Positions 1 to 64,000 of a stretch of 64,000 bases of DNA are shown piece by piece. The stretch is taken from positions 85,054-149,053 of the IMG/VR virus record IMGVR_UViG_3300027861_000001; one strand, 5' to 3'. Made by a program: the position numbers and the translations under genes. This DNA is from a virus. The notes beneath the pieces are model-generated. The model was not told where the DNA came from. It worked only from the letters and a program-made list of their open reading frames with translations, and did not search any database. Numbering within the stretch: position 1 is the first letter of the stretch; each line of letters opens with the position of its first letter.

Positions 1-333
1 TGCTTGACAAATTACATTTGCTTCAGCGTGTACTGCTGGACAATGCTCCATCCCCTCTCCAGATGCGTATCCCATTTCTCTCCTAGGACAAATATCACTT
101 TGTTTTGTAGGTTTGTAATCACCCTTACTGTCTCTGTACTCACAATGAGTAATACCAGAAGCAGGTCCATTATACCCAGTAGAAACTATGTGATTGTCTT
201 TAACCGCAACAGCCCCTATTTTCCTAGATAAACACTTACTGTGCTCTGAAACTAAATTAGCTACCTTTAAAAAATGAATATCTAGTATTAACTGTCTTTG
301 TCTTTCTTCTGCTACTGTTCTGTTACTAGTCAC
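1..333 (-). CDS. dCMP deaminase (3' end runs off the window; missing from the ORF track)
   Basis: Manual translation from GTG at 333: MTSNRTVAEE...SKCLSRKIGAVAVKDNHIVSTGYNGPASGITHC...CPAVHAEANVICQA. Contains the S-x-C-x-x-R-x-I-G-A, TGYNG and HAExN motifs of dCMP deaminases. GGAG SD upstream. Confidence 0.92.
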   Translation of the reverse strand, partial: MTSNRTVAEERQRQLILDIHFLKVANLVSEHSKCLSRKIGAVAVKDNHIVSTGYNGPASGITHCEYRDSKGDYKPTKQSDICPRREMGYASGEGMEHCPAVHAEANVICQA

Positions 334-352
334 TTATTACCGTCTCCAATCA

Positions 353-2287
353 TTATTTTGGTATTAAATATAACTGTTGCCTATCTGTATTATCTTCGGG
401 GTGGTTTTCTCCACCCCACGCATCTTTAATTTCCAAATCCACTAATATAGGAACTTGTTTAAGGAATTTCCTTGCACCTTCAATCATGGTATCATTAACA
501 ATGCGAGCCGCTATTATTGCATTTTCTTCAGGAACCTCAACGCACACCTCATCATGAATTGTGTTTACAAGTCTACCACCAATTTTTTGTAGTGGATAGA
601 ACATTAGAATAATGGCTGTTTTCGTCATGTCAGCACTTGTACCTTGAATTGGATGATTTTTTCCAACTCTTATATAATAATTTTCCAACCTTCTACGCTC
701 TTTAAAGTCAATGTCCCTTTTACTAAGGTCTGGAAACCACCTACAACGCCCACCAACAGTTCTAGTTAATCCTTTCTCTAAAGCCTTATTACCTGCGTTA
801 GTTAAGTACTCAATCAGAACACTGTAAGTATTTTTATATCTTTCCAAATGTTCAGCAGCCACACTTAAACTACAACCTATTCTTTCGGACAAGGTTTTAA
901 CTTCCATTCCATAAATGATTCCAAAGTTCAAAGTTTTTGCTGCCCTACGAAGATCATCATCAACGTCCTCAGTATCATACATGTCTCTGGCTGTTGACCA
1001 ATGCAAGTCTTCACCTTTAGCAAGAGCAGCTAGCATTAATGGATCACCACTCAACTCAGCGGCTAATCTAAGCTCTATTTGAGAATAGTCAGCCACAATA
1101 AACTTACAACCTTTCTCTGGAACAAAACACGCTCTCAAGATTTTTCCGTCTTTTCCCTTCTTCTTTATATTCTGAAGATTTGGGTCTGAGCTGCTAAGTC
1201 TACCACTATCTGTCCCAGTTTGATGAAATCTGGCGTGTATCCTCCCATCTTTAGCAATGTGCCCAAGCAAGCTCTCTCCGAATGTCTTTTCAACCTGCTT
1301 AACTTCCCTATAATCAACCAAGCTTTTTATAATTTGTTTCTTTTTATCGTCATCACACATAGATATAGCATAAAGCAAAGTAGCGTTATTGGTCAATCCT
1401 TTTCTAGTTACTTTATTAGCTCTATTTAAGTCAATTCCTACCGCATCAAATGCTTCATTTACTTGTTGCCAACTATCTAGATTAAGAACTGGTGGTGGTT
1501 TAGGAACAGCGTTATTTTTGTACGGTGTTCCATCCTTCTTTATCCTCACAGGTTTTGGTGGAGGTGGTAATGGAGCAGGAAGCTCATCACGTAAGAACCG
1601 ACTCAAATTAAACACTCTCTCATTAATTTGTACTAATGTTTTTCTCCACTTAACAGCATCAAGCTTTATACCAGCAATCTCCATATGAGCAATAGGTTCT
1701 ATTAACCTAAACTCTAGGTTCGATATGGCAGTCATCTTAAACTCTTTTATATACCTTTGCTGATTCTTCATGATATCAATTAGATACCAAACATCCAGCG
1801 CGGAATACTCTAACTGCTCGTCAGTAAAAACACCATTCTCGTGGTCGAAGTCAACAAACGTTTGCCTTACCTGCTTATCAAGAGTAACATCACAATACTT
1901 CTTAACTAGCTGTAATAAGTTTGTGCGAACATTGTACATACCAGCATGTAGTAATTTCTCAGCAATTTGTGTATCATATATTCCCTTTACTGATATGCCA
2001 GCTTTAACATATAACATTTTGTAATCAAAATTTGCATTTTGAATAATTTTAGTATATGCTCTATCTTCTAACACTTCCTTAAGTGGGGATAAATCAACCT
2101 TCCTTGCATCAATTACGTATGCCACATCACCAACCAACAACTGAACAAGCAACAGTTTAACGTTATCATCTAAATAATCTAGTCCAGTAGTTTCTGTATC
2201 TAGAGGAATAAATTGTTGTTTCTTTGCTTCTTCAACTATATTAGGAACGTCTTCTTGTTTAATAATATATTTGTATATTAAGTCCAT
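353..2287 (-). CDS. polA: DNA polymerase family A with N-terminal 3'-5' exonuclease (no 5'-3' exonuclease domain)
   Basis: ExoI LDTETTGL, ExoII NANFD, ExoIII YSALD; TGTDSGRLSSSDPNLQNI; motif A ADYSQIELR; motif B RRAAKTLNFGIIYG; motif C NTIHDE. Confidence 0.97.
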   Translation of the reverse strand: MDLIYKYIIKQEDVPNIVEEAKKQQFIPLDTETTGLDYLDDNVKLLLVQLLVGDVAYVIDARKVDLSPLKEVLEDRAYTKIIQNANFDYKMLYVKAGISVKGIYDTQIAEKLLHAGMYNVRTNLLQLVKKYCDVTLDKQVRQTFVDFDHENGVFTDEQLEYSALDVWYLIDIMKNQQRYIKEFKMTAISNLEFRLIEPIAHMEIAGIKLDAVKWRKTLVQINERVFNLSRFLRDELPAPLPPPPKPVRIKKDGTPYKNNAVPKPPPVLNLDSWQQVNEAFDAVGIDLNRANKVTRKGLTNNATLLYAISMCDDDKKKQIIKSLVDYREVKQVEKTFGESLLGHIAKDGRIHARFHQTGTDSGRLSSSDPNLQNIKKKGKDGKILRACFVPEKGCKFIVADYSQIELRLAAELSGDPLMLAALAKGEDLHWSTARDMYDTEDVDDDLRRAAKTLNFGIIYGMEVKTLSERIGCSLSVAAEHLERYKNTYSVLIEYLTNAGNKALEKGLTRTVGGRCRWFPDLSKRDIDFKERRRLENYYIRVGKNHPIQGTSADMTKTAIILMFYPLQKIGGRLVNTIHDEVCVEVPEENAIIAARIVNDTMIEGARKFLKQVPILVDLEIKDAWGGENHPEDNTDRQQLYLIPK

Positions 2288-2709
2288 TAAAGTGTCCCAT
2301 CAGCACTAGTATATGTATAAGGCCCAGTTGTTGTTATAGTTGTCGTATCGTAAGTAGGGTTGCTTGTTGTAGCCCAAGAACTCCCACCGTCCGAATACGT
2401 ATACGGAATATTCCAAGCAGGTGTACTAGGATTAAGATTATCTTTTAGATGTTCTACTATTTGAATCAATGCAGCTTCTCTGCCTAACCCTTGTGCCATA
2501 AGAGCCTCAAACATTCCTTGAAGATTGTCATCTGAGAATATCTTCTCTTGCGTAAAACATTGAAATCTTTGATCACAAGTCTCACACAAACATTTTTTGG
2601 TTCCAGCTTTACTTTTGTGGTTTATCATTCTTTTCACACTCACAATTAGTACAAGAGTCAGCGTCTTCACTACACCCAAACGCCAAGTCAATATAGTTGT
2701 GTGCATCAA
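2287..2709 (-). CDS. Hypothetical protein with CxCxxC-xxRFxC motif and Thr/Tyr-rich tail (true start probably the internal MINHK)
   Basis: ORF abuts the polA start. CLCETCDQRFQCFT motif; low-complexity C-terminus. Confidence 0.55.
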   Translation of the reverse strand: MMHTTILTWRLGVVKTLTLVLIVSVKRMINHKSKAGTKKCLCETCDQRFQCFTQEKIFSDDNLQGMFEALMAQGLGREAALIQIVEHLKDNLNPSTPAWNIPYTYSDGGSSWATTSNPTYDTTTITTTGPYTYTSADGTL

Positions 2710-2977
2710 AAATAGTGTCTTTAACAGACTCGTTCTCAGGTGTTTTACCTTGACTTTTAAGATTGTTCCATCTATCCATCTTCAGCATCAATAAGAACAT
2801 TGCGCAATCTTGAGAACTTCGACGTGGATCGATGTCTAAAGTCTTACAAAGAACATGCATCCTCTTAAAGTTACTCAGAACATCTGTTGTCGCATAATCG
2901 TGACTCTTTCCTATTAATAATTTTTGTCTTTCCTTCTCAATATCTTTTACTAATTTCTCAAATTCCTTTCCTTCCAC
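2609..2977 (-). CDS. Small alpha-helical nucleotide-metabolism-associated protein (Nmad1/DUF1599-like, MazG-related fold)
   Basis: KSHDYA...SNF...LKMDRW...ESVKDTIFDAHNY pattern typical of this family. AGGAG SD. Confidence 0.65.
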   Translation of the reverse strand: MEGKEFEKLVKDIEKERQKLLIGKSHDYATTDVLSNFKRMHVLCKTLDIDPRRSSQDCAMFLLMLKMDRWNNLKSQGKTPENESVKDTIFDAHNYIDLAFGCSEDADSCTNCECEKNDKPQK

Positions 2978-2988
2978 TGCTAGTTCTC

Positions 2989-3327
2989 CTAATTATTTAT
3001 TACTGGTACTATGTTTGGTAAAAATATGCTGCTAACTTCTAGTGTAGGATGATAATCTTTACTTATAACCACCCTAAAGGACTGAACACCACGAAGCATA
3101 GACTCACCCGCAAATAAAAGTGTATTTTCTGGAGTACCATCACTTAAAAGCGTATATTCACCAAGTAAAGCGATGTTTCCCAAACCTTCTACCAGCTCGC
3201 TATTTATAACCACAGCGATTTTATCCAAGTCTGCCCATATCTCTATCAACTTAATGTCTTTAACCTCGTTATCATCAATAAAAACTTTTGTGTTTTGATA
3301 TGAACCATCACCTTTTATTATTAACAT
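2989..3327 (-). CDS. Hypothetical protein with an internal duplication (GDGSYQNTKV / SDGTPENTLL)
   Basis: ORF coupled to its neighbours; two similar beta-rich halves. Confidence 0.6.
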   Translation of the reverse strand: MLIIKGDGSYQNTKVFIDDNEVKDIKLIEIWADLDKIAVVINSELVEGLGNIALLGEYTLLSDGTPENTLLFAGESMLRGVQSFRVVISKDYHPTLEVSSIFLPNIVPVINN

Positions 3328-4262
3328 TACCTTGCCACCGAAATTAAAGTTGCAGACTTACTACCTTTTCTAACTCTATTGACAGCACCACAAGCTTCAC
3401 ATCTATATGTTTGATAAATATTAACTGTAGCCCTATACGGTTTAGTAAGTTCTGTCAGTTTCAAACCACCACAATTAGCACAAACTTTCTCATCCGTGTC
3501 TAGGTACATTCCCATATTAGGGTGACTCTTAACCCAAGGACGTAATTTTATGTATACTTCCTCTAGTAGTTGAACATCTTGCCTATTATATACAACCATA
3601 TTATCAAGAGACTCTTGGTCACCATTCATACATCCAGACCACAGCGCAAAAGAAGTTTTTATCTTGCTGTCACCAACAAGTTGAAACCCTAACCAATCTA
3701 GTTTGCGACTCGTAAAGTACATTTTTTTAGTCACTTTTAGTGTGTCTATGCTCTGGTACGGTGATGGAGGTAGCATATCGTACATCATGAACCTTCCGTT
3801 CACCCAAGGTAAATCAAAGTTATCTCCATTGTGTGATATTATAATATCTGCCTCGTCAATCAGCTCCCACAATGCTTTCACAACTTGTTTGTCGTTACCA
3901 GCTTTAGCATCCTTTGGTGATATACAAGCACTCATTACTGTGTCACTGAACAACCACTTCGCAGACCAACATATAATGTACGCCGGTCTAACAATTTGGT
4001 CAATACTAATGTTCTGTTTAAACAACCCCCAAGAATAAACTACGTTCGGGGCTGTCTCTATGTCAAATACCAGAATTTTAGCTTCTTTTTTCTCTGTTAA
4101 GGTCGTCATCAACCTAGTTATTTTGTTGTGAACAGCGTCCCTAGAGAAATTTTCCGAAAATTCGTTAGTCATCATTTCAGCAATTTTTGATTCGCTGAAA
4201 CGTTGCTCATCAGCATGTAGGCTAACAAGCTTACTTACTTTTGGTTGTGTCCAATCAATCAT
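3327..4262 (-). CDS. DEDDy/RNase H-like 3'-5' exonuclease (YprB/RNase_H_2-like) with C-terminal Zn ribbon
   Basis: FDIET, HNGDNFD, YNRQDV motifs; CANCG...CEACG Zn ribbon. Confidence 0.85.
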   Translation of the reverse strand: MIDWTQPKVSKLVSLHADEQRFSESKIAEMMTNEFSENFSRDAVHNKITRLMTTLTEKKEAKILVFDIETAPNVVYSWGLFKQNISIDQIVRPAYIICWSAKWLFSDTVMSACISPKDAKAGNDKQVVKALWELIDEADIIISHNGDNFDLPWVNGRFMMYDMLPPSPYQSIDTLKVTKKMYFTSRKLDWLGFQLVGDSKIKTSFALWSGCMNGDQESLDNMVVYNRQDVQLLEEVYIKLRPWVKSHPNMGMYLDTDEKVCANCGGLKLTELTKPYRATVNIYQTYRCEACGAVNRVRKGSKSATLISVAR

Positions 4263-4271
4263 GTTTTCTCC

Positions 4272-4910
4272 TTACAACTCTCTTGCCCAATCCCAAGCAT
4301 ATTCGTATAAATGTAATCCTTTACTAGTTGCTATCAGTTCACCATCATCAACACCTATAGCTTTTGCCATAGACTCTTTTAGCAACTGTAATCCACCTAG
4401 GTTCACAGGGAATCCTCCCCACAAATCCCATGAACGAAAATAAACAAAAAAGTTCAACTTACCTTCTTTTATTCTTGTATCAACAACACGCAGACATGGT
4501 GGATGTTCTTGATAAATAGAACCAACATCACCAATGTTCATCGTAAGTTGATTACACTCATGCCCGTCTCTGTCATACCTTAACAACACTTCAGTAAGTT
4601 GAGGAACCAAGTATTGCCCATAAGTATAAATCTCATTTGCTTCTAAGCAATTCCTAAGAAGCTCTTCACTGTGGTAATGTTCAATTTCCTTATCAGTGCA
4701 AGGGCTTGGAATTCCGTCTGGAATATCTGGTGCTAATGGTTTTGTAGATGGTTGTTTAATTTGAACAGTTACAAAATCAAATTCCAATCTTCTTGTCCCT
4801 TCAAAACTCCCCTTATCAATAGTGTATATATTTCCTTTCTTTAAAATCTCTCTGTTGCACAGAAAGAACGCTTCCGACAAGTCTCTTGCTTCAATTGTTG
4901 TTATGTTCAC
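4272..4910 (-). CDS. thyA: Thymidylate synthase, short archaeal-type ThyA
   Basis: Catalytic PPC; FRSWDLWGGFPVN (Asn at the dUMP-specificity position); HLY motif. Confidence 0.9.
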   Translation of the reverse strand: MNITTIEARDLSEAFFLCNREILKKGNIYTIDKGSFEGTRRLEFDFVTVQIKQPSTKPLAPDIPDGIPSPCTDKEIEHYHSEELLRNCLEANEIYTYGQYLVPQLTEVLLRYDRDGHECNQLTMNIGDVGSIYQEHPPCLRVVDTRIKEGKLNFFVYFRSWDLWGGFPVNLGGLQLLKESMAKAIGVDDGELIATSKGLHLYEYAWDWAREL

Positions 4911-5416
4911 TACTTATTCTTTCCTTTTTTAAGTCTATCATTTTCTGCTTGTAAAGCAAAAATTTGATCTTTTAGCTCCTTGTTTTCCATAGCTACTTGT
5001 GTAGCGTTTGAAATAAGACCATCTACTCTTTTGTAATCTATATACAAATCATTTACTTCTTCTAATAGTGTAGACATTACCTCGAACGGGATTATAAGGT
5101 ACTTTTCGTTGGTAAACTTAAGTTTCATTGCCCAAAACGGAAGAAACTCCATTTGTTTAGATTGCTCTTTGTGCTTATCGAACCATTCTCTTTTTAAGGT
5201 CATTGATTTGGCTCTTGCGTCTGGTCTAGAGTAACCGTGTTTACACTCACCAACCATTAATTTTGATAACCACGGAAAGTCCCATCTACAATCTCCAGCC
5301 AACCTAGTTATCCCCTCAGTAGTACCATAAGCTCCTGACCTAGGAACTCTCTTTCCATAACTACCAGCTAAATCAGCTGTTTCTCTTTCGAACTCTTGTC
5401 CTTTTTTGGTTGCCAT
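4910..5416 (-). CDS. Holliday junction resolvase, Hjc-like PD-(D/E)xK nuclease, with C-terminal coiled coil
   Basis: KGQEFERE, RVPRSGA, GD...ECK motifs; located in the replication operon. Confidence 0.8.
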   Translation of the reverse strand: MATKKGQEFERETADLAGSYGKRVPRSGAYGTTEGITRLAGDCRWDFPWLSKLMVGECKHGYSRPDARAKSMTLKREWFDKHKEQSKQMEFLPFWAMKLKFTNEKYLIIPFEVMSTLLEEVNDLYIDYKRVDGLISNATQVAMENKELKDQIFALQAENDRLKKGKNK

Positions 5417-5430
5417 AAACTCCTCACTTA

Positions 5431-6948
5431 CTAAGTCGCACTACTGAATCCACCATTATGCTTTTTAATCCCTTCCACTGTGTTCTTCTCAACATTTTCA
5501 TACTCATCAGTAGCTTCGTCTAAAAAGTCTTCTACATCTTCCTCTGGAGGATCAGTCTCAGAAAATTTCAAACAAACTTCATCAAAATTAAGCTCCACTT
5601 TGTCTGTTGTCTTACCACCTCTGTTCTTGGCAATTGAGTACCACCCAATATTTCTTTCTCTTAATTTTGTAGTACTGTTTCTGTGAAGTAGAACAACAGC
5701 ATCAGCTTTGTTTTCAATGTCTCCGCTCTCTTTTAGATCATGTAATTCCGGTTCAGCACTTTCTGTTCTTCTTAACTGGCTAACTACAATGAAAGCAATG
5801 TTATTAGCTTTAGCAAAAGAAAAGAACTTGTTGACTATATCTGTTATAGCTTTTCTTGTGTCCCCAAAATATTTCAAAGTTTGAAGATAATCAACCACGA
5901 CAACATCAACAGGGTGATTTAACATGTGTCGTTTAACACTGTTAACTATAAAATTACACGTCTGGTCACCCCTATCTTCTATCCATAAACCATCTGGTAC
6001 TTCACTTATGAACATTTGTTGTGTATTAGCAATCTTCTTCAGTTCATGGTTAGTAACAAGTGCTTTTTTCCAATCGTCTATTGATACACCCGCCTCAGCG
6101 CAAACTAGACGGTCAATGTACTGACCTTTTGTCATTTCTGGAGTAAAAACAAGAACTTTATCACCGTTTAAAATAAAATTAGTTACCATATTAGAAACCA
6201 TAATTGACTTGCCTATATTAGTCTTAGCACCTAGTACCGTCAATTTCTGTTTACAAATCGCATCGTTCTTATCCAACCAGTAAAATCCTGACTTAACACC
6301 TTTATATTTAATTGGGTTTTCCTTCCTGTCCTTAAATCTATCATAAGCATCTGCCAATAAGGTATCTAACCTAACCAACCCATGAGTACTTAAAGTATTA
6401 TCTAAAAGAACATTCTGCATCTGTGAAACTACCTCAATCAATTTAGTTTCATCAAAGCGTTTAGTTGTTTGTATTTTACTCGCTGCGTCTTTAAACTTGT
6501 TTAGTCTGTATCGTTCGAAAACTAATTTTACATACTCTTCCGTAATTTGTAGGCTAATGATACCTTCTGCTGCATGGAGTAGCTTCATTATGGTAGCTGG
6601 ACCTCCAATATAATCAATAACCTGTGTACCATCTGGCATTGGGTCTTGCTTCTCAATCTCGTCTACTACTAACTCGTAAGTACAAACCCTTCTGGTCATA
6701 CGAACGTTAGTTAAAATAGGAAAAATGATTCGATTTCTTTTCAGCGAAAAGTGTTCCTCAGTAAGTCCACTCTTTACTATTAAAGAAGCACAATCATCGT
6801 CCTGCATAAATATGCCAAGAACTGCATTCTCTGCGTCTTGATAAGATACAGAAACAACTTCTTCGTCTTCGTTTTCTATAGAAACAATGTCAGCTTGCGG
6901 TTCTGGATTATTAGCAAAGTCACTAAAACTACTACCTTCTCTTTCCAT
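5431..6948 (-). CDS. dnaB: Replicative DnaB-like SF4 helicase
   Basis: AENAVLG N-terminal domain; Walker A GAKTNIGKS; VVVDYLQ; VSQLRR; DLKESGDIENKADAV; IAKNRGG. Confidence 0.95.
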   Translation of the reverse strand: MEREGSSFSDFANNPEPQADIVSIENEDEEVVSVSYQDAENAVLGIFMQDDDCASLIVKSGLTEEHFSLKRNRIIFPILTNVRMTRRVCTYELVVDEIEKQDPMPDGTQVIDYIGGPATIMKLLHAAEGIISLQITEEYVKLVFERYRLNKFKDAASKIQTTKRFDETKLIEVVSQMQNVLLDNTLSTHGLVRLDTLLADAYDRFKDRKENPIKYKGVKSGFYWLDKNDAICKQKLTVLGAKTNIGKSIMVSNMVTNFILNGDKVLVFTPEMTKGQYIDRLVCAEAGVSIDDWKKALVTNHELKKIANTQQMFISEVPDGLWIEDRGDQTCNFIVNSVKRHMLNHPVDVVVVDYLQTLKYFGDTRKAITDIVNKFFSFAKANNIAFIVVSQLRRTESAEPELHDLKESGDIENKADAVVLLHRNSTTKLRERNIGWYSIAKNRGGKTTDKVELNFDEVCLKFSETDPPEEDVEDFLDEATDEYENVEKNTVEGIKKHNGGFSSAT

Positions 6949-8968
6949 AAATTCTCTTATCCTCTATCCTTAAATAATCCTCTACGTTTAAGGCTCCTTT
7001 TACCGCAATTTCAAACTTTCGAAGACCTTCTACCTCAAGAAAAGTATCAAGGTCTGTTTTATCAGCACCACGTAAAGGTAGAAAAGCAACTTTCAAGTTC
7101 TTTATTACCTCACCTATAGAACGAGCCATAATAAATCCTGGCTTTCTTTTACCTGGTGATGCTTCATTGTCTGGAATTAAAATTACCTCTTTACCTTTTA
7201 ACTCTTCTACCCATCGATCATCCCATCTACCAATACCTGCGGTAGCAACACATGGAAATCCGTTCTGAACAGCTGCCATAGCTTTGAACTCACCCTCAGT
7301 TATAAGAACTGTGCTGCTATTTTTTATAACGTCATGGTTGAACAAAAAATTAGCTCCTCTAGCAGAGTAGTTGCCAGACAAGCTTAAGTACTTTGGTGTA
7401 TTCGTTTTGTAAGAAAAAAGTGTCTCCAACATTCTACCTCTTATATCAGTAACTTCATCACCTACTATATAAGGAATAGTTACACGATTAGAGAGTAGTG
7501 GATACTGTTGAGAAATAACACCCGCATCACTGGCAATCGAATTAGCATACTCACTATAATAATCTGCTGAACAGAAACCAATCCTAAAGTCATTTAAGGT
7601 TTTTTCCTTAAATCCTCTAGCTTTTAAGTACTCCAAAGCAACAGGTAAGTTACTGTGGAACTTATCTGTTAACTCTTTATAAAACTCTCTTATTTTTGGT
7701 ACGTCAAGAACCTTCTGTTCAACTTCTTTTACTACATAACCTTCTTCTGGTATTATTCTCCCCTTACCGTTATAACAATGCCAACAGTTGTGTACAAGTA
7801 CACCATTAACCGTATATTTATGTGAGTCCTCAATAGCCAAGTCATAGAAGTAGTCTTCACAATCTTCTAAAACTACAGTATCTACTTTTATACCATTAAA
7901 CCAAGTATTTAAGCGTCTTGATATGCTGTAAGTGCTATTATTACTACACGCATCAGAAATCCAATTAATATATGTAGGTTTTTTTGTGTCTTTATAATAA
8001 TTTTTAGCAAGATAACCCGAACAACTGTACCCACAATATGAAGCTATTTCCTTTACTTGCATACACAATATTTCTGATGTTTGCCCTAGTCTATTGGATT
8101 TAACGCTATCGTTAGACGTATTATAACCGTCACCATCAAGAATACCTTTTAACAATATTTTAGCTCTATTTATAGGTAATGTCATTAATCCTAGTGGTAT
8201 TTTTTTATTAGTACAACCATACCCAAACATTGAACCAAACAAGTAGGACAAATAAACACTACTTATAGTTACTTTAGTGCAAGTTTTAGTTTTACTCATA
8301 TATCTCCTAGGAGAAAAACCTTTTCTTGAAAAATAGTCTTCTACAAATTTTATATAATCCTTTTCATTAGAGTTAAAAGCAAAACTTATTTGCCCGTAAG
8401 ACGCACTACCTTCAGCAATATACAACCCTGACACTCTTAAGAACTCGTCGTCAGTATCAACTACAAAATATTTTACTATGTCACCAAAATATTTACTCAA
8501 TAATGAAGCATCTACCACGATTTCTCTACGATCTTGTAAGTCATTTATAACTGGATATACGAGTATGTCACCTTTTTTTAACTCTTCCGCACATTTTTCT
8601 TTTATATCAGTACCGTCTTGAACATACAGTATATGATCAGGAGTACATATTATCGGTCTAGTCAATTGTTTAGAAATTATGGTAGCTTTTTTGTATACTT
8701 TATTCTTGAATGTTTTTACTACCTTATTAAACTTACCAAATTCGGACAAAACCATGTCACCTTCGAGTACAGTATCTATGGTTTTATATCCTTCTCTAGT
8801 AAGTATCAAACTTGATTTATCAAAGCAACGCCAAACTAGTTTTTCTGTGTTGAAGTTAGCATCAGAACAACCGCAACAAGGACAAACACCTAAAAATTCT
8901 CCTCTATGCCGTTGCTTAATGACAAGGTCATCTACCATGCTCATTCGTACGTTCACGTGCCCTTCCAT
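6932..8968 (-). CDS. dnaG: DnaG-type DNA primase interrupted by an intein
   Basis: Zn-binding CPCC...CWHC; YLKARGF; NRVTIP; IRGR; PKYLS; TOPRIM ITEGEFKA and IPDNE. Confidence 0.93.
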   Translation of the reverse strand: MEGHVNVRMSMVDDLVIKQRHRGEFLGVCPCCGCSDANFNTEKLVWRCFDKSSLILTREGYKTIDTVLEGDMVLSEFGKFNKVVKTFKNKVYKKATIISKQLTRPIICTPDHILYVQDGTDIKEKCAEELKKGDILVYPVINDLQDRREIVVDASLLSKYFGDIVKYFVVDTDDEFLRVSGLYIAEGSASYGQISFAFNSNEKDYIKFVEDYFSRKGFSPRRYMSKTKTCTKVTISSVYLSYLFGSMFGYGCTNKKIPLGLMTLPINRAKILLKGILDGDGYNTSNDSVKSNRLGQTSEILCMQVKEIASYCGYSCSGYLAKNYYKDTKKPTYINWISDACSNNSTYSISRRLNTWFNGIKVDTVVLEDCEDYFYDLAIEDSHKYTVNGVLVHNCWHCYNGKGRIIPEEGYVVKEVEQKVLDVPKIREFYKELTDKFHSNLPVALEYLKARGFKEKTLNDFRIGFCSADYYSEYANSIASDAGVISQQYPLLSNRVTIPYIVGDEVTDIRGRMLETLFSYKTNTPKYLSLSGNYSARGANFLFNHDVIKNSSTVLITEGEFKAMAAVQNGFPCVATAGIGRWDDRWVEELKGKEVILIPDNEASPGKRKPGFIMARSIGEVIKNLKVAFLPLRGADKTDLDTFLEVEGLRKFEIAVKGALNVEDYLRIEDKRIYGKRR
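7787..8827 (-). mobile_element. Intein (347 aa) with LAGLIDADG homing endonuclease, inside the primase Zn-binding domain
   Basis: Begins CFDKSSLILT (Cys1 codon 8825-8827); block B CTPDH; LAGLIDADG blocks GLYIAEGS and KGILDGDG; block F YFYDLAI; ends VLVHN (7787-7789) followed by +1 Cys. Confidence 0.95.
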
Positions 8969-9470
8969 TCCTTTCCTCTTTTATCTTTCTCTGCTTTTGA
9001 CATGTAGTGCATATTCCTGTCTTGTTTGTTTTCCTTATTTTCTCACCACATATAGAACAAGCAGAACTTTTAAAGTTATATGGTCTAAGACTTTCAACCA
9101 ACTCTAGCGAAGCAGGTTTTCCTCTTTTTTGCTTAGGTTCTGTATGATAAGTTCTTTGTTGAATTTGGGCTAATACACGATTCTTTAGGTTCTTTAAAAA
9201 GATACTCTTTAGCGCAAACTTATTAAACCTATTACGTTCTGGAATAGCCCACAAGTCCAACAAAGCCTCAAAAACATCCATAGTGCTTGTAGCTTTCATA
9301 GCATCTCGTATTTCTTTGTCAGTGAAATACACATCTACCATCTCGATGAAACATTGCTGCCATCGCTTAACAAACTCTTGTTTAACTGGAGCTTTTAGAG
9401 AACTCCAATCATCGCTTTCTTTTAACCTAGACCACCACCAAAGTAATCTTTGATCACTCCTAGCGTTCAC
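8928..9470 (-). CDS. Hypothetical replication-region protein with C-terminal Zn finger
   Basis: CSICG...CTTC; lies between SSB and primase. Confidence 0.65.
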   Translation of the reverse strand: MNARSDQRLLWWWSRLKESDDWSSLKAPVKQEFVKRWQQCFIEMVDVYFTDKEIRDAMKATSTMDVFEALLDLWAIPERNRFNKFALKSIFLKNLKNRVLAQIQQRTYHTEPKQKRGKPASLELVESLRPYNFKSSACSICGEKIRKTNKTGICTTCQKQRKIKEERNGRARERTNEHGR

Positions 9471-10219
9471 TACTCATCCTTTTTGCCAACAACGTTGTAA
9501 AAAGTTTCACCATCAAGAATTCTTTTAGTATCTGCTGGTGCCAGTGGAGTAGTAACTTCTTTTACATCGTACAGTTGTTCTTTCCAATTGTCACCCAAAA
9601 TATCAGCAACGCTTTCGCTGCTAGGTTTAGGAATACAAGTGGTTACTGAGTCCTTACCTGTACCACGTGTATCAAATTTAACATCGTAGCCGCTTAAGTC
9701 ACCTAAGTCGTCATCTTGCTCAAAAGTTGCCAACTGCTTTATAACAGTTATCCCTTTCTGCATAATTTGAACTTTATCTTTTGGTGCACTAACCACGCTA
9801 GTTAAGTCTGCCCCACAAGTAGGACAATCTTCTACCCACGTATCATTCTCATAATACGCTACGTAACCACAATCCTCTGTTGGGCAAGCTTTAACTGGTG
9901 TTCTATCTATCACATTAAACGAATACACCGGTCTCACTTTCAGTAATCCTGAATCATCTGTCGGTAAACTTTTGTTCCAAGCGCACACTGGACATGTATT
10001 CTGTCCTGAACACATAACACCTATACCATTACCATTATTTGCATTCGGAAATCCTTTATGTCCTTTAGGTACAAAGTGTTGCCAACTCTTTGTTGGTGCA
10101 TCATCAACTACCCGCAATACTGTTTGATGCTGTGAGGTAATCCTTACATAGTCAGACCCAAAAGTTACTTTTGGTTTAGGTTTTGATTCCTCTGTTACTG
10201 TGTCATTAAAACTTGTCAT
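9470..10219 (-). CDS. Single-stranded DNA-binding protein (gp32-like OB fold with Zn-binding cysteines)
   Basis: LRVVD, QHFV, C...CPVC, YSFNVIDR, YDVKFDTRGTG pattern typical of phage SSBs; first large gene of the replication operon. Confidence 0.7.
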   Translation of the reverse strand: MTSFNDTVTEESKPKPKVTFGSDYVRITSQHQTVLRVVDDAPTKSWQHFVPKGHKGFPNANNGNGIGVMCSGQNTCPVCAWNKSLPTDDSGLLKVRPVYSFNVIDRTPVKACPTEDCGYVAYYENDTWVEDCPTCGADLTSVVSAPKDKVQIMQKGITVIKQLATFEQDDDLGDLSGYDVKFDTRGTGKDSVTTCIPKPSSESVADILGDNWKEQLYDVKEVTTPLAPADTKRILDGETFYNVVGKKDE

Positions 10220-10237
10220 TTCCTCTCCTTCGCTTTC

Positions 10238-10612
10238 CTATTCTTTATTTTGTGCTTCAGTTAAAATAATGCTTTCAGCATCCCTAATTCTACTTAGGAA
10301 TTCAATCATAGTTTCAGGTAATCCAATTAAGCAATCATAACATCTTCGAACATGAGCCATTTGCTCTTTGTCAAGAATTATAAATCCAGACTTTTCATCT
10401 CTAACTGCGTCTGCAATATCTTTTGCTTTGAACATTTCTTCAGGTTTAAGTTTTAAATCTGGATGAAAACAGATAGTAGCTAAATTCTCTTGTACACTAA
10501 CTGTCGTCATACCATCACCTGGTTGCCCTAGTCTATTTTCAACTCTGTACTCTCTAATGTCAATCTTAAACCCAGTCAATCCAATTTTGTCAACTCCGTC
10601 TTTCTTTTCCAT
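10238..10612 (-). CDS. Hypothetical protein
   Basis: ORF with GGGAGAG SD, downstream of tandem promoters. Confidence 0.7.
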   Translation of the reverse strand: MEKKDGVDKIGLTGFKIDIREYRVENRLGQPGDGMTTVSVQENLATICFHPDLKLKPEEMFKAKDIADAVRDEKSGFIILDKEQMAHVRRCYDCLIGLPETMIEFLSRIRDAESIILTEAQNKE

Positions 10613-10750
10613 ATATTATCTCTCCCTTTCCTATTCATTAACTCTTTGTCTAAATTAGTTAATATTTGCTTTGGCATTTATTGCTATTTGTCACACTTGT
10701 CTTTTCTATTTCATACTGAACCTTTCCCCTTATTTTTAATCTATACTTAT

Positions 10751-10780
10751 ATTATACCACACCCACCCAACGGTTGTCAA
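10751..10780 (-). promoter_or_regulatory. Sigma70-type promoter TTGACA-N18-TATAAT (extended -10 TG) for the replication operon
   Basis: Reverse complement reads TTGACA accgttgggtgggtgtgg TATAAT. Confidence 0.8.
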
Positions 10781-10816
10781 GCCTTTCACCCAACTTCCAT
10801 ATTTTCTACCATACTA

Positions 10817-10845
10817 ATGATATCATATGCCTAGAAATTTGTCAA
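10817..10845 (-). promoter_or_regulatory. Second tandem promoter TTGACA-N17-TATCAT
   Basis: Reverse complement reads TTGACA aatttctaggcatatga TATCAT. Confidence 0.6.
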
Positions 10846-10873
10846 GCCTTTTGACTAGTATTTCGTAGCTTCA

Positions 10874-11128
10874 TTACTCTTTATGTTTTATTGGTTTTGG
10901 AATATCTTCCTTCTTGTCAGTCTCCCAATCGTACTTCGCTTTCGGAAAGGTAACTTTACCTAAATAGGTTGTACCGTCATCGTCGTATGAATCTTTCCTC
11001 TCCTCAAGCGTAACCTCAGCTTGAAACCCAGCAGCTTTGTACCCTGCTGCAATAGCCTCAAGTGCATCAAACGCCTCCGCCTCATCCTCAATCCCAGTCT
11101 TGAAATTTGCTACTTTTAATATAAACAT
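10874..11128 (-). CDS. Hypothetical protein, last gene of the tail operon
   Basis: AGGAGG SD; directly follows the tail fibre gene. Confidence 0.7.
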   Translation of the reverse strand: MFILKVANFKTGIEDEAEAFDALEAIAAGYKAAGFQAEVTLEERKDSYDDDGTTYLGKVTFPKAKYDWETDKKEDIPKPIKHKE

Positions 11129-11143
11129 GACTTCCTCCTATGT

Positions 11144-14100
11144 TTAATTTGGTATTCTCAAATATTTGAAACCTGCTCCACCGCTATCATTTGCTCCGAC
11201 TGACACGAGCTCTAATGCTCCATCAGCATTTATATAGACTCCATCCGTCCCGTCCAATTGGAGCATCTCAGTATCAACACCACCATCCATAACATAGAAT
11301 CGCAACCTCGACTGCTCTGAACCGTCAGTCACTACCCTGAGTCCACAATCAATATGGGCATACTGGATTTCCTCGGTAGCATCATTCTCGCCAGCAAACC
11401 GAATCTTCGCTGGTATATCAGCAGCAGCAGGTGAAGCTGAGTTCGTGTAAATGTCTAGTAAAGCACCGGAAACTCCATCGGTAGCACACTGAATCCGAAG
11501 TCCATAATTGGAGTCAGAAGCATAGAGGATGTTTTGTCCGCTACCTGTCAACTTCAGCTTCGAAACAGGGGTGCTACCGTGTTCGGTTACTTGAAAATCA
11601 AGCAATCCGTCTGAGTCCCCCCATGAATTATCTAATATGCTACATAGTATTTGTGAATAGGTTACTGCTCCAACGGTGTCATTGCCTTTGATAACAATGC
11701 TGGCGACTGCATCATTAATTGCTGGAGAAGCGGAATCGGTATATAAGGTCAGTGTTGCTCCAGTTGCCCCGTCCTGAGTATTAGTGATGTAAAGCCCTGT
11801 TTCTGCTGTGGTGGTATAGAAATAATTTTCAGTGTCATCGAGCCGGAACTTCCTGAGCATTGAGCCATCGTGTATGACATAGAAAGACATTCGTCCATCT
11901 TCCGCACCATTCGCAGGATTAGCTATAACACCATCAATCCTTACAAAATCATGGTTAGCAGAAGCATCATTCTCCCCACGCCACTCAATAGACCCTATGA
12001 CATCACCGGCGGCTGGAGAAGCAGAGTTCTGATAAAGAGTTAAATATGCCCCAGTAGCTCCATCCTGAGTGTTGGTGATATAAAGTCCAGTGTTTGCTGC
12101 CGTGGTATAGAGGTAATTGTCTCCGCCACCATACATTTGGAACCTTTGCTTTTCAGCACCAGCTTCCATCAAATAGATGCTTACACCGCCATCTTCCGCA
12201 CCATTTGTAGGATCATAAATGTATCCTACAATGTATGCATATACGTGGTTATTCGAAGCACTATCTTCACCACGAAAAGATACCTTGCCTATATTATCCC
12301 AAGCTGCGGGACTAGCTGAATTTTGATATAAAGTAAGTATTGCACCACCAGAAGAATCTTGGGTATTGGTGATATAAAGACCGGTATTTGCTATTGTGGT
12401 ATAGAGGTAGTTGTCTCCGCCACCATCCATTCTGAACTTCTCAACCCAACCACCATCCTCAGTAACATACATCCTAATGCGACCATCTTCGGAGCCATTT
12501 GTTGGGTCACCAATCTGTCCATAAATAGCAGCATAATTAAGAGTATTGTCTCCGCTATCTTTACCAGAGAAAGCCAGATAGCCGACACTATCATTAGTTG
12601 CTGGTGAAGCTGATACCTGCCTTAATGTCAAGGAACATCCTGTTGCTCCATCCTCGGTATTCTGGATTACCATACCTAAACCAGAACCAGCAGTATAAAA
12701 ATAATGAGTCCAACTTGCCCCAAGTCGTGCAGCGAGGGTGATTGCTCCATCTTTCATGGCGTAAAAGTCAAGCAATCCATCCTCAGAACCATTGGACGAG
12801 TCATAAATAAGTCCTTCAATCTTAGCGTAAATAGTTTGATTCGAGGCATCATCTTCACCCTTGAAATCAATCCGCCCGACAGTATCCCACGTAGCAGGAG
12901 AAGCTGAGTCTTGCCTGAGAATAAGTATTGCACCCGTAGTTCCGTCCTGTGTGCTGATAATATCAACACCGACACCACCAGTTACTGTCAATACTTGCAA
13001 ACTTTGAGTTAAGGTTGGAGTAATTTGGTCTATATTGATTATACCATTACCCTGCATATCTATGTCTTTTGTTACATACATTCCAGAGAACGTTGGAGTT
13101 GCTCCAATTGTTACATCTTGATCTATATACGTGTGGTCAGAACCATCACTTGACACGTGTGTATAGGCAGCATCCCACTCTGTTTGTAGTACATGAGCTG
13201 GAATAGTTCCTGACAAAGCTGCTGCTGATAAGTTATCACCAGTATTCCATTGTGTAGACCCTACAGCAAAGTTTTGTCCTGTTGGTAATGTTAAAGCACC
13301 AGCAGCACCAAGTGTTACGTTATCAAGCCAACCTGTTAGCTCTGTATGTTCGCTGTTTGTTAGGTGATAATACTCATTAGCAGTACCACCATCTAAACCT
13401 CCTAAACCATTATGCACGGTAACACCGGCAGACACCACACCACCGTTCCAAGGAGTACTAATATTTGTAAAACTAGATGTTTCGTTCTTTGCTATAGTTA
13501 TTCTAGCTATTAATAACCCAACTGAAATTACTTTATTAGGTAACCCTTCAGGAACTGTTGAGTCAAGAGCGTCTGCCAATGTATAACTATCTTGTCCCAT
13601 TATAACGTGAACATCACCATCATCATGTTGATATACCCAAAATACACCATATTTGTTATTATCTAATGTTGCAGGAGTTCCACTATCATCATCGTATACT
13701 GTGTTTGGTATTTGTGTTTCCCCTGTAGACTCAGTCCAACCTGTACCACCGTCTCTATACCACAAAGAAAATGTGTCAGTGTCTGACGTGTCTGTAGCTA
13801 CTGTAACGTGCCTTTTTTGTGCTATATACATCACACCAGCAGTTATGTCTAGATTACGATCTCCTGTTTCTGTTAAAACCATTCCAGAAGCTCTTTGTAA
13901 TCCGTAAAGTTCCCACATTCTATAACCAAGAATGTGTGGATTATTCATATAATATTGCCCTGCTGCTACTATATGAAGCTCATTATCGTCCCTATAAACA
14001 CGACCAATAATAAATTCATCATTAAAGCTTACGCTGTTTAAATCAGTTGTTGAAGACACTACTGGAGTACCACCACTATAACCAACATATATCCAGTTGG

Positions 14101-15763
14101 CAGCATTGTTAGTTAAGTCTATATTATCAGCACCAGCAAAGTCGAAATTAACAAGATCACCTATTTCATTGTCTGTTGTTCTAATTAAACCAGTACCAGA
14201 GGCTACAGCAATTTGACCAGAATCAGAGTCTGTAATTTCAAAACCAGTAATAACACCGGCTGAAAAAGTATTACTTATATGTGCTTGTACACTGTCGAAC
14301 GAAGGAGTACCAATACCATCAAGACCTATGAGAGACGCCCCAGCTGATCCATATGTTGTAGAGTTTAACTCTGTTTGTCTATAATAAATATCATCTTTTA
14401 CTTTAAGAGTATCAGACTCTATTTCTATAGTATCATCATCAACATTTACTGATATTGTTCTATTCTCTGCTATTGTTCCTCCACCAGTAAGACCATCACC
14501 AGCAGATATTGTTACTGTAGTATGATCAATATGTTCATCAGCAACAAAATTGGCTAAGTCATTATGATCTATTTCATTATCAACAGTAGAAATTAATACG
14601 GTATCACCAGCATCAGTCTCTACTAAGATTCCACCATTACCTTCAATTGTAAGTGTATCACCATGTTCAATTACTTGATCTGTTCCAGATTCGGCAGCTA
14701 CAGTAAAGTAATAAATCCCGCTTGGTGCAGCATTTACCCAATAACCTGTTGCTGAATCATATTGAAGAAAGTCGTTGTCAGCCACACTAATAATACTTAC
14801 ATCTCTAAGTTCATTAATATCTGTATTTGCAGCAACAGTGTCTGCCAACCCTGATAGTGTAGTATTTACCCACTGACCTCCGCTGTACATTATAAGCTCA
14901 CCAGTGATAGGTGAATCTATAGCTACATCGTTTAAGTCATCTAAACTACCACTACCAGACACAGTAATCATAGTTCCATCTGCTGCAACGCTAACAAAAC
15001 CAATACCAGATACAGTAAGTTCTCCTGTTAAATCATTTACTTTATTAACGATTGATTCATAATTCCATTTGGTATTGGAATCTTTGTAAATTAAAGCATC
15101 ACCGTCTGCCAAAGTACCAGACATTACATAGTGATTCAATATTTGCTCTGCGTTCCAATGGGCGGTTTCTGACCCAACCATATAGTATTCCACGTCATGT
15201 GGATTTGTAGTATCTAATATGTGAGTATCAATATCGTCATGGCTATACAAACCAATATTTTGTAGTAAATCGTGATCTATTTCCGTATCAACGAATGTTA
15301 AGTTAACATTATTATCACTACCGGAGACTGAGATAACTGAGTCTCCAAGTATTTTCTTGAACTCTAGGTCTACTCCAGCTTTTTGCTTGAAGATTCCGAC
15401 ACCACTAACACCAACGTTTGAGGCAGTATTGTCCTCACCAACTTCATCAGGACTAAATCCTGAGACAGTTATGGTTTGTCCATCTTCACTTATAGTTACA
15501 CCACCAGACCCTGCTAGCGTGGCAACACCAGCAACGCTGTTAATGGTTTGTACATAAACACCACTCAATCCACCTGGAGCAGAAGAAAACTCTAAACCGT
15601 CTTCTCCAGCTGTAACCCTAACAAATTGCATTGCTGCACCACTATAACTATCAGGTGTATCTTCTAAACCAGTAAAATCATACCCACTAACTGTGTGCCC
15701 AGATACAGCTTCATACAATTGTCGTGTTAATATCGGACCTACCGAATCATGATAAACTAACAT
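11144..15763 (-). CDS. Long tail fibre / receptor-binding protein (1539 aa)
   Basis: G/S/T/D-rich; fibre motifs LDDLNDVAI...W-x-N, AGDGLTGGG, HNGLGGLDGG...YYHLT; six C-terminal ~98-aa repeats; at the end of the tail operon. Confidence 0.85.
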   Translation of the reverse strand: MLVYHDSVGPILTRQLYEAVSGHTVSGYDFTGLEDTPDSYSGAAMQFVRVTAGEDGLEFSSAPGGLSGVYVQTINSVAGVATLAGSGGVTISEDGQTITVSGFSPDEVGEDNTASNVGVSGVGIFKQKAGVDLEFKKILGDSVISVSGSDNNVNLTFVDTEIDHDLLQNIGLYSHDDIDTHILDTTNPHDVEYYMVGSETAHWNAEQILNHYVMSGTLADGDALIYKDSNTKWNYESIVNKVNDLTGELTVSGIGFVSVAADGTMITVSGSGSLDDLNDVAIDSPITGELIMYSGGQWVNTTLSGLADTVAANTDINELRDVSIISVADNDFLQYDSATGYWVNAAPSGIYYFTVAAESGTDQVIEHGDTLTIEGNGGILVETDAGDTVLISTVDNEIDHNDLANFVADEHIDHTTVTISAGDGLTGGGTIAENRTISVNVDDDTIEIESDTLKVKDDIYYRQTELNSTTYGSAGASLIGLDGIGTPSFDSVQAHISNTFSAGVITGFEITDSDSGQIAVASGTGLIRTTDNEIGDLVNFDFAGADNIDLTNNAANWIYVGYSGGTPVVSSTTDLNSVSFNDEFIIGRVYRDDNELHIVAAGQYYMNNPHILGYRMWELYGLQRASGMVLTETGDRNLDITAGVMYIAQKRHVTVATDTSDTDTFSLWYRDGGTGWTESTGETQIPNTVYDDDSGTPATLDNNKYGVFWVYQHDDGDVHVIMGQDSYTLADALDSTVPEGLPNKVISVGLLIARITIAKNETSSFTNISTPWNGGVVSAGVTVHNGLGGLDGGTANEYYHLTNSEHTELTGWLDNVTLGAAGALTLPTGQNFAVGSTQWNTGDNLSAAALSGTIPAHVLQTEWDAAYTHVSSDGSDHTYIDQDVTIGATPTFSGMYVTKDIDMQGNGIINIDQITPTLTQSLQVLTVTGGVGVDIISTQDGTTGAILILRQDSASPATWDTVGRIDFKGEDDASNQTIYAKIEGLIYDSSNGSEDGLLDFYAMKDGAITLAARLGASWTHYFYTAGSGLGMVIQNTEDGATGCSLTLRQVSASPATNDSVGYLAFSGKDSGDNTLNYAAIYGQIGDPTNGSEDGRIRMYVTEDGGWVEKFRMDGGGDNYLYTTIANTGLYITNTQDSSGGAILTLYQNSASPAAWDNIGKVSFRGEDSASNNHVYAYIVGYIYDPTNGAEDGGVSIYLMEAGAEKQRFQMYGGGDNYLYTTAANTGLYITNTQDGATGAYLTLYQNSASPAAGDVIGSIEWRGENDASANHDFVRIDGVIANPANGAEDGRMSFYVIHDGSMLRKFRLDDTENYFYTTTAETGLYITNTQDGATGATLTLYTDSASPAINDAVASIVIKGNDTVGAVTYSQILCSILDNSWGDSDGLLDFQVTEHGSTPVSKLKLTGSGQNILYASDSNYGLRIQCATDGVSGALLDIYTNSASPAAADIPAKIRFAGENDATEEIQYAHIDCGLRVVTDGSEQSRLRFYVMDGGVDTEMLQLDGTDGVYINADGALELVSVGANDSGGAGFKYLRIPN
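11220..12980 (-). repeat. Six tandem ~98-aa (~294 bp) coding repeats in the tail fibre C-terminus
   Basis: Recurring TQDGATGA-x-L-x-L-x-x-x-SASPA-x-x-D...G-E-x-D...NG(S/A)EDG. DNA-level similarity, e.g. ttggtgatataaag at 12072 and 12366 (294 bp apart). Confidence 0.9.
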
Positions 15764-15790
15764 TCACTTACCTCCAACCAACTCCGATGG

Positions 15791-15955
15791 TTATTCAACC
15801 ACCTCTTCTTCCTTTTCTCTACTCTCTATCTGTCTGACTTGAGATGCTAAAGCACTAATAAGTATATGCAGGGCTTCTTCTATAGTTAAATCTCCTGCAA
15901 AGTTAATGCTCCCATCTGCTTGATCAAGCGCAAACGAAAAAAATCTTGTATTCAT
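15791..15955 (-). CDS. Small hypothetical protein, 54 aa (MNTRFFSFALDQADG...; below the ORF-track cutoff)
   Basis: AGGAGAGG SD, ATG at 15955, TAA at 15791; fills the gap between tail genes. Confidence 0.65.
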   Translation of the reverse strand: MNTRFFSFALDQADGSINFAGDLTIEEALHILISALASQVRQIESREKEEEVVE

Positions 15956-15969
15956 TATTTCCTCTCCTA

Positions 15970-17211
15970 TTAAGTAACATCTGACCCTAAAACCATCCAG
16001 TCACTGCTTGGATTAACTACAATAGTTTTATCACCGTAACTATATCCAATCATTCTAACAAGCTCACCTTGTAATGAAGGTGCTGTTTCCGAAAATTCAC
16101 CATCAACCCCAAGATATAAAGGTTCTCCGTAGTTCAAGTCACCATATTCTGCTCTTACATACCCGACCAAAACTATGTGAGTTTGTGTCCCGTCAACTAC
16201 AGCAACCCCAAGTAAACTTTTTCCTCTTTCATAATCATACTCGTCTGCGTTAGATGCTGGTAACCACGTACCACTATCACAAAAGCAAACCATACCTGTA
16301 GATATAGAACCAGAAGTAGTTACATTATAAACAACTGTTCCACCATACAAGTTTGAATCATTAATAGAGTAACCATCACCTTTAAGTTGAATAAAGTTTC
16401 TAGTGTCTGGGCCTGTTGTAACATACATCCATGACCATAATTCCAACGGAACAGAACCATGAATCCACATCTTATAACCTGTTCCTGTGTACGTATTTGT
16501 ACCACACCCAACAGTTCCACCGACACCGTCTACACTACTTAAAATAGATAGTCTACCAGCTCCACCGCAAACTGTTATGCCATCCTCATCTAAAACTACA
16601 TCACCACCAGCTGCATAAAAATGGCCATCCACTGTGCTTAACTCTACTTGTAACTCATTGTTGTGGTATCCCTGTAATCCAAGGTAAGACATGTCCATTC
16701 GACTGCTACCTTCTGTCCGAACACCGTTCTCATCAATGATAAATCCTCTTGCCGATAACCTAATTTTTCCAGGTTCAAACTCACTCATCTGTGTCCAGTG
16801 AACCTTTTTCCAGTGTGTACCATCACCTAGGTCGTCTAAACTCTTCCCACCAAAAAACGTATGATATGCACCTTCTGGAATCTTGTCACTTGTAAAGCTA
16901 CCATCAACATACGTTCTTTCTGTTAATTGAATATAACCAGCCGTAATCTCTGTTGATAAAAGCTTGGCATAAAGAGTTCCATCATCAATATTATCAAGGT
17001 TACCAACTCCAATCCATGTTAAATCGATTAGTCCTTCTACAGTCAATCCAGCTACATTTAGATGTTTGGCTTTTAAATGTCCAACTAAGTAGTTGTCTAA
17101 ATTAAGCCAATTATCTAATTTAAAAGACTTTTCTGCCTCGGTTATCGAATCTACAACATATTTTGAAACGTCTTGCGAATCTTTAGTAGTAAGTGTTCTT
17201 CGTTTTACCAT
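15970..17211 (-). CDS. Minor tail / tail-tip protein
   Basis: Position after the hub protein; beta-rich; C-terminal GEPLYLG...G...APS module common in phage tail proteins. Confidence 0.7.
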   Translation of the reverse strand: MVKRRTLTTKDSQDVSKYVVDSITEAEKSFKLDNWLNLDNYLVGHLKAKHLNVAGLTVEGLIDLTWIGVGNLDNIDDGTLYAKLLSTEITAGYIQLTERTYVDGSFTSDKIPEGAYHTFFGGKSLDDLGDGTHWKKVHWTQMSEFEPGKIRLSARGFIIDENGVRTEGSSRMDMSYLGLQGYHNNELQVELSTVDGHFYAAGGDVVLDEDGITVCGGAGRLSILSSVDGVGGTVGCGTNTYTGTGYKMWIHGSVPLELWSWMYVTTGPDTRNFIQLKGDGYSINDSNLYGGTVVYNVTTSGSISTGMVCFCDSGTWLPASNADEYDYERGKSLLGVAVVDGTQTHIVLVGYVRAEYGDLNYGEPLYLGVDGEFSETAPSLQGELVRMIGYSYGDKTIVVNPSSDWMVLGSDVT

Positions 17212-17220
17212 TATTCACCA

Positions 17221-20031
17221 TTAAATCATTGGGTCAACCCACGTAAAAGAGTTTCCTATAACACCAAAGGAAGGATTCCATCCTGTTGTTAAAACATGAC
17301 TATTGTTGGTATAAGTTAGTGTACAACCTTCTGATACTTTAATCCAATACTCCCAACCTGGTTCTATTGCTACTAAATCCCTCAGCGTAATGTCTGGATC
17401 GTAGAGCAACCATTCTGTACCAGTCCAAGCCCAAACAATTTCTAAGTAATCTGATATGCTAGCTGTTTGTACTGTTATAGAGTCATATCCAGGTGCAGGA
17501 TTAATTTCTCCTTCATCGTCGATAGCTACTGTATAGTTAAAACCAGCAGCCACATTAGAGAAATTTTCATTCCTTATCTTTAATGCAGTCTTACCCCAAT
17601 CCGATGTGACATATAACCCTGAAGCAGTACCAACCAAAGCAAAACTAGAGTAAACATCAGTATCTATTGACTGAACTGCTCCATCTAAAGATGCCCCCGT
17701 AGTAAAGTTAAATCTACCAGAGCTAGCTTGCCCATCGTAAACTAAAAGGTCACTACCAGAACTGAGTACAGTGTCTTCTGAATCGTATACGTTGAATCCT
17801 ACTCTTTTATTACCACCAGTCGGAACACTACTTCCTGTATACCAATCAGTACTAGTACCAAACTCTGAATTGCGAGCAAATCCATTGTCACCCCACACAA
17901 TTTGAATCTCTGTATCTCTCACAAACAAGTCAGTAATCGTACCGCTTACCGCATAACTAAGATGCCAGTTCCAAATGTTACTTTCAGTGTTAGTCCAAAC
18001 GCTACCACCCTCAGCTACAACAGCACTGTACAAACCAGTGCTGAATGTACTGGCGTTTATATCAGTTATAATGTTATCAAATGTATGTGCTGGTATTGTT
18101 AGAAGATTTGTTGATCCTGTAGCAATTACATTTTTGTGTAACAATAAACTTGCCCCAGATGCGACCCAGAACCATGCTGTATCTCCTTCCCAAGACTGTT
18201 TAAAACCTCTACCTGGAACAATAGCTACTGCCCAGACAGACGCTGTATGAGTATAAACTTCAACAATTGTAGTGGATACCCCAACCTCTGGTACAGTGTA
18301 AACTCTACCGTCCGATAACCCTACTACTCCAACATTAGTTTCTCTGTCTGCATCTAAAGCTGTAACAGTTGCAGGAAATACAGAAGTAAACCACGTATCA
18401 CCACCATTTTTTGTGTGATATACATTAGAACCAGATGCTGCCATTATAACAGCGGCTGTAATGTCCACTGGTGTATCAGGAAGAACGTTAAAAAGAGAAA
18501 TGCTAATAGTCTCTGTGTCTGTAGTTCCATGAATATCCGTAACCGTTAATGTTACAGGTAAAGTTGTTTGGGCTATATTTGTAACAGTATAAGAATTCTT
18601 AACTGTGGTAGCATCAGAGTAACCATCGCATTCCCACAAATAAGTTAAAGATGTTCCGTCAGGAGATACTGAACCACTAGCATCTACATAAACCACTTTA
18701 ACATAATCAGAATCGGTCTTGACCATATTAATGTACCATTGGAATGTAGCAATAGGTTTCCAATACATAGCTGCCGGAGCTTCTGAACCTAATCCACCAG
18801 CTAAGTCAATATCTGTAATCCAAGATACCCCATTAAAATTGTGGTTATACCCACCTACCACATAGTTTCTTCCACCAGGTGCCGAGTAGTCATCAACTAT
18901 CTTTATAGTTCTACCAACCTCTATCCTAGAATCTCCTTCAATTCGTACACTCCCAGTATATTGAAGTCTATTTAAGTCATCATAAACTCTTGTAGCTATA
19001 TCTGTAACAATATCAATACCATCAAGATAATCAGACTTTATTTCTGCTCGTCTATATTCTGGTGGAGTAGTAACAAACTTAGATTCCCCGAAAACTACAA
19101 CACGTTCTTCAGCTCCTTCAACAACAATATAATTCCTCGTTCCGTCATCCGATACGGTAGTGGAAACCTCTATGATGCTTCCTTGTGAATAAAGTTCAGG
19201 GCTTTGATTATCAAAGAATATAGGAAAAGCATATTCCTCACTGTTCCATGTTCTGGCATTTCTGGTTGCACCAGCATTCTTATACACAAGGTTTGTTTCG
19301 CTTATAGCAATATTTTGGATAAGTTGACACCTAACTTGACCAGAAGGGTCAGCCCATATCCTGTACCCAGTCTTACCACAAATCTGATCAATAATGTCTA
19401 TGGCGGACATGTAATAAAACTCTGCTGGGTTGTTATTACCTATTATTGGACACAATCCTTGCCCGTAATCTGGGAAGTCTAAAGTGTAACGAGAAGAAGG
19501 AATTCCACTTTCTTCTAATGCAGTAGAAATAATAACCTCAGCTGTCCGTTCACTTTCTGGTTGCCCACCATACCCATCTGCATCCACAGTAATGTGATAC
19601 ACTTTCTTGTTCTCTTCAAGATAGTAATTCATCTCACACAGTTTTAATATGTCTTGACACGCAACCTCAGTTATACCAGGTTCGTCTGTCATAGTTATCT
19701 TTTGAATAAAACCATAAAAGGTTGTCTTTAAAGTATTTAACTTGTTCCAACCTTGCCTAACTCTAACACGATCCATCGGTTTCCAATCAATCTTATTCAG
19801 AAATTCATCATAAGCATCTATAACTTGAAAAGTACACATACCAGAACGTTGATTAGCACCGTATGTAATTTTACAATTAACTACATCAGGTTTATACTCT
19901 ATTCCAGCATAGGCATCAGGAGTTCTAAGAGACTCAACCCCCAAAGCATTTTTCCAAATACTTATCTCTATTAAAGGAGTTTTTACCCTTTTGTCGTACT
20001 CTTCTGCAATATACTCGTCAACTTCTGCCAT
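17221..20031 (-). CDS. Tail hub/Tal-like protein with PKD/Ig domain, propeller-like region and a C-terminal surface-protein-like module
   Basis: Follows TMP and Dit-like genes; hub-type N-terminus (YRIWADPSGQ, RNYIVVEG); PKD DASGSVSPDG...LTYLW...VTLTVTD; BNR-like TKNGGDTW and TSDWGKT. Confidence 0.75.
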   Translation of the reverse strand: MAEVDEYIAEEYDKRVKTPLIEISIWKNALGVESLRTPDAYAGIEYKPDVVNCKITYGANQRSGMCTFQVIDAYDEFLNKIDWKPMDRVRVRQGWNKLNTLKTTFYGFIQKITMTDEPGITEVACQDILKLCEMNYYLEENKKVYHITVDADGYGGQPESERTAEVIISTALEESGIPSSRYTLDFPDYGQGLCPIIGNNNPAEFYYMSAIDIIDQICGKTGYRIWADPSGQVRCQLIQNIAISETNLVYKNAGATRNARTWNSEEYAFPIFFDNQSPELYSQGSIIEVSTTVSDDGTRNYIVVEGAEERVVVFGESKFVTTPPEYRRAEIKSDYLDGIDIVTDIATRVYDDLNRLQYTGSVRIEGDSRIEVGRTIKIVDDYSAPGGRNYVVGGYNHNFNGVSWITDIDLAGGLGSEAPAAMYWKPIATFQWYINMVKTDSDYVKVVYVDASGSVSPDGTSLTYLWECDGYSDATTVKNSYTVTNIAQTTLPVTLTVTDIHGTTDTETISISLFNVLPDTPVDITAAVIMAASGSNVYHTKNGGDTWFTSVFPATVTALDADRETNVGVVGLSDGRVYTVPEVGVSTTIVEVYTHTASVWAVAIVPGRGFKQSWEGDTAWFWVASGASLLLHKNVIATGSTNLLTIPAHTFDNIITDINASTFSTGLYSAVVAEGGSVWTNTESNIWNWHLSYAVSGTITDLFVRDTEIQIVWGDNGFARNSEFGTSTDWYTGSSVPTGGNKRVGFNVYDSEDTVLSSGSDLLVYDGQASSGRFNFTTGASLDGAVQSIDTDVYSSFALVGTASGLYVTSDWGKTALKIRNENFSNVAAGFNYTVAIDDEGEINPAPGYDSITVQTASISDYLEIVWAWTGTEWLLYDPDITLRDLVAIEPGWEYWIKVSEGCTLTYTNNSHVLTTGWNPSFGVIGNSFTWVDPMI

Positions 20032-20037
20032 TATATA

Positions 20038-20454
20038 TTAATCCATCTTTAAAATGGTCATTGTAACGTCCCAAGAATCTTCCCCATCTCCCACTGAAGC
20101 TGTAGCTAATACTGGCCGAAAAACTGCACTAAAATCAATAATTAAGCACTGAAACGGTTCAGTAACAGAACTGCCAGGGTCTCCAGGGTAGTAAAGATGA
20201 TCCCAACATGTATCTATTATGTTTCTAGCATAATATAAGGTTTCTAATTCCCTCATCATACTACCAGCTATTGCCGTAAATTTTAACACACGCGTAGCAC
20301 CATCGAAACCACCAATTTGAACGCTTGGAACAGTCGAACCTACAAAGTTAATTTGTTCATGTCTTAATGACCGTACCCAGTAAGTATCTCCTCCAGCCCT
20401 GTCTGGATTACGTACAAATGTATAATCACCAAGAACCCATCTATTTACAGCCAT
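20038..20454 (-). CDS. Distal tail (Dit-like) protein
   Basis: Small beta-rich protein immediately downstream of the tape measure gene. Confidence 0.55.
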   Translation of the reverse strand: MAVNRWVLGDYTFVRNPDRAGGDTYWVRSLRHEQINFVGSTVPSVQIGGFDGATRVLKFTAIAGSMMRELETLYYARNIIDTCWDHLYYPGDPGSSVTEPFQCLIIDFSAVFRPVLATASVGDGEDSWDVTMTILKMD

Positions 20455-20457
20455 TTT

Positions 20458-23400
20458 TTACCTCGAATTTGTTAAACTCTTACCCCTACTTTTTTGACCA
20501 GCCCTTGAAGTTAAATTAAAGTTATCAGGATCACCAACTAACATTGCTTTCATATTAGTAAGAAGCTGACCCATCTTAACGTTAAGATTATCCATTTGCC
20601 CCTCTATACTAATTAATGTACCATTACTTTGAGTTAGAATGTTATCCGTAGAACTAGTATCAACAATTAAAGGAGCACCAGGTTCTGTTCCTAACATAGG
20701 TGTTGTTGGTTGAGCTTGTAGTGGTTGAGACATTGGTACACCAGCCAACATTTGATTAGTCATATTAGGAATTAAAGCAGCTTGAGTTTCATTCCACCAA
20801 GCACGTTTACCAACGTGATAACCTGTAGGAACATTATACTCAACTTCAACCATAGCTTGAGTATTTTTTTCTATTTCTCCTGTTAGTGCATTAAGCGCAA
20901 ACGTGTTAGCTTCTTCACTATAAATAGCATTTTTATCAAGACTAGGATCATAGAAAGAAAAGACACCTTTTTCTGTTTTACCAAACAACTGAGCAATTCC
21001 AAGTAAAGATTGATATCTTTGTCCCCATTTAGAACTAGAGTCTGTAAGCCCTTGTTGTATCTTATTAATTATATCAAGAGGTTTACTTTGAATATCACCC
21101 CAATTGATAAAGGAAGTTACCCTTTTAACTGCCCCCTGAGCTATAAGGTTAACATTTTCTAGTTTTACTAAGTCATCACTAAGTGTAGAAACTGTCTTTA
21201 TTATCTCGTTTAACGAAGCCAGAGTTTCCGCATCGTTGGTAAGTTCCAACTTTTTGTTTAGGTGTTCTAAAACATCACCAAGATTTTCTTGTGTTATCTC
21301 GCCAAACACATCTGGGAGAAACCCTTTAGCATCTTTTGCTTGTTGACCGGTTATAAATGAATTCCAGCTTGTGTTAAATGTAGTAATCGTTCCTGTAACA
21401 CTTTGTAATTCCTCTAGCAGTTCAGGAGCATATTTTTTTACTTGCAAAAACTGTTCTAGAGGAATAGCTTCACCTAAAGCAGTATATTCTTCACCCAACC
21501 TTGACACTTCTTCTAAATGTGTAGCATATGATAAAGCAAGACCACCATAAACGTCCTTTAACATTTCAAAGTCTTCGGCAGACATGGTTGATCTACCCTC
21601 TAAAAGTTCTTGCATTAACTCTCTTTCTATTGCTAATAAGCTCTTACCACCAGTAGTTATTCCACCAACCTCTGAAGCAATTACACCAGGATATGTAGTG
21701 GAAAGACCAATCTGTCCGGCTTGCATTGATTCACCTAATTTACCAGTCATAAGACCAAACGGTGCTCTGAAGTCAAGGTTAGCTACTGACGATAAAATTT
21801 GGAACATTTTTTCAGTTCCTACTATTTGTCGTTCAGTATACTCAACATTTCTTTCTAAAATAGAGCTAACTTCTGCTTGGATTACAGCATACGCATTACC
21901 AGCTACCGTTACAGCTTTTTGAGTTTCAGCATACTCCTCAGCCCACTCTACAGCTAATCTATAGGTTTCAGCATCTTCTTTATATCTATCAGGAACTATT
22001 CCACCTTCATCAGTTAAGGCTTTTAATCCTCTCATAGCCGCAACAGTCCACTGAACTTCATCGCTTATGTTCTGCCACTCAACAAAACCATGTTTAGTTG
22101 CTTCGTTTAGTTCTTCTTGGCTTATTAAACCTAACTCTCTTGCTCTCTCAAGCTCAGGTAATGCACCAAGACCTTCTTTCCACGCTTTTTTTGCTTCATA
22201 GTTTTGTTTAAGAAGCTCAGCCGAATGTTGTATTTCTCGTGGAGCAAAATATTCAGCATATTTAGCTTGTCTACCACTACCAATTTTAGGATATTCTTTC
22301 TTAGCTTCTTTCCTTAATTCCTTTATTTGCTCTTCTACAGTAAATACACTACCTTCGTCTACATCAGTAGGATGATAAACTTCTTGTATAATCTCTTGAA
22401 CTTTAGTAGCAAAATCGGTAGAGACATCATCAAATATGTTCTTAAACATACCCTTCATTTTGTCTTCTGAAGATATCATACTTTTAACAATGGTATCCGC
22501 AATAAATCCACCAACTGCACCACCAGCAGCCATTCCTATAGGGCCTCCTAGAGCTAATCCAACACCACCACCAAGTCCCATTCCTGCCGATTGCCAACCA
22601 CCCATACCAAGTCCTTGTCCTACCATACCGAGCATCATACCACCCATCATACCACCACCAGCGCCAGCACCACTAGTACCCCAACTAGCAGCACCTCTAC
22701 CTACTCCTGCCCATGCTTGTTTAGGTCCACTCCAATCCCAACCTCTTGGGCTGTACCAAGCACCACCAGTTGCCGGTGCGGGTGGAACAGCTGATACTCT
22801 TCTCGTCATAGCTTCTCTATACCCGCGCGGGTCTTTTGGGTCAAGAACTAGAGTCTGTAATGCTGGAGTAGCTGCTCTACCAGCAAAAGCTGGTCTAGCA
22901 GTATCCCTAACCGGTAAAAATCGTCCAAAACCTTGTCGCATAGCTTGCATCCGTGTAGTACCAACCGATGCTGTTGTCACTAATGCTAATCTATTTTGCG
23001 CTGCTGTTAAGTTAACTGCTGCCATTTGTTGATTAGCTGTTGCTTTTAGTAATCCATTTTTTAATACTATTTCACGTCTTGTTAAAGAGGCCATTCTGTT
23101 AGTGTTTGTAGTAAGTAACTGATCAGAACGAACTCTAGCTAGATTAGCACTAGTCCTTTGTTGTTGTTGCTTAGCAAAAGCTGCTCTATTGGCAGCATCA
23201 GATACACCTAGCTTAGCAGCTGAAATTTGAGCACCCGAACCCCTCAAAGAAGCGGCTGGAACACCAGCAAACCCGGCAATACTAGCATCCATCATAGGTA
23301 GTTTTCTAGCAACACCAGCCAAACCACCTAACCAACCTCCTGCCGCTTTAGCTATCTTTAATCCAACAAATGCTGCTGCTAATATAGTTAATGTTTTGGC

Positions 23401-24651
23401 TAGAGTTAGTAATGGGCCATTTATACCAGATATCTTATCAAAAACAGTAGCTAATCCTTGCATCATGTTTGTCAAAGAACCAATTGCACCAGACTCTTTA
23501 CCAATAGTCATAAGAGCTTTATTTTGAGCAGCTGTAAATTTGTCCCAAGTATTCGCCAAAGTATTAACAATTTTTGCATTAGCATCAATAGCTTGTCCAT
23601 TAGCATTAGCAGAAATAGTAGACGTTGCTATTGCTTGATCAAAGTTATTTAACAAAGCAATAAATTGAGCATACCTTCTCTGCCCTGCACCAGCTGCTTT
23701 TGCTATTTCTAACCATGCAGACTCGTCCAACACATCTTGTTGTTTCATCGCTGATAGTTGAGACATAATGTCCCAATAGTTCCTTACTTCCCCAGCAGAG
23801 TCTCTAACAGCCACACCAAATCGTGACAATGTTTTTATAGACTCTTGGTTATATAAAGTAGACATCAATGCTCGAATCGCATTACCAACTTCTACTGGAC
23901 CTAATGTTACAGCCTCACTTAAAGCTGCAACAAGACCGTTAACTTGGTCAACATTTAATCCTGCTGAAGCCGCAGCACCTGACATTATAGCAAAACCCTG
24001 TGCTAAATCATTAACAGATGTTGCTGCGTTCTGCGAAACAGCTACCCACTTATCAAGCAGCATCATACCTTGGTCTAACTCCAACCCCGTCTGTCGTAAA
24101 GAACCAACTAAGATATCCATAGATTGTGAGTAATCCATTCCAGTAATATTAGCCAAAATAGAAGAATCACGTAACATTACAGTTGCTGTAGCCAGTCTCT
24201 TCGTCTCATTAGTAAGACTAGCTGTAGCTCGTAAAGCTAAATCCATACCCCTTAAGGTTCTTTCAATGGGCATACCAAATTCAATCGCCACGTCAGCTAC
24301 TTGTTTGAAGTATGTATAAAGTTCATCACCTACTTTTCCAGTAGTGATGCTTATTCTTGCTAATGAAAGTTCTAAGTCTTTCCAAACTTCTACAGTTTCT
24401 GCAAGCTTCTTAAATACTCCATAAACACCGAAAATCGCTGCTTGCCAAATAAGAACTTTCTTAGTAGCAATAGCAGCTTGGTTACCAAAATTTTCTAGTG
24501 TTATAGCACCACGAACACCTTCAGAACTAAAATTCATCATAGCTCTGTTTGTATGTCCCACAGCAGTACCCATAGATTGTATACCGCTGGTTGTTGCTGC
24601 TAATTGTTGCCCATACCCTTGGCTGGTAATTGGACCTGTAGTATATGCCAT
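20458..24651 (-). CDS. Tail tape measure protein
   Basis: 1397 aa, Ala/Gly-rich and helical; TP901-type N-terminal domain (GNAIRALMS...FGVAVRD..GEVR); follows the frameshifted chaperone pair. Confidence 0.93.
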   Translation of the reverse strand: MAYTTGPITSQGYGQQLAATTSGIQSMGTAVGHTNRAMMNFSSEGVRGAITLENFGNQAAIATKKVLIWQAAIFGVYGVFKKLAETVEVWKDLELSLARISITTGKVGDELYTYFKQVADVAIEFGMPIERTLRGMDLALRATASLTNETKRLATATVMLRDSSILANITGMDYSQSMDILVGSLRQTGLELDQGMMLLDKWVAVSQNAATSVNDLAQGFAIMSGAAASAGLNVDQVNGLVAALSEAVTLGPVEVGNAIRALMSTLYNQESIKTLSRFGVAVRDSAGEVRNYWDIMSQLSAMKQQDVLDESAWLEIAKAAGAGQRRYAQFIALLNNFDQAIATSTISANANGQAIDANAKIVNTLANTWDKFTAAQNKALMTIGKESGAIGSLTNMMQGLATVFDKISGINGPLLTLAKTLTILAAAFVGLKIAKAAGGWLGGLAGVARKLPMMDASIAGFAGVPAASLRGSGAQISAAKLGVSDAANRAAFAKQQQQRTSANLARVRSDQLLTTNTNRMASLTRREIVLKNGLLKATANQQMAAVNLTAAQNRLALVTTASVGTTRMQAMRQGFGRFLPVRDTARPAFAGRAATPALQTLVLDPKDPRGYREAMTRRVSAVPPAPATGGAWYSPRGWDWSGPKQAWAGVGRGAASWGTSGAGAGGGMMGGMMLGMVGQGLGMGGWQSAGMGLGGGVGLALGGPIGMAAGGAVGGFIADTIVKSMISSEDKMKGMFKNIFDDVSTDFATKVQEIIQEVYHPTDVDEGSVFTVEEQIKELRKEAKKEYPKIGSGRQAKYAEYFAPREIQHSAELLKQNYEAKKAWKEGLGALPELERARELGLISQEELNEATKHGFVEWQNISDEVQWTVAAMRGLKALTDEGGIVPDRYKEDAETYRLAVEWAEEYAETQKAVTVAGNAYAVIQAEVSSILERNVEYTERQIVGTEKMFQILSSVANLDFRAPFGLMTGKLGESMQAGQIGLSTTYPGVIASEVGGITTGGKSLLAIERELMQELLEGRSTMSAEDFEMLKDVYGGLALSYATHLEEVSRLGEEYTALGEAIPLEQFLQVKKYAPELLEELQSVTGTITTFNTSWNSFITGQQAKDAKGFLPDVFGEITQENLGDVLEHLNKKLELTNDAETLASLNEIIKTVSTLSDDLVKLENVNLIAQGAVKRVTSFINWGDIQSKPLDIINKIQQGLTDSSSKWGQRYQSLLGIAQLFGKTEKGVFSFYDPSLDKNAIYSEEANTFALNALTGEIEKNTQAMVEVEYNVPTGYHVGKRAWWNETQAALIPNMTNQMLAGVPMSQPLQAQPTTPMLGTEPGAPLIVDTSSTDNILTQSNGTLISIEGQMDNLNVKMGQLLTNMKAMLVGDPDNFNLTSRAGQKSRGKSLTNSR

Positions 24652-24664
24652 ATAAATTATACCT

Positions 24665-24940
24665 CTACTCTATACTGGATTCATCAGTAGGAATTACAAA
24701 CTCTGTTTGTATATTGTCACCATAGACGCGATCAAACCATTCTGAAATTTTTGAGGGTTTATCCCAAATACTTCTAGGAGGTCTTTTGTCCTCTGGTAAT
24801 TCCATATAAGAGTCTATCTGTATTCTTCTCTTTATAACAAAAGATACAGTATAAGGATACTCACTGACCCCGAAACCATCTAAAGATTTATGAAGCGGTT
24901 GTTCAAGCTTTCTGACAACGTGCCACCAACCAGTGAACAC
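24665..24940 (-). CDS. Tail assembly chaperone, gpT-like C-terminal part (expressed by -1 frameshift)
   Basis: Frame is open back to the slippery site at 24955-24961; no SD before the GTG. Confidence 0.8.
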   Translation of the reverse strand: MFTGWWHVVRKLEQPLHKSLDGFGVSEYPYTVSFVIKRRIQIDSYMELPEDKRPPRSIWDKPSKISEWFDRVYGDNIQTEFVIPTDESSIE

Positions 24941-24951
24941 GCTGTCCTCAG

Positions 24952-25641
24952 CTAATTTTTTAAGTCTTCACCCATAAGTTCTAGTTTGTTGTAGGCATCA
25001 GATAGTTGTGTTTTCAAATTAATGTTACTAGAAAGATACTCTTCAAAAGAATCAAACGCAAGCGTTTTATAGTTTGTATCTTTATATGTTCCTTTATAAA
25101 TACAAAAATCTCTAAACATATTTGCAAACACTCTTGAACTCTCTATATCAATTACTGCTGTAACATATAATTTCTTTATATCTTTTGCAGCATCTTTCTC
25201 CAGCTCTTTCCTTCTTTCTTTTGACCTTTTTTCCATGTAGTCCGTCAATTGTTTTATACGAGATGTCTTTGCCTCATCTTGAGCAGCAGTATATTCTTCT
25301 TGTTCCTCTAGTGTTGGAGTATCTGACAACTCTGGTATAGCTACTTCCTTTATATGAAGCAACCCTTCCTCACTATAGCTAGGAGTCTCAGAAGCAACAA
25401 CGCTATCAATCATGTCTTCTTTTTTCAAAGATTCCAAATCGATAAATGAAGCCATATACTCTTCTGTGGTGTTGTCTCTCAGCTTCATTCGCTGTTCACG
25501 ACTCTTTCTTAAAGCAACAGTTCTTGCTTCTTGATAATCTAAGTCACCGACTACTCTTACATACACAGTAGCCTTTATATCATCTCTGTGCATAAGTTCG
25601 ACCTTTGTTTTCCATCTAAAAAGATCAGCTAAATTACTCAT
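24952..25641 (-). CDS. Tail assembly chaperone, gpG-like (start corrected to MSNLADL; ORF track start 25683 lies inside a terminator)
   Basis: Between major tail and tape measure genes; GAGAGGAAAGG SD before ATG 25641; ends GEDLKN*. Confidence 0.85.
   Translation of the reverse strand: MSNLADLFRWKTKVELMHRDDIKATVYVRVVGDLDYQEARTVALRKSREQRMKLRDNTTEEYMASFIDLESLKKEDMIDSVVASETPSYSEEGLLHIKEVAIPELSDTPTLEEQEEYTAAQDEAKTSRIKQLTDYMEKRSKERRKELEKDAAKDIKKLYVTAVIDIESSRVFANMFRDFCIYKGTYKDTNYKTLAFDSFEEYLSSNINLKTQLSDAYNKLELMGEDLKN
24955..24961 (-). other. Programmed -1 ribosomal frameshift slippery heptamer A-AAA-AAT
   Basis: TTA AAA AAT TAG at the gpG end; a -1 shift reads ...LKKLAEDSVFTGWWH into the next ORF. 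Confidence 0.88.
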
Positions 25642-25659
25642 TTCCTTTCCTCTCTTTAC

Positions 25660-25708
25660 AAAAATAGGGGAACCCCAAGACATATAAATGCCAATTGAGG
25701 TTCCCCTT
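25660..25708 (-). terminator. Rho-independent terminator after the major tail gene
   Basis: AGGGGAACCTCAA...TTGGGGTTCCCCT followed by ATTTTTG on the minus strand. Confidence 0.75.
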
Positions 25709-25766
25709 TATTAGTCGTTATACGACTGTTCCTTTTTTAACCTATTTAATTGTTAGTCTTTATCTA

Positions 25767-26963
25767 TTATGTAGGGCCATTACCGCTATACACAATACAC
25801 TGTGAATCATCAGACGCGAAATTAAACGTTTGTGTCAGTTGTCCACCAACATTAGTAGTAGTTCCATCAGACGTAATCCTCATTGATGGGATAGTTACCG
25901 TCTTAAGGACTGTGGAGTTATCGGCTGGGTCTTTAACTTCAACCTGCAACTGCAAAGTACGAGTGTCATATTGATCAACACCATACTCTTCGTAAGCATC
26001 TCCATCTTTATCACCAGTTGTAAGCAAAGCCACAACTTCATTGTCTACGTCTAATACACTAATATCACCTGTAACGTCAGGTGGTTCTGTTATGTAACCA
26101 ACTAGAGAAGTATTTCCCATCTCCTTAATAGGAGTATTAGGGAACGAACCTCGAATTGTTACACTTTGTACCCTATACTGAGTTTCCTTAGTATCGTCTG
26201 ATGCAAAAATATAAACAGGAATGTTCTTACCTTTGATAGCTGCTGGAACTGTACCATCTGAAATTTCACTCCAAGCCATAGTAGATGTACTTGAATGGTA
26301 CACAACTAGTGTTTTATCCGCAGGGTCACCGTAACTACCGCTAACGGTAACTGTTGTACCAGCAATTGAACATTCTGGGCCTTCCTCAAGCCAATCACCA
26401 GCAATAATTACGCTAAGAGCGTAATCACCATTTCTTAATTGTTTTGGTGTTTCAGATAGCTCAAACTCATTAGAACCATCTAGTACACCAGAGTCAACCA
26501 CGACGTCATTACTAAGGTATCTCTTTTCGCTACCCCCAACTGTGTACTCTTCTGTACTCTCACCGTCAACTGAATAAGTAAAATTAAAGTCAGTAATTTG
26601 AGCATACTTTACGTGAATACACTTCAAATGCTGGGCAACATCTGCTTGCTTAATGTAAGCAATCAAGTCACAAAATCCAAGATTTACAACATCCACACCA
26701 GCACCAGGATATGCTTCATAATCTGTACCAGTCAAAACTGAATAAATTCTGTGTGACACATCAAAAGCCTGAAATGTTGCTGTTACCTCTGGAATATCGG
26801 TAACAACACCAGCTCTTCCTGAGTTACCCAACTCATTAATAGTTGTGTTTGGAATGTTTACAGGTATATCAAGACGCTGAACACGATGTGCAAAAAAGTT
26901 GTCTACTGGACCTACAATCCTTAATTCTGTATCCTGATACGGAATCGCTACTCTTTTTGTCAT
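25767..26963 (-). CDS. Major tail tube protein
   Basis: Position; repeated RVQ...(N/K)E(L/M)GN tube-protein motifs; followed by a terminator. Confidence 0.8.
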   Translation of the reverse strand: MTKRVAIPYQDTELRIVGPVDNFFAHRVQRLDIPVNIPNTTINELGNSGRAGVVTDIPEVTATFQAFDVSHRIYSVLTGTDYEAYPGAGVDVVNLGFCDLIAYIKQADVAQHLKCIHVKYAQITDFNFTYSVDGESTEEYTVGGSEKRYLSNDVVVDSGVLDGSNEFELSETPKQLRNGDYALSVIIAGDWLEEGPECSIAGTTVTVSGSYGDPADKTLVVYHSSTSTMAWSEISDGTVPAAIKGKNIPVYIFASDDTKETQYRVQSVTIRGSFPNTPIKEMGNTSLVGYITEPPDVTGDISVLDVDNEVVALLTTGDKDGDAYEEYGVDQYDTRTLQLQVEVKDPADNSTVLKTVTIPSMRITSDGTTTNVGGQLTQTFNFASDDSQCIVYSGNGPT

Positions 26964-27090
26964 TCTACAACCCTCTTATTTATTTTCCCTCTCTCAATAT
27001 ACTAACATTACCTTTTCTACCTAAATAACCTTTTTTATTCCGCACCTTTTTTACCGAAAAAATTTCTCCTTCCCTGAGAGAGTATCTCCA

Positions 27091-27570
27091 TTATTGCGCT
27101 TTAGTAGACTTAGTACTAAAACTAACATTTACACGCCAATATTTATTTTTGTTTCCGAAACCAAACCCATACGTGGGTTTTAACGTTCTGTCCTCTGGAC
27201 TTACATATTCAATAATTCTTAAGTCTACACCAATTATGCTTTTCCCTGTGTCAGCATTAAATCCAGAAGAATAATCTCTTATTGGAATGGCGTTATCTAA
27301 CGCAGCATATAACAAGTCACCCAAGTCGTCACGTTGGGTATCTGTCGATGCAAAAATATCTACAGACCAGTCTCTTTCGAACCAAGCTGCGCCAAGCTCA
27401 CCACCTATTTCAGCCGTTAACTTATGTTCAATAGAAGCTGATGGAACTATTAATGTTCCAGTTTCAATTTCATTATAAGGATAGCTATCAACAACGCTGG
27501 TTACATAGGAACCTATAATATTTTTCACAAAGAAATATACGCTTAAGTCTTCGTTTCTAAGTTTACCCAT
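27091..27570 (-). CDS. Tail terminator / completion protein
   Basis: WSVDIFA...QRDDL motif; immediately upstream of the tube gene. Confidence 0.65.
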   Translation of the reverse strand: MGKLRNEDLSVYFFVKNIIGSYVTSVVDSYPYNEIETGTLIVPSASIEHKLTAEIGGELGAAWFERDWSVDIFASTDTQRDDLGDLLYAALDNAIPIRDYSSGFNADTGKSIIGVDLRIIEYVSPEDRTLKPTYGFGFGNKNKYWRVNVSFSTKSTKAQ

Positions 27571-27573
27571 TAT

Positions 27574-27762
27574 CTACATACCCAAACCAACTCCGAGAAG
27601 TACACCACCAAGCGCAAATACCCAAGCAGTAATCTTCATAAGTATCATCCAAATTGGTTCCTTATAAATAATTTCAAGAGCTACCGCACCTCCGGTAGCA
27701 ACTGTTCCTCCAGCCATCAATATTATCCCCGCCAAGCAGAACGCTACTTCTATTCCTGCCAT
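27574..27762 (-). CDS. Small two-TM membrane protein (holin-like candidate)
   Basis: 62 aa, two hydrophobic segments; AGGAG SD. Confidence 0.55.
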   Translation of the reverse strand: MAGIEVAFCLAGIILMAGGTVATGGAVALEIIYKEPIWMILMKITAWVFALGGVLLGVGLGM

Positions 27763-27774
27763 TTTTTCTCCTTT

Positions 27775-28662
27775 CTATTTTGGAATTCTCCCTGTAAACC
27801 TTCTTATTAAATTACCAAGTCTATCAAATATTGCACCACGTCCCATCAATACATTCATTGAACCAAACTTAACTACCTTCTCACTACCAGCTATGACAAA
27901 CACCATGTTTCCTTTTTTTGACTTCCACTGATAACCAAGGTGTCGTCTATCGTCTATGGTCATTACAGCAGCTTCAGTTTGTGCAAACCCTATTGTAACA
28001 TTTATCAAAGCTAATAGTCTAGCCAACACTACACTTCGTTCAAAAGCTCTTAACATCTCTTTTTTGTAGGTGTGACCAAACGATCTTAATAAATGCTTTG
28101 ATTGAAATCCGACTACTGGTTGAGAATTACCCCACTCAATCAGCTCCCAAAACGGTGCTATCTCTTCGTCTATCATAAGGCTACATTTAGCATCTGTCAA
28201 CCGACTGTAGGTGTCATTTTTATCTCTACCTTGTAGAAAAGCAATATACATACCAGTAAATCCTTCAAGAGTACCTGCATAATCACGAACCCTGTTCTGA
28301 ATTCTTTGTAAGTCAGCTAAGTCACCAAGCAACCTTAAATCAATATACTTAGCTTGATAAAGACCAGACTCATCAATGTAAACACCTGTGTGCCCGTTTC
28401 TTGCAAAAGCAGACTCTAACACTTCCATGTAAATAGGTGAGTTACTGTACTCATGAATATCATACATTGCTTTTAGAAACTCTTCTTTTAATTGTTCGTT
28501 CAGTGTAAAAGCTGATATTTTTAGTTGTTGATAAATGATGGTAGAAACTTCACCTAACATAAAGGCAATGTTTAGTGGTGAAACTACTAATCCAGCCGCA
28601 GCAATTACACCTGGCGGATTAAAAGCGACGATACTGTGTGTATGCACTAATGATCTATTCAT
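27775..28662 (-). CDS. Hypothetical neck/tail-completion protein
   Basis: Position; APFWELIEWG resembles the HK97-gp10-type YAxxxExG motif. Confidence 0.5.
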   Translation of the reverse strand: MNRSLVHTHSIVAFNPPGVIAAAGLVVSPLNIAFMLGEVSTIIYQQLKISAFTLNEQLKEEFLKAMYDIHEYSNSPIYMEVLESAFARNGHTGVYIDESGLYQAKYIDLRLLGDLADLQRIQNRVRDYAGTLEGFTGMYIAFLQGRDKNDTYSRLTDAKCSLMIDEEIAPFWELIEWGNSQPVVGFQSKHLLRSFGHTYKKEMLRAFERSVVLARLLALINVTIGFAQTEAAVMTIDDRRHLGYQWKSKKGNMVFVIAGSEKVVKFGSMNVLMGRGAIFDRLGNLIRRFTGRIPK

Positions 28663-28885
28663 TTACTCCTTCAACACTTATACCAACCACTGTAAAAATA
28701 CCACGAGTGAAAGAGTTCATGTTGTCCAACACTATCTTTCGTACTTTTTTAAACTGCTCTTGGTCTTGTATTTCCTCTTCTAATTCTCCCAAAGCAATCG
28801 CGCAATATTTCTTTTTCTTTTTGTCAATCATTCTTACAATTTCCAGTTCTGTAAGACCACCCTCTAATTCCTGTTTTCTTTCCAT
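28655..28885 (-). CDS. Hypothetical protein
   Basis: AAGG SD; overlaps the start of the next gene. Confidence 0.65.
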   Translation of the reverse strand: MERKQELEGGLTELEIVRMIDKKKKKYCAIALGELEEEIQDQEQFKKVRKIVLDNMNSFTRGIFTVVGISVEGVNE

Positions 28886-28928
28886 AATTAATTCCTTACC
28901 TATTTTTAAGTTCCACAGCTCTTAACAT

Positions 28929-29381
28929 TTAACTCTTCTCAAACTCTGTACATAAGAAACGAATTCTGTCTCTAGTTGGTACTCCTCTGTATATTTTCTG
29001 CGTGGGATTAAGTTTTCTGGAATCAGCAATTATGTATTTTATACTTGATATTTGGTCACTTGTTAAAACGTCTATGTCAATAGTAATTGAACAATCACCA
29101 ACAAACGATTCACCCGCTGTGTCTTTGTCAGAGATGTCTTGGGAGTTCCACCTCACGTGTGCCGTAGTGGTTACCACGTCATCAGTAAATAGATAATATG
29201 CACCAGAACACTCGCTACACAACGAATTCAAACTCGTTTTATTAATTCCATCCAACAAATTAGCACCGGAACAAAGCGAACACTCAGTATATGATCCTTC
29301 TAAATAGAACGATACAGTTTGTCCAATTGCTGCTCTAATGCTGTCTTTAGTAGATTTTGTTGACGGAAATTCAATAGCCAC
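28929..29381 (-). CDS. Head-closure/stopper-like protein with Zn-binding cysteines
   Basis: CSLC...CSEC insertion in a beta-rich neck protein; position. Confidence 0.55.
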   Translation of the reverse strand: MAIEFPSTKSTKDSIRAAIGQTVSFYLEGSYTECSLCSGANLLDGINKTSLNSLCSECSGAYYLFTDDVVTTTAHVRWNSQDISDKDTAGESFVGDCSITIDIDVLTSDQISSIKYIIADSRKLNPTQKIYRGVPTRDRIRFLCTEFEKS

Positions 29382-29392
29382 GAAAAAACCTC

Positions 29393-30655
29393 TTATGACT
29401 CGTATTTTTGAGACGTTAAAGATGAATTAAGTGTTTCAACAACTAACGAATCAAATTGGTTAGCAATATAATCCCACGTAAATTCTTCTCTTTGAGTATA
29501 TTTATATGCTGTTTTAGCATATTCAGCTAGTTTTATTCTATCAAAATATAATTCGTCTAAAATCTCAACTAAGTGCTCTATACTAATTACCCCACCTTCT
29601 GTGTTAACACCACCAGTCAAAACGTCCCAGTGGTCAACATCAATTAGCGGAGCATACCCTGTCCACAATTCTTTACAAGCTGAATGGTTAGGAACAATTT
29701 GTGCAACACCACATGCTGCGCTTTCGAACGGGCTTAAACCAAACCCTTCACCCATCGATGTCATTACTTGTACATCAGCACAGTTATAAACTTTGCAAAG
29801 ATTTTGAATTGTTACCCCTTCTGCTGCTGTCATGTCCGATTGATCAGTTATATATAACTTGTCGTCTATACCCCACCTTTGTGATAAAGAAACTAAGTTC
29901 CAACCAACATCATTTAAGACCCCATGATAATAAAAAGCAATATTTTTACGGTCACTTGGACTCTTTCTTTCCAACCAAACCGACATTGCTTTCAAAAATA
30001 AATCTAAACGTTTTCTAGGTTGGTTTCTATTAACGTTCTGAACAATGAATAACTCGTCTGGAATATTCTGAAGAAGATGCCTAGCGTCTTCCATTGGATA
30101 AAACTCGTCAGTGTCTACTCCGTGACCAATAATTTTTATGCTGTGTGGATATACTTGCTCAATGGCTTTCTTTCCAAACTCAGTATACGCTGTTACTTGT
30201 GCACCAACCTCACGTATAACTCTTAACCATTCTTCCTGAACAGGTAAAGCGTCTACTGGAGAGTATATAATAACTTTTTGCCCTTCTGGCATGTGGCTTA
30301 AATACTCTTTAACAATCCACAAATCATTATTAATAATAATAACGTCTGGTTTCTCTTTACGTATGATCTCTTCTACCCTGTTAAACCCATACAAATTTCC
30401 AGTTGTTCTGGCTGGATAAATCCTAATTAACCCTTCATATCTATGTGGATCACCTATTGGATGGTTAATACCCAGCACAGAAATTTCATATTTACCTGTC
30501 CTAAGTAACCCTTCCAGCACTCCCTGAGAAACTCTCCCAAACCCCGTAGTTACGGCAGGCGAATCTCCGATCCAAAATAATTTTGTTTTGTTTCCCATGT
30601 CCTCTCCTTTGCTATCCTTTTTTATCCTACATTCAAAATTAATACACTTGACCAA
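29393..30655 (-). CDS. GT-B (GT4-like) glycosyltransferase (probable start MGNKTK near 30598)
   Basis: TGFGRV, GHGVD, NRNQPRKR, EGFGLSPFESAACG (E-x7-E). Confidence 0.9.
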   Translation of the reverse strand: MVKCINFECRIKKDSKGEDMGNKTKLFWIGDSPAVTTGFGRVSQGVLEGLLRTGKYEISVLGINHPIGDPHRYEGLIRIYPARTTGNLYGFNRVEEIIRKEKPDVIIINNDLWIVKEYLSHMPEGQKVIIYSPVDALPVQEEWLRVIREVGAQVTAYTEFGKKAIEQVYPHSIKIIGHGVDTDEFYPMEDARHLLQNIPDELFIVQNVNRNQPRKRLDLFLKAMSVWLERKSPSDRKNIAFYYHGVLNDVGWNLVSLSQRWGIDDKLYITDQSDMTAAEGVTIQNLCKVYNCADVQVMTSMGEGFGLSPFESAACGVAQIVPNHSACKELWTGYAPLIDVDHWDVLTGGVNTEGGVISIEHLVEILDELYFDRIKLAEYAKTAYKYTQREEFTWDYIANQFDSLVVETLNSSLTSQKYES

Positions 30656-30675
30656 GTTACTATAGTATCACCCAA

Positions 30676-30828
30676 CTAAACTGTCTTTACGGCACCAGTA
30701 CTATCAACATCTACGACAGTCCATTTCTCACTAGAACTATCCCAACCCACTAAAACACAAATTTTTACATTTAAATTCTCAACTAAATCAGCTACTTCTT
30801 CTAAAGTATCAAATGTTCTTACTACCAT
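30676..30828 (-). CDS. Small hypothetical protein, 50 aa (MVVRTFDTLEEV...; below the ORF-track cutoff)
   Basis: GGAGAG SD, ATG 30828, TAG 30676. Confidence 0.55.
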   Translation of the reverse strand: MVVRTFDTLEEVADLVENLNVKICVLVGWDSSSEKWTVVDVDSTGAVKTV

Positions 30829-30838
30829 ATTATCTCTC

Positions 30839-31540
30839 CTACCAAGCTGTTTGCTTCGCTGTTACTATTATTGGAGCATGAAGTATCCTATCATCTTCCC
30901 CTACAAGAATAAGTGAATAACTAGCATTACCATGAAAGTTTACCGGTATACAACTAAATCCTTGGTCAAACCATGACATCGGTTTATTATACACGAAGTG
31001 TATCATTTCAGCAGCACGAAGATGACCAGAGTAAAGTCCTCTAACATTGTTTGTTAAATATTTATCACAACTACTGCTAGTTTTTATCCATATTGGGTGG
31101 TGTGAAAATATCAAATGAAATCTACCATCATAATTAAGACTTTCTTTCAACCATTTGTGTTGTTTCTTATCATAGTTTTCTAATGTCGCTCCCCAACCAA
31201 CAGAGAACTTACTTCCTAAGTATGAGGTATCTAAGAAGTTTAAACAGTAATTCTTTATACTTTTTGATTTGTAAGTACTGTCTCCGAAATACTGAGTCCA
31301 TAGCGTACCACAGTCGTGTTCGCCAGGGATAATAACTACCTCAGATTCAATTTTTTTAATAGATTTACTTGCAAGCTCGAACGATACCTCATCATCTTTA
31401 TCATGAACAGTATCCCCTGCAATAATGACTAAATCTACTTCGTCTTTATTTATTCTATCAACCATAAGGTCTAAATTATTTTTAAAAGGTTTGATATGCA
31501 AATCAGCAAGAAGTGCTAATTTAAATTTAATTTCATCCAT
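30839..31540 (-). CDS. Calcineurin-like metallophosphoesterase
   Basis: ADLH, AGDTVH, PGEHD (GNHD variant), SHHP, SGHLR. Confidence 0.88.
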   Translation of the reverse strand: MDEIKFKLALLADLHIKPFKNNLDLMVDRINKDEVDLVIIAGDTVHDKDDEVSFELASKSIKKIESEVVIIPGEHDCGTLWTQYFGDSTYKSKSIKNYCLNFLDTSYLGSKFSVGWGATLENYDKKQHKWLKESLNYDGRFHLIFSHHPIWIKTSSSCDKYLTNNVRGLYSGHLRAAEMIHFVYNKPMSWFDQGFSCIPVNFHGNASYSLILVGEDDRILHAPIIVTAKQTAW

Positions 31541-31560
31541 TGTTTACTCCTATCCTTTCC

Positions 31561-32043
31561 TTATTCCCAATCTTTTGTTTGCCCATAAAGGCGACCATAA
31601 GCTGGTCTTGCCAATTTTTTAGGTAATAACATGTTTAATTCATCTACATCGTCTTGAAGAGCCGAAGATCGCTGCTTAGCAGACTCAATATTAGAATAAG
31701 ATATTTCTTCATCTCTCCAACTCACAGCCGAACTAACCGACGAAAACTTCGAACCGCTTTTTATCATAATAGCAGCTTGAAGAACAATTGGTCTATTGTC
31801 TTGTCTTTGTATTACTGGTGGAGAAGAAAAATCAAAAGTAACTCCTGTCCCTGTATTTCGCAAAGCTACTCCATCATTATCAAGATAATATCTGTTAGAC
31901 CATCTTGGCATTAGCGCATTTACTGCGTGTCTTAAGATATTATGCAATAACTCATCAGTATACGTATACGGTTCAGTAGTATCACCTATGTGAACTCTAA
32001 GAGGTATCAAAATTTCCTCAAGATTTGATTGTGTAAAAGTCAT
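31561..32043 (-). CDS. Head-tail adaptor protein
   Basis: LRVHIGDT...YTDEL motif; downstream of the capsid gene. Confidence 0.65.
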   Translation of the reverse strand: MTFTQSNLEEILIPLRVHIGDTTEPYTYTDELLHNILRHAVNALMPRWSNRYYLDNDGVALRNTGTGVTFDFSSPPVIQRQDNRPIVLQAAIMIKSGSKFSSVSSAVSWRDEEISYSNIESAKQRSSALQDDVDELNMLLPKKLARPAYGRLYGQTKDWE

Positions 32044-32318
32044 TATATTGTGCCCTTAACCTCAATATATTTTCTATCTCGCTTAGTTTCAGTCCCAAGA
32101 ACATAATCAACATCAGCTATGTACCCACCTGTTGTGGTAGGTGCCCATAAGAAATAAGCATAAACACCAGAAACTGTAGCTTGTCCACTAGTAACCACAT
32201 CCTCAGTTGCAATATCATAAATAGTATAAACAGCTGATGATGGATTAGTTACTGAAGAAACCTCTGCCGAATCAGCAGAAGTTACGACAAACCTAGTTTC
32301 ACCTACATACCATATCAT
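32043..32318 (-). CDS. Small Ig-like virion protein
   Basis: 91 aa, beta-rich; AGGTAGGTG SD. Confidence 0.55.
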   Translation of the reverse strand: MIWYVGETRFVVTSADSAEVSSVTNPSSAVYTIYDIATEDVVTSGQATVSGVYAYFLWAPTTTGGYIADVDYVLGTETKRDRKYIEVKGTI

Positions 32319-32337
32319 ACTGACACCTACCTACAAA

Positions 32338-32901
32338 TTATATTGTTTTTACAGAGGTTGTACCATCGTCTACTGAGGTAACACCTGTAATATCACCACG
32401 CTCCTTTTCCTCAAGGTTTTCGGCTGCTTTTCTTATAAAAGTAACAGTTTTAATTGCTTTATTATCTTCTTCAGCAAGCACCAACAGTCTCCTAATTGGT
32501 GTTGATGAAGTGAACTCACCCACACTCTTTTTCATTTTTGGGTAAGGTTGTTTCAAAAGGTCTTTCAAGAAACCATCGCTAACGGCATTTGTCTCATCAA
32601 TCTCAACGTTATGTGTTTCTAATTGCATTAAATACCCGTTCTTAATAGCTCCTTTGTTTTTCTTCATGAAGAACTTTTCACCTTCCTCATCAAATATCTC
32701 CAATGTAATATCATCAATATCTGTTTCAGAATTATTTGGATCACCTTTTAAAATATATTCGTCAAGGTCACCTCTTTTGGTTAAGCAAAGTCCACTAACT
32801 GCCCCTTTGACTACTTTCCGATAAAATATCGGATACGTCTTATCGTTCATTTTATTTTCTCCTTTTAACTTTATTTTACATCGAAATTTTAATCCTCTCA
32901 C
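32338..32901 (-). CDS. Hypothetical protein (probable start MNDKTY near 32850)
   Basis: AGGAG SD before the internal ATG; follows the capsid terminator. Confidence 0.65.
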   Translation of the reverse strand: MRGLKFRCKIKLKGENKMNDKTYPIFYRKVVKGAVSGLCLTKRGDLDEYILKGDPNNSETDIDDITLEIFDEEGEKFFMKKNKGAIKNGYLMQLETHNVEIDETNAVSDGFLKDLLKQPYPKMKKSVGEFTSSTPIRRLLVLAEEDNKAIKTVTFIRKAAENLEEKERGDITGVTSVDDGTTSVKTI

Positions 32902-32940
32902 TCTTCCGATGTGTTAGATTTATATAATCTAACGTTTTAA

Positions 32941-32965
32941 AGGGGAGGAGAGTTACTCCTCCCCT
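32941..32965 (-). terminator. Hairpin terminator after the major capsid gene
   Basis: Perfect 10-bp stem AGGGGAGGAG/CTCCTCCCCT. Confidence 0.75.
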
Positions 32966-32971
32966 GAAAAA

Positions 32972-33904
32972 TTAGGCATCAGTTCTTATAATTACGATGT
33001 TGTCCATACCATCAAGAATCATACCAAACTGTTGATATATTCTTATATGCCATGTTGGAGGAGCAGTAGCCATTTCTGTCCACTGATCTTCTCTAACATC
33101 ACCATAAGTTATAAACTCACCAACGTTGTCTCCAATAACGCAAATCATATCGTCTTGTATTAACTTGTTTCTATCATATACGTTATCATAAATTTGCTCT
33201 AAAGCTACAAAGTTTGCACCATAGTAACCCCCAAACCAACCAGTTCTTCGAATTTCTTCTAAAGCTGATGGTACTGGAAGAGCACAAGTAGGTGAAGCAA
33301 TGTCAGCAGTTATTGGTAATCTATACCCAGCAAACTTAGTAATAGGAGCCAAGGCTGTTCTTCTACCAACTACGCTGCGAACACCGCCTGATACGTCAGC
33401 TATCTGATCGATAGCGTCTTCCAGAGCAGTTCGTGTTAGCGAGCTTGCGTAATAGAAATTGACTGAGTCATTGATTGTTGCCAATGTATACAATGCACCT
33501 ACTACTTTTGCTACATAGAAATCAGAAAGTTTAGCCATCATCTCTGCACGAATTGAATCGACTGTACCAATCTCTCCAGACTCTACTTCCCACTCATTAT
33601 GGGAAACTTCTGCATATGCTTGATCTAAGTTCCAAGTCACATTATCTTTGATTGTGATTTGACTTGCCAGTGTGTTCTGACCAGGAACCAACTGACGAAC
33701 CTCGATACCTCTTCGAACTTTCTTCACTAAAGCATCACCAGGTTTCAATGATCGTGTATTTAAAAACATTCCTACCACATCTCTCGATACGTGGTTAGGA
33801 TCGATATATTCCACAATCAACTCTGCCAAAGCTCGTCTATCGGTCTTAGCAACTTCGGCATAAGCTTCTTTAAATTTCTCCTGTTCCATTTTTTCACTCT
33901 CCAT
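32972..33904 (-). CDS. Major capsid protein (HK97 fold inferred)
   Basis: 310 aa; order protease-scaffold-decoration-MCP; flanked by hairpins; EEIRRTGWFGGYYGANFV motif. Confidence 0.85.
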   Translation of the reverse strand: MESEKMEQEKFKEAYAEVAKTDRRALAELIVEYIDPNHVSRDVVGMFLNTRSLKPGDALVKKVRRGIEVRQLVPGQNTLASQITIKDNVTWNLDQAYAEVSHNEWEVESGEIGTVDSIRAEMMAKLSDFYVAKVVGALYTLATINDSVNFYYASSLTRTALEDAIDQIADVSGGVRSVVGRRTALAPITKFAGYRLPITADIASPTCALPVPSALEEIRRTGWFGGYYGANFVALEQIYDNVYDRNKLIQDDMICVIGDNVGEFITYGDVREDQWTEMATAPPTWHIRIYQQFGMILDGMDNIVIIRTDA

Positions 33905-33943
33905 GTAGGGAGGGTTTTACCCCTCCCCACAAGTTAATTAAAT

Positions 33944-34504
33944 TTATTGACCAGTTTTAACGGTCAGTGTGGCGTTAGCTTGACTATACTCAAAAACAAC
34001 ACCAGTTTTCTCTGACGCTGTGGCTGTGTATGCCCACTTTCCACCTGCTTCGCATGTCACATAATTACCAACTGCTAAGTTATCGCTATAAGTAAAGCAA
34101 CCAGATGTAACAGCATAAATACCATCATCATAAGCTAGCATCAAAGCACCAGAAACGATTGTTTCCTCTTCTTTCAAGCGAGGTACAACCATTCTTAGTG
34201 TAACGTCAGCAGGAAGGTTCTCACTCCCCTCAATAAAACCACGTAATGTATACGGTTGAGAAGTTGTATTACCAGTTTCATCAAGCGTAGGAAGGGTTTC
34301 ATATAGCGGAGGTTTTTCGTTGTAAACTCTGAAAGCTGCCACGAAATGAGCATCGGTGTCTGCACCAGCAGTAGGAAGCAAAGCACCTTGAACTACGTCA
34401 GGCGAAGATTTTCCAAGGGCTGGTGTAAGTTTTACAGCGAGTCCTGCTACTATTGCTTGTTGTGCAACGCATGGGATAGCTGTTCCCTGTAATTTGATTT
34501 CCAT
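33944..34504 (-). CDS. Capsid decoration/cement protein
   Basis: Ala/Gly/Thr-rich beta protein between scaffold and MCP. Confidence 0.65.
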   Translation of the reverse strand: MEIKLQGTAIPCVAQQAIVAGLAVKLTPALGKSSPDVVQGALLPTAGADTDAHFVAAFRVYNEKPPLYETLPTLDETGNTTSQPYTLRGFIEGSENLPADVTLRMVVPRLKEEETIVSGALMLAYDDGIYAVTSGCFTYSDNLAVGNYVTCEAGGKWAYTATASEKTGVVFEYSQANATLTVKTGQ

Positions 34505-34539
34505 ATTTTCTTACCTCATATTAGTTGTTGACAACTAAT

Positions 34540-35187
34540 TTATTTTTCTTCTTTATGTTCTTGCAGTCCCTTTCTCAACCTATCAGTAGCGGTTCCTTCT
34601 TCATCAGAGCTGTCTGACTTGATTGGGGGAACTGTTATACTCGCCGATGCGCTTGCACCTTCTTTTTTCATCTCACTCATTTTATTTAAAGTGAATTCGA
34701 ATACCTCATCGGACATGGCAAGCCAGTTATCGTCACTTTCGAGATCAATATCAAGCTCTGCCTCCTCGACCTTTTGTTTTCTAGCAGCTAGAGTAGCTAC
34801 CCTCTTATCTTGCTCCTCTTTCATTGCTTCAATTGTTTCTTTGTATGTTTGAAGCTCCTTTACTGTTTCTTCGATTGCTACTTTTTCAGTTGTTACTGCT
34901 TCTGTTTGAGATACTTGAGCCTGAAGTTCACCCACTTTTTCGTCTAATTTGGCAACCGTAGACTCAAGTTTTGCTTTTGTTTCAGTCAATTCATCTCGCA
35001 GCACTTGAATTTCTTTCTCGTCCATATTTTTTACCTCTTCTTTAGCTTTTGCCTGTTCAGGGTCAAGCTCTTCTTCTATATTTTCTATCCTTTCCTCTGC
35101 TTCTGCTACAGCTAATTGGTTTCGTTCACTGAGAATCCCCCGAACTTCTTGTAATAAAAACTCAGTGTACTTCTTATTCGTCATCAT
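34540..35187 (-). CDS. Capsid scaffolding protein
   Basis: Acidic coiled coil between protease and capsid genes. Confidence 0.7.
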   Translation of the reverse strand: MMTNKKYTEFLLQEVRGILSERNQLAVAEAEERIENIEEELDPEQAKAKEEVKNMDEKEIQVLRDELTETKAKLESTVAKLDEKVGELQAQVSQTEAVTTEKVAIEETVKELQTYKETIEAMKEEQDKRVATLAARKQKVEEAELDIDLESDDNWLAMSDEVFEFTLNKMSEMKKEGASASASITVPPIKSDSSDEEGTATDRLRKGLQEHKEEK

Positions 35188-35803
35188 GATTAGCCACCTC
35201 TTCTGCTAACGCAAGTTCAAGCTCTTTCAACTCTTTTGTAGGTAAACACTTCAACCATGTTGAACTGATTGTAAGAAGAGAAGTTCGACCCTCATAAGCA
35301 GGGTCTTGAACAGCTGTAATTGCTTTCGTAGTGGTATCTTTAAGCCATTCTACATCATCAGCTACTTCAGCTTCTCGGTAACGAATCTCCCAAGAAAAGT
35401 CTATTGCTCTTCCTTCGTTAACTTCGCTTTTAAAGTAGTCTATAATGTTAGGATACTCGTCTTTGTATAAAGCACCCTGAGCCACAAGCTTATTTCCGTC
35501 TCTTACTCCGTTTTTTATTAATCCAATAATGGTAGCATCAGCATGACCACCTAATCCAGCCTCTGAATCGAAATTCGCTTTAATCGGCATGAACTTCATT
35601 GACCTTAACAAATTATCAAATTCGTCTTGGCTTATACCTTGGCTATTGGCGTTTGGTTGATCATCAGTAAAAACTAGCTCTACTGGACTTAATAAGGGAT
35701 TAGTATACTCATCCCCAAGTTCAGCTGCTGCTGCTTTATCTAAAAAATTTAAACTTAAATTAAATTTGGCTTCTTTATCCATCGTACATCCTCCATCGAC
35801 CAA
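35174..35803 (-). CDS. Prohead maturation protease
   Basis: NANSQG, GH...IIG, FSWEI (catalytic Ser), DPAYEG motifs. Confidence 0.8.
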   Translation of the reverse strand: MVDGGCTMDKEAKFNLSLNFLDKAAAAELGDEYTNPLLSPVELVFTDDQPNANSQGISQDEFDNLLRSMKFMPIKANFDSEAGLGGHADATIIGLIKNGVRDGNKLVAQGALYKDEYPNIIDYFKSEVNEGRAIDFSWEIRYREAEVADDVEWLKDTTTKAITAVQDPAYEGRTSLLTISSTWLKCLPTKELKELELALAEEVANHDDE

Positions 35804-35846
35804 GTCACAGATTTGCTAAACTAGCACATACTATCCCTCTAGTATA

Positions 35847-35880
35847 TATAGTACATGTTCTGCCCCATAACGTCGCATTT
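35847..35880 (-). promoter_or_regulatory. Putative phage late promoter, copy 1: AAATGCGACGTTAT-N7-AACATGTACTATA
   Basis: Identical bipartite motif at 57182-57215; intergenic, upstream of the capsid genes. Confidence 0.7.
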
Positions 35881-35895
35881 TACGTACGTTGCATA

Positions 35896-36357
35896 CTATA
35901 CAGTTTTATACCCTCTAGTTATTATCCTCGTATCTTTCTTAGCTTCGGTTACTTCTTTCCAGTCTTCTACTTTTGTAACTTTAACTGAATTGCTCCAATC
36001 AAATGTAACAGCATCTTCTGTCATTTGATAAGGTACTTTGAAGTAATCATTTCCTTTGCTTATAATTACGTGTGTTTCAAAAACATCAGATATCCACATA
36101 GATGAGGTTAATTCTGGTTGTGGACGATTACTATCAAGTGCATCGTATATCTTCCTCTCAATCTCTCTAAGACTGGTTTCACTTATAGCCTCGCTAGTAC
36201 CTTTCTTTGAAAGTTGTACTTTGCAAATTGCTACTTTCTCTCCTTTAGTATAAGGTTTACCAGTACGTTTACTTTTTCCGCTTATACCACTAACGCACTT
36301 CTCCATCCACGTATTGTTTTTAGGTGTATCTAAATTTTTAGGTAATCCATAAGGCAT
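35896..36357 (-). CDS. Hypothetical head-region protein
   Basis: GGAGGAG SD; MPY...WMEKCV...AICK N-terminus; precedes the protease. Confidence 0.65.
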   Translation of the reverse strand: MPYGLPKNLDTPKNNTWMEKCVSGISGKSKRTGKPYTKGEKVAICKVQLSKKGTSEAISETSLREIERKIYDALDSNRPQPELTSSMWISDVFETHVIISKGNDYFKVPYQMTEDAVTFDWSNSVKVTKVEDWKEVTEAKKDTRIITRGYKTV

Positions 36358-36358
36358 A

Positions 36359-37273
36359 TTATTCTCCTCCGACTAGCCTCCAAAAGGCAATTATTTTTTC
36401 CTCGTCGTCCCTTGTTTCTATATTAAGTGTTGGGTACAATACCACCTCGTTACCTAATGCTGCACTATTGTCATTAAACGGTAGTGTGTAAGCCTCTTGA
36501 CCAAAGTCACCACCCCACTTCGCCAAATAAAATTCTCTGTTTTTCCTAAAGTATCCATGATGTTTATTTGTGTCTATTTGCTGTTCATGTATTGTCCTGC
36601 TCCAGAAATGAAAATACCACGAATTGCCTGAAGTACATGATTTTATGTCTCCTGAGTTTACTGCTCTTCGACAATAATCATTATCCGAGTAGTATGCGGG
36701 ATAAAAGTTAACATCAATATACCCCAACTTCTCCATTACAGACTTCTTATACAGTGTAAAATTGTGAACATCACCCATCGGTACTGGTTGTATGTCTACT
36801 TCTTCAGAGTGTTGATCAAACTTTTCCCAACACCTGTGATCTAAAGAAAGCGGACTGAAGCTATGCTCTGCAAAATATTGGTTACACTCAGGATAAGTAA
36901 TACATAAATCTCTAACATCTACTTGCTTGGCACATACCCACTCATAACCAGCGTCAGAAATTTCTATCATAGAAGCTATAGCATAAGGATAAACAATAGT
37001 ATCGTTACCCATAACTATTAAATTTTCATAGTCGTTCTCTTTCCATGCAAAATCGTACATATCATTTATTGAGTATGGAAATCCCTTATTATACTCATGA
37101 ACTACGTAACTTAATCCGTTTTGTTCGGCATAATCTATAGTCTCAACATCTGTATTTTTTCCTATTACCAAGAAAACATCACACGCATCTGATGTTTCAA
37201 ATACTGACTCTACTGCTAGTTTAGTAAAAGGAAAGTTACCAAACGCAGCTATCCCTACCAGCGTATTACGCAT
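36359..37273 (-). CDS. GT-A (GT2-like) glycosyltransferase
   Basis: NKGFPYSIN, GND (DxD variant), GYIDVNFYPAYYSDNDY, HFWSRT, YLAKWG. Confidence 0.88.
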   Translation of the reverse strand: MRNTLVGIAAFGNFPFTKLAVESVFETSDACDVFLVIGKNTDVETIDYAEQNGLSYVVHEYNKGFPYSINDMYDFAWKENDYENLIVMGNDTIVYPYAIASMIEISDAGYEWVCAKQVDVRDLCITYPECNQYFAEHSFSPLSLDHRCWEKFDQHSEEVDIQPVPMGDVHNFTLYKKSVMEKLGYIDVNFYPAYYSDNDYCRRAVNSGDIKSCTSGNSWYFHFWSRTIHEQQIDTNKHHGYFRKNREFYLAKWGGDFGQEAYTLPFNDNSAALGNEVVLYPTLNIETRDDEEKIIAFWRLVGGE

Positions 37274-38135
37274 AAATCTTCTCCATCTGTTCTTTTATAT
37301 CAGAAAAAACTAGTTGTAACTCAGTATTAGGAGACCAAACTTTGTTAGCAGGAAGTGTATTTACATACACGAAATGAGAGGCTATCCTCTTGTATGTAAA
37401 AGACATTATTGTTTTTGTCTCATCCATCCAAGTATCATAGTTCTGGCAAAATACCTGCGGACCTGAGTTTCTCCCTATTATAAGCTTACAACTTTTTCCT
37501 AAATAAGCTATTTCATTTAAATCAAACATTCCTTTATTTATTATATCACTAGTTGTGAACAGGTTGTCCTTTTCAAAATCCACTCCCTGCGTAACCACAA
37601 AAGTTATGTCTTTGTACTCATCACACAGCAAAGAAACTACTGCGTTTAAGTCAAAGTTCTCAGCTTGACATGATTGTACTGGACCGTTCGATATAAGAAC
37701 AATTTTTTCCCTGTCTTTTACAAACTTGTCTATAGTATCTGTTTTATAGTATTCAAAGTTAATTTTTGGTATGTAGTCATGCGGTTGATTAGGAAGAGTA
37801 CCCAACCCCAAAACACTCAACATATCACTATGCATCTCATATAATTTCTCTACAACACAACCTATTCCTGGTAAAACATATCTACCATCCCTACCTATCC
37901 AAGTATTTATGTAAATCGTGTCTTTGTCTATAACAAACATAGCCATAGAGTGCATAATCTCTGTCACTTCGATTGATGTTATATTTGGTATATCTTTAAT
38001 TATTTCTTTGTCTTTGCCGTGAGCATAGTAGAAAGAAGACGTTGGGAAGCACTTCATCCAGTACTTAACGAACTCTCTTGATTCATAAATATCTCCAGCC
38101 CCAAAATGATTATAAAAAACAACTTTATTCATCAC
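37266..38135 (-). CDS. GT-B glycosyltransferase, GT9/heptosyltransferase-like
   Basis: N-terminal GAGD and C-terminal IIGRNSGP, resembling the GT9 GD and GNDSGP motifs. Confidence 0.55.
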   Translation of the reverse strand: MMNKVVFYNHFGAGDIYESREFVKYWMKCFPTSSFYYAHGKDKEIIKDIPNITSIEVTEIMHSMAMFVIDKDTIYINTWIGRDGRYVLPGIGCVVEKLYEMHSDMLSVLGLGTLPNQPHDYIPKINFEYYKTDTIDKFVKDREKIVLISNGPVQSCQAENFDLNAVVSLLCDEYKDITFVVTQGVDFEKDNLFTTSDIINKGMFDLNEIAYLGKSCKLIIGRNSGPQVFCQNYDTWMDETKTIMSFTYKRIASHFVYVNTLPANKVWSPNTELQLVFSDIKEQMEKIYA

Positions 38136-38403
38136 TATATGTTTTGGATGTAGGACTTATAGTTTCTTCACCCAACCTTTTATCTATTGCTCTAATTAGA
38201 GCATTTCTTTTTGCGTTTAGTTCTTGAGCTTGCTTCGCTGCTACACATAATTCCTTATCACTAGCAGGGTTCATCACCACTTCCTGCGCCAGAAAGCACT
38301 TGATATCAACTGTACAAAGCTCGTCTAGGAGCATGCCGATGCTCTTAACTTCAATTTCGATTTTATCTTCCATTATTTTGCACCTGTTCATTAATCCAAG
38401 CAT
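38125..38403 (-). CDS. Small helical protein of the kind found in glycosyltransferase clusters (DUF4254-like; probable start 38373)
   Basis: SIGMLLDEL...IK...LNAKRNALIRAID pattern. Confidence 0.5.
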   Translation of the reverse strand: MLGLMNRCKIMEDKIEIEVKSIGMLLDELCTVDIKCFLAQEVVMNPASDKELCVAAKQAQELNAKRNALIRAIDKRLGEETISPTSKTYSDE

Positions 38404-39334
38404 ATGTTTTATTCATACCATCAACTAGTAGAGCAGTTGGTCTCCACCCTAACTTCTCTTCTATTAAAGCATTATCTGAGTTACGTCCTAATACACCTAA
38501 CGGACCTAGAATGTTTTTAATTACCAAAGTCTTACCTGATATATCAATAACCATCTTAGCTAAGTTGTTAATAGAAATCATCTCATCAGACCCAATGTTA
38601 ACTGGCCCAGTGAAGTCAGAATCCATCAACCTACGAACAGCTTCAAGGCACTCATCAATATAAAGGAATGACCTTGTTTGTGTCCCATCACCCCAAACCT
38701 CAATAGTCCCTCCATCATTAGTTTGAGCTACTTTTCTACACATAGCTGCTGGAGCTTTTTCCCTTCCACCGTCCCAAGTACCTAAGATTCCAAATATATT
38801 ATGAAACCTAGCAATTGCTACATTTAATCCGTAGTTCCTGTTATAAGCCAAATAAACCCTCTCACTGAACAACTTTTCCAACCCGTAGTCACTGTCTGGG
38901 TCAGCTGGATAAGCAGAGTCTTCCTTACAGTTAGGATTATCTGGGTCTAGTTGATTATATTGTGGATATACACAAGCCGAAGATGAAAAGAATACTTTTC
39001 CTACTTTAAACTCAGCACACAGCTTTGCTACGTTTAAATTTATCGTTGCTGAGTTATGTACGATGTCTGCATCGTTCTCACCGGTGAACACAAACCCAGC
39101 ACCACCCATATCGGCTGCTAGTTGGTATACTTCGTCATATTCACCACATTCAAATGCTTTATAACAAGCATTAAGGTGCCTTAAATCCCCTATAAAAAAT
39201 ACATCGGCTTTAGTGTGTTCATATTCTGGATATTTTATATCAACACCGACAACAAAGTAATCTCTCTCCTTTAAATAGTTAACTAAGTGATGTCCTATGA
39301 AACCACCAGCTCCGCAAACTAATGCCTTTCTCAT
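38363..39334 (-). CDS. GDP-mannose 3,5-epimerase-like extended SDR
   Basis: GAGGFIG, LAADMGGAGF, SSSACVYP, YGLEK, RFHNIFG, GGREKAPAAMCRK, GRNSDN. Confidence 0.9.
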   Translation of the reverse strand: MRKALVCGAGGFIGHHLVNYLKERDYFVVGVDIKYPEYEHTKADVFFIGDLRHLNACYKAFECGEYDEVYQLAADMGGAGFVFTGENDADIVHNSATINLNVAKLCAEFKVGKVFFSSSACVYPQYNQLDPDNPNCKEDSAYPADPDSDYGLEKLFSERVYLAYNRNYGLNVAIARFHNIFGILGTWDGGREKAPAAMCRKVAQTNDGGTIEVWGDGTQTRSFLYIDECLEAVRRLMDSDFTGPVNIGSDEMISINNLAKMVIDISGKTLVIKNILGPLGVLGRNSDNALIEEKLGWRPTALLVDGMNKTYAWINEQVQNNGR

Positions 39335-39343
39335 ATTTCCTCC

Positions 39344-40654
39344 TTACATTCCGTATAACAAATCTTTAGCAATATCCCAACGATATTCTTGTAGTTTATC
39401 CATCTGCTCGTCGGGGATGGGAATCTCTAACAGTATCTTAACTAACTCTATAGGAAGTTGATGTTTAACGGCAAAAAACCACCACTTATGCAACCTATCT
39501 ATCTTTTCAGGGTCTGGAATCTTTAATTGCGTACCAGAGTAAAAAGTTTTAGCTTGAGTATCCTCCTCTATTATCCCAGTGTCTAAGCAATACTTCCACA
39601 AATCTGTTTTAGGAAACGGTTGAAATATTGCTGACCAAGAGTCAGTAGGATTTATTTTTATATTATATTCCAACGTTTCTAAAGCGTCGGCTAGCGGGTC
39701 ATCAACTGGAAGACCTATCATATTTTGTAATCTAACCTTTATCCCTAATTCATCACAATATCTACAGGCTGCTTCTACTTGTTCATTAGTAATGTTGCCT
39801 CTCCGCAAAAACTTTTGTGTAGTTGGGTTGGCTGATTCAAGTGCAATATTTAAAAAATCGCATCCTGTAATTGCCATATAGTTCAAAATATTGAAATCAA
39901 CGCTGCTGGCTCTGATAGAACCGCAGTATGGAATATTTACCTCTTTTGCGTATATGTCACCGAACTCAAACAACCAATCCTTGCTGGCTGCCAAGTCGTC
40001 ATCATTAAAGTATGTTAACTCTAACCCATATGTGTCTTTCACTTGTTTTATCTCATCAACCATTTTTCTAGGTGTTAGATGCTGCTTAAATTTATCTTTC
40101 TCATCTTTATACAAGCTTTTGAACAAATGATTAAAACAGTACTTACAGCTGTGTAGACAATATCTAGTAGCAATAAACCGTTTCATTCTTGCTTTGCCGA
40201 ACTCGTCATACTTATACAACAGTGAACGATCTGGTGCTGGAAAGCTATTAACGTCCGGTAGTGAACCTACAACTTGCCTAGGTAACTTACCACCAACTAA
40301 ATCAAGAATGATGTTTTCACCTGGACCTTGAACCACATAATCAACATAAGGATTATCTAATCCTTGCTCAGGGAAAAATGTAAAATGCGGACCTCCCATA
40401 ACTGACTTGAACCTGTGTTCCTTTTTTAGTTCCATGTTCTTTTCTAGAAACCACTCATGATCACCAGTCATAACAGAGTACATTATGAAATCAGTTGGAA
40501 AGTAACTGTCTATAGACTCTACACCAACTTGGCAAAAATCAACTTTATGCCCAGCTTCTTTTAATATGCTTGCTAAGTATAAAAAACCAATCTTATCAGT
40601 CCTTAGTTTGTCTTCAACAAATAATACTCTCATTAAAACACTCTTTGATAACAC
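39344..40654 (-). CDS. Cobalamin-binding radical SAM enzyme, putative class B methyltransferase (probable start 40633)
   Basis: B12-binding N-terminus (YLASILKEAGH, GGPH, GPGE); CLHSCKYC; NDDD; ALESAN; MIGLP. Confidence 0.88.
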   Translation of the reverse strand: MLSKSVLMRVLFVEDKLRTDKIGFLYLASILKEAGHKVDFCQVGVESIDSYFPTDFIMYSVMTGDHEWFLEKNMELKKEHRFKSVMGGPHFTFFPEQGLDNPYVDYVVQGPGENIILDLVGGKLPRQVVGSLPDVNSFPAPDRSLLYKYDEFGKARMKRFIATRYCLHSCKYCFNHLFKSLYKDEKDKFKQHLTPRKMVDEIKQVKDTYGLELTYFNDDDLAASKDWLFEFGDIYAKEVNIPYCGSIRASSVDFNILNYMAITGCDFLNIALESANPTTQKFLRRGNITNEQVEAACRYCDELGIKVRLQNMIGLPVDDPLADALETLEYNIKINPTDSWSAIFQPFPKTDLWKYCLDTGIIEEDTQAKTFYSGTQLKIPDPEKIDRLHKWWFFAVKHQLPIELVKILLEIPIPDEQMDKLQEYRWDIAKDLLYGM

Positions 40655-41547
40655 TCAAACGCTTTCAACGCTTCTGGTGTTAAGTACTGCCTAAAGTTAT
40701 CTATGTCTTCCAACATTGATTTGGTGTGCTTGTATCCAAAGATTTCTCTTTCAAGATTTACTATTAACGACTGCTCGTTTCTGTCTTGATAAACACTTGG
40801 TTTACAAAAAACAGGTCTAACACCACATAAATGTTGAACAACGTAACCACCCCATATATCATCCATTCTTCCTACGTGTGGTAGCACCATATAGCTAGGA
40901 ATAAGTTGCCTAGACAAAAAAGTATTCTGGCTATCGAATGGAGTAATTTGCTCTGAAGTGTACGGTTCCGTACTATCAAACTTTACTAATGGACTATATA
41001 TGAGCCTATATGTAGCATCAATGTCAGGATCACCGTCCCACAGGTCTGCCTGTATTTGTACCTTTGTGGTCTTTTTTCCTAGATATTTTGGATTCCTATC
41101 TTTTATATACTGTATTGGATAACCTCTATGCCACAGCTCAGGATACTTTGTAACACTTAATGGATCAAATACTCCAATATTGTCTTCGTAGTGATCAACC
41201 TCCAGCGTTTTTCCTATTAGTAAGTTTTCACCCCATCCATCATATGGCATATTGTCATCATCTATGGTAGCTACAACCTCTGCACCACGTTTATAAGCTT
41301 CTACAAATCCTATATTTCTACGCATAATGCAGTTCCAACCAATAGCATCACTCAACTCAGGGTATTGTTCTTTCTGATAATCAGGATGCAAGTAAATCCA
41401 AGAGCCGTTCTCGTATGCTTCGTGAGGTGTTTTCAAATCACCTACGATTATCATTTGCCAATTTAACATTTTTGAAAACTTCAATGTAGCTTCTGTAGGA
41501 GGTTGTATTGTAGTTGTTACTATAAATTTACGCACCTGTCTCCTCAT
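40633..41547 (-). CDS. STELLO/DUF288-like, GT75 (RGP/mutase)-related GT-A protein
   Basis: VTTTIQPPT, VGDLKTP, RRNIGF, IDDDN, WHRGYP, DPDIDA, SQNT, RMDDIW. Confidence 0.78.
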   Translation of the reverse strand: MRRQVRKFIVTTTIQPPTEATLKFSKMLNWQMIIVGDLKTPHEAYENGSWIYLHPDYQKEQYPELSDAIGWNCIMRRNIGFVEAYKRGAEVVATIDDDNMPYDGWGENLLIGKTLEVDHYEDNIGVFDPLSVTKYPELWHRGYPIQYIKDRNPKYLGKKTTKVQIQADLWDGDPDIDATYRLIYSPLVKFDSTEPYTSEQITPFDSQNTFLSRQLIPSYMVLPHVGRMDDIWGGYVVQHLCGVRPVFCKPSVYQDRNEQSLIVNLEREIFGYKHTKSMLEDIDNFRQYLTPEALKAFECYQRVF

Positions 41548-42142
41548 GTTTATAAATTACAAGATTGATTTCGGTATCAAAGTAAACGGTATTGTTCTCA
41601 GCAAAAGAATTAATAAAGGTATTTACATCTGGACAATAACTATTAGCATAATCATCCCAAATTACATAACCTCCAACACGAACCATTTTAATAGCATTCA
41701 TACTGTCGCTTTGTATAACATCTAAAGTATGCCCACCGTCAACAAACACAATATCCATCTTATTATAAAACCGTTCAAAATTCAAACACATAGAGTTATC
41801 TTGTATAATCTCTATCTTGTTTAGTGTTCTTTTTGGTATACCAACTAACAATTCCCTTCTTAACTCATCAGACATGTACAAATCTTCAAACTCAGAATGA
41901 CTACCTACAGCGTCACTTGGCAAATCTAACGTATATATTTTTGCATCGTCTGGTAAGTTGACAGCAATATTAAGTGTAGTTCTTCCTCTAAAAGTACCAA
42001 ACTCAAAAATATTTTCTGCTTGTGTCTGTTTAATAATACTTAAAAGCGCCGATAAAGCACCGTCTGGTAGGTCACCAAATACCCACCCCCCTAACAAGGA
42101 CTTTGTGAATAGCTCTCTGTAATCTACAAACTCCACTGCCAC
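41528..42142 (-). CDS. Class I SAM-dependent methyltransferase (Methyltransf_24-like; probable sugar O-methyltransferase)
   Basis: FEFGTFRG, VFVDGGH, GGYVIWDDY. Confidence 0.88.
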   Translation of the reverse strand: MAVEFVDYRELFTKSLLGGWVFGDLPDGALSALLSIIKQTQAENIFEFGTFRGRTTLNIAVNLPDDAKIYTLDLPSDAVGSHSEFEDLYMSDELRRELLVGIPKRTLNKIEIIQDNSMCLNFERFYNKMDIVFVDGGHTLDVIQSDSMNAIKMVRVGGYVIWDDYANSYCPDVNTFINSFAENNTVYFDTEINLVIYKHEETGA

Positions 42143-43035
42143 TACAATACCTCCATAATTAGTCTGTCATCGTCCGAAAATCCCCAAGTATCAGTGTTAG
42201 TGCTGGTAGTGAAGTGTTGCATAGCAAACTGAACTGAGTTCCAACCACCTTGTCCTCCCCCTCCACCATCACAAGTATTATCATGCCCTATATGAAACAC
42301 TGGTATATCCCACCTGCCTTCTATGTTGTAACCATTTAGAAGTGCCTTCTTCTGTACATTACCGTCGGCGTATCCTCTTCCAATTAGGGACTCTTCAAAT
42401 CCTTTAATACTGTACCAAATGTCTCTGTGAGCAATTTGAAAATCTCCGTTACCGTTTACTAAAGTCCAAATGTCTCCCTCACAAACTGCTGTAGGCCCTT
42501 GCTGTCCCCTCCCAGGTTCGCTAAATGGGTACATGTTGTTTTCAAATAACCTTGTTAGCGTTCCTTGTACATCATAACCAACGTCACCAACGTCTCTGAT
42601 GTGTTGTAGCGAAAGCATATTCTTGGCGGCAGGAGAGAAAGTATCTTTGCTTGAAAAGCGTTCTAAATAACCCCTCCTAGGAACAAGAACATCTATATTT
42701 GTAGAAACGATAAAATCGGTACTTAACCTTCTGATACCGATGTTTCTTCCTAAAACTTCAGTGACTACTTGTGGTTCTATTTTCTGTGGGTTTAGGTTAT
42801 TCCTAATGTATTCATGTGCTTTGTCCTTACTAACAACCACATATTTTAATTTAGATTTATTAAGTAAATTATGCTTTACGTCGTCAATAAGTGGGTAAGT
42901 TTCAGATGCCCAATCTACATACACAACCTCATCAAATGATGTTAACATTGAGTTTAAAGCATATGAGGCTCTTTCTACTAAGTTACCACCATAATCATCA
43001 TTTCTAGCTACTACTATTGCTCCATAAGTATCCAT
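42142..43035 (-). CDS. GT-A glycosyltransferase
   Basis: RNDDYGG, VDWAS, RNIGIRR, STNID, GDFQ, GFEE...GYAD. Confidence 0.8.
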   Translation of the reverse strand: MDTYGAIVVARNDDYGGNLVERASYALNSMLTSFDEVVYVDWASETYPLIDDVKHNLLNKSKLKYVVVSKDKAHEYIRNNLNPQKIEPQVVTEVLGRNIGIRRLSTDFIVSTNIDVLVPRRGYLERFSSKDTFSPAAKNMLSLQHIRDVGDVGYDVQGTLTRLFENNMYPFSEPGRGQQGPTAVCEGDIWTLVNGNGDFQIAHRDIWYSIKGFEESLIGRGYADGNVQKKALLNGYNIEGRWDIPVFHIGHDNTCDGGGGGQGGWNSVQFAMQHFTTSTNTDTWGFSDDDRLIMEVL

Positions 43036-43700
43036 TAATTTTTCCTAAATACAAGAGTGGCAAACGCATATAAATGACCTTGGTAAATAAAGTCTGGTTC
43101 ACCGCTATAATCAGGTTCATCTACTACAGCACAACCACACCTATCTAGCACACCAAAAAGTCTAACCATATCTCCATCAGTGTATAACCTTACAACAGTT
43201 TGTGGTAGTGGTGTACCAATTCTATAGTCATTGTTAAAGTCAAGCGTTAGTACACCATGACCACCTGGATTTAAAAGATGGCAAACGTTCTCTATAAACT
43301 CTTCATCATTCCTCTCATGCTCAATAACAGACGTAGCAAATATTATGTCAAACTTTTCTTCTGTTATCTTACGAAAGTCAGTTAATGAATAATTAATGTC
43401 TTGATCAATATCAACTACGTCTATACCCATACCTTGAATAGAACCAGAAACCGAATCCTCAAAAGCGCCAACACACAAAAGCTTATCATTGTCTTTGTAA
43501 ATTCTTACTACTTCACTCAACGTAAAAGCTTGTTGTACGTTTGCAAGCGTTATTTTTCTGCTCATTATATCTGGACACAACACAAACATTTCGTCTATAA
43601 CAGACTGATAAAATACCCTATCAACGTCTAATAAAAGCCTATTAATTTGCATAACACATGTCCTCAAATGCTTTAATAAAGTTATCAGTAGACCACTCAT
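43035..43700 (-). CDS. Class I SAM-dependent methyltransferase (probable start MQINRLL near 43652)
   Basis: LCVGAFED, FDIIFATSVIEH, LNPGG. Confidence 0.82.
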   Translation of the reverse strand: MSGLLITLLKHLRTCVMQINRLLLDVDRVFYQSVIDEMFVLCPDIMSRKITLANVQQAFTLSEVVRIYKDNDKLLCVGAFEDSVSGSIQGMGIDVVDIDQDINYSLTDFRKITEEKFDIIFATSVIEHERNDEEFIENVCHLLNPGGHGVLTLDFNNDYRIGTPLPQTVVRLYTDGDMVRLFGVLDRCGCAVVDEPDYSGEPDFIYQGHLYAFATLVFRKN

Positions 43701-44595
43701 TGTGATATTTCTCCAGCGGTTTAATACCTTTATTTATGATGTCAGAAATTGTATTCGTGTCTGATACGACTATATCCTCATTTATTATATGCCTAAACAT
43801 CGTACAAGCTGATATAGCTAATGGTTTTTTAACTGATAAAGCATAATCTATTACGCTGGAAATCCCTGGATGAATAGCTCCGTATAAAAATACATTAATA
43901 TCATTCTTAGCAAGGAACTTAAGTACATCTTCATCTGATATAAAATCTGTTGTAATATTAAGAGTTATGTTACTATTAACATTCTCTCTTTCGCAATCAC
44001 TCTTTACTAGTTCCTGCGTAGTCCCCTCAGCATCACCAAAAGCTGCTACTGTCATGTGTAAATTTATAATAGCCTCATCAAATGTTTCATTTACAAGCGC
44101 AACTAACTCACTAAATCCTTTATGACCAAAACCAAAACCAAAACTACCTATTGTTGGTACTTTATTAATTGTTTCTTCGCAACTACAATCAAACAAAGGA
44201 CGTGGTAATAGTATTCTTTTGTCTTGCGGAATGTCTAATACTATTTCTGGGATATCAACCGTAGTATCAACAACATCTGCCGCACCTGAAAAAATGTACT
44301 TGTCTAAACATCGTTTTATATTACCACCATCATGGAATATACCATACTGTTTACAGTAGGGTCTTAACCCAATAATTATGCTGTCGTCTAACCACCCCAT
44401 CGTACACGTATAAAAATTATATATAATTATGTCAGGATTAACGTCACCAAGGGCAGTTTCAAACTCTTGTGGAGTAGTAATCTCACAGCAGTAACACTTA
44501 ACATTTTTAGCTTTAGAAGCAAGTTGATAAACTCTCTTACCAAACTGATAAACTCCGCAACTTTGCTCTTTGTGATTTACAAACAAAACCTTCAT
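43642..44595 (-). CDS. GT-B-like glycosyltransferase
   Basis: CGVYQFG N-terminus; IGSFGFG..HKG; GISSVIDYALSVKKP. Confidence 0.65.
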   Translation of the reverse strand: MKVLFVNHKEQSCGVYQFGKRVYQLASKAKNVKCYCCEITTPQEFETALGDVNPDIIIYNFYTCTMGWLDDSIIIGLRPYCKQYGIFHDGGNIKRCLDKYIFSGAADVVDTTVDIPEIVLDIPQDKRILLPRPLFDCSCEETINKVPTIGSFGFGFGHKGFSELVALVNETFDEAIINLHMTVAAFGDAEGTTQELVKSDCERENVNSNITLNITTDFISDEDVLKFLAKNDINVFLYGAIHPGISSVIDYALSVKKPLAISACTMFRHIINEDIVVSDTNTISDIINKGIKPLEKYHNEWSTDNFIKAFEDMCYAN

Positions 44596-45788
44596 AAATA
44601 ATATACTCCGTCTTTAGTAAATACACAAGGTTCTGGCATTGGTGATATAAAAGAACCACCGCTTTCCAAATAAGGTGAGTGCTTGACAGCTATTGTAGCA
44701 GAAAAGTGCCAAGGTAATATTAAAAAATACTCTGGATGTTGTTTAAGAAGTTCAACCTCAGAAACTATCGGAATATTTGTTCCTACAGTACGCAATCCAA
44801 ACTTGTCCTCGTTAACTTCGGCAGCTGCTTTTATCTTCGTATTATCTAATCCAAAGTATTGAAGTAATGTATTACCTTTTGTAGAGGCTCCGAAAACAAA
44901 GATATCTTTATCGTCTATAAACCCCGTAACTTTTTTCTTTATTATTTCTACTCTATTAGCGAATGCTTCGAATGGGTTTTCAAATAATGCCATGTACTCA
45001 ACTTCTTCTTGTAAAGCACGCTCCACGTTGTCGTTTACTGTGTACATCCCAGCATAAGACACAAAAGCTCTTATACTACCGCCGTTAACTTCGTTGAAAG
45101 AAACATCGAATATTTGTAGTCCCTTCTGTCTCATCATACCACACAAGACACTCAACGAGTAATATTCCAAGTGTTCATGACATATATTATCAAAAGCATT
45201 TATCTTTAGCATTGACACTAGGTCAGTGAACTGAATAACCCACACACCGTCATCTGCCATAATGGTTTTAATGTCGTCTATAAACTCCATAGGGTCTTCT
45301 AAATCATAAAACATAGCTATGCTTGTAACAACTTTAGCTTTTTCAATAGGGTATGTAGAACTGAAGTAGTCATTTATAAAAACATCACAAAGCTTTTCGG
45401 CTTCTTCTTTTAGGTTATACGCAGGATCAAACCCTATTTTAACTATCCCTTCATCAAAAAAACTAAGCATTGTTCCATCGTTACAACCGATGTCAACAAC
45501 AACATCACCTTTGTTAAGTGTTACTTTACTGTTTACGTCGTGAACCACGTCTTCCAAAGCCTCTATCATAGACTTATTAAGGGCTGATTTATACCAGTAC
45601 TGTCTGTACATCATATCTAGGGGAACAGCCTCTTTAAGCTGTACCAAACCACACTCACAAACACACAGACACAGCGGATACTTCTCACCGTGGTAAGTAT
45701 CAGAAACGAAATTAGATGGATATAAGTCCCCCAAATCTAAAACAGTCTCTAAGCTACCACCACAAATTCTACATGTGTTATGTTCCAT
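44592..45788 (-). CDS. NDP-hexose C-methyltransferase (TcaB9/TylCIII family)
   Basis: Zn site CRICG...C, VDIGCNDG, ICHEHLEYYS, NGGSIR, GASTKGNTLL, LPWHF. Confidence 0.92.
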   Translation of the reverse strand: MEHNTCRICGGSLETVLDLGDLYPSNFVSDTYHGEKYPLCLCVCECGLVQLKEAVPLDMMYRQYWYKSALNKSMIEALEDVVHDVNSKVTLNKGDVVVDIGCNDGTMLSFFDEGIVKIGFDPAYNLKEEAEKLCDVFINDYFSSTYPIEKAKVVTSIAMFYDLEDPMEFIDDIKTIMADDGVWVIQFTDLVSMLKINAFDNICHEHLEYYSLSVLCGMMRQKGLQIFDVSFNEVNGGSIRAFVSYAGMYTVNDNVERALQEEVEYMALFENPFEAFANRVEIIKKKVTGFIDDKDIFVFGASTKGNTLLQYFGLDNTKIKAAAEVNEDKFGLRTVGTNIPIVSEVELLKQHPEYFLILPWHFSATIAVKHSPYLESGGSFISPMPEPCVFTKDGVYYL

Positions 45789-45796
45789 TACCTCTC

Positions 45797-46849
45797 CTAC
45801 AACTTTGGTGTACCTTTCTCATGATTTGTTTTGTCGATATCATACTCTACCATTCGTCTTACTAGCTCTCCAAAAGTAACCGTCGGTTTCCACCCCAACT
45901 CTCTAGTAATTTTTGACGCGTCACCTTGAAGAAGTTCCACTTCTGTAGGTCTATAAAAAGCATCACTAATTTCAACCAACAACTTACCGTCTTGATTATA
46001 CGCTTTCGTAGAGCTACCTTCACCTTCCCAACTAAGAGTTGTGCCTACTACAGCAAAGGCTACGTCTACAAACTCTCTAACTGAGTGTGTCTCTCCTGTT
46101 GCTACTACATAGTCTGATGGGCTATCAGCAGTAAGCATCATATGCATCGCTTTCACGTAGTCTTCGGCGTGCCCCCAATCTCTATAAGCGTCTGGATTAC
46201 CTATGACTAGCTTGTCTTGTACTCCGTTATATATAGAGGCTACTGCTCTAGAAATCTTTCTAGTTACAAATTCTGCCCCTCTTAACTCACTCTCGTGATT
46301 GAAAAGAAGACCGTTACAAGCAAACATACTGTACGCTTCCCTGTAGTTAACGGTTACCCAATAAGCTGCTAGTTTAGCTATACCATAAGGGCTCCTAGGA
46401 TAAAACGGAGTTTTTTCAGTTTGAGGTGTCTCCTGAACCTTACCAAACATTTCACTTGTCGAGGCTTGATAAAATGCAGTAGTGTCACCAAACCCTAATT
46501 TTTTAACAGCTTCCAAAATGCGCACAACACCTAGCGTATTAACTTCAAAAGTGTGCTGCGGTGTTTCAAACGACGGTGCCACAAAAGACTGTGCAGCTAG
46601 GTTGTATATCTCGTCCGGTTTGTATTTTTCTATAACTTTGTGCACATTAGTAAACTCAAGCAAATCCATATGAACCATGTTTATGTCGTTTTGGATACCT
46701 AAAGCTGATAACCTCCAAGGTTCTGCGCTACCTGTTCTCCTGTTAGTTCCTATAACCTCATACCCTTTACCAAGCAGATGCTTGGATAAGTACGCAGCAT
46801 CTTGCCCAAAAATACCAGTAATCATTGCAGTTTTACGCATTTTTACCAT
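45797..46849 (-). CDS. gmd: GDP-mannose 4,6-dehydratase
   Basis: TGIFGQD, YNLAAQSFV, YQASTSEMFG, PRSPYGIAK, FNHES, RDWGHA, YRPTEV. Confidence 0.96.
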   Translation of the reverse strand: MVKMRKTAMITGIFGQDAAYLSKHLLGKGYEVIGTNRRTGSAEPWRLSALGIQNDINMVHMDLLEFTNVHKVIEKYKPDEIYNLAAQSFVAPSFETPQHTFEVNTLGVVRILEAVKKLGFGDTTAFYQASTSEMFGKVQETPQTEKTPFYPRSPYGIAKLAAYWVTVNYREAYSMFACNGLLFNHESELRGAEFVTRKISRAVASIYNGVQDKLVIGNPDAYRDWGHAEDYVKAMHMMLTADSPSDYVVATGETHSVREFVDVAFAVVGTTLSWEGEGSSTKAYNQDGKLLVEISDAFYRPTEVELLQGDASKITRELGWKPTVTFGELVRRMVEYDIDKTNHEKGTPKL

Positions 46850-47768
46850 ACCACTCTATAGTTTTTTTGAGTCCTTCATCAAAAGATGTTTTTGCTTTAA
46901 ATGAAAACTCTAACTCTGCTCTTGCCGTATCTAAGCATCTTCTAGGTTGTCCATCAGGTTTTGAAGTATCCCATATAATTTCTCCGTCGTAACCAATTAT
47001 ATCAGCAATCTTACCTACTAGGTCTCTGATTGAAATCTCAAACCCAGCACCTAAATTTACTGGCTCTGGTTTGTTGTAATGTAATAAAGCCTTGACAACA
47101 CCTTCACCAGCATCTTCTACGTACAAGAACTCTCTTGTTGCTGTACCTGTACCCCAAACAACTACTTCCTTATCGTTATTTACTTTAGCGTTATAAAATC
47201 TCTTTATTAGGGCTGGTACAACATGAGACCTTTCATCTGAAAACTCATCACCTGGACCATATAGATTAACAGGCAATAAAAATACACCGTTTAAACCGTG
47301 TTGTTGCCTACAAGCCTGTAACTGTACTAGCAACATCTTTTTCGCCAACCCGTACGGTGCATTAGTTTCTTCTGGATATCCGTTCCATAGTTCTTCCTCT
47401 TTAAAAGGAACTGGTGTAAATTTAGGATAAGCACAAATAGTACCAACCACTAATAACTTCTCTACCCCAGCAATTCTAGCCGCTTCAACTATGTTCACGC
47501 CCATAGTCATGTTGTCATAGAATAAGCTATAAGGGTATGCTTGATTATAGCCAATCCCGCCAACGTTCGCAGCTAAGTGAATACACAGGTCAGCTTTTGA
47601 CAACAACCGTGCACAAGCCTCTTCTTGCCTTAAGTCAAACTCATTAGACCTTGGAATAATTATCTTTGATTCCTCAGCACCGTTGTTTATTAGCTCGTTT
47701 ATTACATTCTTACCTAGGAAACCAGCACCACCAGTCACTAATATAACCTTACCTTTTAATGTTTCCAT
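46833..47768 (-). CDS. fcl: GDP-L-fucose synthase (GDP-4-keto-6-deoxymannose epimerase/reductase)
   Basis: GGAGFLG, LAANVGGIG, GTICAYPK, NAPYGLAKK, NLYGPGD, SHVVPAL, REFLYVED, KPDGQPRR. Confidence 0.94.
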   Translation of the reverse strand: METLKGKVILVTGGAGFLGKNVINELINNGAEESKIIIPRSNEFDLRQEEACARLLSKADLCIHLAANVGGIGYNQAYPYSLFYDNMTMGVNIVEAARIAGVEKLLVVGTICAYPKFTPVPFKEEELWNGYPEETNAPYGLAKKMLLVQLQACRQQHGLNGVFLLPVNLYGPGDEFSDERSHVVPALIKRFYNAKVNNDKEVVVWGTGTATREFLYVEDAGEGVVKALLHYNKPEPVNLGAGFEISIRDLVGKIADIIGYDGEIIWDTSKPDGQPRRCLDTARAELEFSFKAKTSFDEGLKKTIEWYGKNA

Positions 47769-47769
47769 A

Positions 47770-48492
47770 TTACTCCTTTATACGCATAGCATCGCAAAAC
47801 CCATACTTTCGTCTTAATAATACCTCATTTGGTACTCTGCCGTTTGAAAGTGCTAGCATAGTTTTCTTTCTACTACACTCATCAACCTTATCAGAAATTG
47901 GAATTTTAGATAATAAACACGTTATCCTATCATCTATGTATGGTAAGTACACCTTAACATTACCAGAATTATTGTTTAATGGTTGTAGTTGTTCGCGTTG
48001 CAGTCTTCGTATGTAATCATAGTAAGTAATCTCTGACGGGTCTTTTTGGTGGTCATAATAACCACACACAAACTCATCAACACCGTCGCACGCTATTATG
48101 TTATGAGTATATCTACTAACAAAGTTATATAGCATTCTAACAGCGTTGTCTCCAGCAAAGTCGTCTAGTTTTATATTCTCTGTTGCATACTCTAGTGTTG
48201 GGATATAACAATACAAATTAACTCTAAGTTCATCAGTATTTAATCTATCTGCCACCAATTTAGCATGAACTATATCTGGATGATCTTTCGAACTACCAAT
48301 AGTAAAAGCATTAACAATGTCATACTTTTGTAACATAAAGTACAACATTAGCGTTGAATCAATACCACCAGAAAACGCAAGATAATTACAATCAATATCT
48401 TCTAAAACGTCAACAATCGCACTCTCAACGCTCTCTATAGTTATTTCTTGACCAACCTCGTCCCAATAGTTTGGGTATATTATCATTACCAC
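47770..48492 (-). CDS. Asparagine-synthase-like ATP pyrophosphatase (synthetase domain only)
   Basis: PP-loop FSGGIDS; CDGVDEFVCGY (GxGxDExFxGY); PYID; RRKYGF. No Ntn glutaminase domain. Confidence 0.82.
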   Translation of the reverse strand: MVMIIYPNYWDEVGQEITIESVESAIVDVLEDIDCNYLAFSGGIDSTLMLYFMLQKYDIVNAFTIGSSKDHPDIVHAKLVADRLNTDELRVNLYCYIPTLEYATENIKLDDFAGDNAVRMLYNFVSRYTHNIIACDGVDEFVCGYYDHQKDPSEITYYDYIRRLQREQLQPLNNNSGNVKVYLPYIDDRITCLLSKIPISDKVDECSRKKTMLALSNGRVPNEVLLRRKYGFCDAMRIKE

Positions 48493-50351
48493 TCCTTGGC
48501 TTTTTGTTTCGCTGTCATACCAGAATGCATTCTCTTAGGAACTATCCCTGCTTCGTGCGCTTCCTCATCAGACCAAGTTGTTTCTTGTGTTTCTTCTAAC
48601 CCAAGTATCACATGGAACCTTCCAGCATCAAGTTCCTTACCGTCAAGATATGCTTTTCCTTTATGGATAACTAAGTGTCCTTGTGTAAATAAATTAGCTA
48701 TGTGATCATACAACATACAATGATGCAAATGTTCCTTACCGTCTTCGTCTACCTCAACATGGTGTATAAGATATTCAAAATCTTGTAAAGGAGTGTACTC
48801 CTCTGCCAACTCAGTTAAAGGTATACTTAGTTCGCTGGTTTTTTCTTTTGGTTTAGGTGTAGGCTCTGTGCTTGGATGTTTTCCTATCTCAGGAGATGAA
48901 TAAGGTAGAAGTGGAGCAGGTTCAAGACCATACTCTTTAAACTTTTCTTCCTCTCTCTTCTTTCTTTGAAGTTCAGTTTCAAAATCTAGTCCTAACATTT
49001 CTAGTCTAGTCGTTCTAGACAATGAACCTTCTTTATAAACAGACTCCCCAATAGTATTCAAATCAATCAGCTTATAAAGCTTCATTGGCTCAAACTCAGG
49101 GACTGGAAAATTCTTAAATCCGTTCTTTTCGGCTATTTCCTTATACAAATCTATAGTCCAAAGAATTAACTTATCTCTTATAGCTTCCATAGTAGCTATT
49201 GGAGAGAATGTAGCACTGTCTGAACCACCTTCAACATTAGACCTCTTTGTTTCCCCTGTAATAAGTGTACGTGGAAAACCTAAACCAGCAATTATATCGT
49301 CATCAACTGACTGATATTTTTCTTGGTTCAACATAGCTTCAGTGTTAGGAAATATCCACTCAATCGTTAAAGTATGGTTTCCAAACAATTGATAAATTCT
49401 TTCGTTTTCACCTTTAGTAGTTCTATAGTTCATCTGGTCTTTTATGTGTTGAAAGTCCCCTTCATCCGTACACGGAAAATCTTTGTCACCTAATTTAATC
49501 ATCTGTATGGCTGCTGTAACTCTAGACGATATAGAATAGTCCATCTTACGTAGATTTCTCTTGTGCATCAAAGACTCTAATGCATTACTCATATATGGAA
49601 TAGGATATGTCTCATCACTTAAACATCTACTTAATAATGGTCTAACGTTCGGTAAGAGAATATTGATCTTTGATCCTCTTCCAGCATCCTTTACAGCTTT
49701 AACAAATTCAGGATAAGACTGAATCATTTGTTTATATGTTTCTTTGTCCCACGTACCATCAGCAAGCTTTCCACCGGTTTTTATGAACTGAATTAACTCG
49801 GCAGACACCTCAACGTAAAAGTATTTCTTATTAGTTACAGGGTTGTCTTTTATAATAACTGTTTTAGGGTCTCTAAACCAAAGGTTATCTGGTACAGTTA
49901 ATCTTCTTCTGGAACCTAACTCGCTACTAAGCTCTGAACCTTTCTTCTTAACCCACTCATACTGTGGAAGAACGATACCTGATAACAAGTATTCAAGACA
50001 TGCGTTTCTGAAAAACTCCTGTAATAACCCAGCCAAGCTGTCATAAGTATAAAACTCTTCATCACTAGCTTTAATTTGATTATTTTTTATGGGTGAGATA
50101 GCGCAGTCTACCATTTTATTAAGTACTGTCCCAGCTACTGGGTCATGCTTATAAAAAAATCGGCACATCTTTATCATCTTCTTAGGATCAGACGGTAGTT
50201 CCATTCTATCTACTTTCATAGTAGAATAAACGCTCCCACTGTCATTAGACATGTTTAGAACGTTAAAAGACGCTTTTGCTAACTTATATTCTTTAGGTTC
50301 TGTGTTTTCACTTGCTATATTTTTCTCTTCCAATGTAGTACCTCGCAACAA
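48486..50351 (-). CDS. Portal protein with C-terminal His-rich extension
   Basis: Directly after TerL; CRFFYKHDPVA, II.GLGFP..LI.G motifs; size. Confidence 0.85.
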   Translation of the reverse strand: MLRGTTLEEKNIASENTEPKEYKLAKASFNVLNMSNDSGSVYSTMKVDRMELPSDPKKMIKMCRFFYKHDPVAGTVLNKMVDCAISPIKNNQIKASDEEFYTYDSLAGLLQEFFRNACLEYLLSGIVLPQYEWVKKKGSELSSELGSRRRLTVPDNLWFRDPKTVIIKDNPVTNKKYFYVEVSAELIQFIKTGGKLADGTWDKETYKQMIQSYPEFVKAVKDAGRGSKINILLPNVRPLLSRCLSDETYPIPYMSNALESLMHKRNLRKMDYSISSRVTAAIQMIKLGDKDFPCTDEGDFQHIKDQMNYRTTKGENERIYQLFGNHTLTIEWIFPNTEAMLNQEKYQSVDDDIIAGLGFPRTLITGETKRSNVEGGSDSATFSPIATMEAIRDKLILWTIDLYKEIAEKNGFKNFPVPEFEPMKLYKLIDLNTIGESVYKEGSLSRTTRLEMLGLDFETELQRKKREEEKFKEYGLEPAPLLPYSSPEIGKHPSTEPTPKPKEKTSELSIPLTELAEEYTPLQDFEYLIHHVEVDEDGKEHLHHCMLYDHIANLFTQGHLVIHKGKAYLDGKELDAGRFHVILGLEETQETTWSDEEAHEAGIVPKRMHSGMTAKQKAKEW

Positions 50352-50360
50352 AGTCCTTAC

Positions 50361-51932
50361 CTATACGTTCCATCCCCCTTTAGCTAAATCAGAATACTTC
50401 CCTCTAGCATTGGGTTTCTCCGGTGAGTAATATTCATAGTAATAACCGTATACCCACGTTAGCAAAGATGCTAATATGTGGTCATCTCCCTTTTGGCCAC
50501 CTTGAGCCGAATATACAAAGAACTTTGGTACACCTAACATGTCTCGCGTGAAACCAACCCTTTCAAGTTCAACTATAACATCTTCATCTTGCATAGAAAA
50601 AGCAATCATTTGATCGTTCTGACTCCACTTCTGAAGTGTTTGAATTGTGAACTTTCTAACCCTGTCCTTTATCTCTTTTTGCTCTTCGTCATACCCTGTA
50701 ACAACACTACCTTGGAAATCGACCATTATTAGTCTCTTTTCAAAGTCTTTATGTTTGAACTCATCACCCATTTGAAGCATTTGTCCCAAAGCCAAACCAC
50801 TAGACCCAGCATCAAGACAAACCATGTTGAATCTATATATATTGTCTAACCAATCAATAATTTTTGCTTGTGTTGGATACTTTATCCTTCTTAATTCATA
50901 TCTAGCAAAAATTCTCCAAACATCCTCGTTCCTATAAAGGATAGTTATTATGGTTGGATCGTTTGAAAATCCAGCGTCAATTCCGGCACAAACAAGGTCG
51001 TGTGGTTCATTAAATTCTGGAGCATTCAATATCTCATGAAAATTACCGTGCACAGACTCTAAGCTTAAATTGTTCATTAAACTAACAGTCACTGGATAAT
51101 TTTCTATCCTCATCAACTTCCTGTCAAAAACTGAGAAGGCTGGTGACCCGTGTTCACCTAAAACTAGATGAGTATAGTCATCACCCTGTTCACCACCGTA
51201 CTGCTTTAAGTCTGTCTCACGTTGCTCTACTGTATATCGAGGGCTTTGCAGCCTTGATACGTTATGCTTAGAATATTTTTCGTCTACTTGATCACACTCA
51301 AACAATACGTTCTTCTCTCGCAACCCGTTCGGAACACCGCTTACCCACAAAGTAAAACCTTCGTCCCACGTAGTCAAAACCTGTTGTAGTGAGTTCCAAG
51401 CAACATTACTAAACACCTGCCCCTCATCAACATAAATGCAAGGTACGTGCAATCCGATAACATTACTGTCAGCAGTTGATCCTACAATCCTACACCGTAT
51501 AGTAGACCCATTCTCCAACTTTATTAAATGTTCTCCAAAGTTTATACTGTTCTTTAACACAAAATGCTTTAAGAATGGGTGTCGTCTGAAGAAGGTAGCT
51601 AACCGAAGAAATACTGGTTCTAGCTGAGACTTGTTTTGAACAACTAACAAAACCTCATTGTCACTCGCTTTCAGAAACTTATTAGAAATAACATCATGAA
51701 TTATACGAGTTTCCATACTTACGGTCTTACCAGTAGAACGACCAGTACATGCAACTATGTAATGACTTTTATCATTTAACAGTAACTTCTGGTAATTATC
51801 AAAACACCATCCCAAGTCTGGTTCCCCAAGCTCGTCATCAATGGTACGTAGAAATTCACCAAAAAACACTGGATCATCCAGTACCTCTAACACTGCTAAA
51901 TCTTCGTCAGATAATACTACTTTTTCTTTCAT
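50361..51932 (-). CDS. terL: Terminase large subunit
   Basis: YQ motif; Walker A GRSTGKT; Walker B IYVDEG; nuclease GIDAG...D and DDH. Confidence 0.92.
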   Translation of the reverse strand: MKEKVVLSDEDLAVLEVLDDPVFFGEFLRTIDDELGEPDLGWCFDNYQKLLLNDKSHYIVACTGRSTGKTVSMETRIIHDVISNKFLKASDNEVLLVVQNKSQLEPVFLRLATFFRRHPFLKHFVLKNSINFGEHLIKLENGSTIRCRIVGSTADSNVIGLHVPCIYVDEGQVFSNVAWNSLQQVLTTWDEGFTLWVSGVPNGLREKNVLFECDQVDEKYSKHNVSRLQSPRYTVEQRETDLKQYGGEQGDDYTHLVLGEHGSPAFSVFDRKLMRIENYPVTVSLMNNLSLESVHGNFHEILNAPEFNEPHDLVCAGIDAGFSNDPTIITILYRNEDVWRIFARYELRRIKYPTQAKIIDWLDNIYRFNMVCLDAGSSGLALGQMLQMGDEFKHKDFEKRLIMVDFQGSVVTGYDEEQKEIKDRVRKFTIQTLQKWSQNDQMIAFSMQDEDVIVELERVGFTRDMLGVPKFFVYSAQGGQKGDDHILASLLTWVYGYYYEYYSPEKPNARGKYSDLAKGGWNV

Positions 51933-52477
51933 TCTTCGTTACTGTCCACAATTATATTGCCACATCTAGGACACTCCACCCTGAACGTATACTTAATAGG
52001 TGCTAAATCTACGTTCTCATAAGCGAGTGCTCCAGGTTCGCCGTGTTCTTTTATATACACGTGGTATTTACCTACCGGTAAACTGCAATCCTCACAAATG
52101 ACAACCTTAAGTCTCGAATCCATGAATTTCTTAGCTTGTGTTTTTAGTTTCTCTACATAGCTTAAAACCGACTCGTCAGACGCGCTATCACGCTTTCTCT
52201 TAGATATACCTAACTCGGTTTGAAGCTTAACCCATGTGGCAGTAGCGTCTTTTATAGAAGTCATTAAATCCTTTGCTTTTTTAGGATCGTCCTCTAACTT
52301 CTTAATTTTATTAAGAGCACTTTGAAGCTTTTCGATAGTAATCTCAAGCTCACACATTTGATGAATAGAAGCCATATCGTTGGTTTCATTCATATCATCA
52401 AGGTCGTACTCAGATAGATACCTGTCTATCTTCTCGTTTACTGCTTGTCCTTTTTTTGGTCTTCCTTTAGTTGCCAT
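51929..52477 (-). CDS. Terminase small subunit (by position), with C-terminal Zn ribbon
   Basis: Overlaps the TerL start; KGRPKK N-terminus, helical core LQTELGIS..KR, CEDC...CPRC. Confidence 0.65.
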   Translation of the reverse strand: MATKGRPKKGQAVNEKIDRYLSEYDLDDMNETNDMASIHQMCELEITIEKLQSALNKIKKLEDDPKKAKDLMTSIKDATATWVKLQTELGISKRKRDSASDESVLSYVEKLKTQAKKFMDSRLKVVICEDCSLPVGKYHVYIKEHGEPGALAYENVDLAPIKYTFRVECPRCGNIIVDSNEE

Positions 52478-52480
52478 AAC

Positions 52481-52729
52481 TTATTCTCTTCTACTCAGCT
52501 TTCTATCAGTGGATACGTCCCACTTGTCTCCTAAATGAATAAATACTGGGTTTTTCCTTCGTCTCCTTTTTCTCTCTTCCGAAATAAGAAACTTTGTCCA
52601 CTCTTTACCAGCCAGTATGTCATCTTTCCACTCAGCATAACAGCTATTACAGAAAAAGATGATGTTATTACGATAAGGTGTTTGTGTTAACTCTGACTCA
52701 CAAACAGCGCATTTTTTTGTCGTACTCAT
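52481..52729 (-). CDS. Small Zn-finger protein
   Basis: CAVC...CNSC. Confidence 0.65.
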   Translation of the reverse strand: MSTTKKCAVCESELTQTPYRNNIIFFCNSCYAEWKDDILAGKEWTKFLISEERKRRRRKNPVFIHLGDKWDVSTDRKLSRRE

Positions 52730-52771
52730 GAAATGACCCCTCTTGGATTCTTGTCCAAGTACGTATAATAC

Positions 52772-54802
52772 CTAACCAGAGGTGTCTATTGGACACGCGC
52801 CGTCTTCACATTCAACACAACCTTCTAAAACTTGTTTACTCCTACTACCATCACGATAGGTCGTTAATCCCTTCAAATTATTTTCGTATGCTGATTTTAT
52901 AATTTTCTCCACTTCATCAATAGTAGTATCATAAGGTAAATTAATAGTTTTAGAGATCGAGTTGTTTACGTGTCGCTGGAACGCAGCTTGCATTTTGATA
53001 TGCCACTCAGGTGACATTTCAGTTGCTGTAATAAAAACTTTCTGCCATTTTTCTGGAACTTCTGCGATCCCTTGGACACTCCCATCATTTATTATGATTT
53101 TGTTAATTAACGACGGAGTCCACCACCCCTCTCTTTTACCAACTTCCTCAAAAACTGAGTTAACTTCGAAGAAAGTCTCACCTTCAAGAATGTTGATTTT
53201 TTTATAAACAACCATGAATACTGGTTCAATCCCGCTAGTTGTTTCAGCTATAATGCTTATACTACCAGTCGGAGCAATAGTTGTTAATGTAGCGTTTCGT
53301 TGCTTGCCTGTTATTGTAGAAGAACCAATGTTTGGAAATGAACCTTTTTCCTCTGCTAACTTCTCAGAAGCAACCCTTGCCTCTATATTAATGAAGTCCA
53401 TGACTTCCTCAGCAATTTCTACACCTTCTACAGAATTATAAGCAACACCTAACCTAAACAACATGTTTGAAAAACCCATTACACCCAAGCCAATTTTTCT
53501 GTTACCTTTAACTCGGTTTTCTATTTCCGGTAACGGGTAATTCGACGCATCAATCACGTCGTCTAAAAATCGAACAGAGTTGTGTACCACTTTTCTTAAT
53601 GATGAATAAACAATCTTATCATCATCAACAAACTTATCTAAATTGATAGACCCTAATACGCAAGCTTCATGCGAAAGCAAGTCTTGTTCACCACAAAGGT
53701 TCTTTATGAGATGCCCTTGATTTGGTGTTGGGTTGTCTTGTTCTATCTTATCCCAAAACACAATACCTGGTTCTCCGTTCATCCAAGCCGAATGAGCAAT
53801 AAAATTAAAGAGTTGTCTAGCATTAATAGTCCTAACTACCGCTCCATCAACTGGATTAAGTAGGTTAAAGTCTGAATTGTTGTAGACAGCCTTCATAAAG
53901 TCGTCAGTTATCGCCACTGAAATATTAAAGTTGGTAAATTTATTTTCGTCGTTCTTGCACTGTATAAAGTTTATGATGTCTGGATGATGAACTAACAGTA
54001 ACCCTAGATTACCACCTCTTCTTATACCACCCTGTTTTATAACATCACTGGTAACGTCAAAAGTCCTCATGAAGTCTATGGGTCCACTAGCTATTCCTTC
54101 TGTGGTATTAACCAAATCACCGGCAGGTCTCAGTTTAGAAAGGTGTAACCCAACACCCCCACCAGTCTTCTGTACTAATGCACAATCTTTTACCGTTTGG
54201 AATATTTCCTCTATAGAATCACCAACCTCAAAAGCATAACAAGCAAACAAGTAGTTTAGTTTAGCATTACCTGCGTTTGCAAGGCACGGTGTATTAGGAA
54301 CAAAGATTTGATTTGACATAAGATTATAAAATACTTTGCTCCACTTTTGCGGATTAGCTTCAACGGCTGCCACTCCCTTTGCAACCCTTCTAAACATCTT
54401 CGCTGGTGTCTCTTTCTTTCCATCGCTAGTTAACTTCAAATAACGACGATCTAAAAGTGATAGAGCGTTAACCCCAAACTTCAAATCATCGTCAATACCT
54501 AATCGATCTCTGACTTCCCTTAATTCTGCTCGTTTAGCCCGATAAAGAATATATTCTTTAGCTGTTTTACTGTCACCTGACTTAATGAGGGCAGTTTCAA
54601 CTAAGTCCTGTATTTCCTCTACAGAAATCTCAGCAAAACTATCATATGTTATATTGTTATCAACATCTGTTGCAACGACCTCTGCTAAGGTATCATCTAC
54701 AGTACCAACAGAAGCCATACAACGTGTAACTGCTGAAACAATTTTGTCTTTATTATATTTTGTTATCCTACCATCTCGTTTAATTACGCGTACTGTTGGC
54801 AA
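52772..54802 (-). CDS. nrdJ: Class II (adenosylcobalamin-dependent) ribonucleotide reductase with ATP cone
   Basis: VIKRDG ATP cone; PNTP.L.NAG; GGGVG; KQGGIRRG; NLCGEQ; CVLGSINL; TIAPTGSIS; YRDGSR; C-terminal cysteines. No beta subunit nearby. Confidence 0.9.
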   Translation of the reverse strand: MPTVRVIKRDGRITKYNKDKIVSAVTRCMASVGTVDDTLAEVVATDVDNNITYDSFAEISVEEIQDLVETALIKSGDSKTAKEYILYRAKRAELREVRDRLGIDDDLKFGVNALSLLDRRYLKLTSDGKKETPAKMFRRVAKGVAAVEANPQKWSKVFYNLMSNQIFVPNTPCLANAGNAKLNYLFACYAFEVGDSIEEIFQTVKDCALVQKTGGGVGLHLSKLRPAGDLVNTTEGIASGPIDFMRTFDVTSDVIKQGGIRRGGNLGLLLVHHPDIINFIQCKNDENKFTNFNISVAITDDFMKAVYNNSDFNLLNPVDGAVVRTINARQLFNFIAHSAWMNGEPGIVFWDKIEQDNPTPNQGHLIKNLCGEQDLLSHEACVLGSINLDKFVDDDKIVYSSLRKVVHNSVRFLDDVIDASNYPLPEIENRVKGNRKIGLGVMGFSNMLFRLGVAYNSVEGVEIAEEVMDFINIEARVASEKLAEEKGSFPNIGSSTITGKQRNATLTTIAPTGSISIIAETTSGIEPVFMVVYKKINILEGETFFEVNSVFEEVGKREGWWTPSLINKIIINDGSVQGIAEVPEKWQKVFITATEMSPEWHIKMQAAFQRHVNNSISKTINLPYDTTIDEVEKIIKSAYENNLKGLTTYRDGSRSKQVLEGCVECEDGACPIDTSG

Positions 54803-54811
54803 AGTGTCCTC

Positions 54812-55048
54812 CTATTCTTTGGAAGATATTTCTTTTTCTAGTTTTACTATTATCAACCTTAAGTCTGAATTCTCTTGTCTAACCTCACCTAAAATTCTTT
54901 GGTGTAGTTTTTTACTCTCTAAAGCCATCTCTAGGTCAAATTCTATGTTTTTGTATCTTCTCCAGTGTTTTTCTTGTTTTTTGTACTCTTTTAAGTTTCT
55001 TAAAAGTTCTTTATACCATTTAGTTCTAACTACTGTGTAAATCCCCAC
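54812..55048 (-). CDS. Hypothetical coiled-coil protein
   Basis: ORF in operon; AGGAGGTG SD upstream. Confidence 0.6.
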   Translation of the reverse strand: MGIYTVVRTKWYKELLRNLKEYKKQEKHWRRYKNIEFDLEMALESKKLHQRILGEVRQENSDLRLIIVKLEKEISSKE

Positions 55049-55082
55049 AGTCCATATCGGTCACCTCCTAAAGTTCCACACC

Positions 55083-55508
55083 TTACCAATATACAGACCA
55101 ATTCTTGAGAACCTCGACAGCCTCGGTTTCATCAGACACAACTCTGGTTGCGTGGTGATTCAACCACCCTGCTCGTAGTCCATTGGTAGCGATAACTACA
55201 GTAGGTTTCTTGGCTACAAACGTAGCATACCAAAACTCACCTGTAGTTCCCCAACTTAGGTCATCTCCGGTCAACACCAATAAAGCATCACACGAATCAA
55301 CGTCATGTAAGTCCCTTTGGACTATTTCGTTCATATGTGGTACAGTATCGTCAGTAAATTCTTTACCAGATAGATCAGCGCATCCTCTAACCGGATCAAC
55401 AGCCCTCATTCCACTCTCATAAAGTTTGTTACTAACTATTTGACGCCGCGCCATCACATCCTCGTAAACTAACCCTGTCATTTTTCCAGAAACATATACT
55501 TTATACAT
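55083..55508 (-). CDS. Nucleoside 2-deoxyribosyltransferase / dNMP N-glycosidase-like protein
   Basis: VYVSG.M, RD..DV..CD, SWGTTGE motifs. Confidence 0.8.
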   Translation of the reverse strand: MYKVYVSGKMTGLVYEDVMARRQIVSNKLYESGMRAVDPVRGCADLSGKEFTDDTVPHMNEIVQRDLHDVDSCDALLVLTGDDLSWGTTGEFWYATFVAKKPTVVIATNGLRAGWLNHHATRVVSDETEAVEVLKNWSVYW

Positions 55509-55749
55509 CCTCTCCTCCTTCCAACCAAGTAGTTTTTCTTAAAATACGTTTGGCTGTATTAATGTCTTGATCGCTCCTCATTTGGGTCAAGACAGAACTT
55601 ATTATTCTCCTTATTAACTCTAGCTCTTTAACATCAAAAGGTTCGATTAGTTGCTCTCCTGAAGCTACTCCCCTTAGTTTCAAGCTTAAAAACTTGGTAT
55701 TCCTCTCAAGGTCTTTCATCTGCCGTTTTAGTCGATCCGCTTCTGACAT
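55501..55749 (-). CDS. Hypothetical protein
   Basis: ORF directly behind a promoter; overlaps the next gene. Confidence 0.6.
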   Translation of the reverse strand: MSEADRLKRQMKDLERNTKFLSLKLRGVASGEQLIEPFDVKELELIRRIISSVLTQMRSDQDINTAKRILRKTTWLEGGEDV

Positions 55750-55763
55750 CTACTGTATACCTT

Positions 55764-55794
55764 ATTATACCATACCGCACTAGTGGGTTGTCAA
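55764..55794 (-). promoter_or_regulatory. Promoter TTGACA-N19-TATAAT
   Basis: Reverse complement reads TTGACA acccactagtgcggtatgg TATAAT. Confidence 0.7.
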
Positions 55795-55797
55795 GTG

Positions 55798-56097
55798 CTA
55801 GTCTTTAAAGCACCCACTGCAAGTGCTCCAAATATCATCCCAATCTCTTTTTGTATACTCAGAGATAAATTTATAATATGCTGGATGTTTTTCGGCGTAC
55901 TCGTTTCTGGTAGGTGGAAAAGCTAAGTCTCTTATGTGTAAGCAACACCAAGAACAAATCTGTCTACCACCAAATAAAGCACAAGGTAAAACAACCGATA
56001 GTTCAGGACGTTTTTTCATTAGGTCCGCATGTTCTTGTAAAAGCTCTTCTTGATTTTTAAGAACGCACTCTATACCGATTGTAGTCTTAGTATCCAT
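55798..56097 (-). CDS. Cys-rich hypothetical protein
   Basis: C...C...CSWCC...CSGC; AGGAG SD. Confidence 0.65.
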   Translation of the reverse strand: MDTKTTIGIECVLKNQEELLQEHADLMKKRPELSVVLPCALFGGRQICSWCCLHIRDLAFPPTRNEYAEKHPAYYKFISEYTKRDWDDIWSTCSGCFKD

Positions 56098-56314
56098 TTG
56101 TTTCTCCTATGTTGAAATAGTTATAAATATCAACTTCAAGATTTCCTAGAGTATCCATTATTTCCATAATTTGACAAAATATATCAAATTTTAAAGTATT
56201 AGGTGAGTCTGTTTTATACTCTTCTAAATTACTAACCAATTCTGTTAATACTAAATTAGTTTCTTTAGCATTATTTACTATATTTATAAAATTATACTTT
56301 TCTTTATTGTTCAT
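56087..56314 (-). CDS. Hypothetical protein (AT-rich)
   Basis: ORF overlaps the start of the next gene. Confidence 0.55.
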   Translation of the reverse strand: MNNKEKYNFINIVNNAKETNLVLTELVSNLEEYKTDSPNTLKFDIFCQIMEIMDTLGNLEVDIYNYFNIGETNGY

Positions 56315-56382
56315 TTATTTATATTATATATATATTTATTATATATCATCCCGCTCCGAAAAAATTTTTAGTGAGTTTCTAT

Positions 56383-56973
56383 CTACAAGGGCGAACTGGT
56401 TGATTCTACATTAGCTTCATTAGGTTCAGTTGCTACTTTATCCATCTTCCGCCTAAGTTTAGTAATATCATTTTCAGTGTACAAAAAGAACTTACCAACC
56501 TTCTTCCCTTTGCTCAGATTCATTGGAACATCTATATGCTCTCCGGTAAATTTGTGTCGTTTGTTTTTTCTCCTTCTCCAATACCTACTGTTTTTAGTGT
56601 TCACAAAGGCATGGATATTAAAATAAATACCTTTATACTTGATTACATAATCAACACCGGATATATCTATTTCTTCATCATAAGTAACATCATCAAAATA
56701 CTTCTCAAGTAAGAACCCTAAATGATACTCTCTTATGTACGACATGTACGCTCTCTTCAACCTAGAGACAATTCCTCGTATCTTTAAATCAGGATGATTG
56801 TTTTTAAACTCAAGGATGAAAGCATTTTGTGTTGGTGGGATACCCTCAAAAATTAACGACCTAAATGTCGTAAGCATAAACGGAAGTGACTGTTCTTCAG
56901 CCTCTTTAACCAAGGTCTTTGGTTTGTTCAGTTTATACTTTTTTAAAATCTCCTCTAACTCTTCTATCTCCAT
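56383..56973 (-). CDS. TaqI-like restriction-endonuclease-fold protein
   Basis: GIVSRLKRAYMSYIREYH and EIDISGVDYVI resemble the TaqI-family helix and DxxGID motif (recalled from memory, not searched). Confidence 0.55.
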   Translation of the reverse strand: MEIEELEEILKKYKLNKPKTLVKEAEEQSLPFMLTTFRSLIFEGIPPTQNAFILEFKNNHPDLKIRGIVSRLKRAYMSYIREYHLGFLLEKYFDDVTYDEEIDISGVDYVIKYKGIYFNIHAFVNTKNSRYWRRRKNKRHKFTGEHIDVPMNLSKGKKVGKFFLYTENDITKLRRKMDKVATEPNEANVESTSSPL

Positions 56974-57145
56974 TGGACAACCTTCTCATATCCAAGCCTT
57001 TCCTTGTTTCTACCAACTGTTGTAGTTCGCTTAAATCTACTTTGATCGGATCAGTGGTTGTGTAGCATTTAAATCTTAATAAACAGCTTTCACACTCCCA
57101 AACACAAGGAAACTCTAGCTCATCTATAATTAATGTTCTATTCAT
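56933..57145 (-). CDS. Small Cys-rich protein (CxxC-xxRFxC)
   Basis: CVWECESCLLRFKCYT; first ORF behind late-motif copy 2. Confidence 0.55.
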   Translation of the reverse strand: MNRTLIIDELEFPCVWECESCLLRFKCYTTTDPIKVDLSELQQLVETRKGLDMRRLSNGDRRVRGDFKKV

Positions 57146-57181
57146 ATTACTTCACCATAGCGAATACTATCCTCTATATAC

Positions 57182-57215
57182 TATAGTACATGTTTGTGTA
57201 TATAACGTCGCATTT
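57182..57215 (-). promoter_or_regulatory. Putative phage late promoter, copy 2
   Basis: Same 14-nt + N7 + 13-nt motif as 35847-35880. Confidence 0.7.
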
Positions 57216-57308
57216 AAACTACTTTTAAAGTATAGATGAAGTAACTACTAACTTCTTAAAGTTTAGAAATAGATAAATTTTTTATATCTATTCTAACCCT
57301 ATACTACT

Positions 57309-57338
57309 ATTATACCATACCCTAACCTTAGTTGTCAA
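57309..57338 (-). promoter_or_regulatory. Promoter TTGACA-N18-TATAAT
   Basis: Reverse complement reads TTGACA actaaggttagggtatgg TATAAT. Confidence 0.75.
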
Positions 57339-57443
57339 GCCTAAGCAGTGATATAAGGTTACGGGTTATAGCGCACGACTATAGGGCTCAGGACTTATAT
57401 AGTATACTGAGTAATTATGGTATAAAAATACAATAATTTTTTT

Positions 57444-57863
57444 TTATTCTTTTTTATTATTTTGTTCGGATAACAACCGCCCTATGTCAGGTGGAACCCA
57501 TCCAGGTGGTTTTAGTCTTTTACCATCTAATCTAACAGGTCCATCTTTCTTAGCCATGTTAGTGGTATGGACTTCGTCCCAAATAGGTCTAAGGTCAATA
57601 CCGTAGGCAATACACATTCCCAAAATTACAACAATAGAGTCTGCGGCTGCATCAGCTATCTCAACAAGATCATCATTAACAAGAGCAGGGAGTAGCTCTG
57701 TATTGACTTCCTCTTTGATTAACTCTATCCGAAGCTTCTTTGTATCTTCGTCTGGTATTTGTGGTTTACTACGACATTTTTGCTCCATAGCAGTCATAAA
57801 ATCTTTTATATCTTGATACCAATCCATGCCTTCTCCTTTAATTTGGTCCTGCACCTGGTCCAT
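57444..57863 (-). CDS. MazG-like NTP pyrophosphohydrolase (PRA-PH/DR2231-type, possible dUTPase)
   Basis: LIKEE..E, EIADAAAD, EVH.TNMAK, DGKRLKPPGW.PPD. Confidence 0.88.
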   Translation of the reverse strand: MDQVQDQIKGEGMDWYQDIKDFMTAMEQKCRSKPQIPDEDTKKLRIELIKEEVNTELLPALVNDDLVEIADAAADSIVVILGMCIAYGIDLRPIWDEVHTTNMAKKDGPVRLDGKRLKPPGWVPPDIGRLLSEQNNKKE

Positions 57864-58232
57864 CTAGGTTTCAAGCGGAACGCTTGATACTAATCTAGAT
57901 AAATTCCCCATAGTAGTTGCAGCATCTTCGGTTAAATCTAAAGTACCCACCATGTCTTCTCCTTCGTAACAGAATACGAAATAAATCTCCTCATAACCTA
58001 TAGTAATACTCAGTAAATTTTTGGGGGAGGAGTACCATTCTAATGTTAAATGCCCATGTGGATCAGCCGATACTTCAGGGGTAAGTAAATCTATAGGTAG
58101 CTTCTCCAAGAAGAAGGTTACAGCATGAATACCTTTACCAGTTATTTTATCAGCACCATATCCATCCCAATCATTCTCCATACATTCATAAGAAGTCTCT
58201 AATATCTCTGCTAATACTTTATGTTTGTTCAT
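57864..58232 (-). CDS. Hypothetical protein (WDGYGA...P....G...LEW family)
   Basis: ORF with a recognisable conserved pattern of unknown function. Confidence 0.65.
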   Translation of the reverse strand: MNKHKVLAEILETSYECMENDWDGYGADKITGKGIHAVTFFLEKLPIDLLTPEVSADPHGHLTLEWYSSPKNLLSITIGYEEIYFVFCYEGEDMVGTLDLTEDAATTMGNLSRLVSSVPLET

Positions 58233-58300
58233 TTTAAATCTACCCCCTATACACTATATCTATCCTAACGGATAGATGCCAAAGGAAAACCAGCCCACAA

Positions 58301-58696
58301 CTATAAAATATCTCTCTTAGAAATAGCGTTTAATAAAACGTAATCATTTATTAGTTGAAAATCCCACTCTGATAAATACTTTAAATATTTATGTATATTA
58401 GACTTAAAGAACGGAGTCAAATAGATTCTATCTAAATCTTTAAGAGGGAGATTAAGAATTATATGTCTACCAGTATTACTTGAAATTAGTAACTTCTGAG
58501 TATCTTTATTAACTATTAAGTAGTTACCTTCATTGGTTTGTTTTATAAAGTTATATGTTTGGATATCCACCCAAGCATCACCCCCAACCTTCGAACCTAC
58601 TCTTGCATCCTCTATGTACTCTAAGTAATCTTTTGTAATAGATACTCTGTAAGGAATATAATCAATTGTAGAAGCATATATTGTTTTTAAATCCAT
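58301..58696 (-). CDS. Hypothetical protein
   Basis: GGGGGAG SD; directly behind a promoter. Confidence 0.65.
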   Translation of the reverse strand: MDLKTIYASTIDYIPYRVSITKDYLEYIEDARVGSKVGGDAWVDIQTYNFIKQTNEGNYLIVNKDTQKLLISSNTGRHIILNLPLKDLDRIYLTPFFKSNIHKYLKYLSEWDFQLINDYVLLNAISKRDIL

Positions 58697-58712
58697 TTAC
58701 TCCCCCATTATT

Positions 58713-58743
58713 ATTATAGCACACACGCACTCGTAGTTGTCAA
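58713..58743 (-). promoter_or_regulatory. Promoter TTGACA-N19-TATAAT
   Basis: Reverse complement reads TTGACA actacgagtgcgtgtgtgc TATAAT. Confidence 0.7.
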
Positions 58744-58957
58744 GCCCCTTTTTACGATCAATTTTTACTAAATTTTATTAGTTTTATTAAAATATGAAAT
58801 ACGGCATATATTCAATATTTTTTTTATAATTTTTTTCATGCCAAGTAATCTCTAAAATAAGGAAAAAATAAGGATATTGTATAGTATACCTAACCTAAAA
58901 ATGCCCAACTCGAAATATTTAAATTTTTCTTATACTCTCTGAGGGTAACACAACAGC

Positions 58958-59032
58958 GAGACGACGTGAGACGGGTCGAGTTATGTTGAGACGGGGCGGG
59001 GGTACTTGATACGGGTTGAGACGACTTTTATA
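58958..59032 (+). repeat. Array of GAGACG repeats phased at 10 bp
   Basis: GAGACG at 58958, 58968, 58988 and 59018; GATACG at 59008; partial GAG at 58978. Confidence 0.8.
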
Positions 59033-59041
59033 ATATAATAA

Positions 59042-59072
59042 ATAAACGAGGTGTTGTTAGCACCTCGTTTAT
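59042..59072. terminator. Hairpin terminator after the island genes
   Basis: ATAAACGAGGTG-ttgttag-CACCTCGTTTAT. Confidence 0.75.
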
Positions 59073-59094
59073 AATCTAGGAAAGTTAGCACTTG

Positions 59095-59319
59095 TTAATA
59101 TCCGTGATGTAACACTCTGCTATCATCCTGTAAACATGGTTCAAACTTACACGTAAATGGTCTTTCAACTAATAAACACTGGTTACCAGCGTTGTGAAGT
59201 ATGCAAGGTTTACTAGGGTTTATTTTTGCGTTCCATATGTGAATAGCTTTGTTTAGCTTGACTTTGTTCGAAGAAGTTAGCAAGTCTTTAGATTCTATCC
59301 CACTTCCAAAATATAACAT
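59095..59319 (-). CDS. Small hypothetical protein in the island
   Basis: AAGGAAT SD-like sequence; lies between two hairpins. Confidence 0.5.
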   Translation of the reverse strand: MLYFGSGIESKDLLTSSNKVKLNKAIHIWNAKINPSKPCILHNAGNQCLLVERPFTCKFEPCLQDDSRVLHHGY

Positions 59320-59340
59320 TTATTCATTCCTTTTTAGGTT

Positions 59341-59366
59341 TGGGGGAAGGTGCTACCCTTCCCCCA
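59341..59366. terminator. GC-rich hairpin downstream of the 261-aa gene
   Basis: TGGGGGAAGG-tgctac-CCTTCCCCCA. Confidence 0.7.
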
Positions 59367-59378
59367 TTTACCTAAAGT

Positions 59379-60164
59379 TTACTTCCGTTTACCTTTGGTT
59401 TTTGGTGGTGGTGGTGATTCTGGAAGTGGTATTGTTTCGGGATTGATAAGGATTTTGTATCCAGCTTTACTATTGGTTGGAATTTGTTTTACACCATAGT
59501 TTGAGGTTTGCAGTTCTTTCTCAATAGCAGGAGTGGAGCAAAACAGATTGATTGGTTTTACAAGTCCCTGTATCATTTCGCATCTGACAGAGTCTTGCTC
59601 ACGTGCTAAGGTACTTCCGTCTTTCCAACCAGATTCGTGTCTAACGATCATATTCAGTGGATTGATGTCTTTGTCACGTTGTATCAATCCGTTGTGGTCA
59701 AATGGGTGTTTGGGTACTGAGTAGGGGATATATGCTCCGTCAAGCAAACTGGAATGGTATCCCAATACTTGCATTGCAATACCAAACTCTACCAAAAAAT
59801 CGGTCTTTACTTGTTCTGGTTGCTCATACCAATTTGTCAGCATCGTGGTATTGAGGTACCTTGCAACCGTGTCAGCACTCGTTTTAATGTCCAGTATAAT
59901 TTGCTTGTCTTTCTCACGTTTCCCTTCACTGGTTGCGGTTTGCGTGGTTTGTGCATTTACCACTATTGCACTCGCAATGTCTATTGGAATCTTCATAACA
60001 TCGGATAATTTTTGTGCGTCCGCACCAAACTCCAATGCGTTATTCACTTTCGCAACCGCAATTTTGAGAGGTTCTTCGGTAAACTTTCCCTTATCATCGA
60101 TAGGTGCTATATGGTAGCTTGCACCCTGTTTTGTCCAACCATATATTAATGTATCTGTGGTCAT
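59379..60164 (-). CDS. Hypothetical 261-aa protein (candidate pre-early gene)
   Basis: GAGGAG SD, own promoter and terminator, atypical codon usage, Pro/Lys-rich C-terminus. Confidence 0.8.
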   Translation of the reverse strand: MTTDTLIYGWTKQGASYHIAPIDDKGKFTEEPLKIAVAKVNNALEFGADAQKLSDVMKIPIDIASAIVVNAQTTQTATSEGKREKDKQIILDIKTSADTVARYLNTTMLTNWYEQPEQVKTDFLVEFGIAMQVLGYHSSLLDGAYIPYSVPKHPFDHNGLIQRDKDINPLNMIVRHESGWKDGSTLAREQDSVRCEMIQGLVKPINLFCSTPAIEKELQTSNYGVKQIPTNSKAGYKILINPETIPLPESPPPPKTKGKRK

Positions 60165-60300
60165 TTTTTATACTCCTCTTTTTTTTTTTGTTTCCAGTTA
60201 AAACAAACTATAAGCGTTTTACCTGAGTTTGTTTCCTCTCTATTTGATTGTTAAGGATAGGGTTACTTGGTTTCCATCTCACCTTTCATCCTATGTATAG

Positions 60301-60330
60301 ATTATACCAGCTAACCTTTCAACTTGTCAA
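60301..60330 (-). promoter_or_regulatory. Promoter TTGACA-N18-TATAAT
   Basis: Reverse complement reads TTGACA agttgaaaggttagctgg TATAAT, with an AT-rich upstream region. Confidence 0.75.
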
Positions 60331-60554
60331 AATTTTGCTACGTGTGAAAAAATAAAAGATTGGTAAATAAGATAAACGTTCGGTAAAAATGGCAGCGATT
60401 TGGATTTATAATCGTGTTAATTTCAATGTTATGGTAAGTTAAAAATAAACACCCCCAAATTTATAAAAATGCTAACTTTTGAGGAAATTCTCCTGGGAAT
60501 ATAAAAGTCGTATTAAGACGTCTCACACGCAAAATTTTTGCGATCTGTGGTTTA

Positions 60555-60732
60555 CTTTACATAAAGGGTTTAGTGCGACCCAAATACACCTTAAAACGAC
60601 TTGAGACGTCTTTTCCACTCGTGGCAACTTTACATAATAATTTACATAAGAAACTATCTATCTACACATTATGTCAAGTAATAATCACGTTATGTCAAGT
60701 AACATTATGTCAAGTTGGCTTATTTGACATAA
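60555..60732. repeat. Cluster of seven TT(G/T)ACATAA motifs in both orientations
   Basis: TTTACATAA at 60556, 60629, 60641; TTATGTCAAGT at 60669, 60690, 60705; TTGACATAA at 60724. Confidence 0.8.
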
Positions 60733-60886
60733 AATTTTTTTCTCTGTCTTTTTTGCCAGCATTAAAATCGAGAACAGAACTTTATAGCCGACATGTTTTG
60801 CCTGAACGGAACCTGGACTTCTGGCTTTTATGCCAATTGTAAAAAGCCTGAACGGTGAACCTGGTGCTGGCTATTTTGCAAATACA

Positions 60887-61033
60887 TTAACGAAGTATAG
60901 ACTCGGCTACAGTAGAACGTACCTTCTGTTGAACTTGAAGCCAAATATGATATTCTTGTACTGTAACTCCCTTATCTAAACGGGCTTTATCGCACTCTTT
61001 GTCTATCCAATCTTTTAACTCAACCAGCGTCAT
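60887..61033 (-). CDS. Small early protein, 48 aa (MTLVELKDW...; below the ORF-track cutoff)
   Basis: AAGGAG SD; manual translation. Confidence 0.6.
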   Translation of the reverse strand: MTLVELKDWIDKECDKARLDKGVTVQEYHIWLQVQQKVRSTVAESILR

Positions 61034-61043
61034 TTCATTCTCC

Positions 61044-61208
61044 TTAATGGCTATTTTGCAACTCTTCTAGCTTCTTCTTTAGGTTGGATATTATTAGTGG
61101 GTCTCTTATGGCAAATTCCTCTACACAAATAACATAATGTATTTTAGGCTTTCTCGTTGCTTTAAATGCCCTGGCTTCTTCGATTGAAATCTTTTCAAAT
61201 GTAGCCAT
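61044..61208 (-). CDS. Small early protein (start corrected to MATFEK)
   Basis: TGATG coupling with the upstream 24-aa ORF. Confidence 0.55.
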   Translation of the reverse strand: MATFEKISIEEARAFKATRKPKIHYVICVEEFAIRDPLIISNLKKKLEELQNSH

Positions 61209-61282
61209 CAGAAGTTCATTACTCCGGCAAATATGAGTAATCCTAAAAGAGTTGTCCAAATTAGCTTATCTTCTATCTTCAT
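61208..61282 (-). CDS. 24-aa single-TM micropeptide MKIEDKLIWTTLLGLLIFAGVMNF
   Basis: Fits exactly between its neighbours, with stop/start coupling. Confidence 0.5.
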   Translation of the reverse strand: MKIEDKLIWTTLLGLLIFAGVMNF

Positions 61283-61283
61283 C

Positions 61284-61514
61284 CTAGTAATCCACACCAA
61301 GGATGTCCGAAATACTCTCGCCAGTCTCCTCTCCCCATTGCTCTCGTGATGCTAGCAGTTGACCAGACATATTGTAATCTCTGCCACAGTCACAAGTGTT
61401 GGTGAATCCCATCAGGAGAACTTCCTCACCACAAACGCATTGGGCTACTTTGCGGTTTACCTCCCTCATTTGGTTATTGAGAACCTTCTCTGTTCTTAAG
61501 ATTTCAAGTGACAT
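61284..61514 (-). CDS. Small Zn-ribbon early protein
   Basis: CVCG...CDCG; GGAGG SD. Confidence 0.7.
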   Translation of the reverse strand: MSLEILRTEKVLNNQMREVNRKVAQCVCGEEVLLMGFTNTCDCGRDYNMSGQLLASREQWGEETGESISDILGVDY

Positions 61515-61768
61515 TAATTTCCTCCTTTCATATTAATCATATCGGCTACAGCTTCTGCAAACTCATATTTGTCTAAGTCGGGAGAGATAAACTCTGATAC
61601 ATCCACATTGCCAGGAAGTTCTTCAAATCTAATACCGTACTTCTTTAGTAACAACCCGTTGGCTACTTTCTTAGCATACTCAATAGCTTCCTTTTCTGTT
61701 GCCATCCGAGTTGTATGCTTACATGGATCGAAGCCTATACCTCCACAAGTCTCACATTTTTGCAACAT
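61514..61768 (-). CDS. Small early protein
   Basis: AGGAGGTG SD; behind a promoter cassette; CETCGG.G motif. Confidence 0.7.
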   Translation of the reverse strand: MLQKCETCGGIGFDPCKHTTRMATEKEAIEYAKKVANGLLLKKYGIRFEELPGNVDVSEFISPDLDKYEFAEAVADMINMKGGN

Positions 61769-61788
61769 TCCTTCACCTCCTTATAATG

Positions 61789-61834
61789 ATTATACCACTA
61801 GCCCACCAAAAAGTCAAGTGGTAATTTGCTGCCA
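61789..61834 (-). promoter_or_regulatory. Early promoter cassette TGGCA-N12-TTGACT-N17-TATAAT
   Basis: One of four aligned copies. Confidence 0.8.
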
Positions 61835-61968
61835 GGTGCTGGTAGATTTATGCTGTTACTCATGGCTTATAAGCCACAATAGGTTGAAAGGAGTAAGCTG
61901 GCTAATCCGAAGAGCTTACTCCCTCCAAGGAGGGTAAAAAATGAGAACCTTTCGGCTTTAATGCATAA

Positions 61969-62283
61969 TTATTCCTCTTTATGAACAGCCACAATCTCGC
62001 AAGACTCTCTTGATTGTAGTTCTAAGATAGCATAGTAGGTATTTAAAGCTATGTGGTAAGCTTCAGTGGCTTCGAGCAACCATTGTGAATAGCAGGCTGC
62101 ACCACTATAATCCCCACGAAAAGCTTTGTCGGCTATTTCCCTGTCAAGCTTCTCTATGGCTTCTTTGCTGTACCTGACAGCAAATATGGCTGTTTTGCGT
62201 AGGGTTTGGTAATCCAGTTTTACACAGTCGGACGATATATCATGATACATTTTATCACTTCCCACAGTTAGCAATGTGATCAT
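61969..62283 (-). CDS. Hypothetical early protein (probable start MYHDISS at 62250)
   Basis: The upstream ORF ends at 62255. Confidence 0.6.
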   Translation of the reverse strand: MITLLTVGSDKMYHDISSDCVKLDYQTLRKTAIFAVRYSKEAIEKLDREIADKAFRGDYSGAACYSQWLLEATEAYHIALNTYYAILELQSRESCEIVAVHKEE

Positions 62284-62425
62284 CGGCTATTTTAGCGCAT
62301 CTCATCAATTCGTCTCTTGCAGCTTTCCTACCTTCAGTAGTATCACCATTGATTGCCACTTCAATCAACATTGGTAACACACCCTGCCACGTGGGAGTAC
62401 AAACAACGAAATCATTATCACTCAT
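62255..62425 (-). CDS. Small early protein, 56 aa (MSDNDFVVCTPTWQGVLP...; below the ORF-track cutoff)
   Basis: Manual translation; fills the operon gap. Confidence 0.65.
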   Translation of the reverse strand: MSDNDFVVCTPTWQGVLPMLIEVAINGDTTEGRKAARDELMRCAKIADDHIANCGK

Positions 62426-62431
62426 AATTCA

Positions 62432-62638
62432 CTACCTTACTTTAATAATGATTCCGTTTGCAATGGTAGCCGTAGCGTACCATTTGTGTGGTTGTGGGTA
62501 ATGAGGGCCCTCTATACAGACATTGCCATCTTTTTGACTAGGGAAGATACCTCCAGGCTGATAAACTGGTATCTGTTTCCCTGCTTTGAAGTCAGCCACC
62601 AATTCCTTCTTTGTTTGATAGTTCTTTTCTGCGTACAT
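62432..62638 (-). CDS. Small early phage protein (EGPHYPQPHKWYA motif)
   Basis: AGGAGGTG SD; behind a promoter cassette. Confidence 0.75.
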   Translation of the reverse strand: MYAEKNYQTKKELVADFKAGKQIPVYQPGGIFPSQKDGNVCIEGPHYPQPHKWYATATIANGIIIKVR

Positions 62639-62657
62639 ATCTCACCTCCTTACATAT

Positions 62658-62703
62658 AGTATATCATCTGCCCGAATAAAAGTCAAGGAGCAGTTTAGTG
62701 CCA
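62658..62703 (-). promoter_or_regulatory. Early promoter cassette TGGCA-N12-TTGACT-N17-TATACT
   Basis: One of four aligned copies. Confidence 0.8.
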
Positions 62704-62785
62704 CACCTATACCCAGGCTATTTAGCCTAGATACAAGTATAGACACAGGCTATAAAGAACCTATGCCTATTATGAACAGGAACAA

Positions 62786-62980
62786 TTACTCTGGCTTTAA
62801 TGCTCTTAGTATTTTACCTCCATTGCATTCTGCCGTACCTTTGTACTCACAGGACTCACAAGCCCTTAAACCCATGACTTGAACAAGGAAACAATCGCTT
62901 GTCATTTCGCTCTGCGGCTTTGAGTAGGTTTCTGTCTCAACGAACTTGCCATTGACTATATCACCTATAACTAAGTCCAT
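62786..62980 (-). CDS. Small Cys-rich early protein
   Basis: GGAGGGAG SD; C...CESC...C. Confidence 0.7.
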   Translation of the reverse strand: MDLVIGDIVNGKFVETETYSKPQSEMTSDCFLVQVMGLRACESCEYKGTAECNGGKILRALKPE

Positions 62981-62997
62981 GAACTCCCTCCTTCCGG

Positions 62998-63204
62998 CTA
63001 TTCTACTCTCTTTCCTTCATTATCTACTAAGATATAACCACCGCACCCCTCGCAAAGAACTTGTGCTAGTTTCCCCTCACCGGCTAATCCGACAAAGTCA
63101 TTAGGTAACCCTTCACCGAACAACTTTTTGGTACATTCCTCACAGAAGTCAGCCATCATCTTCTCCTTTTGTCTTTGGATATGGATGCCGAAGCTTGTCC
63201 ACAC
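62998..63204 (-). CDS. Small Zn-finger early protein (probable start MADFC near 63156)
   Basis: FCEEC...LCEGCG; AGGAG SD before the internal ATG. Confidence 0.7.
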   Translation of the reverse strand: MWTSFGIHIQRQKEKMMADFCEECTKKLFGEGLPNDFVGLAGEGKLAQVLCEGCGGYILVDNEGKRVE

Positions 63205-63284
63205 TTAGGACAGGTGGCTGGAGAACCATTACCTCTCCAAGGCTTACCACATTTGACACATACCTGTTTGGTTACTAACCTCAT
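63156..63284 (-). CDS. 42-aa Zn-ribbon micropeptide (MRLVTKQVCVKCG...CPKCG; below the ORF-track cutoff)
   Basis: ATGA overlap with the upstream gene and TGATG-type coupling downstream. Confidence 0.6.
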   Translation of the reverse strand: MRLVTKQVCVKCGKPWRGNGSPATCPKCGQASASISKDKRRR

Positions 63285-63562
63285 GATGTTCTACCTATGA
63301 TCTCGGTATGAATACCAAAACTTCTCCAGCGGGCTTGGGTATAATGTTTGCTTATGACTGTCATGCAATACCTCTTAAACCCTTGTATTTCTTTGCCACC
63401 AGGAAGAATTGCGGCTGTTATGACAACATCACCTTGTATATCTCCAACATCATACCTTAACATATCAGCAACAACTTCCCTTGCAACCACCTCTGGTACT
63501 GCACCTTCCACTAATAAGCTGTGGACAGTACCCTTGACCTCCAATATGTAGCCTTTTCCCAC
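63281..63562 (-). CDS. Hypothetical early protein
   Basis: AGGAGGTG SD plus GTG; behind a promoter cassette. Confidence 0.7.
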   Translation of the reverse strand: MGKGYILEVKGTVHSLLVEGAVPEVVAREVVADMLRYDVGDIQGDVVITAAILPGGKEIQGFKRYCMTVISKHYTQARWRSFGIHTEIIGRTS

Positions 63563-63582
63563 GTCTCACCTCCTATACAAGT

Positions 63583-63628
63583 ATTATAACATTAGCCTGA
63601 GTCAAAGTCAACAGGTAGTTTGATGCCA
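63583..63628 (-). promoter_or_regulatory. Early promoter cassette TGGCA-N12-TTGACT-N17-TATAAT
   Basis: One of four aligned copies. Confidence 0.8.
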
Positions 63629-63713
63629 ATTACTCATTACGGCTAATGTGCCATAGTAAAACATGGAAGAAATCCAAGCCAGACGCTTGAACTTCTTCCG
63701 TAGGAGATAAGAA

Positions 63714-63872
63714 CTATGCTTTGATTAGTTTCTTAGCCGCTGTACCAAGCTCCTCTCTATCAGTTTCAGATAGTTCTTTCAGTTCCTTCATGGAAACCTT
63801 GGAACCACCTTCGGCTTCAAAGAAATTCTTGATTGCTTTGACATTGGATATTTCGGCTGTCTCTGTAACCAT
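63714..63872 (-). CDS. Small early protein, 52 aa (MVTETAEISNVKAIKNFF...; below the ORF-track cutoff)
   Basis: AGGAGGTG SD; directly behind a promoter cassette. Confidence 0.7.
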   Translation of the reverse strand: MVTETAEISNVKAIKNFFEAEGGSKVSMKELKELSETDREELGTAAKKLIKA

Positions 63873-63892
63873 ATTCACCTCCTTCACTGTAT

Positions 63893-63938
63893 ACTATAAC
63901 AGCTGCCTAACTGGAAGTCAAGTAGTAGTTGGATGCCA
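63893..63938 (-). promoter_or_regulatory. Early promoter cassette TGGCA-N12-TTGACT-N17-TATAGT
   Basis: One of four aligned copies. Confidence 0.8.
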
Positions 63939-64000
63939 GGTATATCCTCTGGCTAATATGCCTAGAATGATATATTCTAGGCTGATCTGACATTCACACG

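Follow-up and report, generated by a model that had tools for sequence, protein, structure and literature searches.

Giant eukaryotic viruses glycosylate their capsids or fibrils: the chlorovirus PBCV-1 uses Gmd/GMER and cytosolic transferases, and the Megavirinae have clade-specific sugar clusters. These viruses supply themselves with GDP-sugar donors, that of fucose among them, and with methylated rare sugars, and assemble the glycans in the cytoplasm without a host membrane pathway. Mycobacteriophages carry glycans on capsid and tail-tube subunits (Freeman et al. 2023, via PMC12619734). T4-like cyanophages have sugar islands such as ORF121–135 of S-SCSM1, which have been read as cell-wall/lipopolysaccharide genes (PMC9602691). 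The phage DNA-glycosylation clusters of Pyle et al. (2023) are defined by an adjacent enzyme making 5hmC or 5hmU (TET-like dioxygenase or ThyS).

Here we describe a sugar-gene island in an uncultured marine phage whose 149,053-bp IMG/VR record has direct terminal repeats and is estimated to be 100% complete. The window, meaning the whole stretch of DNA analysed, is the final 64 kb of this record. Like the giant viruses, the phage family has, as read from its genes alone, its own donors and clade-dependent gene sets; the window phage differs in being tailed and having a capsid of the HK97 fold, in its transferases, and in a predicted L-hexofuranose module and C-methyl branch. The mycobacteriophages Che8, Corndog and Myrna resemble it in having soluble phage-encoded transferases and methyltransferases and no membrane machinery, as described in citing papers (PMC12619734, PMC13313380). 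By those accounts, the mycobacteriophages have few transferases, use host donors and infect actinobacteria, whereas the marine window phage has 14 genes, about nine of them donor-making or tailoring, plus a family-core GT4 glycosyltransferase. Unlike those phages as described there, it has its sugar genes between portal and protease, and no C-terminal acceptor segment was seen in it. The T4-like cyanophages S-SCSM1 and S-T4 (gp104–119, NC_048049) share Gmd, Fcl, GME, transferases and methyltransferases with the island, but keep their sugar genes in variable regions outside the structural modules, next to hli and other auxiliary genes. Those of the window split the terminase–portal–protease operon, and its GT4 is core to the structural module.

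The island within the packaging and head operon

The island consists of 14 intact, abutting ORFs, all on the minus strand, at 36359–48492 (12,134 bp, 8.1% of the genome). On this strand the order is g182, TerL, portal, the 14 island ORFs, h153, protease, scaffold, decoration and capsid. From the gene coordinates, the intergenic gaps from g182 through h153 are all 9 nt or less, and 10 of the 14 island junctions overlap. The GC content of 0.345–0.397 is the same as in the flanks, without a compositional break. The central observation of the earlier note, 14 packed genes between portal and protease and in line with terminase, is confirmed by these coordinates. Its proposal that the genes are expressed late is not supported as stated: position is the sole basis, and a promoter/terminator scan gave results at chance level.

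The flanking genes described here are likewise on the minus strand. The small protein g182 (51929–52477), directly upstream of TerL, is a candidate small terminase; in relatives the gap from its homologue to TerL ranges from 0 to 9.6 kb, and the sugar island of distant relatives fills this gap. TerL (50361–51932) matched PHROG phrog_2 (E 3e-21), with weak Pfam Terminase_6 matches, and the 621-aa portal protein (48486–50351) gave a PHROG portal match (E 4e-8); portal homologues (33–66% identity) stand before the protease in relatives. Beyond the last island gene, h153 (35896–36357) is kept just upstream of the protease, at 31–46% identity, in close relatives only. The putative prohead protease (35174–35803) was assigned from its position, from alignment A4, where His87 and Ser137 are invariant, and from a weak match to Mu-like_Pro in one member of its family. 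In relatives the protease and scaffold are fused, with coiled-coil C-terminal halves; the window's protease matches the N-terminal part of such a fusion. The window's scaffold protein (34540–35187) has matches of coiled-coil type only; in close relatives its homologues sit between the protease and decoration genes. For the capsid decoration/cement protein (33944–34504; AF2 model, pLDDT 78.7), match ranks 1–13 were all tailed-virus capsid decoration/cement proteins, those of phi29 (gp8.5 base), T1, FCWL1, Sf11, HFTV1 and TW1. The major capsid protein (32972–33904) is HK97-fold (NCBIfam capsid_Caudo_2, E 3.5e-16). A GT4 glycosyltransferase (29393–30655; Pfam Glycos_transf_1; PHROG 2170, E 3e-46) lies between head-completion and tail genes, outside the island as the earlier note had delimited it.

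A scan of the translations found no hydrophobic 19-residue segment above threshold in any of the 14 island proteins, and no ORF genome-wide with more than three such segments. The genome therefore encodes no flippase, polymerase (Wzy) or polyprenyl-phosphate transferase, in agreement with what had been claimed. It does not follow that the acceptor must be cytoplasmic, as had been concluded from the missing transmembrane segments. Transferases working on lipid-linked intermediates can likewise be soluble or peripheral, and lipid-linked envelope glycans are the usual targets of soluble GT4-, GT9- and GT2-type enzymes; the missing segments therefore fit either reading.

Predicted functions of the island genes

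Most of the earlier gene calls held in profile and structure searches. The 240-aa g1 (47770–48492) consists of an ATP-dependent synthetase (PP-loop) domain of the AsnB type and lacks the glutaminase domain (Pfam Asn_synthase, E 2e-15, residues 40–168; NCBIfam); it is presumed to be an amidating or amide-forming tailoring enzyme; a 44% identical homologue directly follows the portal gene in the close relative L121. The GDP-L-fucose synthase-like SDR (Fcl/GMER) g2 (46833–47768) matches NCBIfam GDPFucSynFcl over its full length (E 4e-82), with a score of 276 bits that is below the equivalog cut-off of 500. The GDP-mannose 4,6-dehydratase (Gmd) g3 (45797–46849) scores above the TIGR01472 equivalog cut-off (447.6 against 415 bits). 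The NDP-4-keto-sugar 3-C-methyltransferase g4 (44592–45788; Pfam Methyltransf_13/23/14) has full-length matches to MycC3 (PDB 4rv9, E 7e-48) and TcaB9 (E 1e-35).

Next in order is g5 (43642–44595), a GT-B fold, GT4-like glycosyltransferase whose structure matches GT1/GT4 clusters of the Atlas (TM 0.79–0.84); its nearest clusters are 97–100% viral. Its homologues are usually paired in relatives with those of g6 (43035–43700), a class I SAM methyltransferase (Pfam Methyltransf_11/12/23). The AF2 model (pLDDT 77) of the GT-A fold glycosyltransferase g7 (42142–43035) gave Foldseek matches that include K4CP, TarP, the WrtF fucosyltransferase and ppGalNAc-T (best E 3e-8), and g8 (41528–42142) is a SAM methyltransferase of the Methyltransf_24/O-methyltransferase type (Pfam E 7.6e-10 and 3.7e-7). 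The B12-binding radical SAM tailoring enzyme g10 (39344–40654; Pfam B12-binding and Radical_SAM), with homologues at 62–67% identity in relatives and a weak match to AprD4 (E 9e-7), may carry out either methylation or deoxygenation. The GDP-mannose 3,5-epimerase (GME) g11 (38363–39334) matches PDB 2c59 over residues 4–320 (E 1.8e-93). The small helical DUF4254 protein g12 (38125–38403; PF14063) has 2560 homologues; 17 of 22 family members match PF14063 (best E 3.9e-10), and alignment A6 indicates a true length of ∼75 aa and a conserved C-terminal [ST]-x-T-x-K-[TS]-Y motif. The last two genes encode a GT9-like GT-B glycosyltransferase, g13 (37266–38135; Atlas structure, TM 0.72 to a GT9 cluster; nearest clusters viral), and a GT-A-like glycosyltransferase, g14 (36359–37273; PHROG ‘galactosyl transferase’, E 2e-11; alignment A3).

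The call that changed was g9 (40633–41547), previously described as ‘GT75/STELLO-like’. Its closest resemblance is not to a transferase but to MtdL (A201A) and Hyg20 (hygromycin A), bacterial GT75 mutases that interconvert the pyranose and furanose forms of GDP-L-galactose/GDP-L-fucose (PMC9937993), and profile A1 matched the MtdL structures PDB 7yua/7xpr at E 8e-30. The g9 protein is therefore probably an MtdL/Hyg20-like GDP-L-hexopyranose-to-furanose mutase. In a residue comparison (PMC9937993), g9 keeps the DDD(N) motif of MtdL, R141 as the equivalent of the catalytic autoglycosylated Arg159, and equivalents of S228/Q229, R257/D260, R289 and the guanine-selecting Thr13 and Ser86. In contrast, Asp87 is replaced by Ile, the Mn-binding His287 by Gln, His292 also by Gln and Asn42 by Lys, and the C-terminus is ∼70 residues shorter. 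As g9 lacks two residues needed in MtdL, Asp87 and His287, its mutase activity and substrate are predictions. Of 80 viral loci, 69 have homologues of g9 and GME side by side. S-T4 has a 57% identical g9 homologue, and on its contig (L027) a GME homologue is located upstream. Like MtdL and Hyg20, g9 is thus paired genomically with a GME, the product of which would be its substrate, and the pair is predicted to supply GDP-L-galacto- or fucofuranose donors. With g9 more like a mutase than a transferase, the island has four transferases, and the GT4 at 29393–30655 is a fifth.

Sugar genes in the structural operons of related phages

Relatives were sampled through the capsid gene, and hence without selection for sugar genes. 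At least 36 of the 39 covered loci have the GT4 between h160 and t150, with identities of 30–68% that are comparable to those of structural proteins; it belongs to the core of the structural module in this family. Homologues of island genes stand directly upstream of TerL in 19 of 26 covered distant relatives, and no recognisable island was present there in the other seven. In most distant relatives it is the g13–g14 pair that adjoins TerL, with g14 abutting it. The 34–53% identity of g13/g14 across distant relatives whose TerL is 31–39% identical points to long co-residence rather than recent pick-up.

In close relatives (TerL 69–73%) the genes that follow the portal encode another sugar pathway; that of L123 comprises SDRs, a GT2, a PfkB kinase, TPP enzymes, a radical SAM-SPASM enzyme, an acetyltransferase, RmlD and a C-methyltransferase. 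Sugar genes thus use three slots of one family's structural operon: between g182 and TerL, between portal and protease, and between head and tail genes in G001. DUF4254 recurs in the clusters, including small ones without the C-methyltransferase.

The cultured Synechococcus cyanosiphovirus S-CBS4 (NC_016766) also has sugar genes between portal and head protease. The portal gene is followed there by a small ORF, a GT4-type transferase, a ‘galactosyl transferase’ and a SAM methyltransferase, and then by the head maturation protease, a small protein and the capsid protein; gp014 is a homologue of the window GT4 (33% identity) and gp015 of g14 (31%). Unlike the window phage, S-CBS4 has three sugar genes only and no donor pathway, and between the two phages TerL, portal and capsid are not detectably similar. 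We found no mention of its sugar genes in the literature searched.

The relatives therefore keep sugar genes in the same operon, though slot and gene set vary. A recent, decaying copy of a host locus is ruled out by this pattern: the family-wide GT4, the homologues upstream of TerL, the differing pathways of close relatives and S-CBS4.

Candidate targets of glycosylation

That the island is an intact, phage-owned sugar-nucleotide, transferase and methyltransferase system within the packaging/head operon was borne out; the acceptor is a matter of weighing readings. Host-envelope remodelling, in which phage enzymes would make donors and add residues to the host's lipid-linked O-antigen, core or capsule intermediates while a host initiating transferase, flippase and ligase carried out the membrane steps, is rather unlikely in our judgement. 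The altered surface could block superinfection or prevent loss of progeny on debris. This is the standard view of Gmd/Fcl/GME/transferase clusters in cyanomyoviruses (S-SCSM1, PMC9602691), and GT9 and GT4 are typical lipopolysaccharide families, GT75 is widespread in bacteria (204 genome matches), gene content varies among relatives as in O-antigen loci, and lipid-linked acceptors are compatible with soluble transferases. However, early surface-changing genes would be oddly sited within a terminase–portal–protease operon, the initiating, flipping and ligating functions are not encoded in the genome, and four or five transferases would need to fit a foreign host pathway. Host glycans should also vary by host, yet the GT4 is near-universal in the virion module of a deep family.

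We give only a slight chance to a soluble or non-virion product, whether a small molecule or a protein (of phage or host) outside the particle that would carry the sugars. The best-characterised relatives of g4, g9 and g10 belong to the mycarose, A201A/hygromycin A and apramycin antibiotic sugar pathways, although characterised homologues come from such pathways largely through study bias, and the recurrent DUF4254 protein, whose C-terminal tail reads T-x-K-T-Y, is conceivable as carrier or target. The island showed no genes for making an aglycone (PKS, NRPS, nucleoside-forming enzymes), and the fixed place in the virion operon would be left unexplained. Glycosylation of phage DNA at hydroxymethyl-pyrimidines, prior to packaging or in the course of it, appears very unlikely. 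Phage GT-A and GT-B enzymes put mono- to trisaccharides on 5hmC, and some of these clusters, with transferases of viral origin as in the island, lie near terminase/structural genes (Pyle et al., bioRxiv 10.1101/2023.12.21.572611). One feature-based Atlas match of g5 to the T4 alpha-glucosyltransferase family is a lead only. The replication module has a short divergent thymidylate-synthase-family gene (4272–4910) that keeps the catalytic Cys and dUMP-specifying Asn but lacks ∼50 C-terminal residues; it is ∼32 kb from the island and absent, by protein search and Pfam search with positive control, from five sugar-gene-bearing relatives (four of them at least 90% complete). Unlike in the clusters of Pyle et al., no gene making 5hmC or 5hmU was found within or near the island or in relatives (the TET/JBP search has no bearing on this, as its control was silent), and no C5-cytosine methyltransferase was found in the genome. 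Known DNA glycans draw on common host sugars, not on some nine genes dedicated to tailoring GDP-sugars.

We favour, at roughly even probability, a phage-owned glycosylation system co-transcribed with the packaging and head genes, with virion proteins as its likeliest target. The whole family keeps sugar-transferase genes in the operon that builds the particle, and these phages therefore probably sugar-coat their own particles. Virion glycosylation is supported by the operon embedding with its short gaps and uniform composition, the near-universal GT4, the island homologues upstream of TerL in relatives, the three slots used within one family, the long co-residence of g13 and g14, the differing pathway of close relatives, the lack of membrane-step genes and the decoration protein gene adjoining the capsid gene. 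S-CBS4 would be an independent case, and mycobacteriophage capsid and tail-tube glycans offer a precedent. Against it, the head and tail proteins showed neither Ser/Thr-rich termini nor another acceptor signature. The virion-protein acceptor proposed in the earlier note is not supported as stated and stays inferred; its interpretation as a whole is partly supported. The T4-like cyanophage S-T4 has the GME–GT75 donor pair in a non-structural sugar island, the S-EIVl GT4 homologue adjoins a primase gene, and seven of the 26 covered distant relatives have no recognisable island upstream of TerL; these also count against virion glycosylation, as do the two MtdL residues that g9 lacks.

As homology shows, Gmd and the Fcl-like enzyme convert host GDP-mannose to GDP-L-fucose. 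The GT75 protein may turn pyranose donors into GDP-L-galactofuranose and/or GDP-L-fucofuranose, as in the A201A/hygromycin A pathways, and g4 may convert the Gmd product to a branched 6-deoxy sugar. Further tailoring of the sugars could come from the AsnB-like enzyme, the B12 radical SAM enzyme and the pair of SAM methyltransferases. A multi-residue methylated glycan would then be built in the cytoplasm by g5, g7, g13, g14 and the family-core GT4 on a conserved acceptor, for which the capsid protein and, from its model, the presumably surface-exposed decoration protein are prime candidates. The donor-making gene set varies among related phages, so the outer glycan would vary by lineage, in a serotype-like manner.

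Organization of the packaging and head operon

The IMG/VR record is complete (149,053 bp, with direct terminal repeats). Its final 64 kb form the window, in which every long gene lies on the minus strand. In the order of transcription, a class I ribonucleotide reductase gene is followed by the small gene g182, by the large terminase gene TerL (PHROG match, E 3e-21) and by the gene for a portal protein of 621 aa (48486–50351; PHROG match). Exactly 14 ORFs (g1 to g14, from 48492 down to 36359) then separate the portal from the gene h153, after which come a protease-like gene, a coiled-coil scaffold gene, the gene for a 186-aa protein modelled as a decoration or cement protein and, as the last of the head genes listed, the gene for an HK97-fold capsid protein (NCBIfam, E 3.5e-16). 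Gaps between genes measure 9 nt at most from g182 through to h153, where the junctions are mostly overlapping, and the GC content of the island (0.345–0.397) is that of its flanks. The gene layout, the short gaps and the uniform GC therefore confirm, as written, the observation in the earlier note of a 14-gene cluster between portal and protease. Promoter- and terminator-like sites were counted at or below the level expected from shuffled sequence, and so say nothing about operon structure.

The putative protease aligns with the N-terminal part of protease-scaffold fusions in related phages, and His87 and Ser137 are invariant in this alignment. One member of its family gave a weak match to a Mu-like protease; a search of the PDB with the family profile returned coiled-coil noise only. 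The portal is ∼100 residues longer than the portals of most relatives (486–531 aa), and a long form (619 aa) is also present in the close relative L121.

Within the replication module, a 212-aa protein of the thymidylate synthase family (4272–4910, minus strand) has retained the catalytic Cys and an Asn of the dUMP type and stops ∼50 residues short of canonical enzymes; a dUMP hydroxymethylase is one possibility, some other non-canonical enzyme a second. The primase gene (6932–8968, minus strand) contains an intein with a LAGLIDADG homing-endonuclease domain (Pfam Intein_splicing, LAGLIDADG_3 and DNAG_N). Among the relatives, TerL is 871 aa long in L003 and L006 and 904 aa in L120, compared with 514–539 aa elsewhere, and the ∼350–380 extra codons suggest an intein or other insertion. 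Another relative, L049 (complete, with terminal repeats), has a 174-aa ORF that splits the capsid gene into two homologous pieces (L049:16607–18196); this insert may represent an intron or homing element.

Predicted activities of the island enzymes

Several of the island enzymes have clear assignments. The g3 protein is a GDP-mannose 4,6-dehydratase (447.6 bits against an NCBIfam equivalog cut-off of 415), and the g11 protein, by its similarity to solved structures, is a GDP-mannose 3,5-epimerase (GME; Arabidopsis enzyme 2c59 matched over residues 4–320, E 1.8e-93). The assignment of g2 as Fcl-like is weaker, its full-length best match (E 4e-82) scoring 276 bits against an equivalog cut-off of 500. 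A sugar 3-C-methyltransferase is encoded at full length by g4 (MycC3, E 7e-48; TcaB9, E 1e-35), a B12-binding radical SAM enzyme by g10 and SAM methyltransferases by g6 and g8. For g1 the assignment is again weaker: it comprises the ATP-using synthetase half alone of an asparagine-synthase-type enzyme. Five ORFs (g5, g7, g9, g13 and g14) have no Pfam match. For g5, g7, g13 and g14 sequence searches gave no match to a solved structure, so folds were taken from a predicted model for g7 and from the Atlas for g5 and g13. The g7 model (pLDDT 77) has a GT-A transferase fold, with a Foldseek match to K4CP (E 3e-8) and further matches to TarP and WrtF. The Atlas models indicate a GT4-like GT-B fold for g5 and a GT9-like GT-B fold for g13 (TM 0.72–0.84), and g14 matches a phage ‘galactosyl transferase’ PHROG (E 2e-11).

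The remaining member of this group, g9, was compared with MtdL. A profile of 26 phage g9 homologues matches the MtdL crystal structures (E 8e-30). MtdL and Hyg20, the two characterised bacterial GT75 enzymes, interconvert the pyranose and furanose forms of GDP-L-galactose or GDP-L-fucose (PMC9937993). Like MtdL, g9 has the DDD(N) motif and the catalytic, autoglycosylated arginine (D96-D98/N99 and R141, invariant among the 26 homologues), and it retains equivalents of S228/Q229, R257/D260 and R289 as well as Thr13 and Ser86, the residues reported to select guanine. Unlike MtdL, it has Ile in place of the essential Asp87 (Ile74, nearly invariant in the phage homologues), Gln in place of the Mn-binding His287 (Gln254, invariant) and Gln in place of His292. 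Given these three replacements, g9 would belong to a divergent GT75 subfamily, for which we infer mutase activity. The strongest support for this predicted pyranose–furanose interconversion comes from genomic pairing: a GME homologue occurs in the same locus, typically adjacent, in 69 of the 80 viral loci retrieved with g9, the T4-like cyanophage S-T4 being among those with the pair. The earlier ‘GT75/STELLO-like’ description of g9 holds as to the GT75 family, and with g9 read as a mutase the island has four transferases rather than five. The g9 family is also found in 204 bacterial and archaeal genomes, at 43–60% identity.

The small helical protein g12 (38125–38403) belongs to the DUF4254 family, which 17 of its 22 homologues match (best E 3.9e-10), and the protein alignment A6 shows a conserved [ST]-x-T-x-K-[TS]-Y motif at the C-terminus. 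DUF4254 proteins (2560 homologues, ∼75–85 aa) recur in phage sugar clusters, and we know of no published function for them. An obligate partnership with the C-methyltransferase is not supported, as the two genes are adjacent in ∼14 of 22 cases and four clusters have DUF4254 without the C-methyltransferase.

Taken from the gene content, the island is predicted to produce GDP-L-fucose and GDP-L-galactose as sugar donors and probably their furanose forms, and would also be equipped to make a C-methyl-branched 6-deoxyhexose and to methylate further.

Position and exchange of the sugar genes among relatives

The window phage has no cultured relatives, the best capsid match in isolate collections being 25–27% identical. 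A capsid-protein profile search of IMG/VR found at least 254 relatives, of which the best 80 were kept and 78 analysed; 10 of these are ‘close’ (capsid 72–78% identical) and 68 ‘distant’ (∼45–53%). This sample was chosen without regard to sugar genes and its figures are thus the least biased. Within it, a GT4 gene at 29393–30655, which falls beyond the coordinates considered in the earlier note, is present between the head-completion gene h160 and the gene t150 in at least 36 of the 39 loci that cover the position, with 30–68% identity. This GT4 gene is a core gene of the family's structural module. A calcineurin-like metallophosphatase gene (30839–31540, minus strand) lies between h160 and GT4 in the window and, among the relatives, has this position only in the close ones.

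The location of the island itself varies. Of the 26 distant relatives whose upstream sequence is long enough, 19 have island-gene homologues directly upstream of TerL, in islands that typically start after the g182 homologue and end in a g13–g14 pair abutting TerL; the distance from g182 to TerL among relatives ranges from 0 to 9.6 kb. In a third arrangement (loci G001 and G002), a C-methyltransferase, DUF4254, a g14-like gene and GT4 are grouped between head and tail genes. Close relatives found through g14 (TerL 69–73%, portal 59–63%) have an island after the portal, as the window does, with content mostly different from that of the window.

One of these close relatives, L123, has in its island two further SDRs, a GT2, a PfkB kinase, two TPP-enzyme fragments, a radical SAM-SPASM enzyme, an acetyltransferase, an RmlD reductase and a distant C-methyltransferase, and the first island gene of L121 is a 44% homologue of g1. 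The contigs of all five close relatives found through g14 stop within the island, which would fit population-level hypervariability but is not proof of it; none of the five yielded a capsid gene. The distal end of the island is seen in the capsid-anchored close relatives, where h153 (31–46%) is followed by an extra GT4-like gene and the protease, and in one of these (L259) homologues of the C-methyltransferase, g13 and g14 lie just upstream of h153. The extra gene, between the h153 homologue and the protease in L252–L259, is 28–32% identical to the GT4 of the window phage, which lacks it.

The island genes of the window share 36–67% identity with those of the distant clade; in the close clade their counterparts are far less similar or absent. 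Sugar cassettes have therefore changed slots and passed from lineage to lineage inside this family. A recent copy from a host is ruled out by the genome-like composition, by homologues of 34–67% identity in relatives and by the nearest Atlas clusters of the transferases, which are 92–100% viral. A 23.7-kb contig labelled as a Bathyarchaeota MAG (JAUWDF010000001.1) has homologues of g182, the C-methyltransferase, DUF4254, g7 and g9 in the phage order, and looks like a contig of this phage family binned into an archaeal MAG.

A comparable gene order occurs in the cultured cyanosiphovirus S-CBS4: portal, a small ORF, a glycosyltransferase, a ‘galactosyl transferase’, a SAM methyltransferase, several small genes, the head maturation protease, a small protein and the capsid protein. 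Over 386 residues, the S-CBS4 protein gp014 shares 33% identity with the GT4 of the window (E 2e-52), and gp015 matches g14. No significant similarity links the TerL, portal and capsid proteins of the two phages. S-CBS4 is an independent case of transferases between portal and protease and, being cultured, allows the question of virion glycosylation to be tested directly. A GT4 homologue lies with sugar genes ∼2 kb upstream of the small terminase gene in the actinophage TJE1, and beside the primase gene in S-EIVl.

Candidate destinations of the glycan

We consider the chances to be about even that the island product decorates virion proteins. This reading best explains why a transferase is core to the structural module, why divergence of the anchor transferases has kept pace with that of the head proteins, and why, in two phage groups with unrelated structural proteins, cassettes recur in slots of the late operon that is conserved most. 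The soluble transferases (g5, g7, g13, g14 and GT4) and the methyltransferases (g6 and g8) are the kinds of gene associated with virion glycosylation in mycobacteriophages, for which there is precedent (Freeman et al. 2023, as summarised in PMC12619734). A candidate acceptor is the 186-aa protein, whose model (pLDDT 78.7, with a poorly modelled loop at residues 60–115) has as its leading matches, ranks 1–13, only capsid decoration or cement proteins of tailed viruses (phi29 gp8.5 base, T1, FCWL1, Sf11, HFTV1 and TW1). As summarised in PMC12619734, capsid or tail-tube subunits of mycobacteriophages end in a recognisable C-terminal acceptor segment; none of 13 head and tail proteins here has a Ser/Thr-rich terminus, and the real acceptor rules may differ.

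Remodelling of the host envelope by the island enzymes, the usual reading of cyanophage sugar islands (PMC9602691), seems to us unlikely. None of the 14 island proteins has a hydrophobic segment above threshold and no multi-pass membrane protein is encoded in the 149-kb genome, where each ORF has three hydrophobic segments at most. Remodelling is compatible with this absence of membrane genes, and the initiating polyprenyl-phosphate transferase, flippase or transporter, and polymerase or ligase of a Wzx/Wzy- or ABC-type locus, which were not found, may be supplied by the host. However, cyanophage ‘LPS/cell-wall’ islands are variable non-structural regions beside auxiliary metabolic genes (as in S-T4), whereas the island of the window is within the TerL–portal–protease–capsid operon. 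Glycosylation of DNA is known in other phages, sometimes with its genes near structural genes, and this genome does have an odd, C-terminally short gene of the thymidylate synthase family; but that gene, the only one of its family, is ∼32 kb from the island and absent from five sugar-bearing relatives, and the genome encodes no C5-cytosine methyltransferase. DNA sugar-hypermodification clusters have as a neighbour an enzyme that makes 5hmC or 5hmU (a ThyS-type hydroxymethylase, or a methyltransferase plus a TET-like dioxygenase), and beside the island there is neither a ThyS-type gene nor a C5 methyltransferase gene. A DNA acceptor seems highly improbable. There is also a slim prospect that the island yields a soluble product or acts on a protein outside the virion, perhaps with the DUF4254 protein involved.

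We tentatively propose that this uncultured family of marine tailed phages, to which the capsid-gene relatives in IMG/VR belong, may coat its capsid with a lineage-variable, O-antigen-like glycan. The core GT4 and the anchor transferases would build the glycan on a conserved virion protein. An exchangeable ‘viral serotype island’ in the packaging and head operon would supply its outer sugars, among them L-hexofuranoses and C-methyl-branched deoxyhexoses, which are known elsewhere from antibiotics of actinomycetes.

Sugar genes of marine phages are as a rule annotated as auxiliary genes for the host cell wall and, to our knowledge, a few mycobacteriophages are the only bacteriophages with demonstrated virion glycosylation. 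Neither the glycosylation of mycobacteriophage virions nor the presence of sugar-nucleotide clusters in marine phages is new in itself; the novelty lies in the pathway's size and chemistry, its insertion at the portal–protease junction, the family-wide core GT4, the slot-and-cassette behaviour and the recognition of a widespread GME–GT75 furanose module, as predicted from the genes. This pair occurs in more than 200 viral contigs and in the 204 prokaryotic genomes, and predicts, whatever the acceptor of the glycan, that L-galactofuranose or L-fucofuranose donors are far commoner in nature than would appear from the two antibiotic pathways known to contain them. In the family of the window phage, a transferase is core to the structural module and large exchangeable sugar-making cassettes occupy slots of the terminase–portal–protease operon. 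If the glycan is on the particle, marine virions would have variable coats, with possible effects on adsorption, decay, aggregation and grazing; their recognition by lectins or antibodies could also be affected, and sugar genes in many phages would have to be annotated anew.

Follow-up and report, generated by a model that had tools for sequence, protein, structure and literature searches.

What might a phage gain by keeping one gene unit clear of a three-letter word that the neighbouring DNA carries at regular steps? The question is raised by a locus in IMG/VR virus record IMGVR_UViG_3300027861_000001, of which we analyzed positions 85,054 to 149,053 (64,000 nucleotides, hereafter the window, whose coordinates are used unless genome positions are named). 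The window is the final 64 kb of a 149,053-bp contig. We write GSC for GGC or GCC, a word that in this form is its own reverse complement. An earlier reading of the letters alone (the sequence-only reading) had claimed that GSC is missing between 58998 and 60390, and it is: the flanking sites stand at 58995 and 60391, leaving a 1396-bp gap that is the largest in the genome. No equally long GSC-free run exists elsewhere in the genome, the runner-up gap measuring 802 bp. If the lone site at 60391 is counted in, the GSC-poor zone extends to 60622. The expectation for the island is 14 sites from genome frequencies and 20.6 from a local dinucleotide model. We slid 1400-bp windows over the whole genome and compared all 32 strand-symmetric trinucleotide classes with the expectation from local dinucleotides; the island emerged as the top trinucleotide anomaly genome-wide (0-1 seen vs 20.6 expected, p=2.5e-8), followed by an anomaly with p=1.3e-4. 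Its G+C is an ordinary 38%, and not one of its 42 GC dinucleotides is flanked so as to form GGC or GCC (P=1.7e-7). Every reading frame lacks the word, as do the non-coding parts. Correcting for composition matters here, as a naive exponential gap test across 607 k-mer classes ranked the island only 6th and gave the better ranks mostly to A+T-rich words. Rank 2 in that naive test is a 2.2-kb run without CACA/TGTG at 21518-23731, within the tape-measure gene. Two smaller claims proved accurate as well: the adjacent 60716-61230 contains 18 GSC sites by count, and the plus-strand excess of C over G is lost in the island, with a GC skew of +0.16 to -0.11 vs about -0.2 to -0.3 in most windows outside.

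The island had also been described as carrying one self-contained transcription unit, and we agree, having found a promoter, ORFs of 261 and 74 aa and a terminator, all on the minus strand. The unit and its surroundings are laid out as follows.

60391 to 64000, no strand: the part of an even GSC array that lies in the window, with 78 sites and 38% of gaps at 24-39 bp
60669 to 60714, minus strand: three direct repeats of ACTTGACATAA
60517 to 60610, no strand: inverted pair GACGTCTC / GAGACGTC, upstream of the promoter
58998 to 60390, no strand: the GSC-free run, 1393 bp with zero GGC or GCC
60301 to 60330, minus strand: promoter TTGACA-18-TATAAT with TG extension, a perfect sigma-70 promoter (12/12 matches)
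60165 to 60294, minus strand: 5' leader of about 130 nt, ending in a strong Shine-Dalgarno sequence, AAGAGGAG
59379 to 60164, minus strand: 261-aa ORF (P0001), member of an unannotated phage family
59342 to 59365, minus strand: G+C-rich hairpin GGGGGAAGG / CCTTCCCCC, directly after the stop codon and with no T run
59095 to 59319, minus strand: 74-aa ORF (P0002), putatively coding
59042 to 59072, minus strand: intrinsic terminator, a 12-bp stem followed by a T-rich tail
58956 to 59024, minus strand: four direct copies of CGTCTC at steps of 30, 20 and 10 bp, just beyond the terminator
58301 to 58745, minus strand: the next unit, comprising a promoter and an ORF of 131 aa, within a GSC-free run of 451 bp

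Upstream, the free run reaches about 97 nt past the likely start site, and downstream it stops about 40 nt beyond the terminator; with borders so near these two points it equals one transcription unit. Its promoter is the best host-type promoter of the region. Leaders are long in relatives too, where 174-260 nt separate the -35 and the start codon, and a search for structure shared among the 5' leaders of the family loci found none; nor were homologues of P0002 found. Past the terminator the word returns at once, with four GSC sites in 250 bp of directly adjoining intergenic DNA, and the first GSC downstream of the island falls within the CGTCTC array. CGTCTC repeats bracket the island, and we considered such arrays as a conserved boundary, an idea we rejected on finding them in one relative only. 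The 131-aa unit was likewise rejected as a second conserved island, its counterparts in relatives showing background depletion only (25 seen, 51 expected). Further upstream, the non-coding stretch 60760-60890 contains three (C/T)GTTC(A/T)(G/C) repeats, two of which read CCGTTCAGGC, together with the palindrome TTGGCATAAAAGCCAG; relatives have CTGTTC followed by GGC-N6-GCC at a comparable place. These repeats may constitute a second regulatory element.

The 261-aa ORF had been taken for an orphan, which it is not. With P0001 alone as the query no relatives were found among viral contigs, and a full HMMER scan returned one distant relative. The family is described from two other searches: phage relatives obtained through the terminase (67-76% identity) have a syntenic gene that aligns with P0001 end to end, and family loci were obtained with a query alignment led by a central family member. 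Profile searching yields at least 51 P0001-family clusters, all metagenomic and all without Pfam domains, and the gene is syntenic in related uncultured phages of 130-150 kb. An AlphaFold2 model of a central member (pLDDT 86.8) predicts three short helices as the N-terminal domain, then a long hairpin of antiparallel helices, and a tail, extended and conserved, around GWxDGS and (K/R)xGY. The predicted three-helix domain and long hairpin would be compatible with a dimeric DNA binder, a fit and not a demonstration of one. Pfam, PHROGs, Rfam and NCBIfam returned nothing for the two island ORFs. Among neighbouring ORFs, Pfam, PHROGs and Rfam named only a MazG-like gene (57444-57863), NCBIfam gave a chance-level match for the ORF next to the island ORFs, and Pfam named none of the genes of the array. 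Fold searches with both family models produced nothing significant (Foldseek E 0.78 or worse; VIA Z <=6.6, with matches confined to the helical hairpin), and searches of the family by PDB sequence profile and against the ESM Atlas gave no usable match. This lack of a significant fold or family match, like the lack of named genes in the array, counts against the explanation that we prefer below.

The family made it possible to ask how widely the motif-free state is kept. DNA from 30 homologous loci falls into 18 lineages at <85% nucleotide identity, among which the G+C of the gene ranges between 38 and 59%. In 11 lineages the gene has no GSC site, in five it has 1-4, and in two it has a normal 14-21, such that the homologous unit is free or nearly free of the word in 16/18 diverged lineages. 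Pooling 15 lineages (12.3 kb), we counted GCC 2 times against 107 expected and GGC 4 times against 127, or 6 GSC in total against 234; the next lowest trinucleotide reaches an observed/expected ratio of 0.61. Measured from the gene start, free runs typically begin at about -300 and stop somewhere between +750 and +1400, and their flanks mostly hold 17-36 GSC/kb (5-10/kb at three loci). Conserved glycines are written GGC in two close array-bearing relatives and GGT, GGA or GGG in island-bearing relatives, with the lone exception of a GGC at one site in one of the latter. Judged from these alignments, the motif-free state is real, under selection and made by synonymous codon choice. At 11/11 loci the upstream edge of the free zone lies 41-109 bp before the -35, so that untranscribed promoter DNA is included. 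In two lineages (loci L035, L037, L048 and L051) a regular array runs through the family gene instead, and at L051 the promoter of the family gene has a GGC in its spacer. The free and arrayed states have therefore been switched at least twice among close relatives, and exemption is not obligatory.

Next to the island the same word is plentiful and evenly spaced. The array crosses the contig junction and reaches about genome position 11,500, some 15 kb in total, with a density of 23 GSC/kb vs 8/kb elsewhere in the genome. In the array the observed/expected ratio is 1.0-1.2, compared with 0.7 in the background; abundance in the array is thus close to what composition predicts, and the unusual feature is the arrangement. 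In relatives, the lengths of the gaps between sites plateau at 24-39 bp, with a steep fall at 40. The coefficient of variation (CV) of the spacing is 0.40-0.54 in relatives' arrays (0.75 at one short locus) and 0.68 here. When all 32 trinucleotide classes were compared in two relatives and this genome, GSC had the lowest CV in each set, the others lying at 0.74-1.5, and against random placement the spacing gives z = -5.9 here, -7.0 in one relative and -11.7 in another. Even spacing emerges only when GGC and GCC are pooled, and the orientations of neighbouring sites are independent. The word is raised in all three frames within the array, where GGC takes a 0.22 share of the glycine codons, against 0.05 for the background and 0 for the island. 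In pair correlation, damped peaks appear near 31, 62, 93 and 125 bp. A strict 31.5-bp lattice was rejected, the periodogram peak being no higher than the noise of other words, and we accordingly describe the spacing as short-range even only. In three genomes GSC density rises toward the island and then collapses: from 8 to 27 per kb over about 15 kb in this genome, from 16 to 27 over about 30 kb in a 148-kb relative, and from 10 to 28 over about 70 kb in a 134-kb relative. Gene orientation diverges at about 15 kb and converges at about 55 kb (genome positions); the array is confined to the first 15 kb of the leftward arm, and the rightward arm has none. We found no earlier description of this GSC spacing pattern in the literature, and the even spacing upstream of the island is new here.

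GSC also occupies fixed places in regulatory DNA. The common promoter of this phage, TTGACW...GGCnTATGRTATAAT, is found across the genome (61789-61817, 63583-63611 and 10817-10845 in the window; 14656-14684, 75663-75691 and 81038-81066 in genome positions) and has an invariant GGC in its spacer at -21, joined in several copies by a second GGC that abuts the -35, at -38. Unlike this type, the island promoter has no GSC in its spacer or upstream, and GGC at neither -21 nor -38. In the one array-bearing relative examined, in which the gene lies within the array, the promoter does have GGC in its spacer. Intergenic DNA of the array additionally contains GGC-N6-GCC palindromes, often in tandem; palindromes of this kind are the usual form of a dimer operator.

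A strong pattern that turns up again in independent metagenomes, spelled out at synonymous sites, implies that something reads GSC. Our preferred explanation, to which we give a probability of roughly one half, makes GSC the core site of a factor that is specific to this phage clade and works on duplex DNA, and from which the 261-aa unit is exempt by design. The factor could be a DNA-binding protein or a site-specific modifier. It would decorate the early leftward arm at about one site per 24-39 bp, and would also sit at the fixed positions in common promoters (-21 and -38) and at the GGC-N6-GCC palindromes. The 261-aa unit, kept site-free from about 40-110 bp upstream of the -35 through the terminator, could then be expressed by host RNA polymerase whatever the factor does elsewhere. 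We infer that a protein reads GSC on DNA and that being read represses or blocks. The 261-aa protein might be this reader itself, or it might be a product that must escape the reader or must always be made.

The closest functional analogy for an even array that includes promoters is protein p6 of phage phi29. We know of no exempt gene in phi29. Protein p6 coats the phage's own DNA, each dimer taking a fixed step of 24 bp, and silences a very early promoter (PMC4974454). Unlike the factor proposed here, p6 reads bendability and not a base-specific word, and its step differs from the 24-39 bp of the present array. We found no homologue of p6 in this phage, and the even sites that include promoters (CV 0.40-0.68, z -5.9 to -11.7) make for a likeness of pattern, not for membership in the p6 class.

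A second comparison concerns modification. The motifs modified through DpdA in phage CAjan are reportedly GA and GGC. DpdA-dependent 7-deazaguanine modification at two motifs has been reported for that phage (PMC7544227), and dPreQ0 of a related phage is reported to protect against restriction enzymes and Cas9 in vitro (PMC10484667). DpdA phages differ from this one in that there is no report of even spacing or of an exempt unit for them and in that this genome has no TGT/DpdA gene: PF01702 was absent here and matched in 14/14 control genomes. On the gene content of the assembled contig a DpdA-type modifier is therefore excluded. The genome lacks a C5-type DNA methyltransferase, and Pfam, searched with most ORFs of at least 110 aa, lists no DNA methyltransferase. 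Genes noted at genome positions 1-85,000, together with the MazG-like pyrophosphatase gene of the window, encode a PurA-like adenylosuccinate synthetase, a dCMP deaminase, a weak thymidylate-synthase-like protein and a deoxynucleoside kinase, as well as RtcB, a UDG-family protein, a GGDEF protein, a CCA-adding enzyme and a DruA homologue. PurA-like and MazG genes together hint at a non-standard base, and a DatZ-type HD enzyme was not found in the genome. A 2-aminoadenine (Z-base) genome, considered on the strength of this pair, was set aside as weak, the HD domain present being that of the CCA-adding enzyme.

The sequence-only reading, with T5-like phages as its model, had proposed that the island is first-injected or terminal DNA purged of a motif recognized by a host defence, with the 261-aa protein as a candidate anti-defence or takeover factor, made first. 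We consider this unlikely. It has real points in its favour, among them the strong host-type promoter and the self-contained unit, and the sawtooth in GSC density, which breaks at the island and could mark a physical genome end. In T5, sites are exposed to EcoRI and CRISPR only when they lie in first-step-transfer DNA, and the sequence content of that segment matters for surviving host nucleases (bioRxiv 10.1101/866236). Like T5, this phage has a delimited early part of the genome in which strong host promoters lie. It differs in that a 3-bp word is missing from a single unit and is evenly spaced in the adjoining early DNA. No link to T5 was found: megablast of the region against the phage collection gave no match, and the terminase matched a single record there, at 22% identity. 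Nearness to the contig end, on which a terminal position would rest, is an assembly artefact, since the first and last 127 bases of the contig are identical, which indicates a circular-assembly overlap and makes the contig ends arbitrary. The island is also missing in two lineages.

A purge of a restriction motif fits poorly for further reasons. No 3-bp word is known as a restriction site, and GSC stands at about its expected frequency, evenly spaced, in the adjoining 15 kb, as well as at four sites in the 250 bp of intergenic DNA past the terminator. Avoidance of restriction sites and PAMs is similar in that short words are selected through synonymous sites (PMC4246573); known cases, unlike this one, are whole-genome and run in one direction only. 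Here GSC is excluded from one unit, held at 0.7 observed/expected in the background, and regular in a third domain. The usual sign of restriction avoidance, a word of at least 4 bp depleted genome-wide, is absent for GSC. It is present for GGCC in relatives and partly so here: two complete relatives (148,197 and 134,397 bp) have no GGCC against 147 and 165 expected, a textbook case of total loss, and this genome has 37 against 116 expected. The relatives' loss does speak for a real pressure from a GGCC-type system, as the proposal of a purge would have it, but it is ordinary avoidance of such a system and belongs to a different layer than the even GSC spacing. The strength of GGCC avoidance differs between close phages. 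What survives of the sequence-only reading, then, is a real, selected motif-free state in a self-contained unit; T5-likeness, a terminal position and a restriction purge are not supported by these data, and the protein is no orphan.

It could also be that the word is read in RNA: an endoribonuclease of phage or host would cut at GSC, early mRNAs would decay fast, and the site-free 261-aa mRNA would persist. Precedents exist in ACA-less mRNAs under MazF and in T4 RegB, where transcripts lacking a word of 3-4 nt escape a sequence-specific nuclease, and the logic of such systems has the target word enriched in early mRNAs. The match of the free run to one transcription unit is consistent with this idea, as is the equal absence of GSC in both orientations from the sense strand. 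Because GSC is strand-symmetric, orientation alone cannot separate a DNA-level from an RNA-level reader. Evidence against it lies in DNA that is not transcribed. In the ACA-less type, exclusion is confined to transcribed sequence; here the free zone includes untranscribed promoter DNA at all 11 loci, and GSC itself has fixed promoter positions outside the transcript and occurs in intergenic palindromes. Moreover, inactivating an mRNA does not call for a maximum gap of 39 nt. We regard RNA-level immunity as quite improbable.

Lower still we place a packaging region, in which the 261-aa protein would be the small terminase and the island would hold a pac site kept clear of the motif. The predicted helical N-domain, long hairpin and conserved tail do resemble a small terminase. 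The gene is also fast-diverging and has the large terminase 7 kb downstream of it, and the top Foldseek match of both models is the G20c small terminase, at a non-significant E of 0.78-0.99. But a better candidate lies at 51932-52477 on the minus strand, where a 182-aa ORF overlaps the large-terminase start. It matches the P27 small-terminase family weakly (E 0.027); its N-terminus is basic and its C-terminal part contains two CxxC pairs (a faint zinc-ribbon Pfam match), and from these features it is likely the small terminase. A strong sigma-70 promoter of its own would in addition be unusual for a late packaging gene. Finally, chance, codon bias or recent import from a genome poor in GGC and GCC, for which one could cite the island's deviant GC skew, is excluded for practical purposes by the synonymous-site switching and the conservation across 16/18 lineages spanning 38 to 59% gene G+C, on top of the composition-corrected p=2.5e-8 and the absence of the word from all frames and non-coding parts.

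Returning to a factor that reads GSC on duplex DNA, we can extend the idea, more tentatively, to a version that is possible though we would not bet on it. These phages may lay a GSC ruler along the early genome, leaving no stretch longer than about 36 bp without a site, with a phage factor that coats or modifies each site and to which the 261-aa master gene is invisible. Were this true, the ruler could amount to a phage chromatin that times early transcription. Alternatively, it could be a shield that places a blocked base in every window of CRISPR-protospacer size. In either case the 261-aa family would be the reader's gene, or a gene that must run regardless. Avoidance of short words by phage genomes is well known. 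To our knowledge, even spacing of a 3-bp word over tens of kilobases, with one conserved gene unit exempt from it, is not known in phages. Identifying the reader could bring to light a new means by which phages organize, time or protect their incoming DNA, and would also assign a function to at least 51 unannotated protein clusters.
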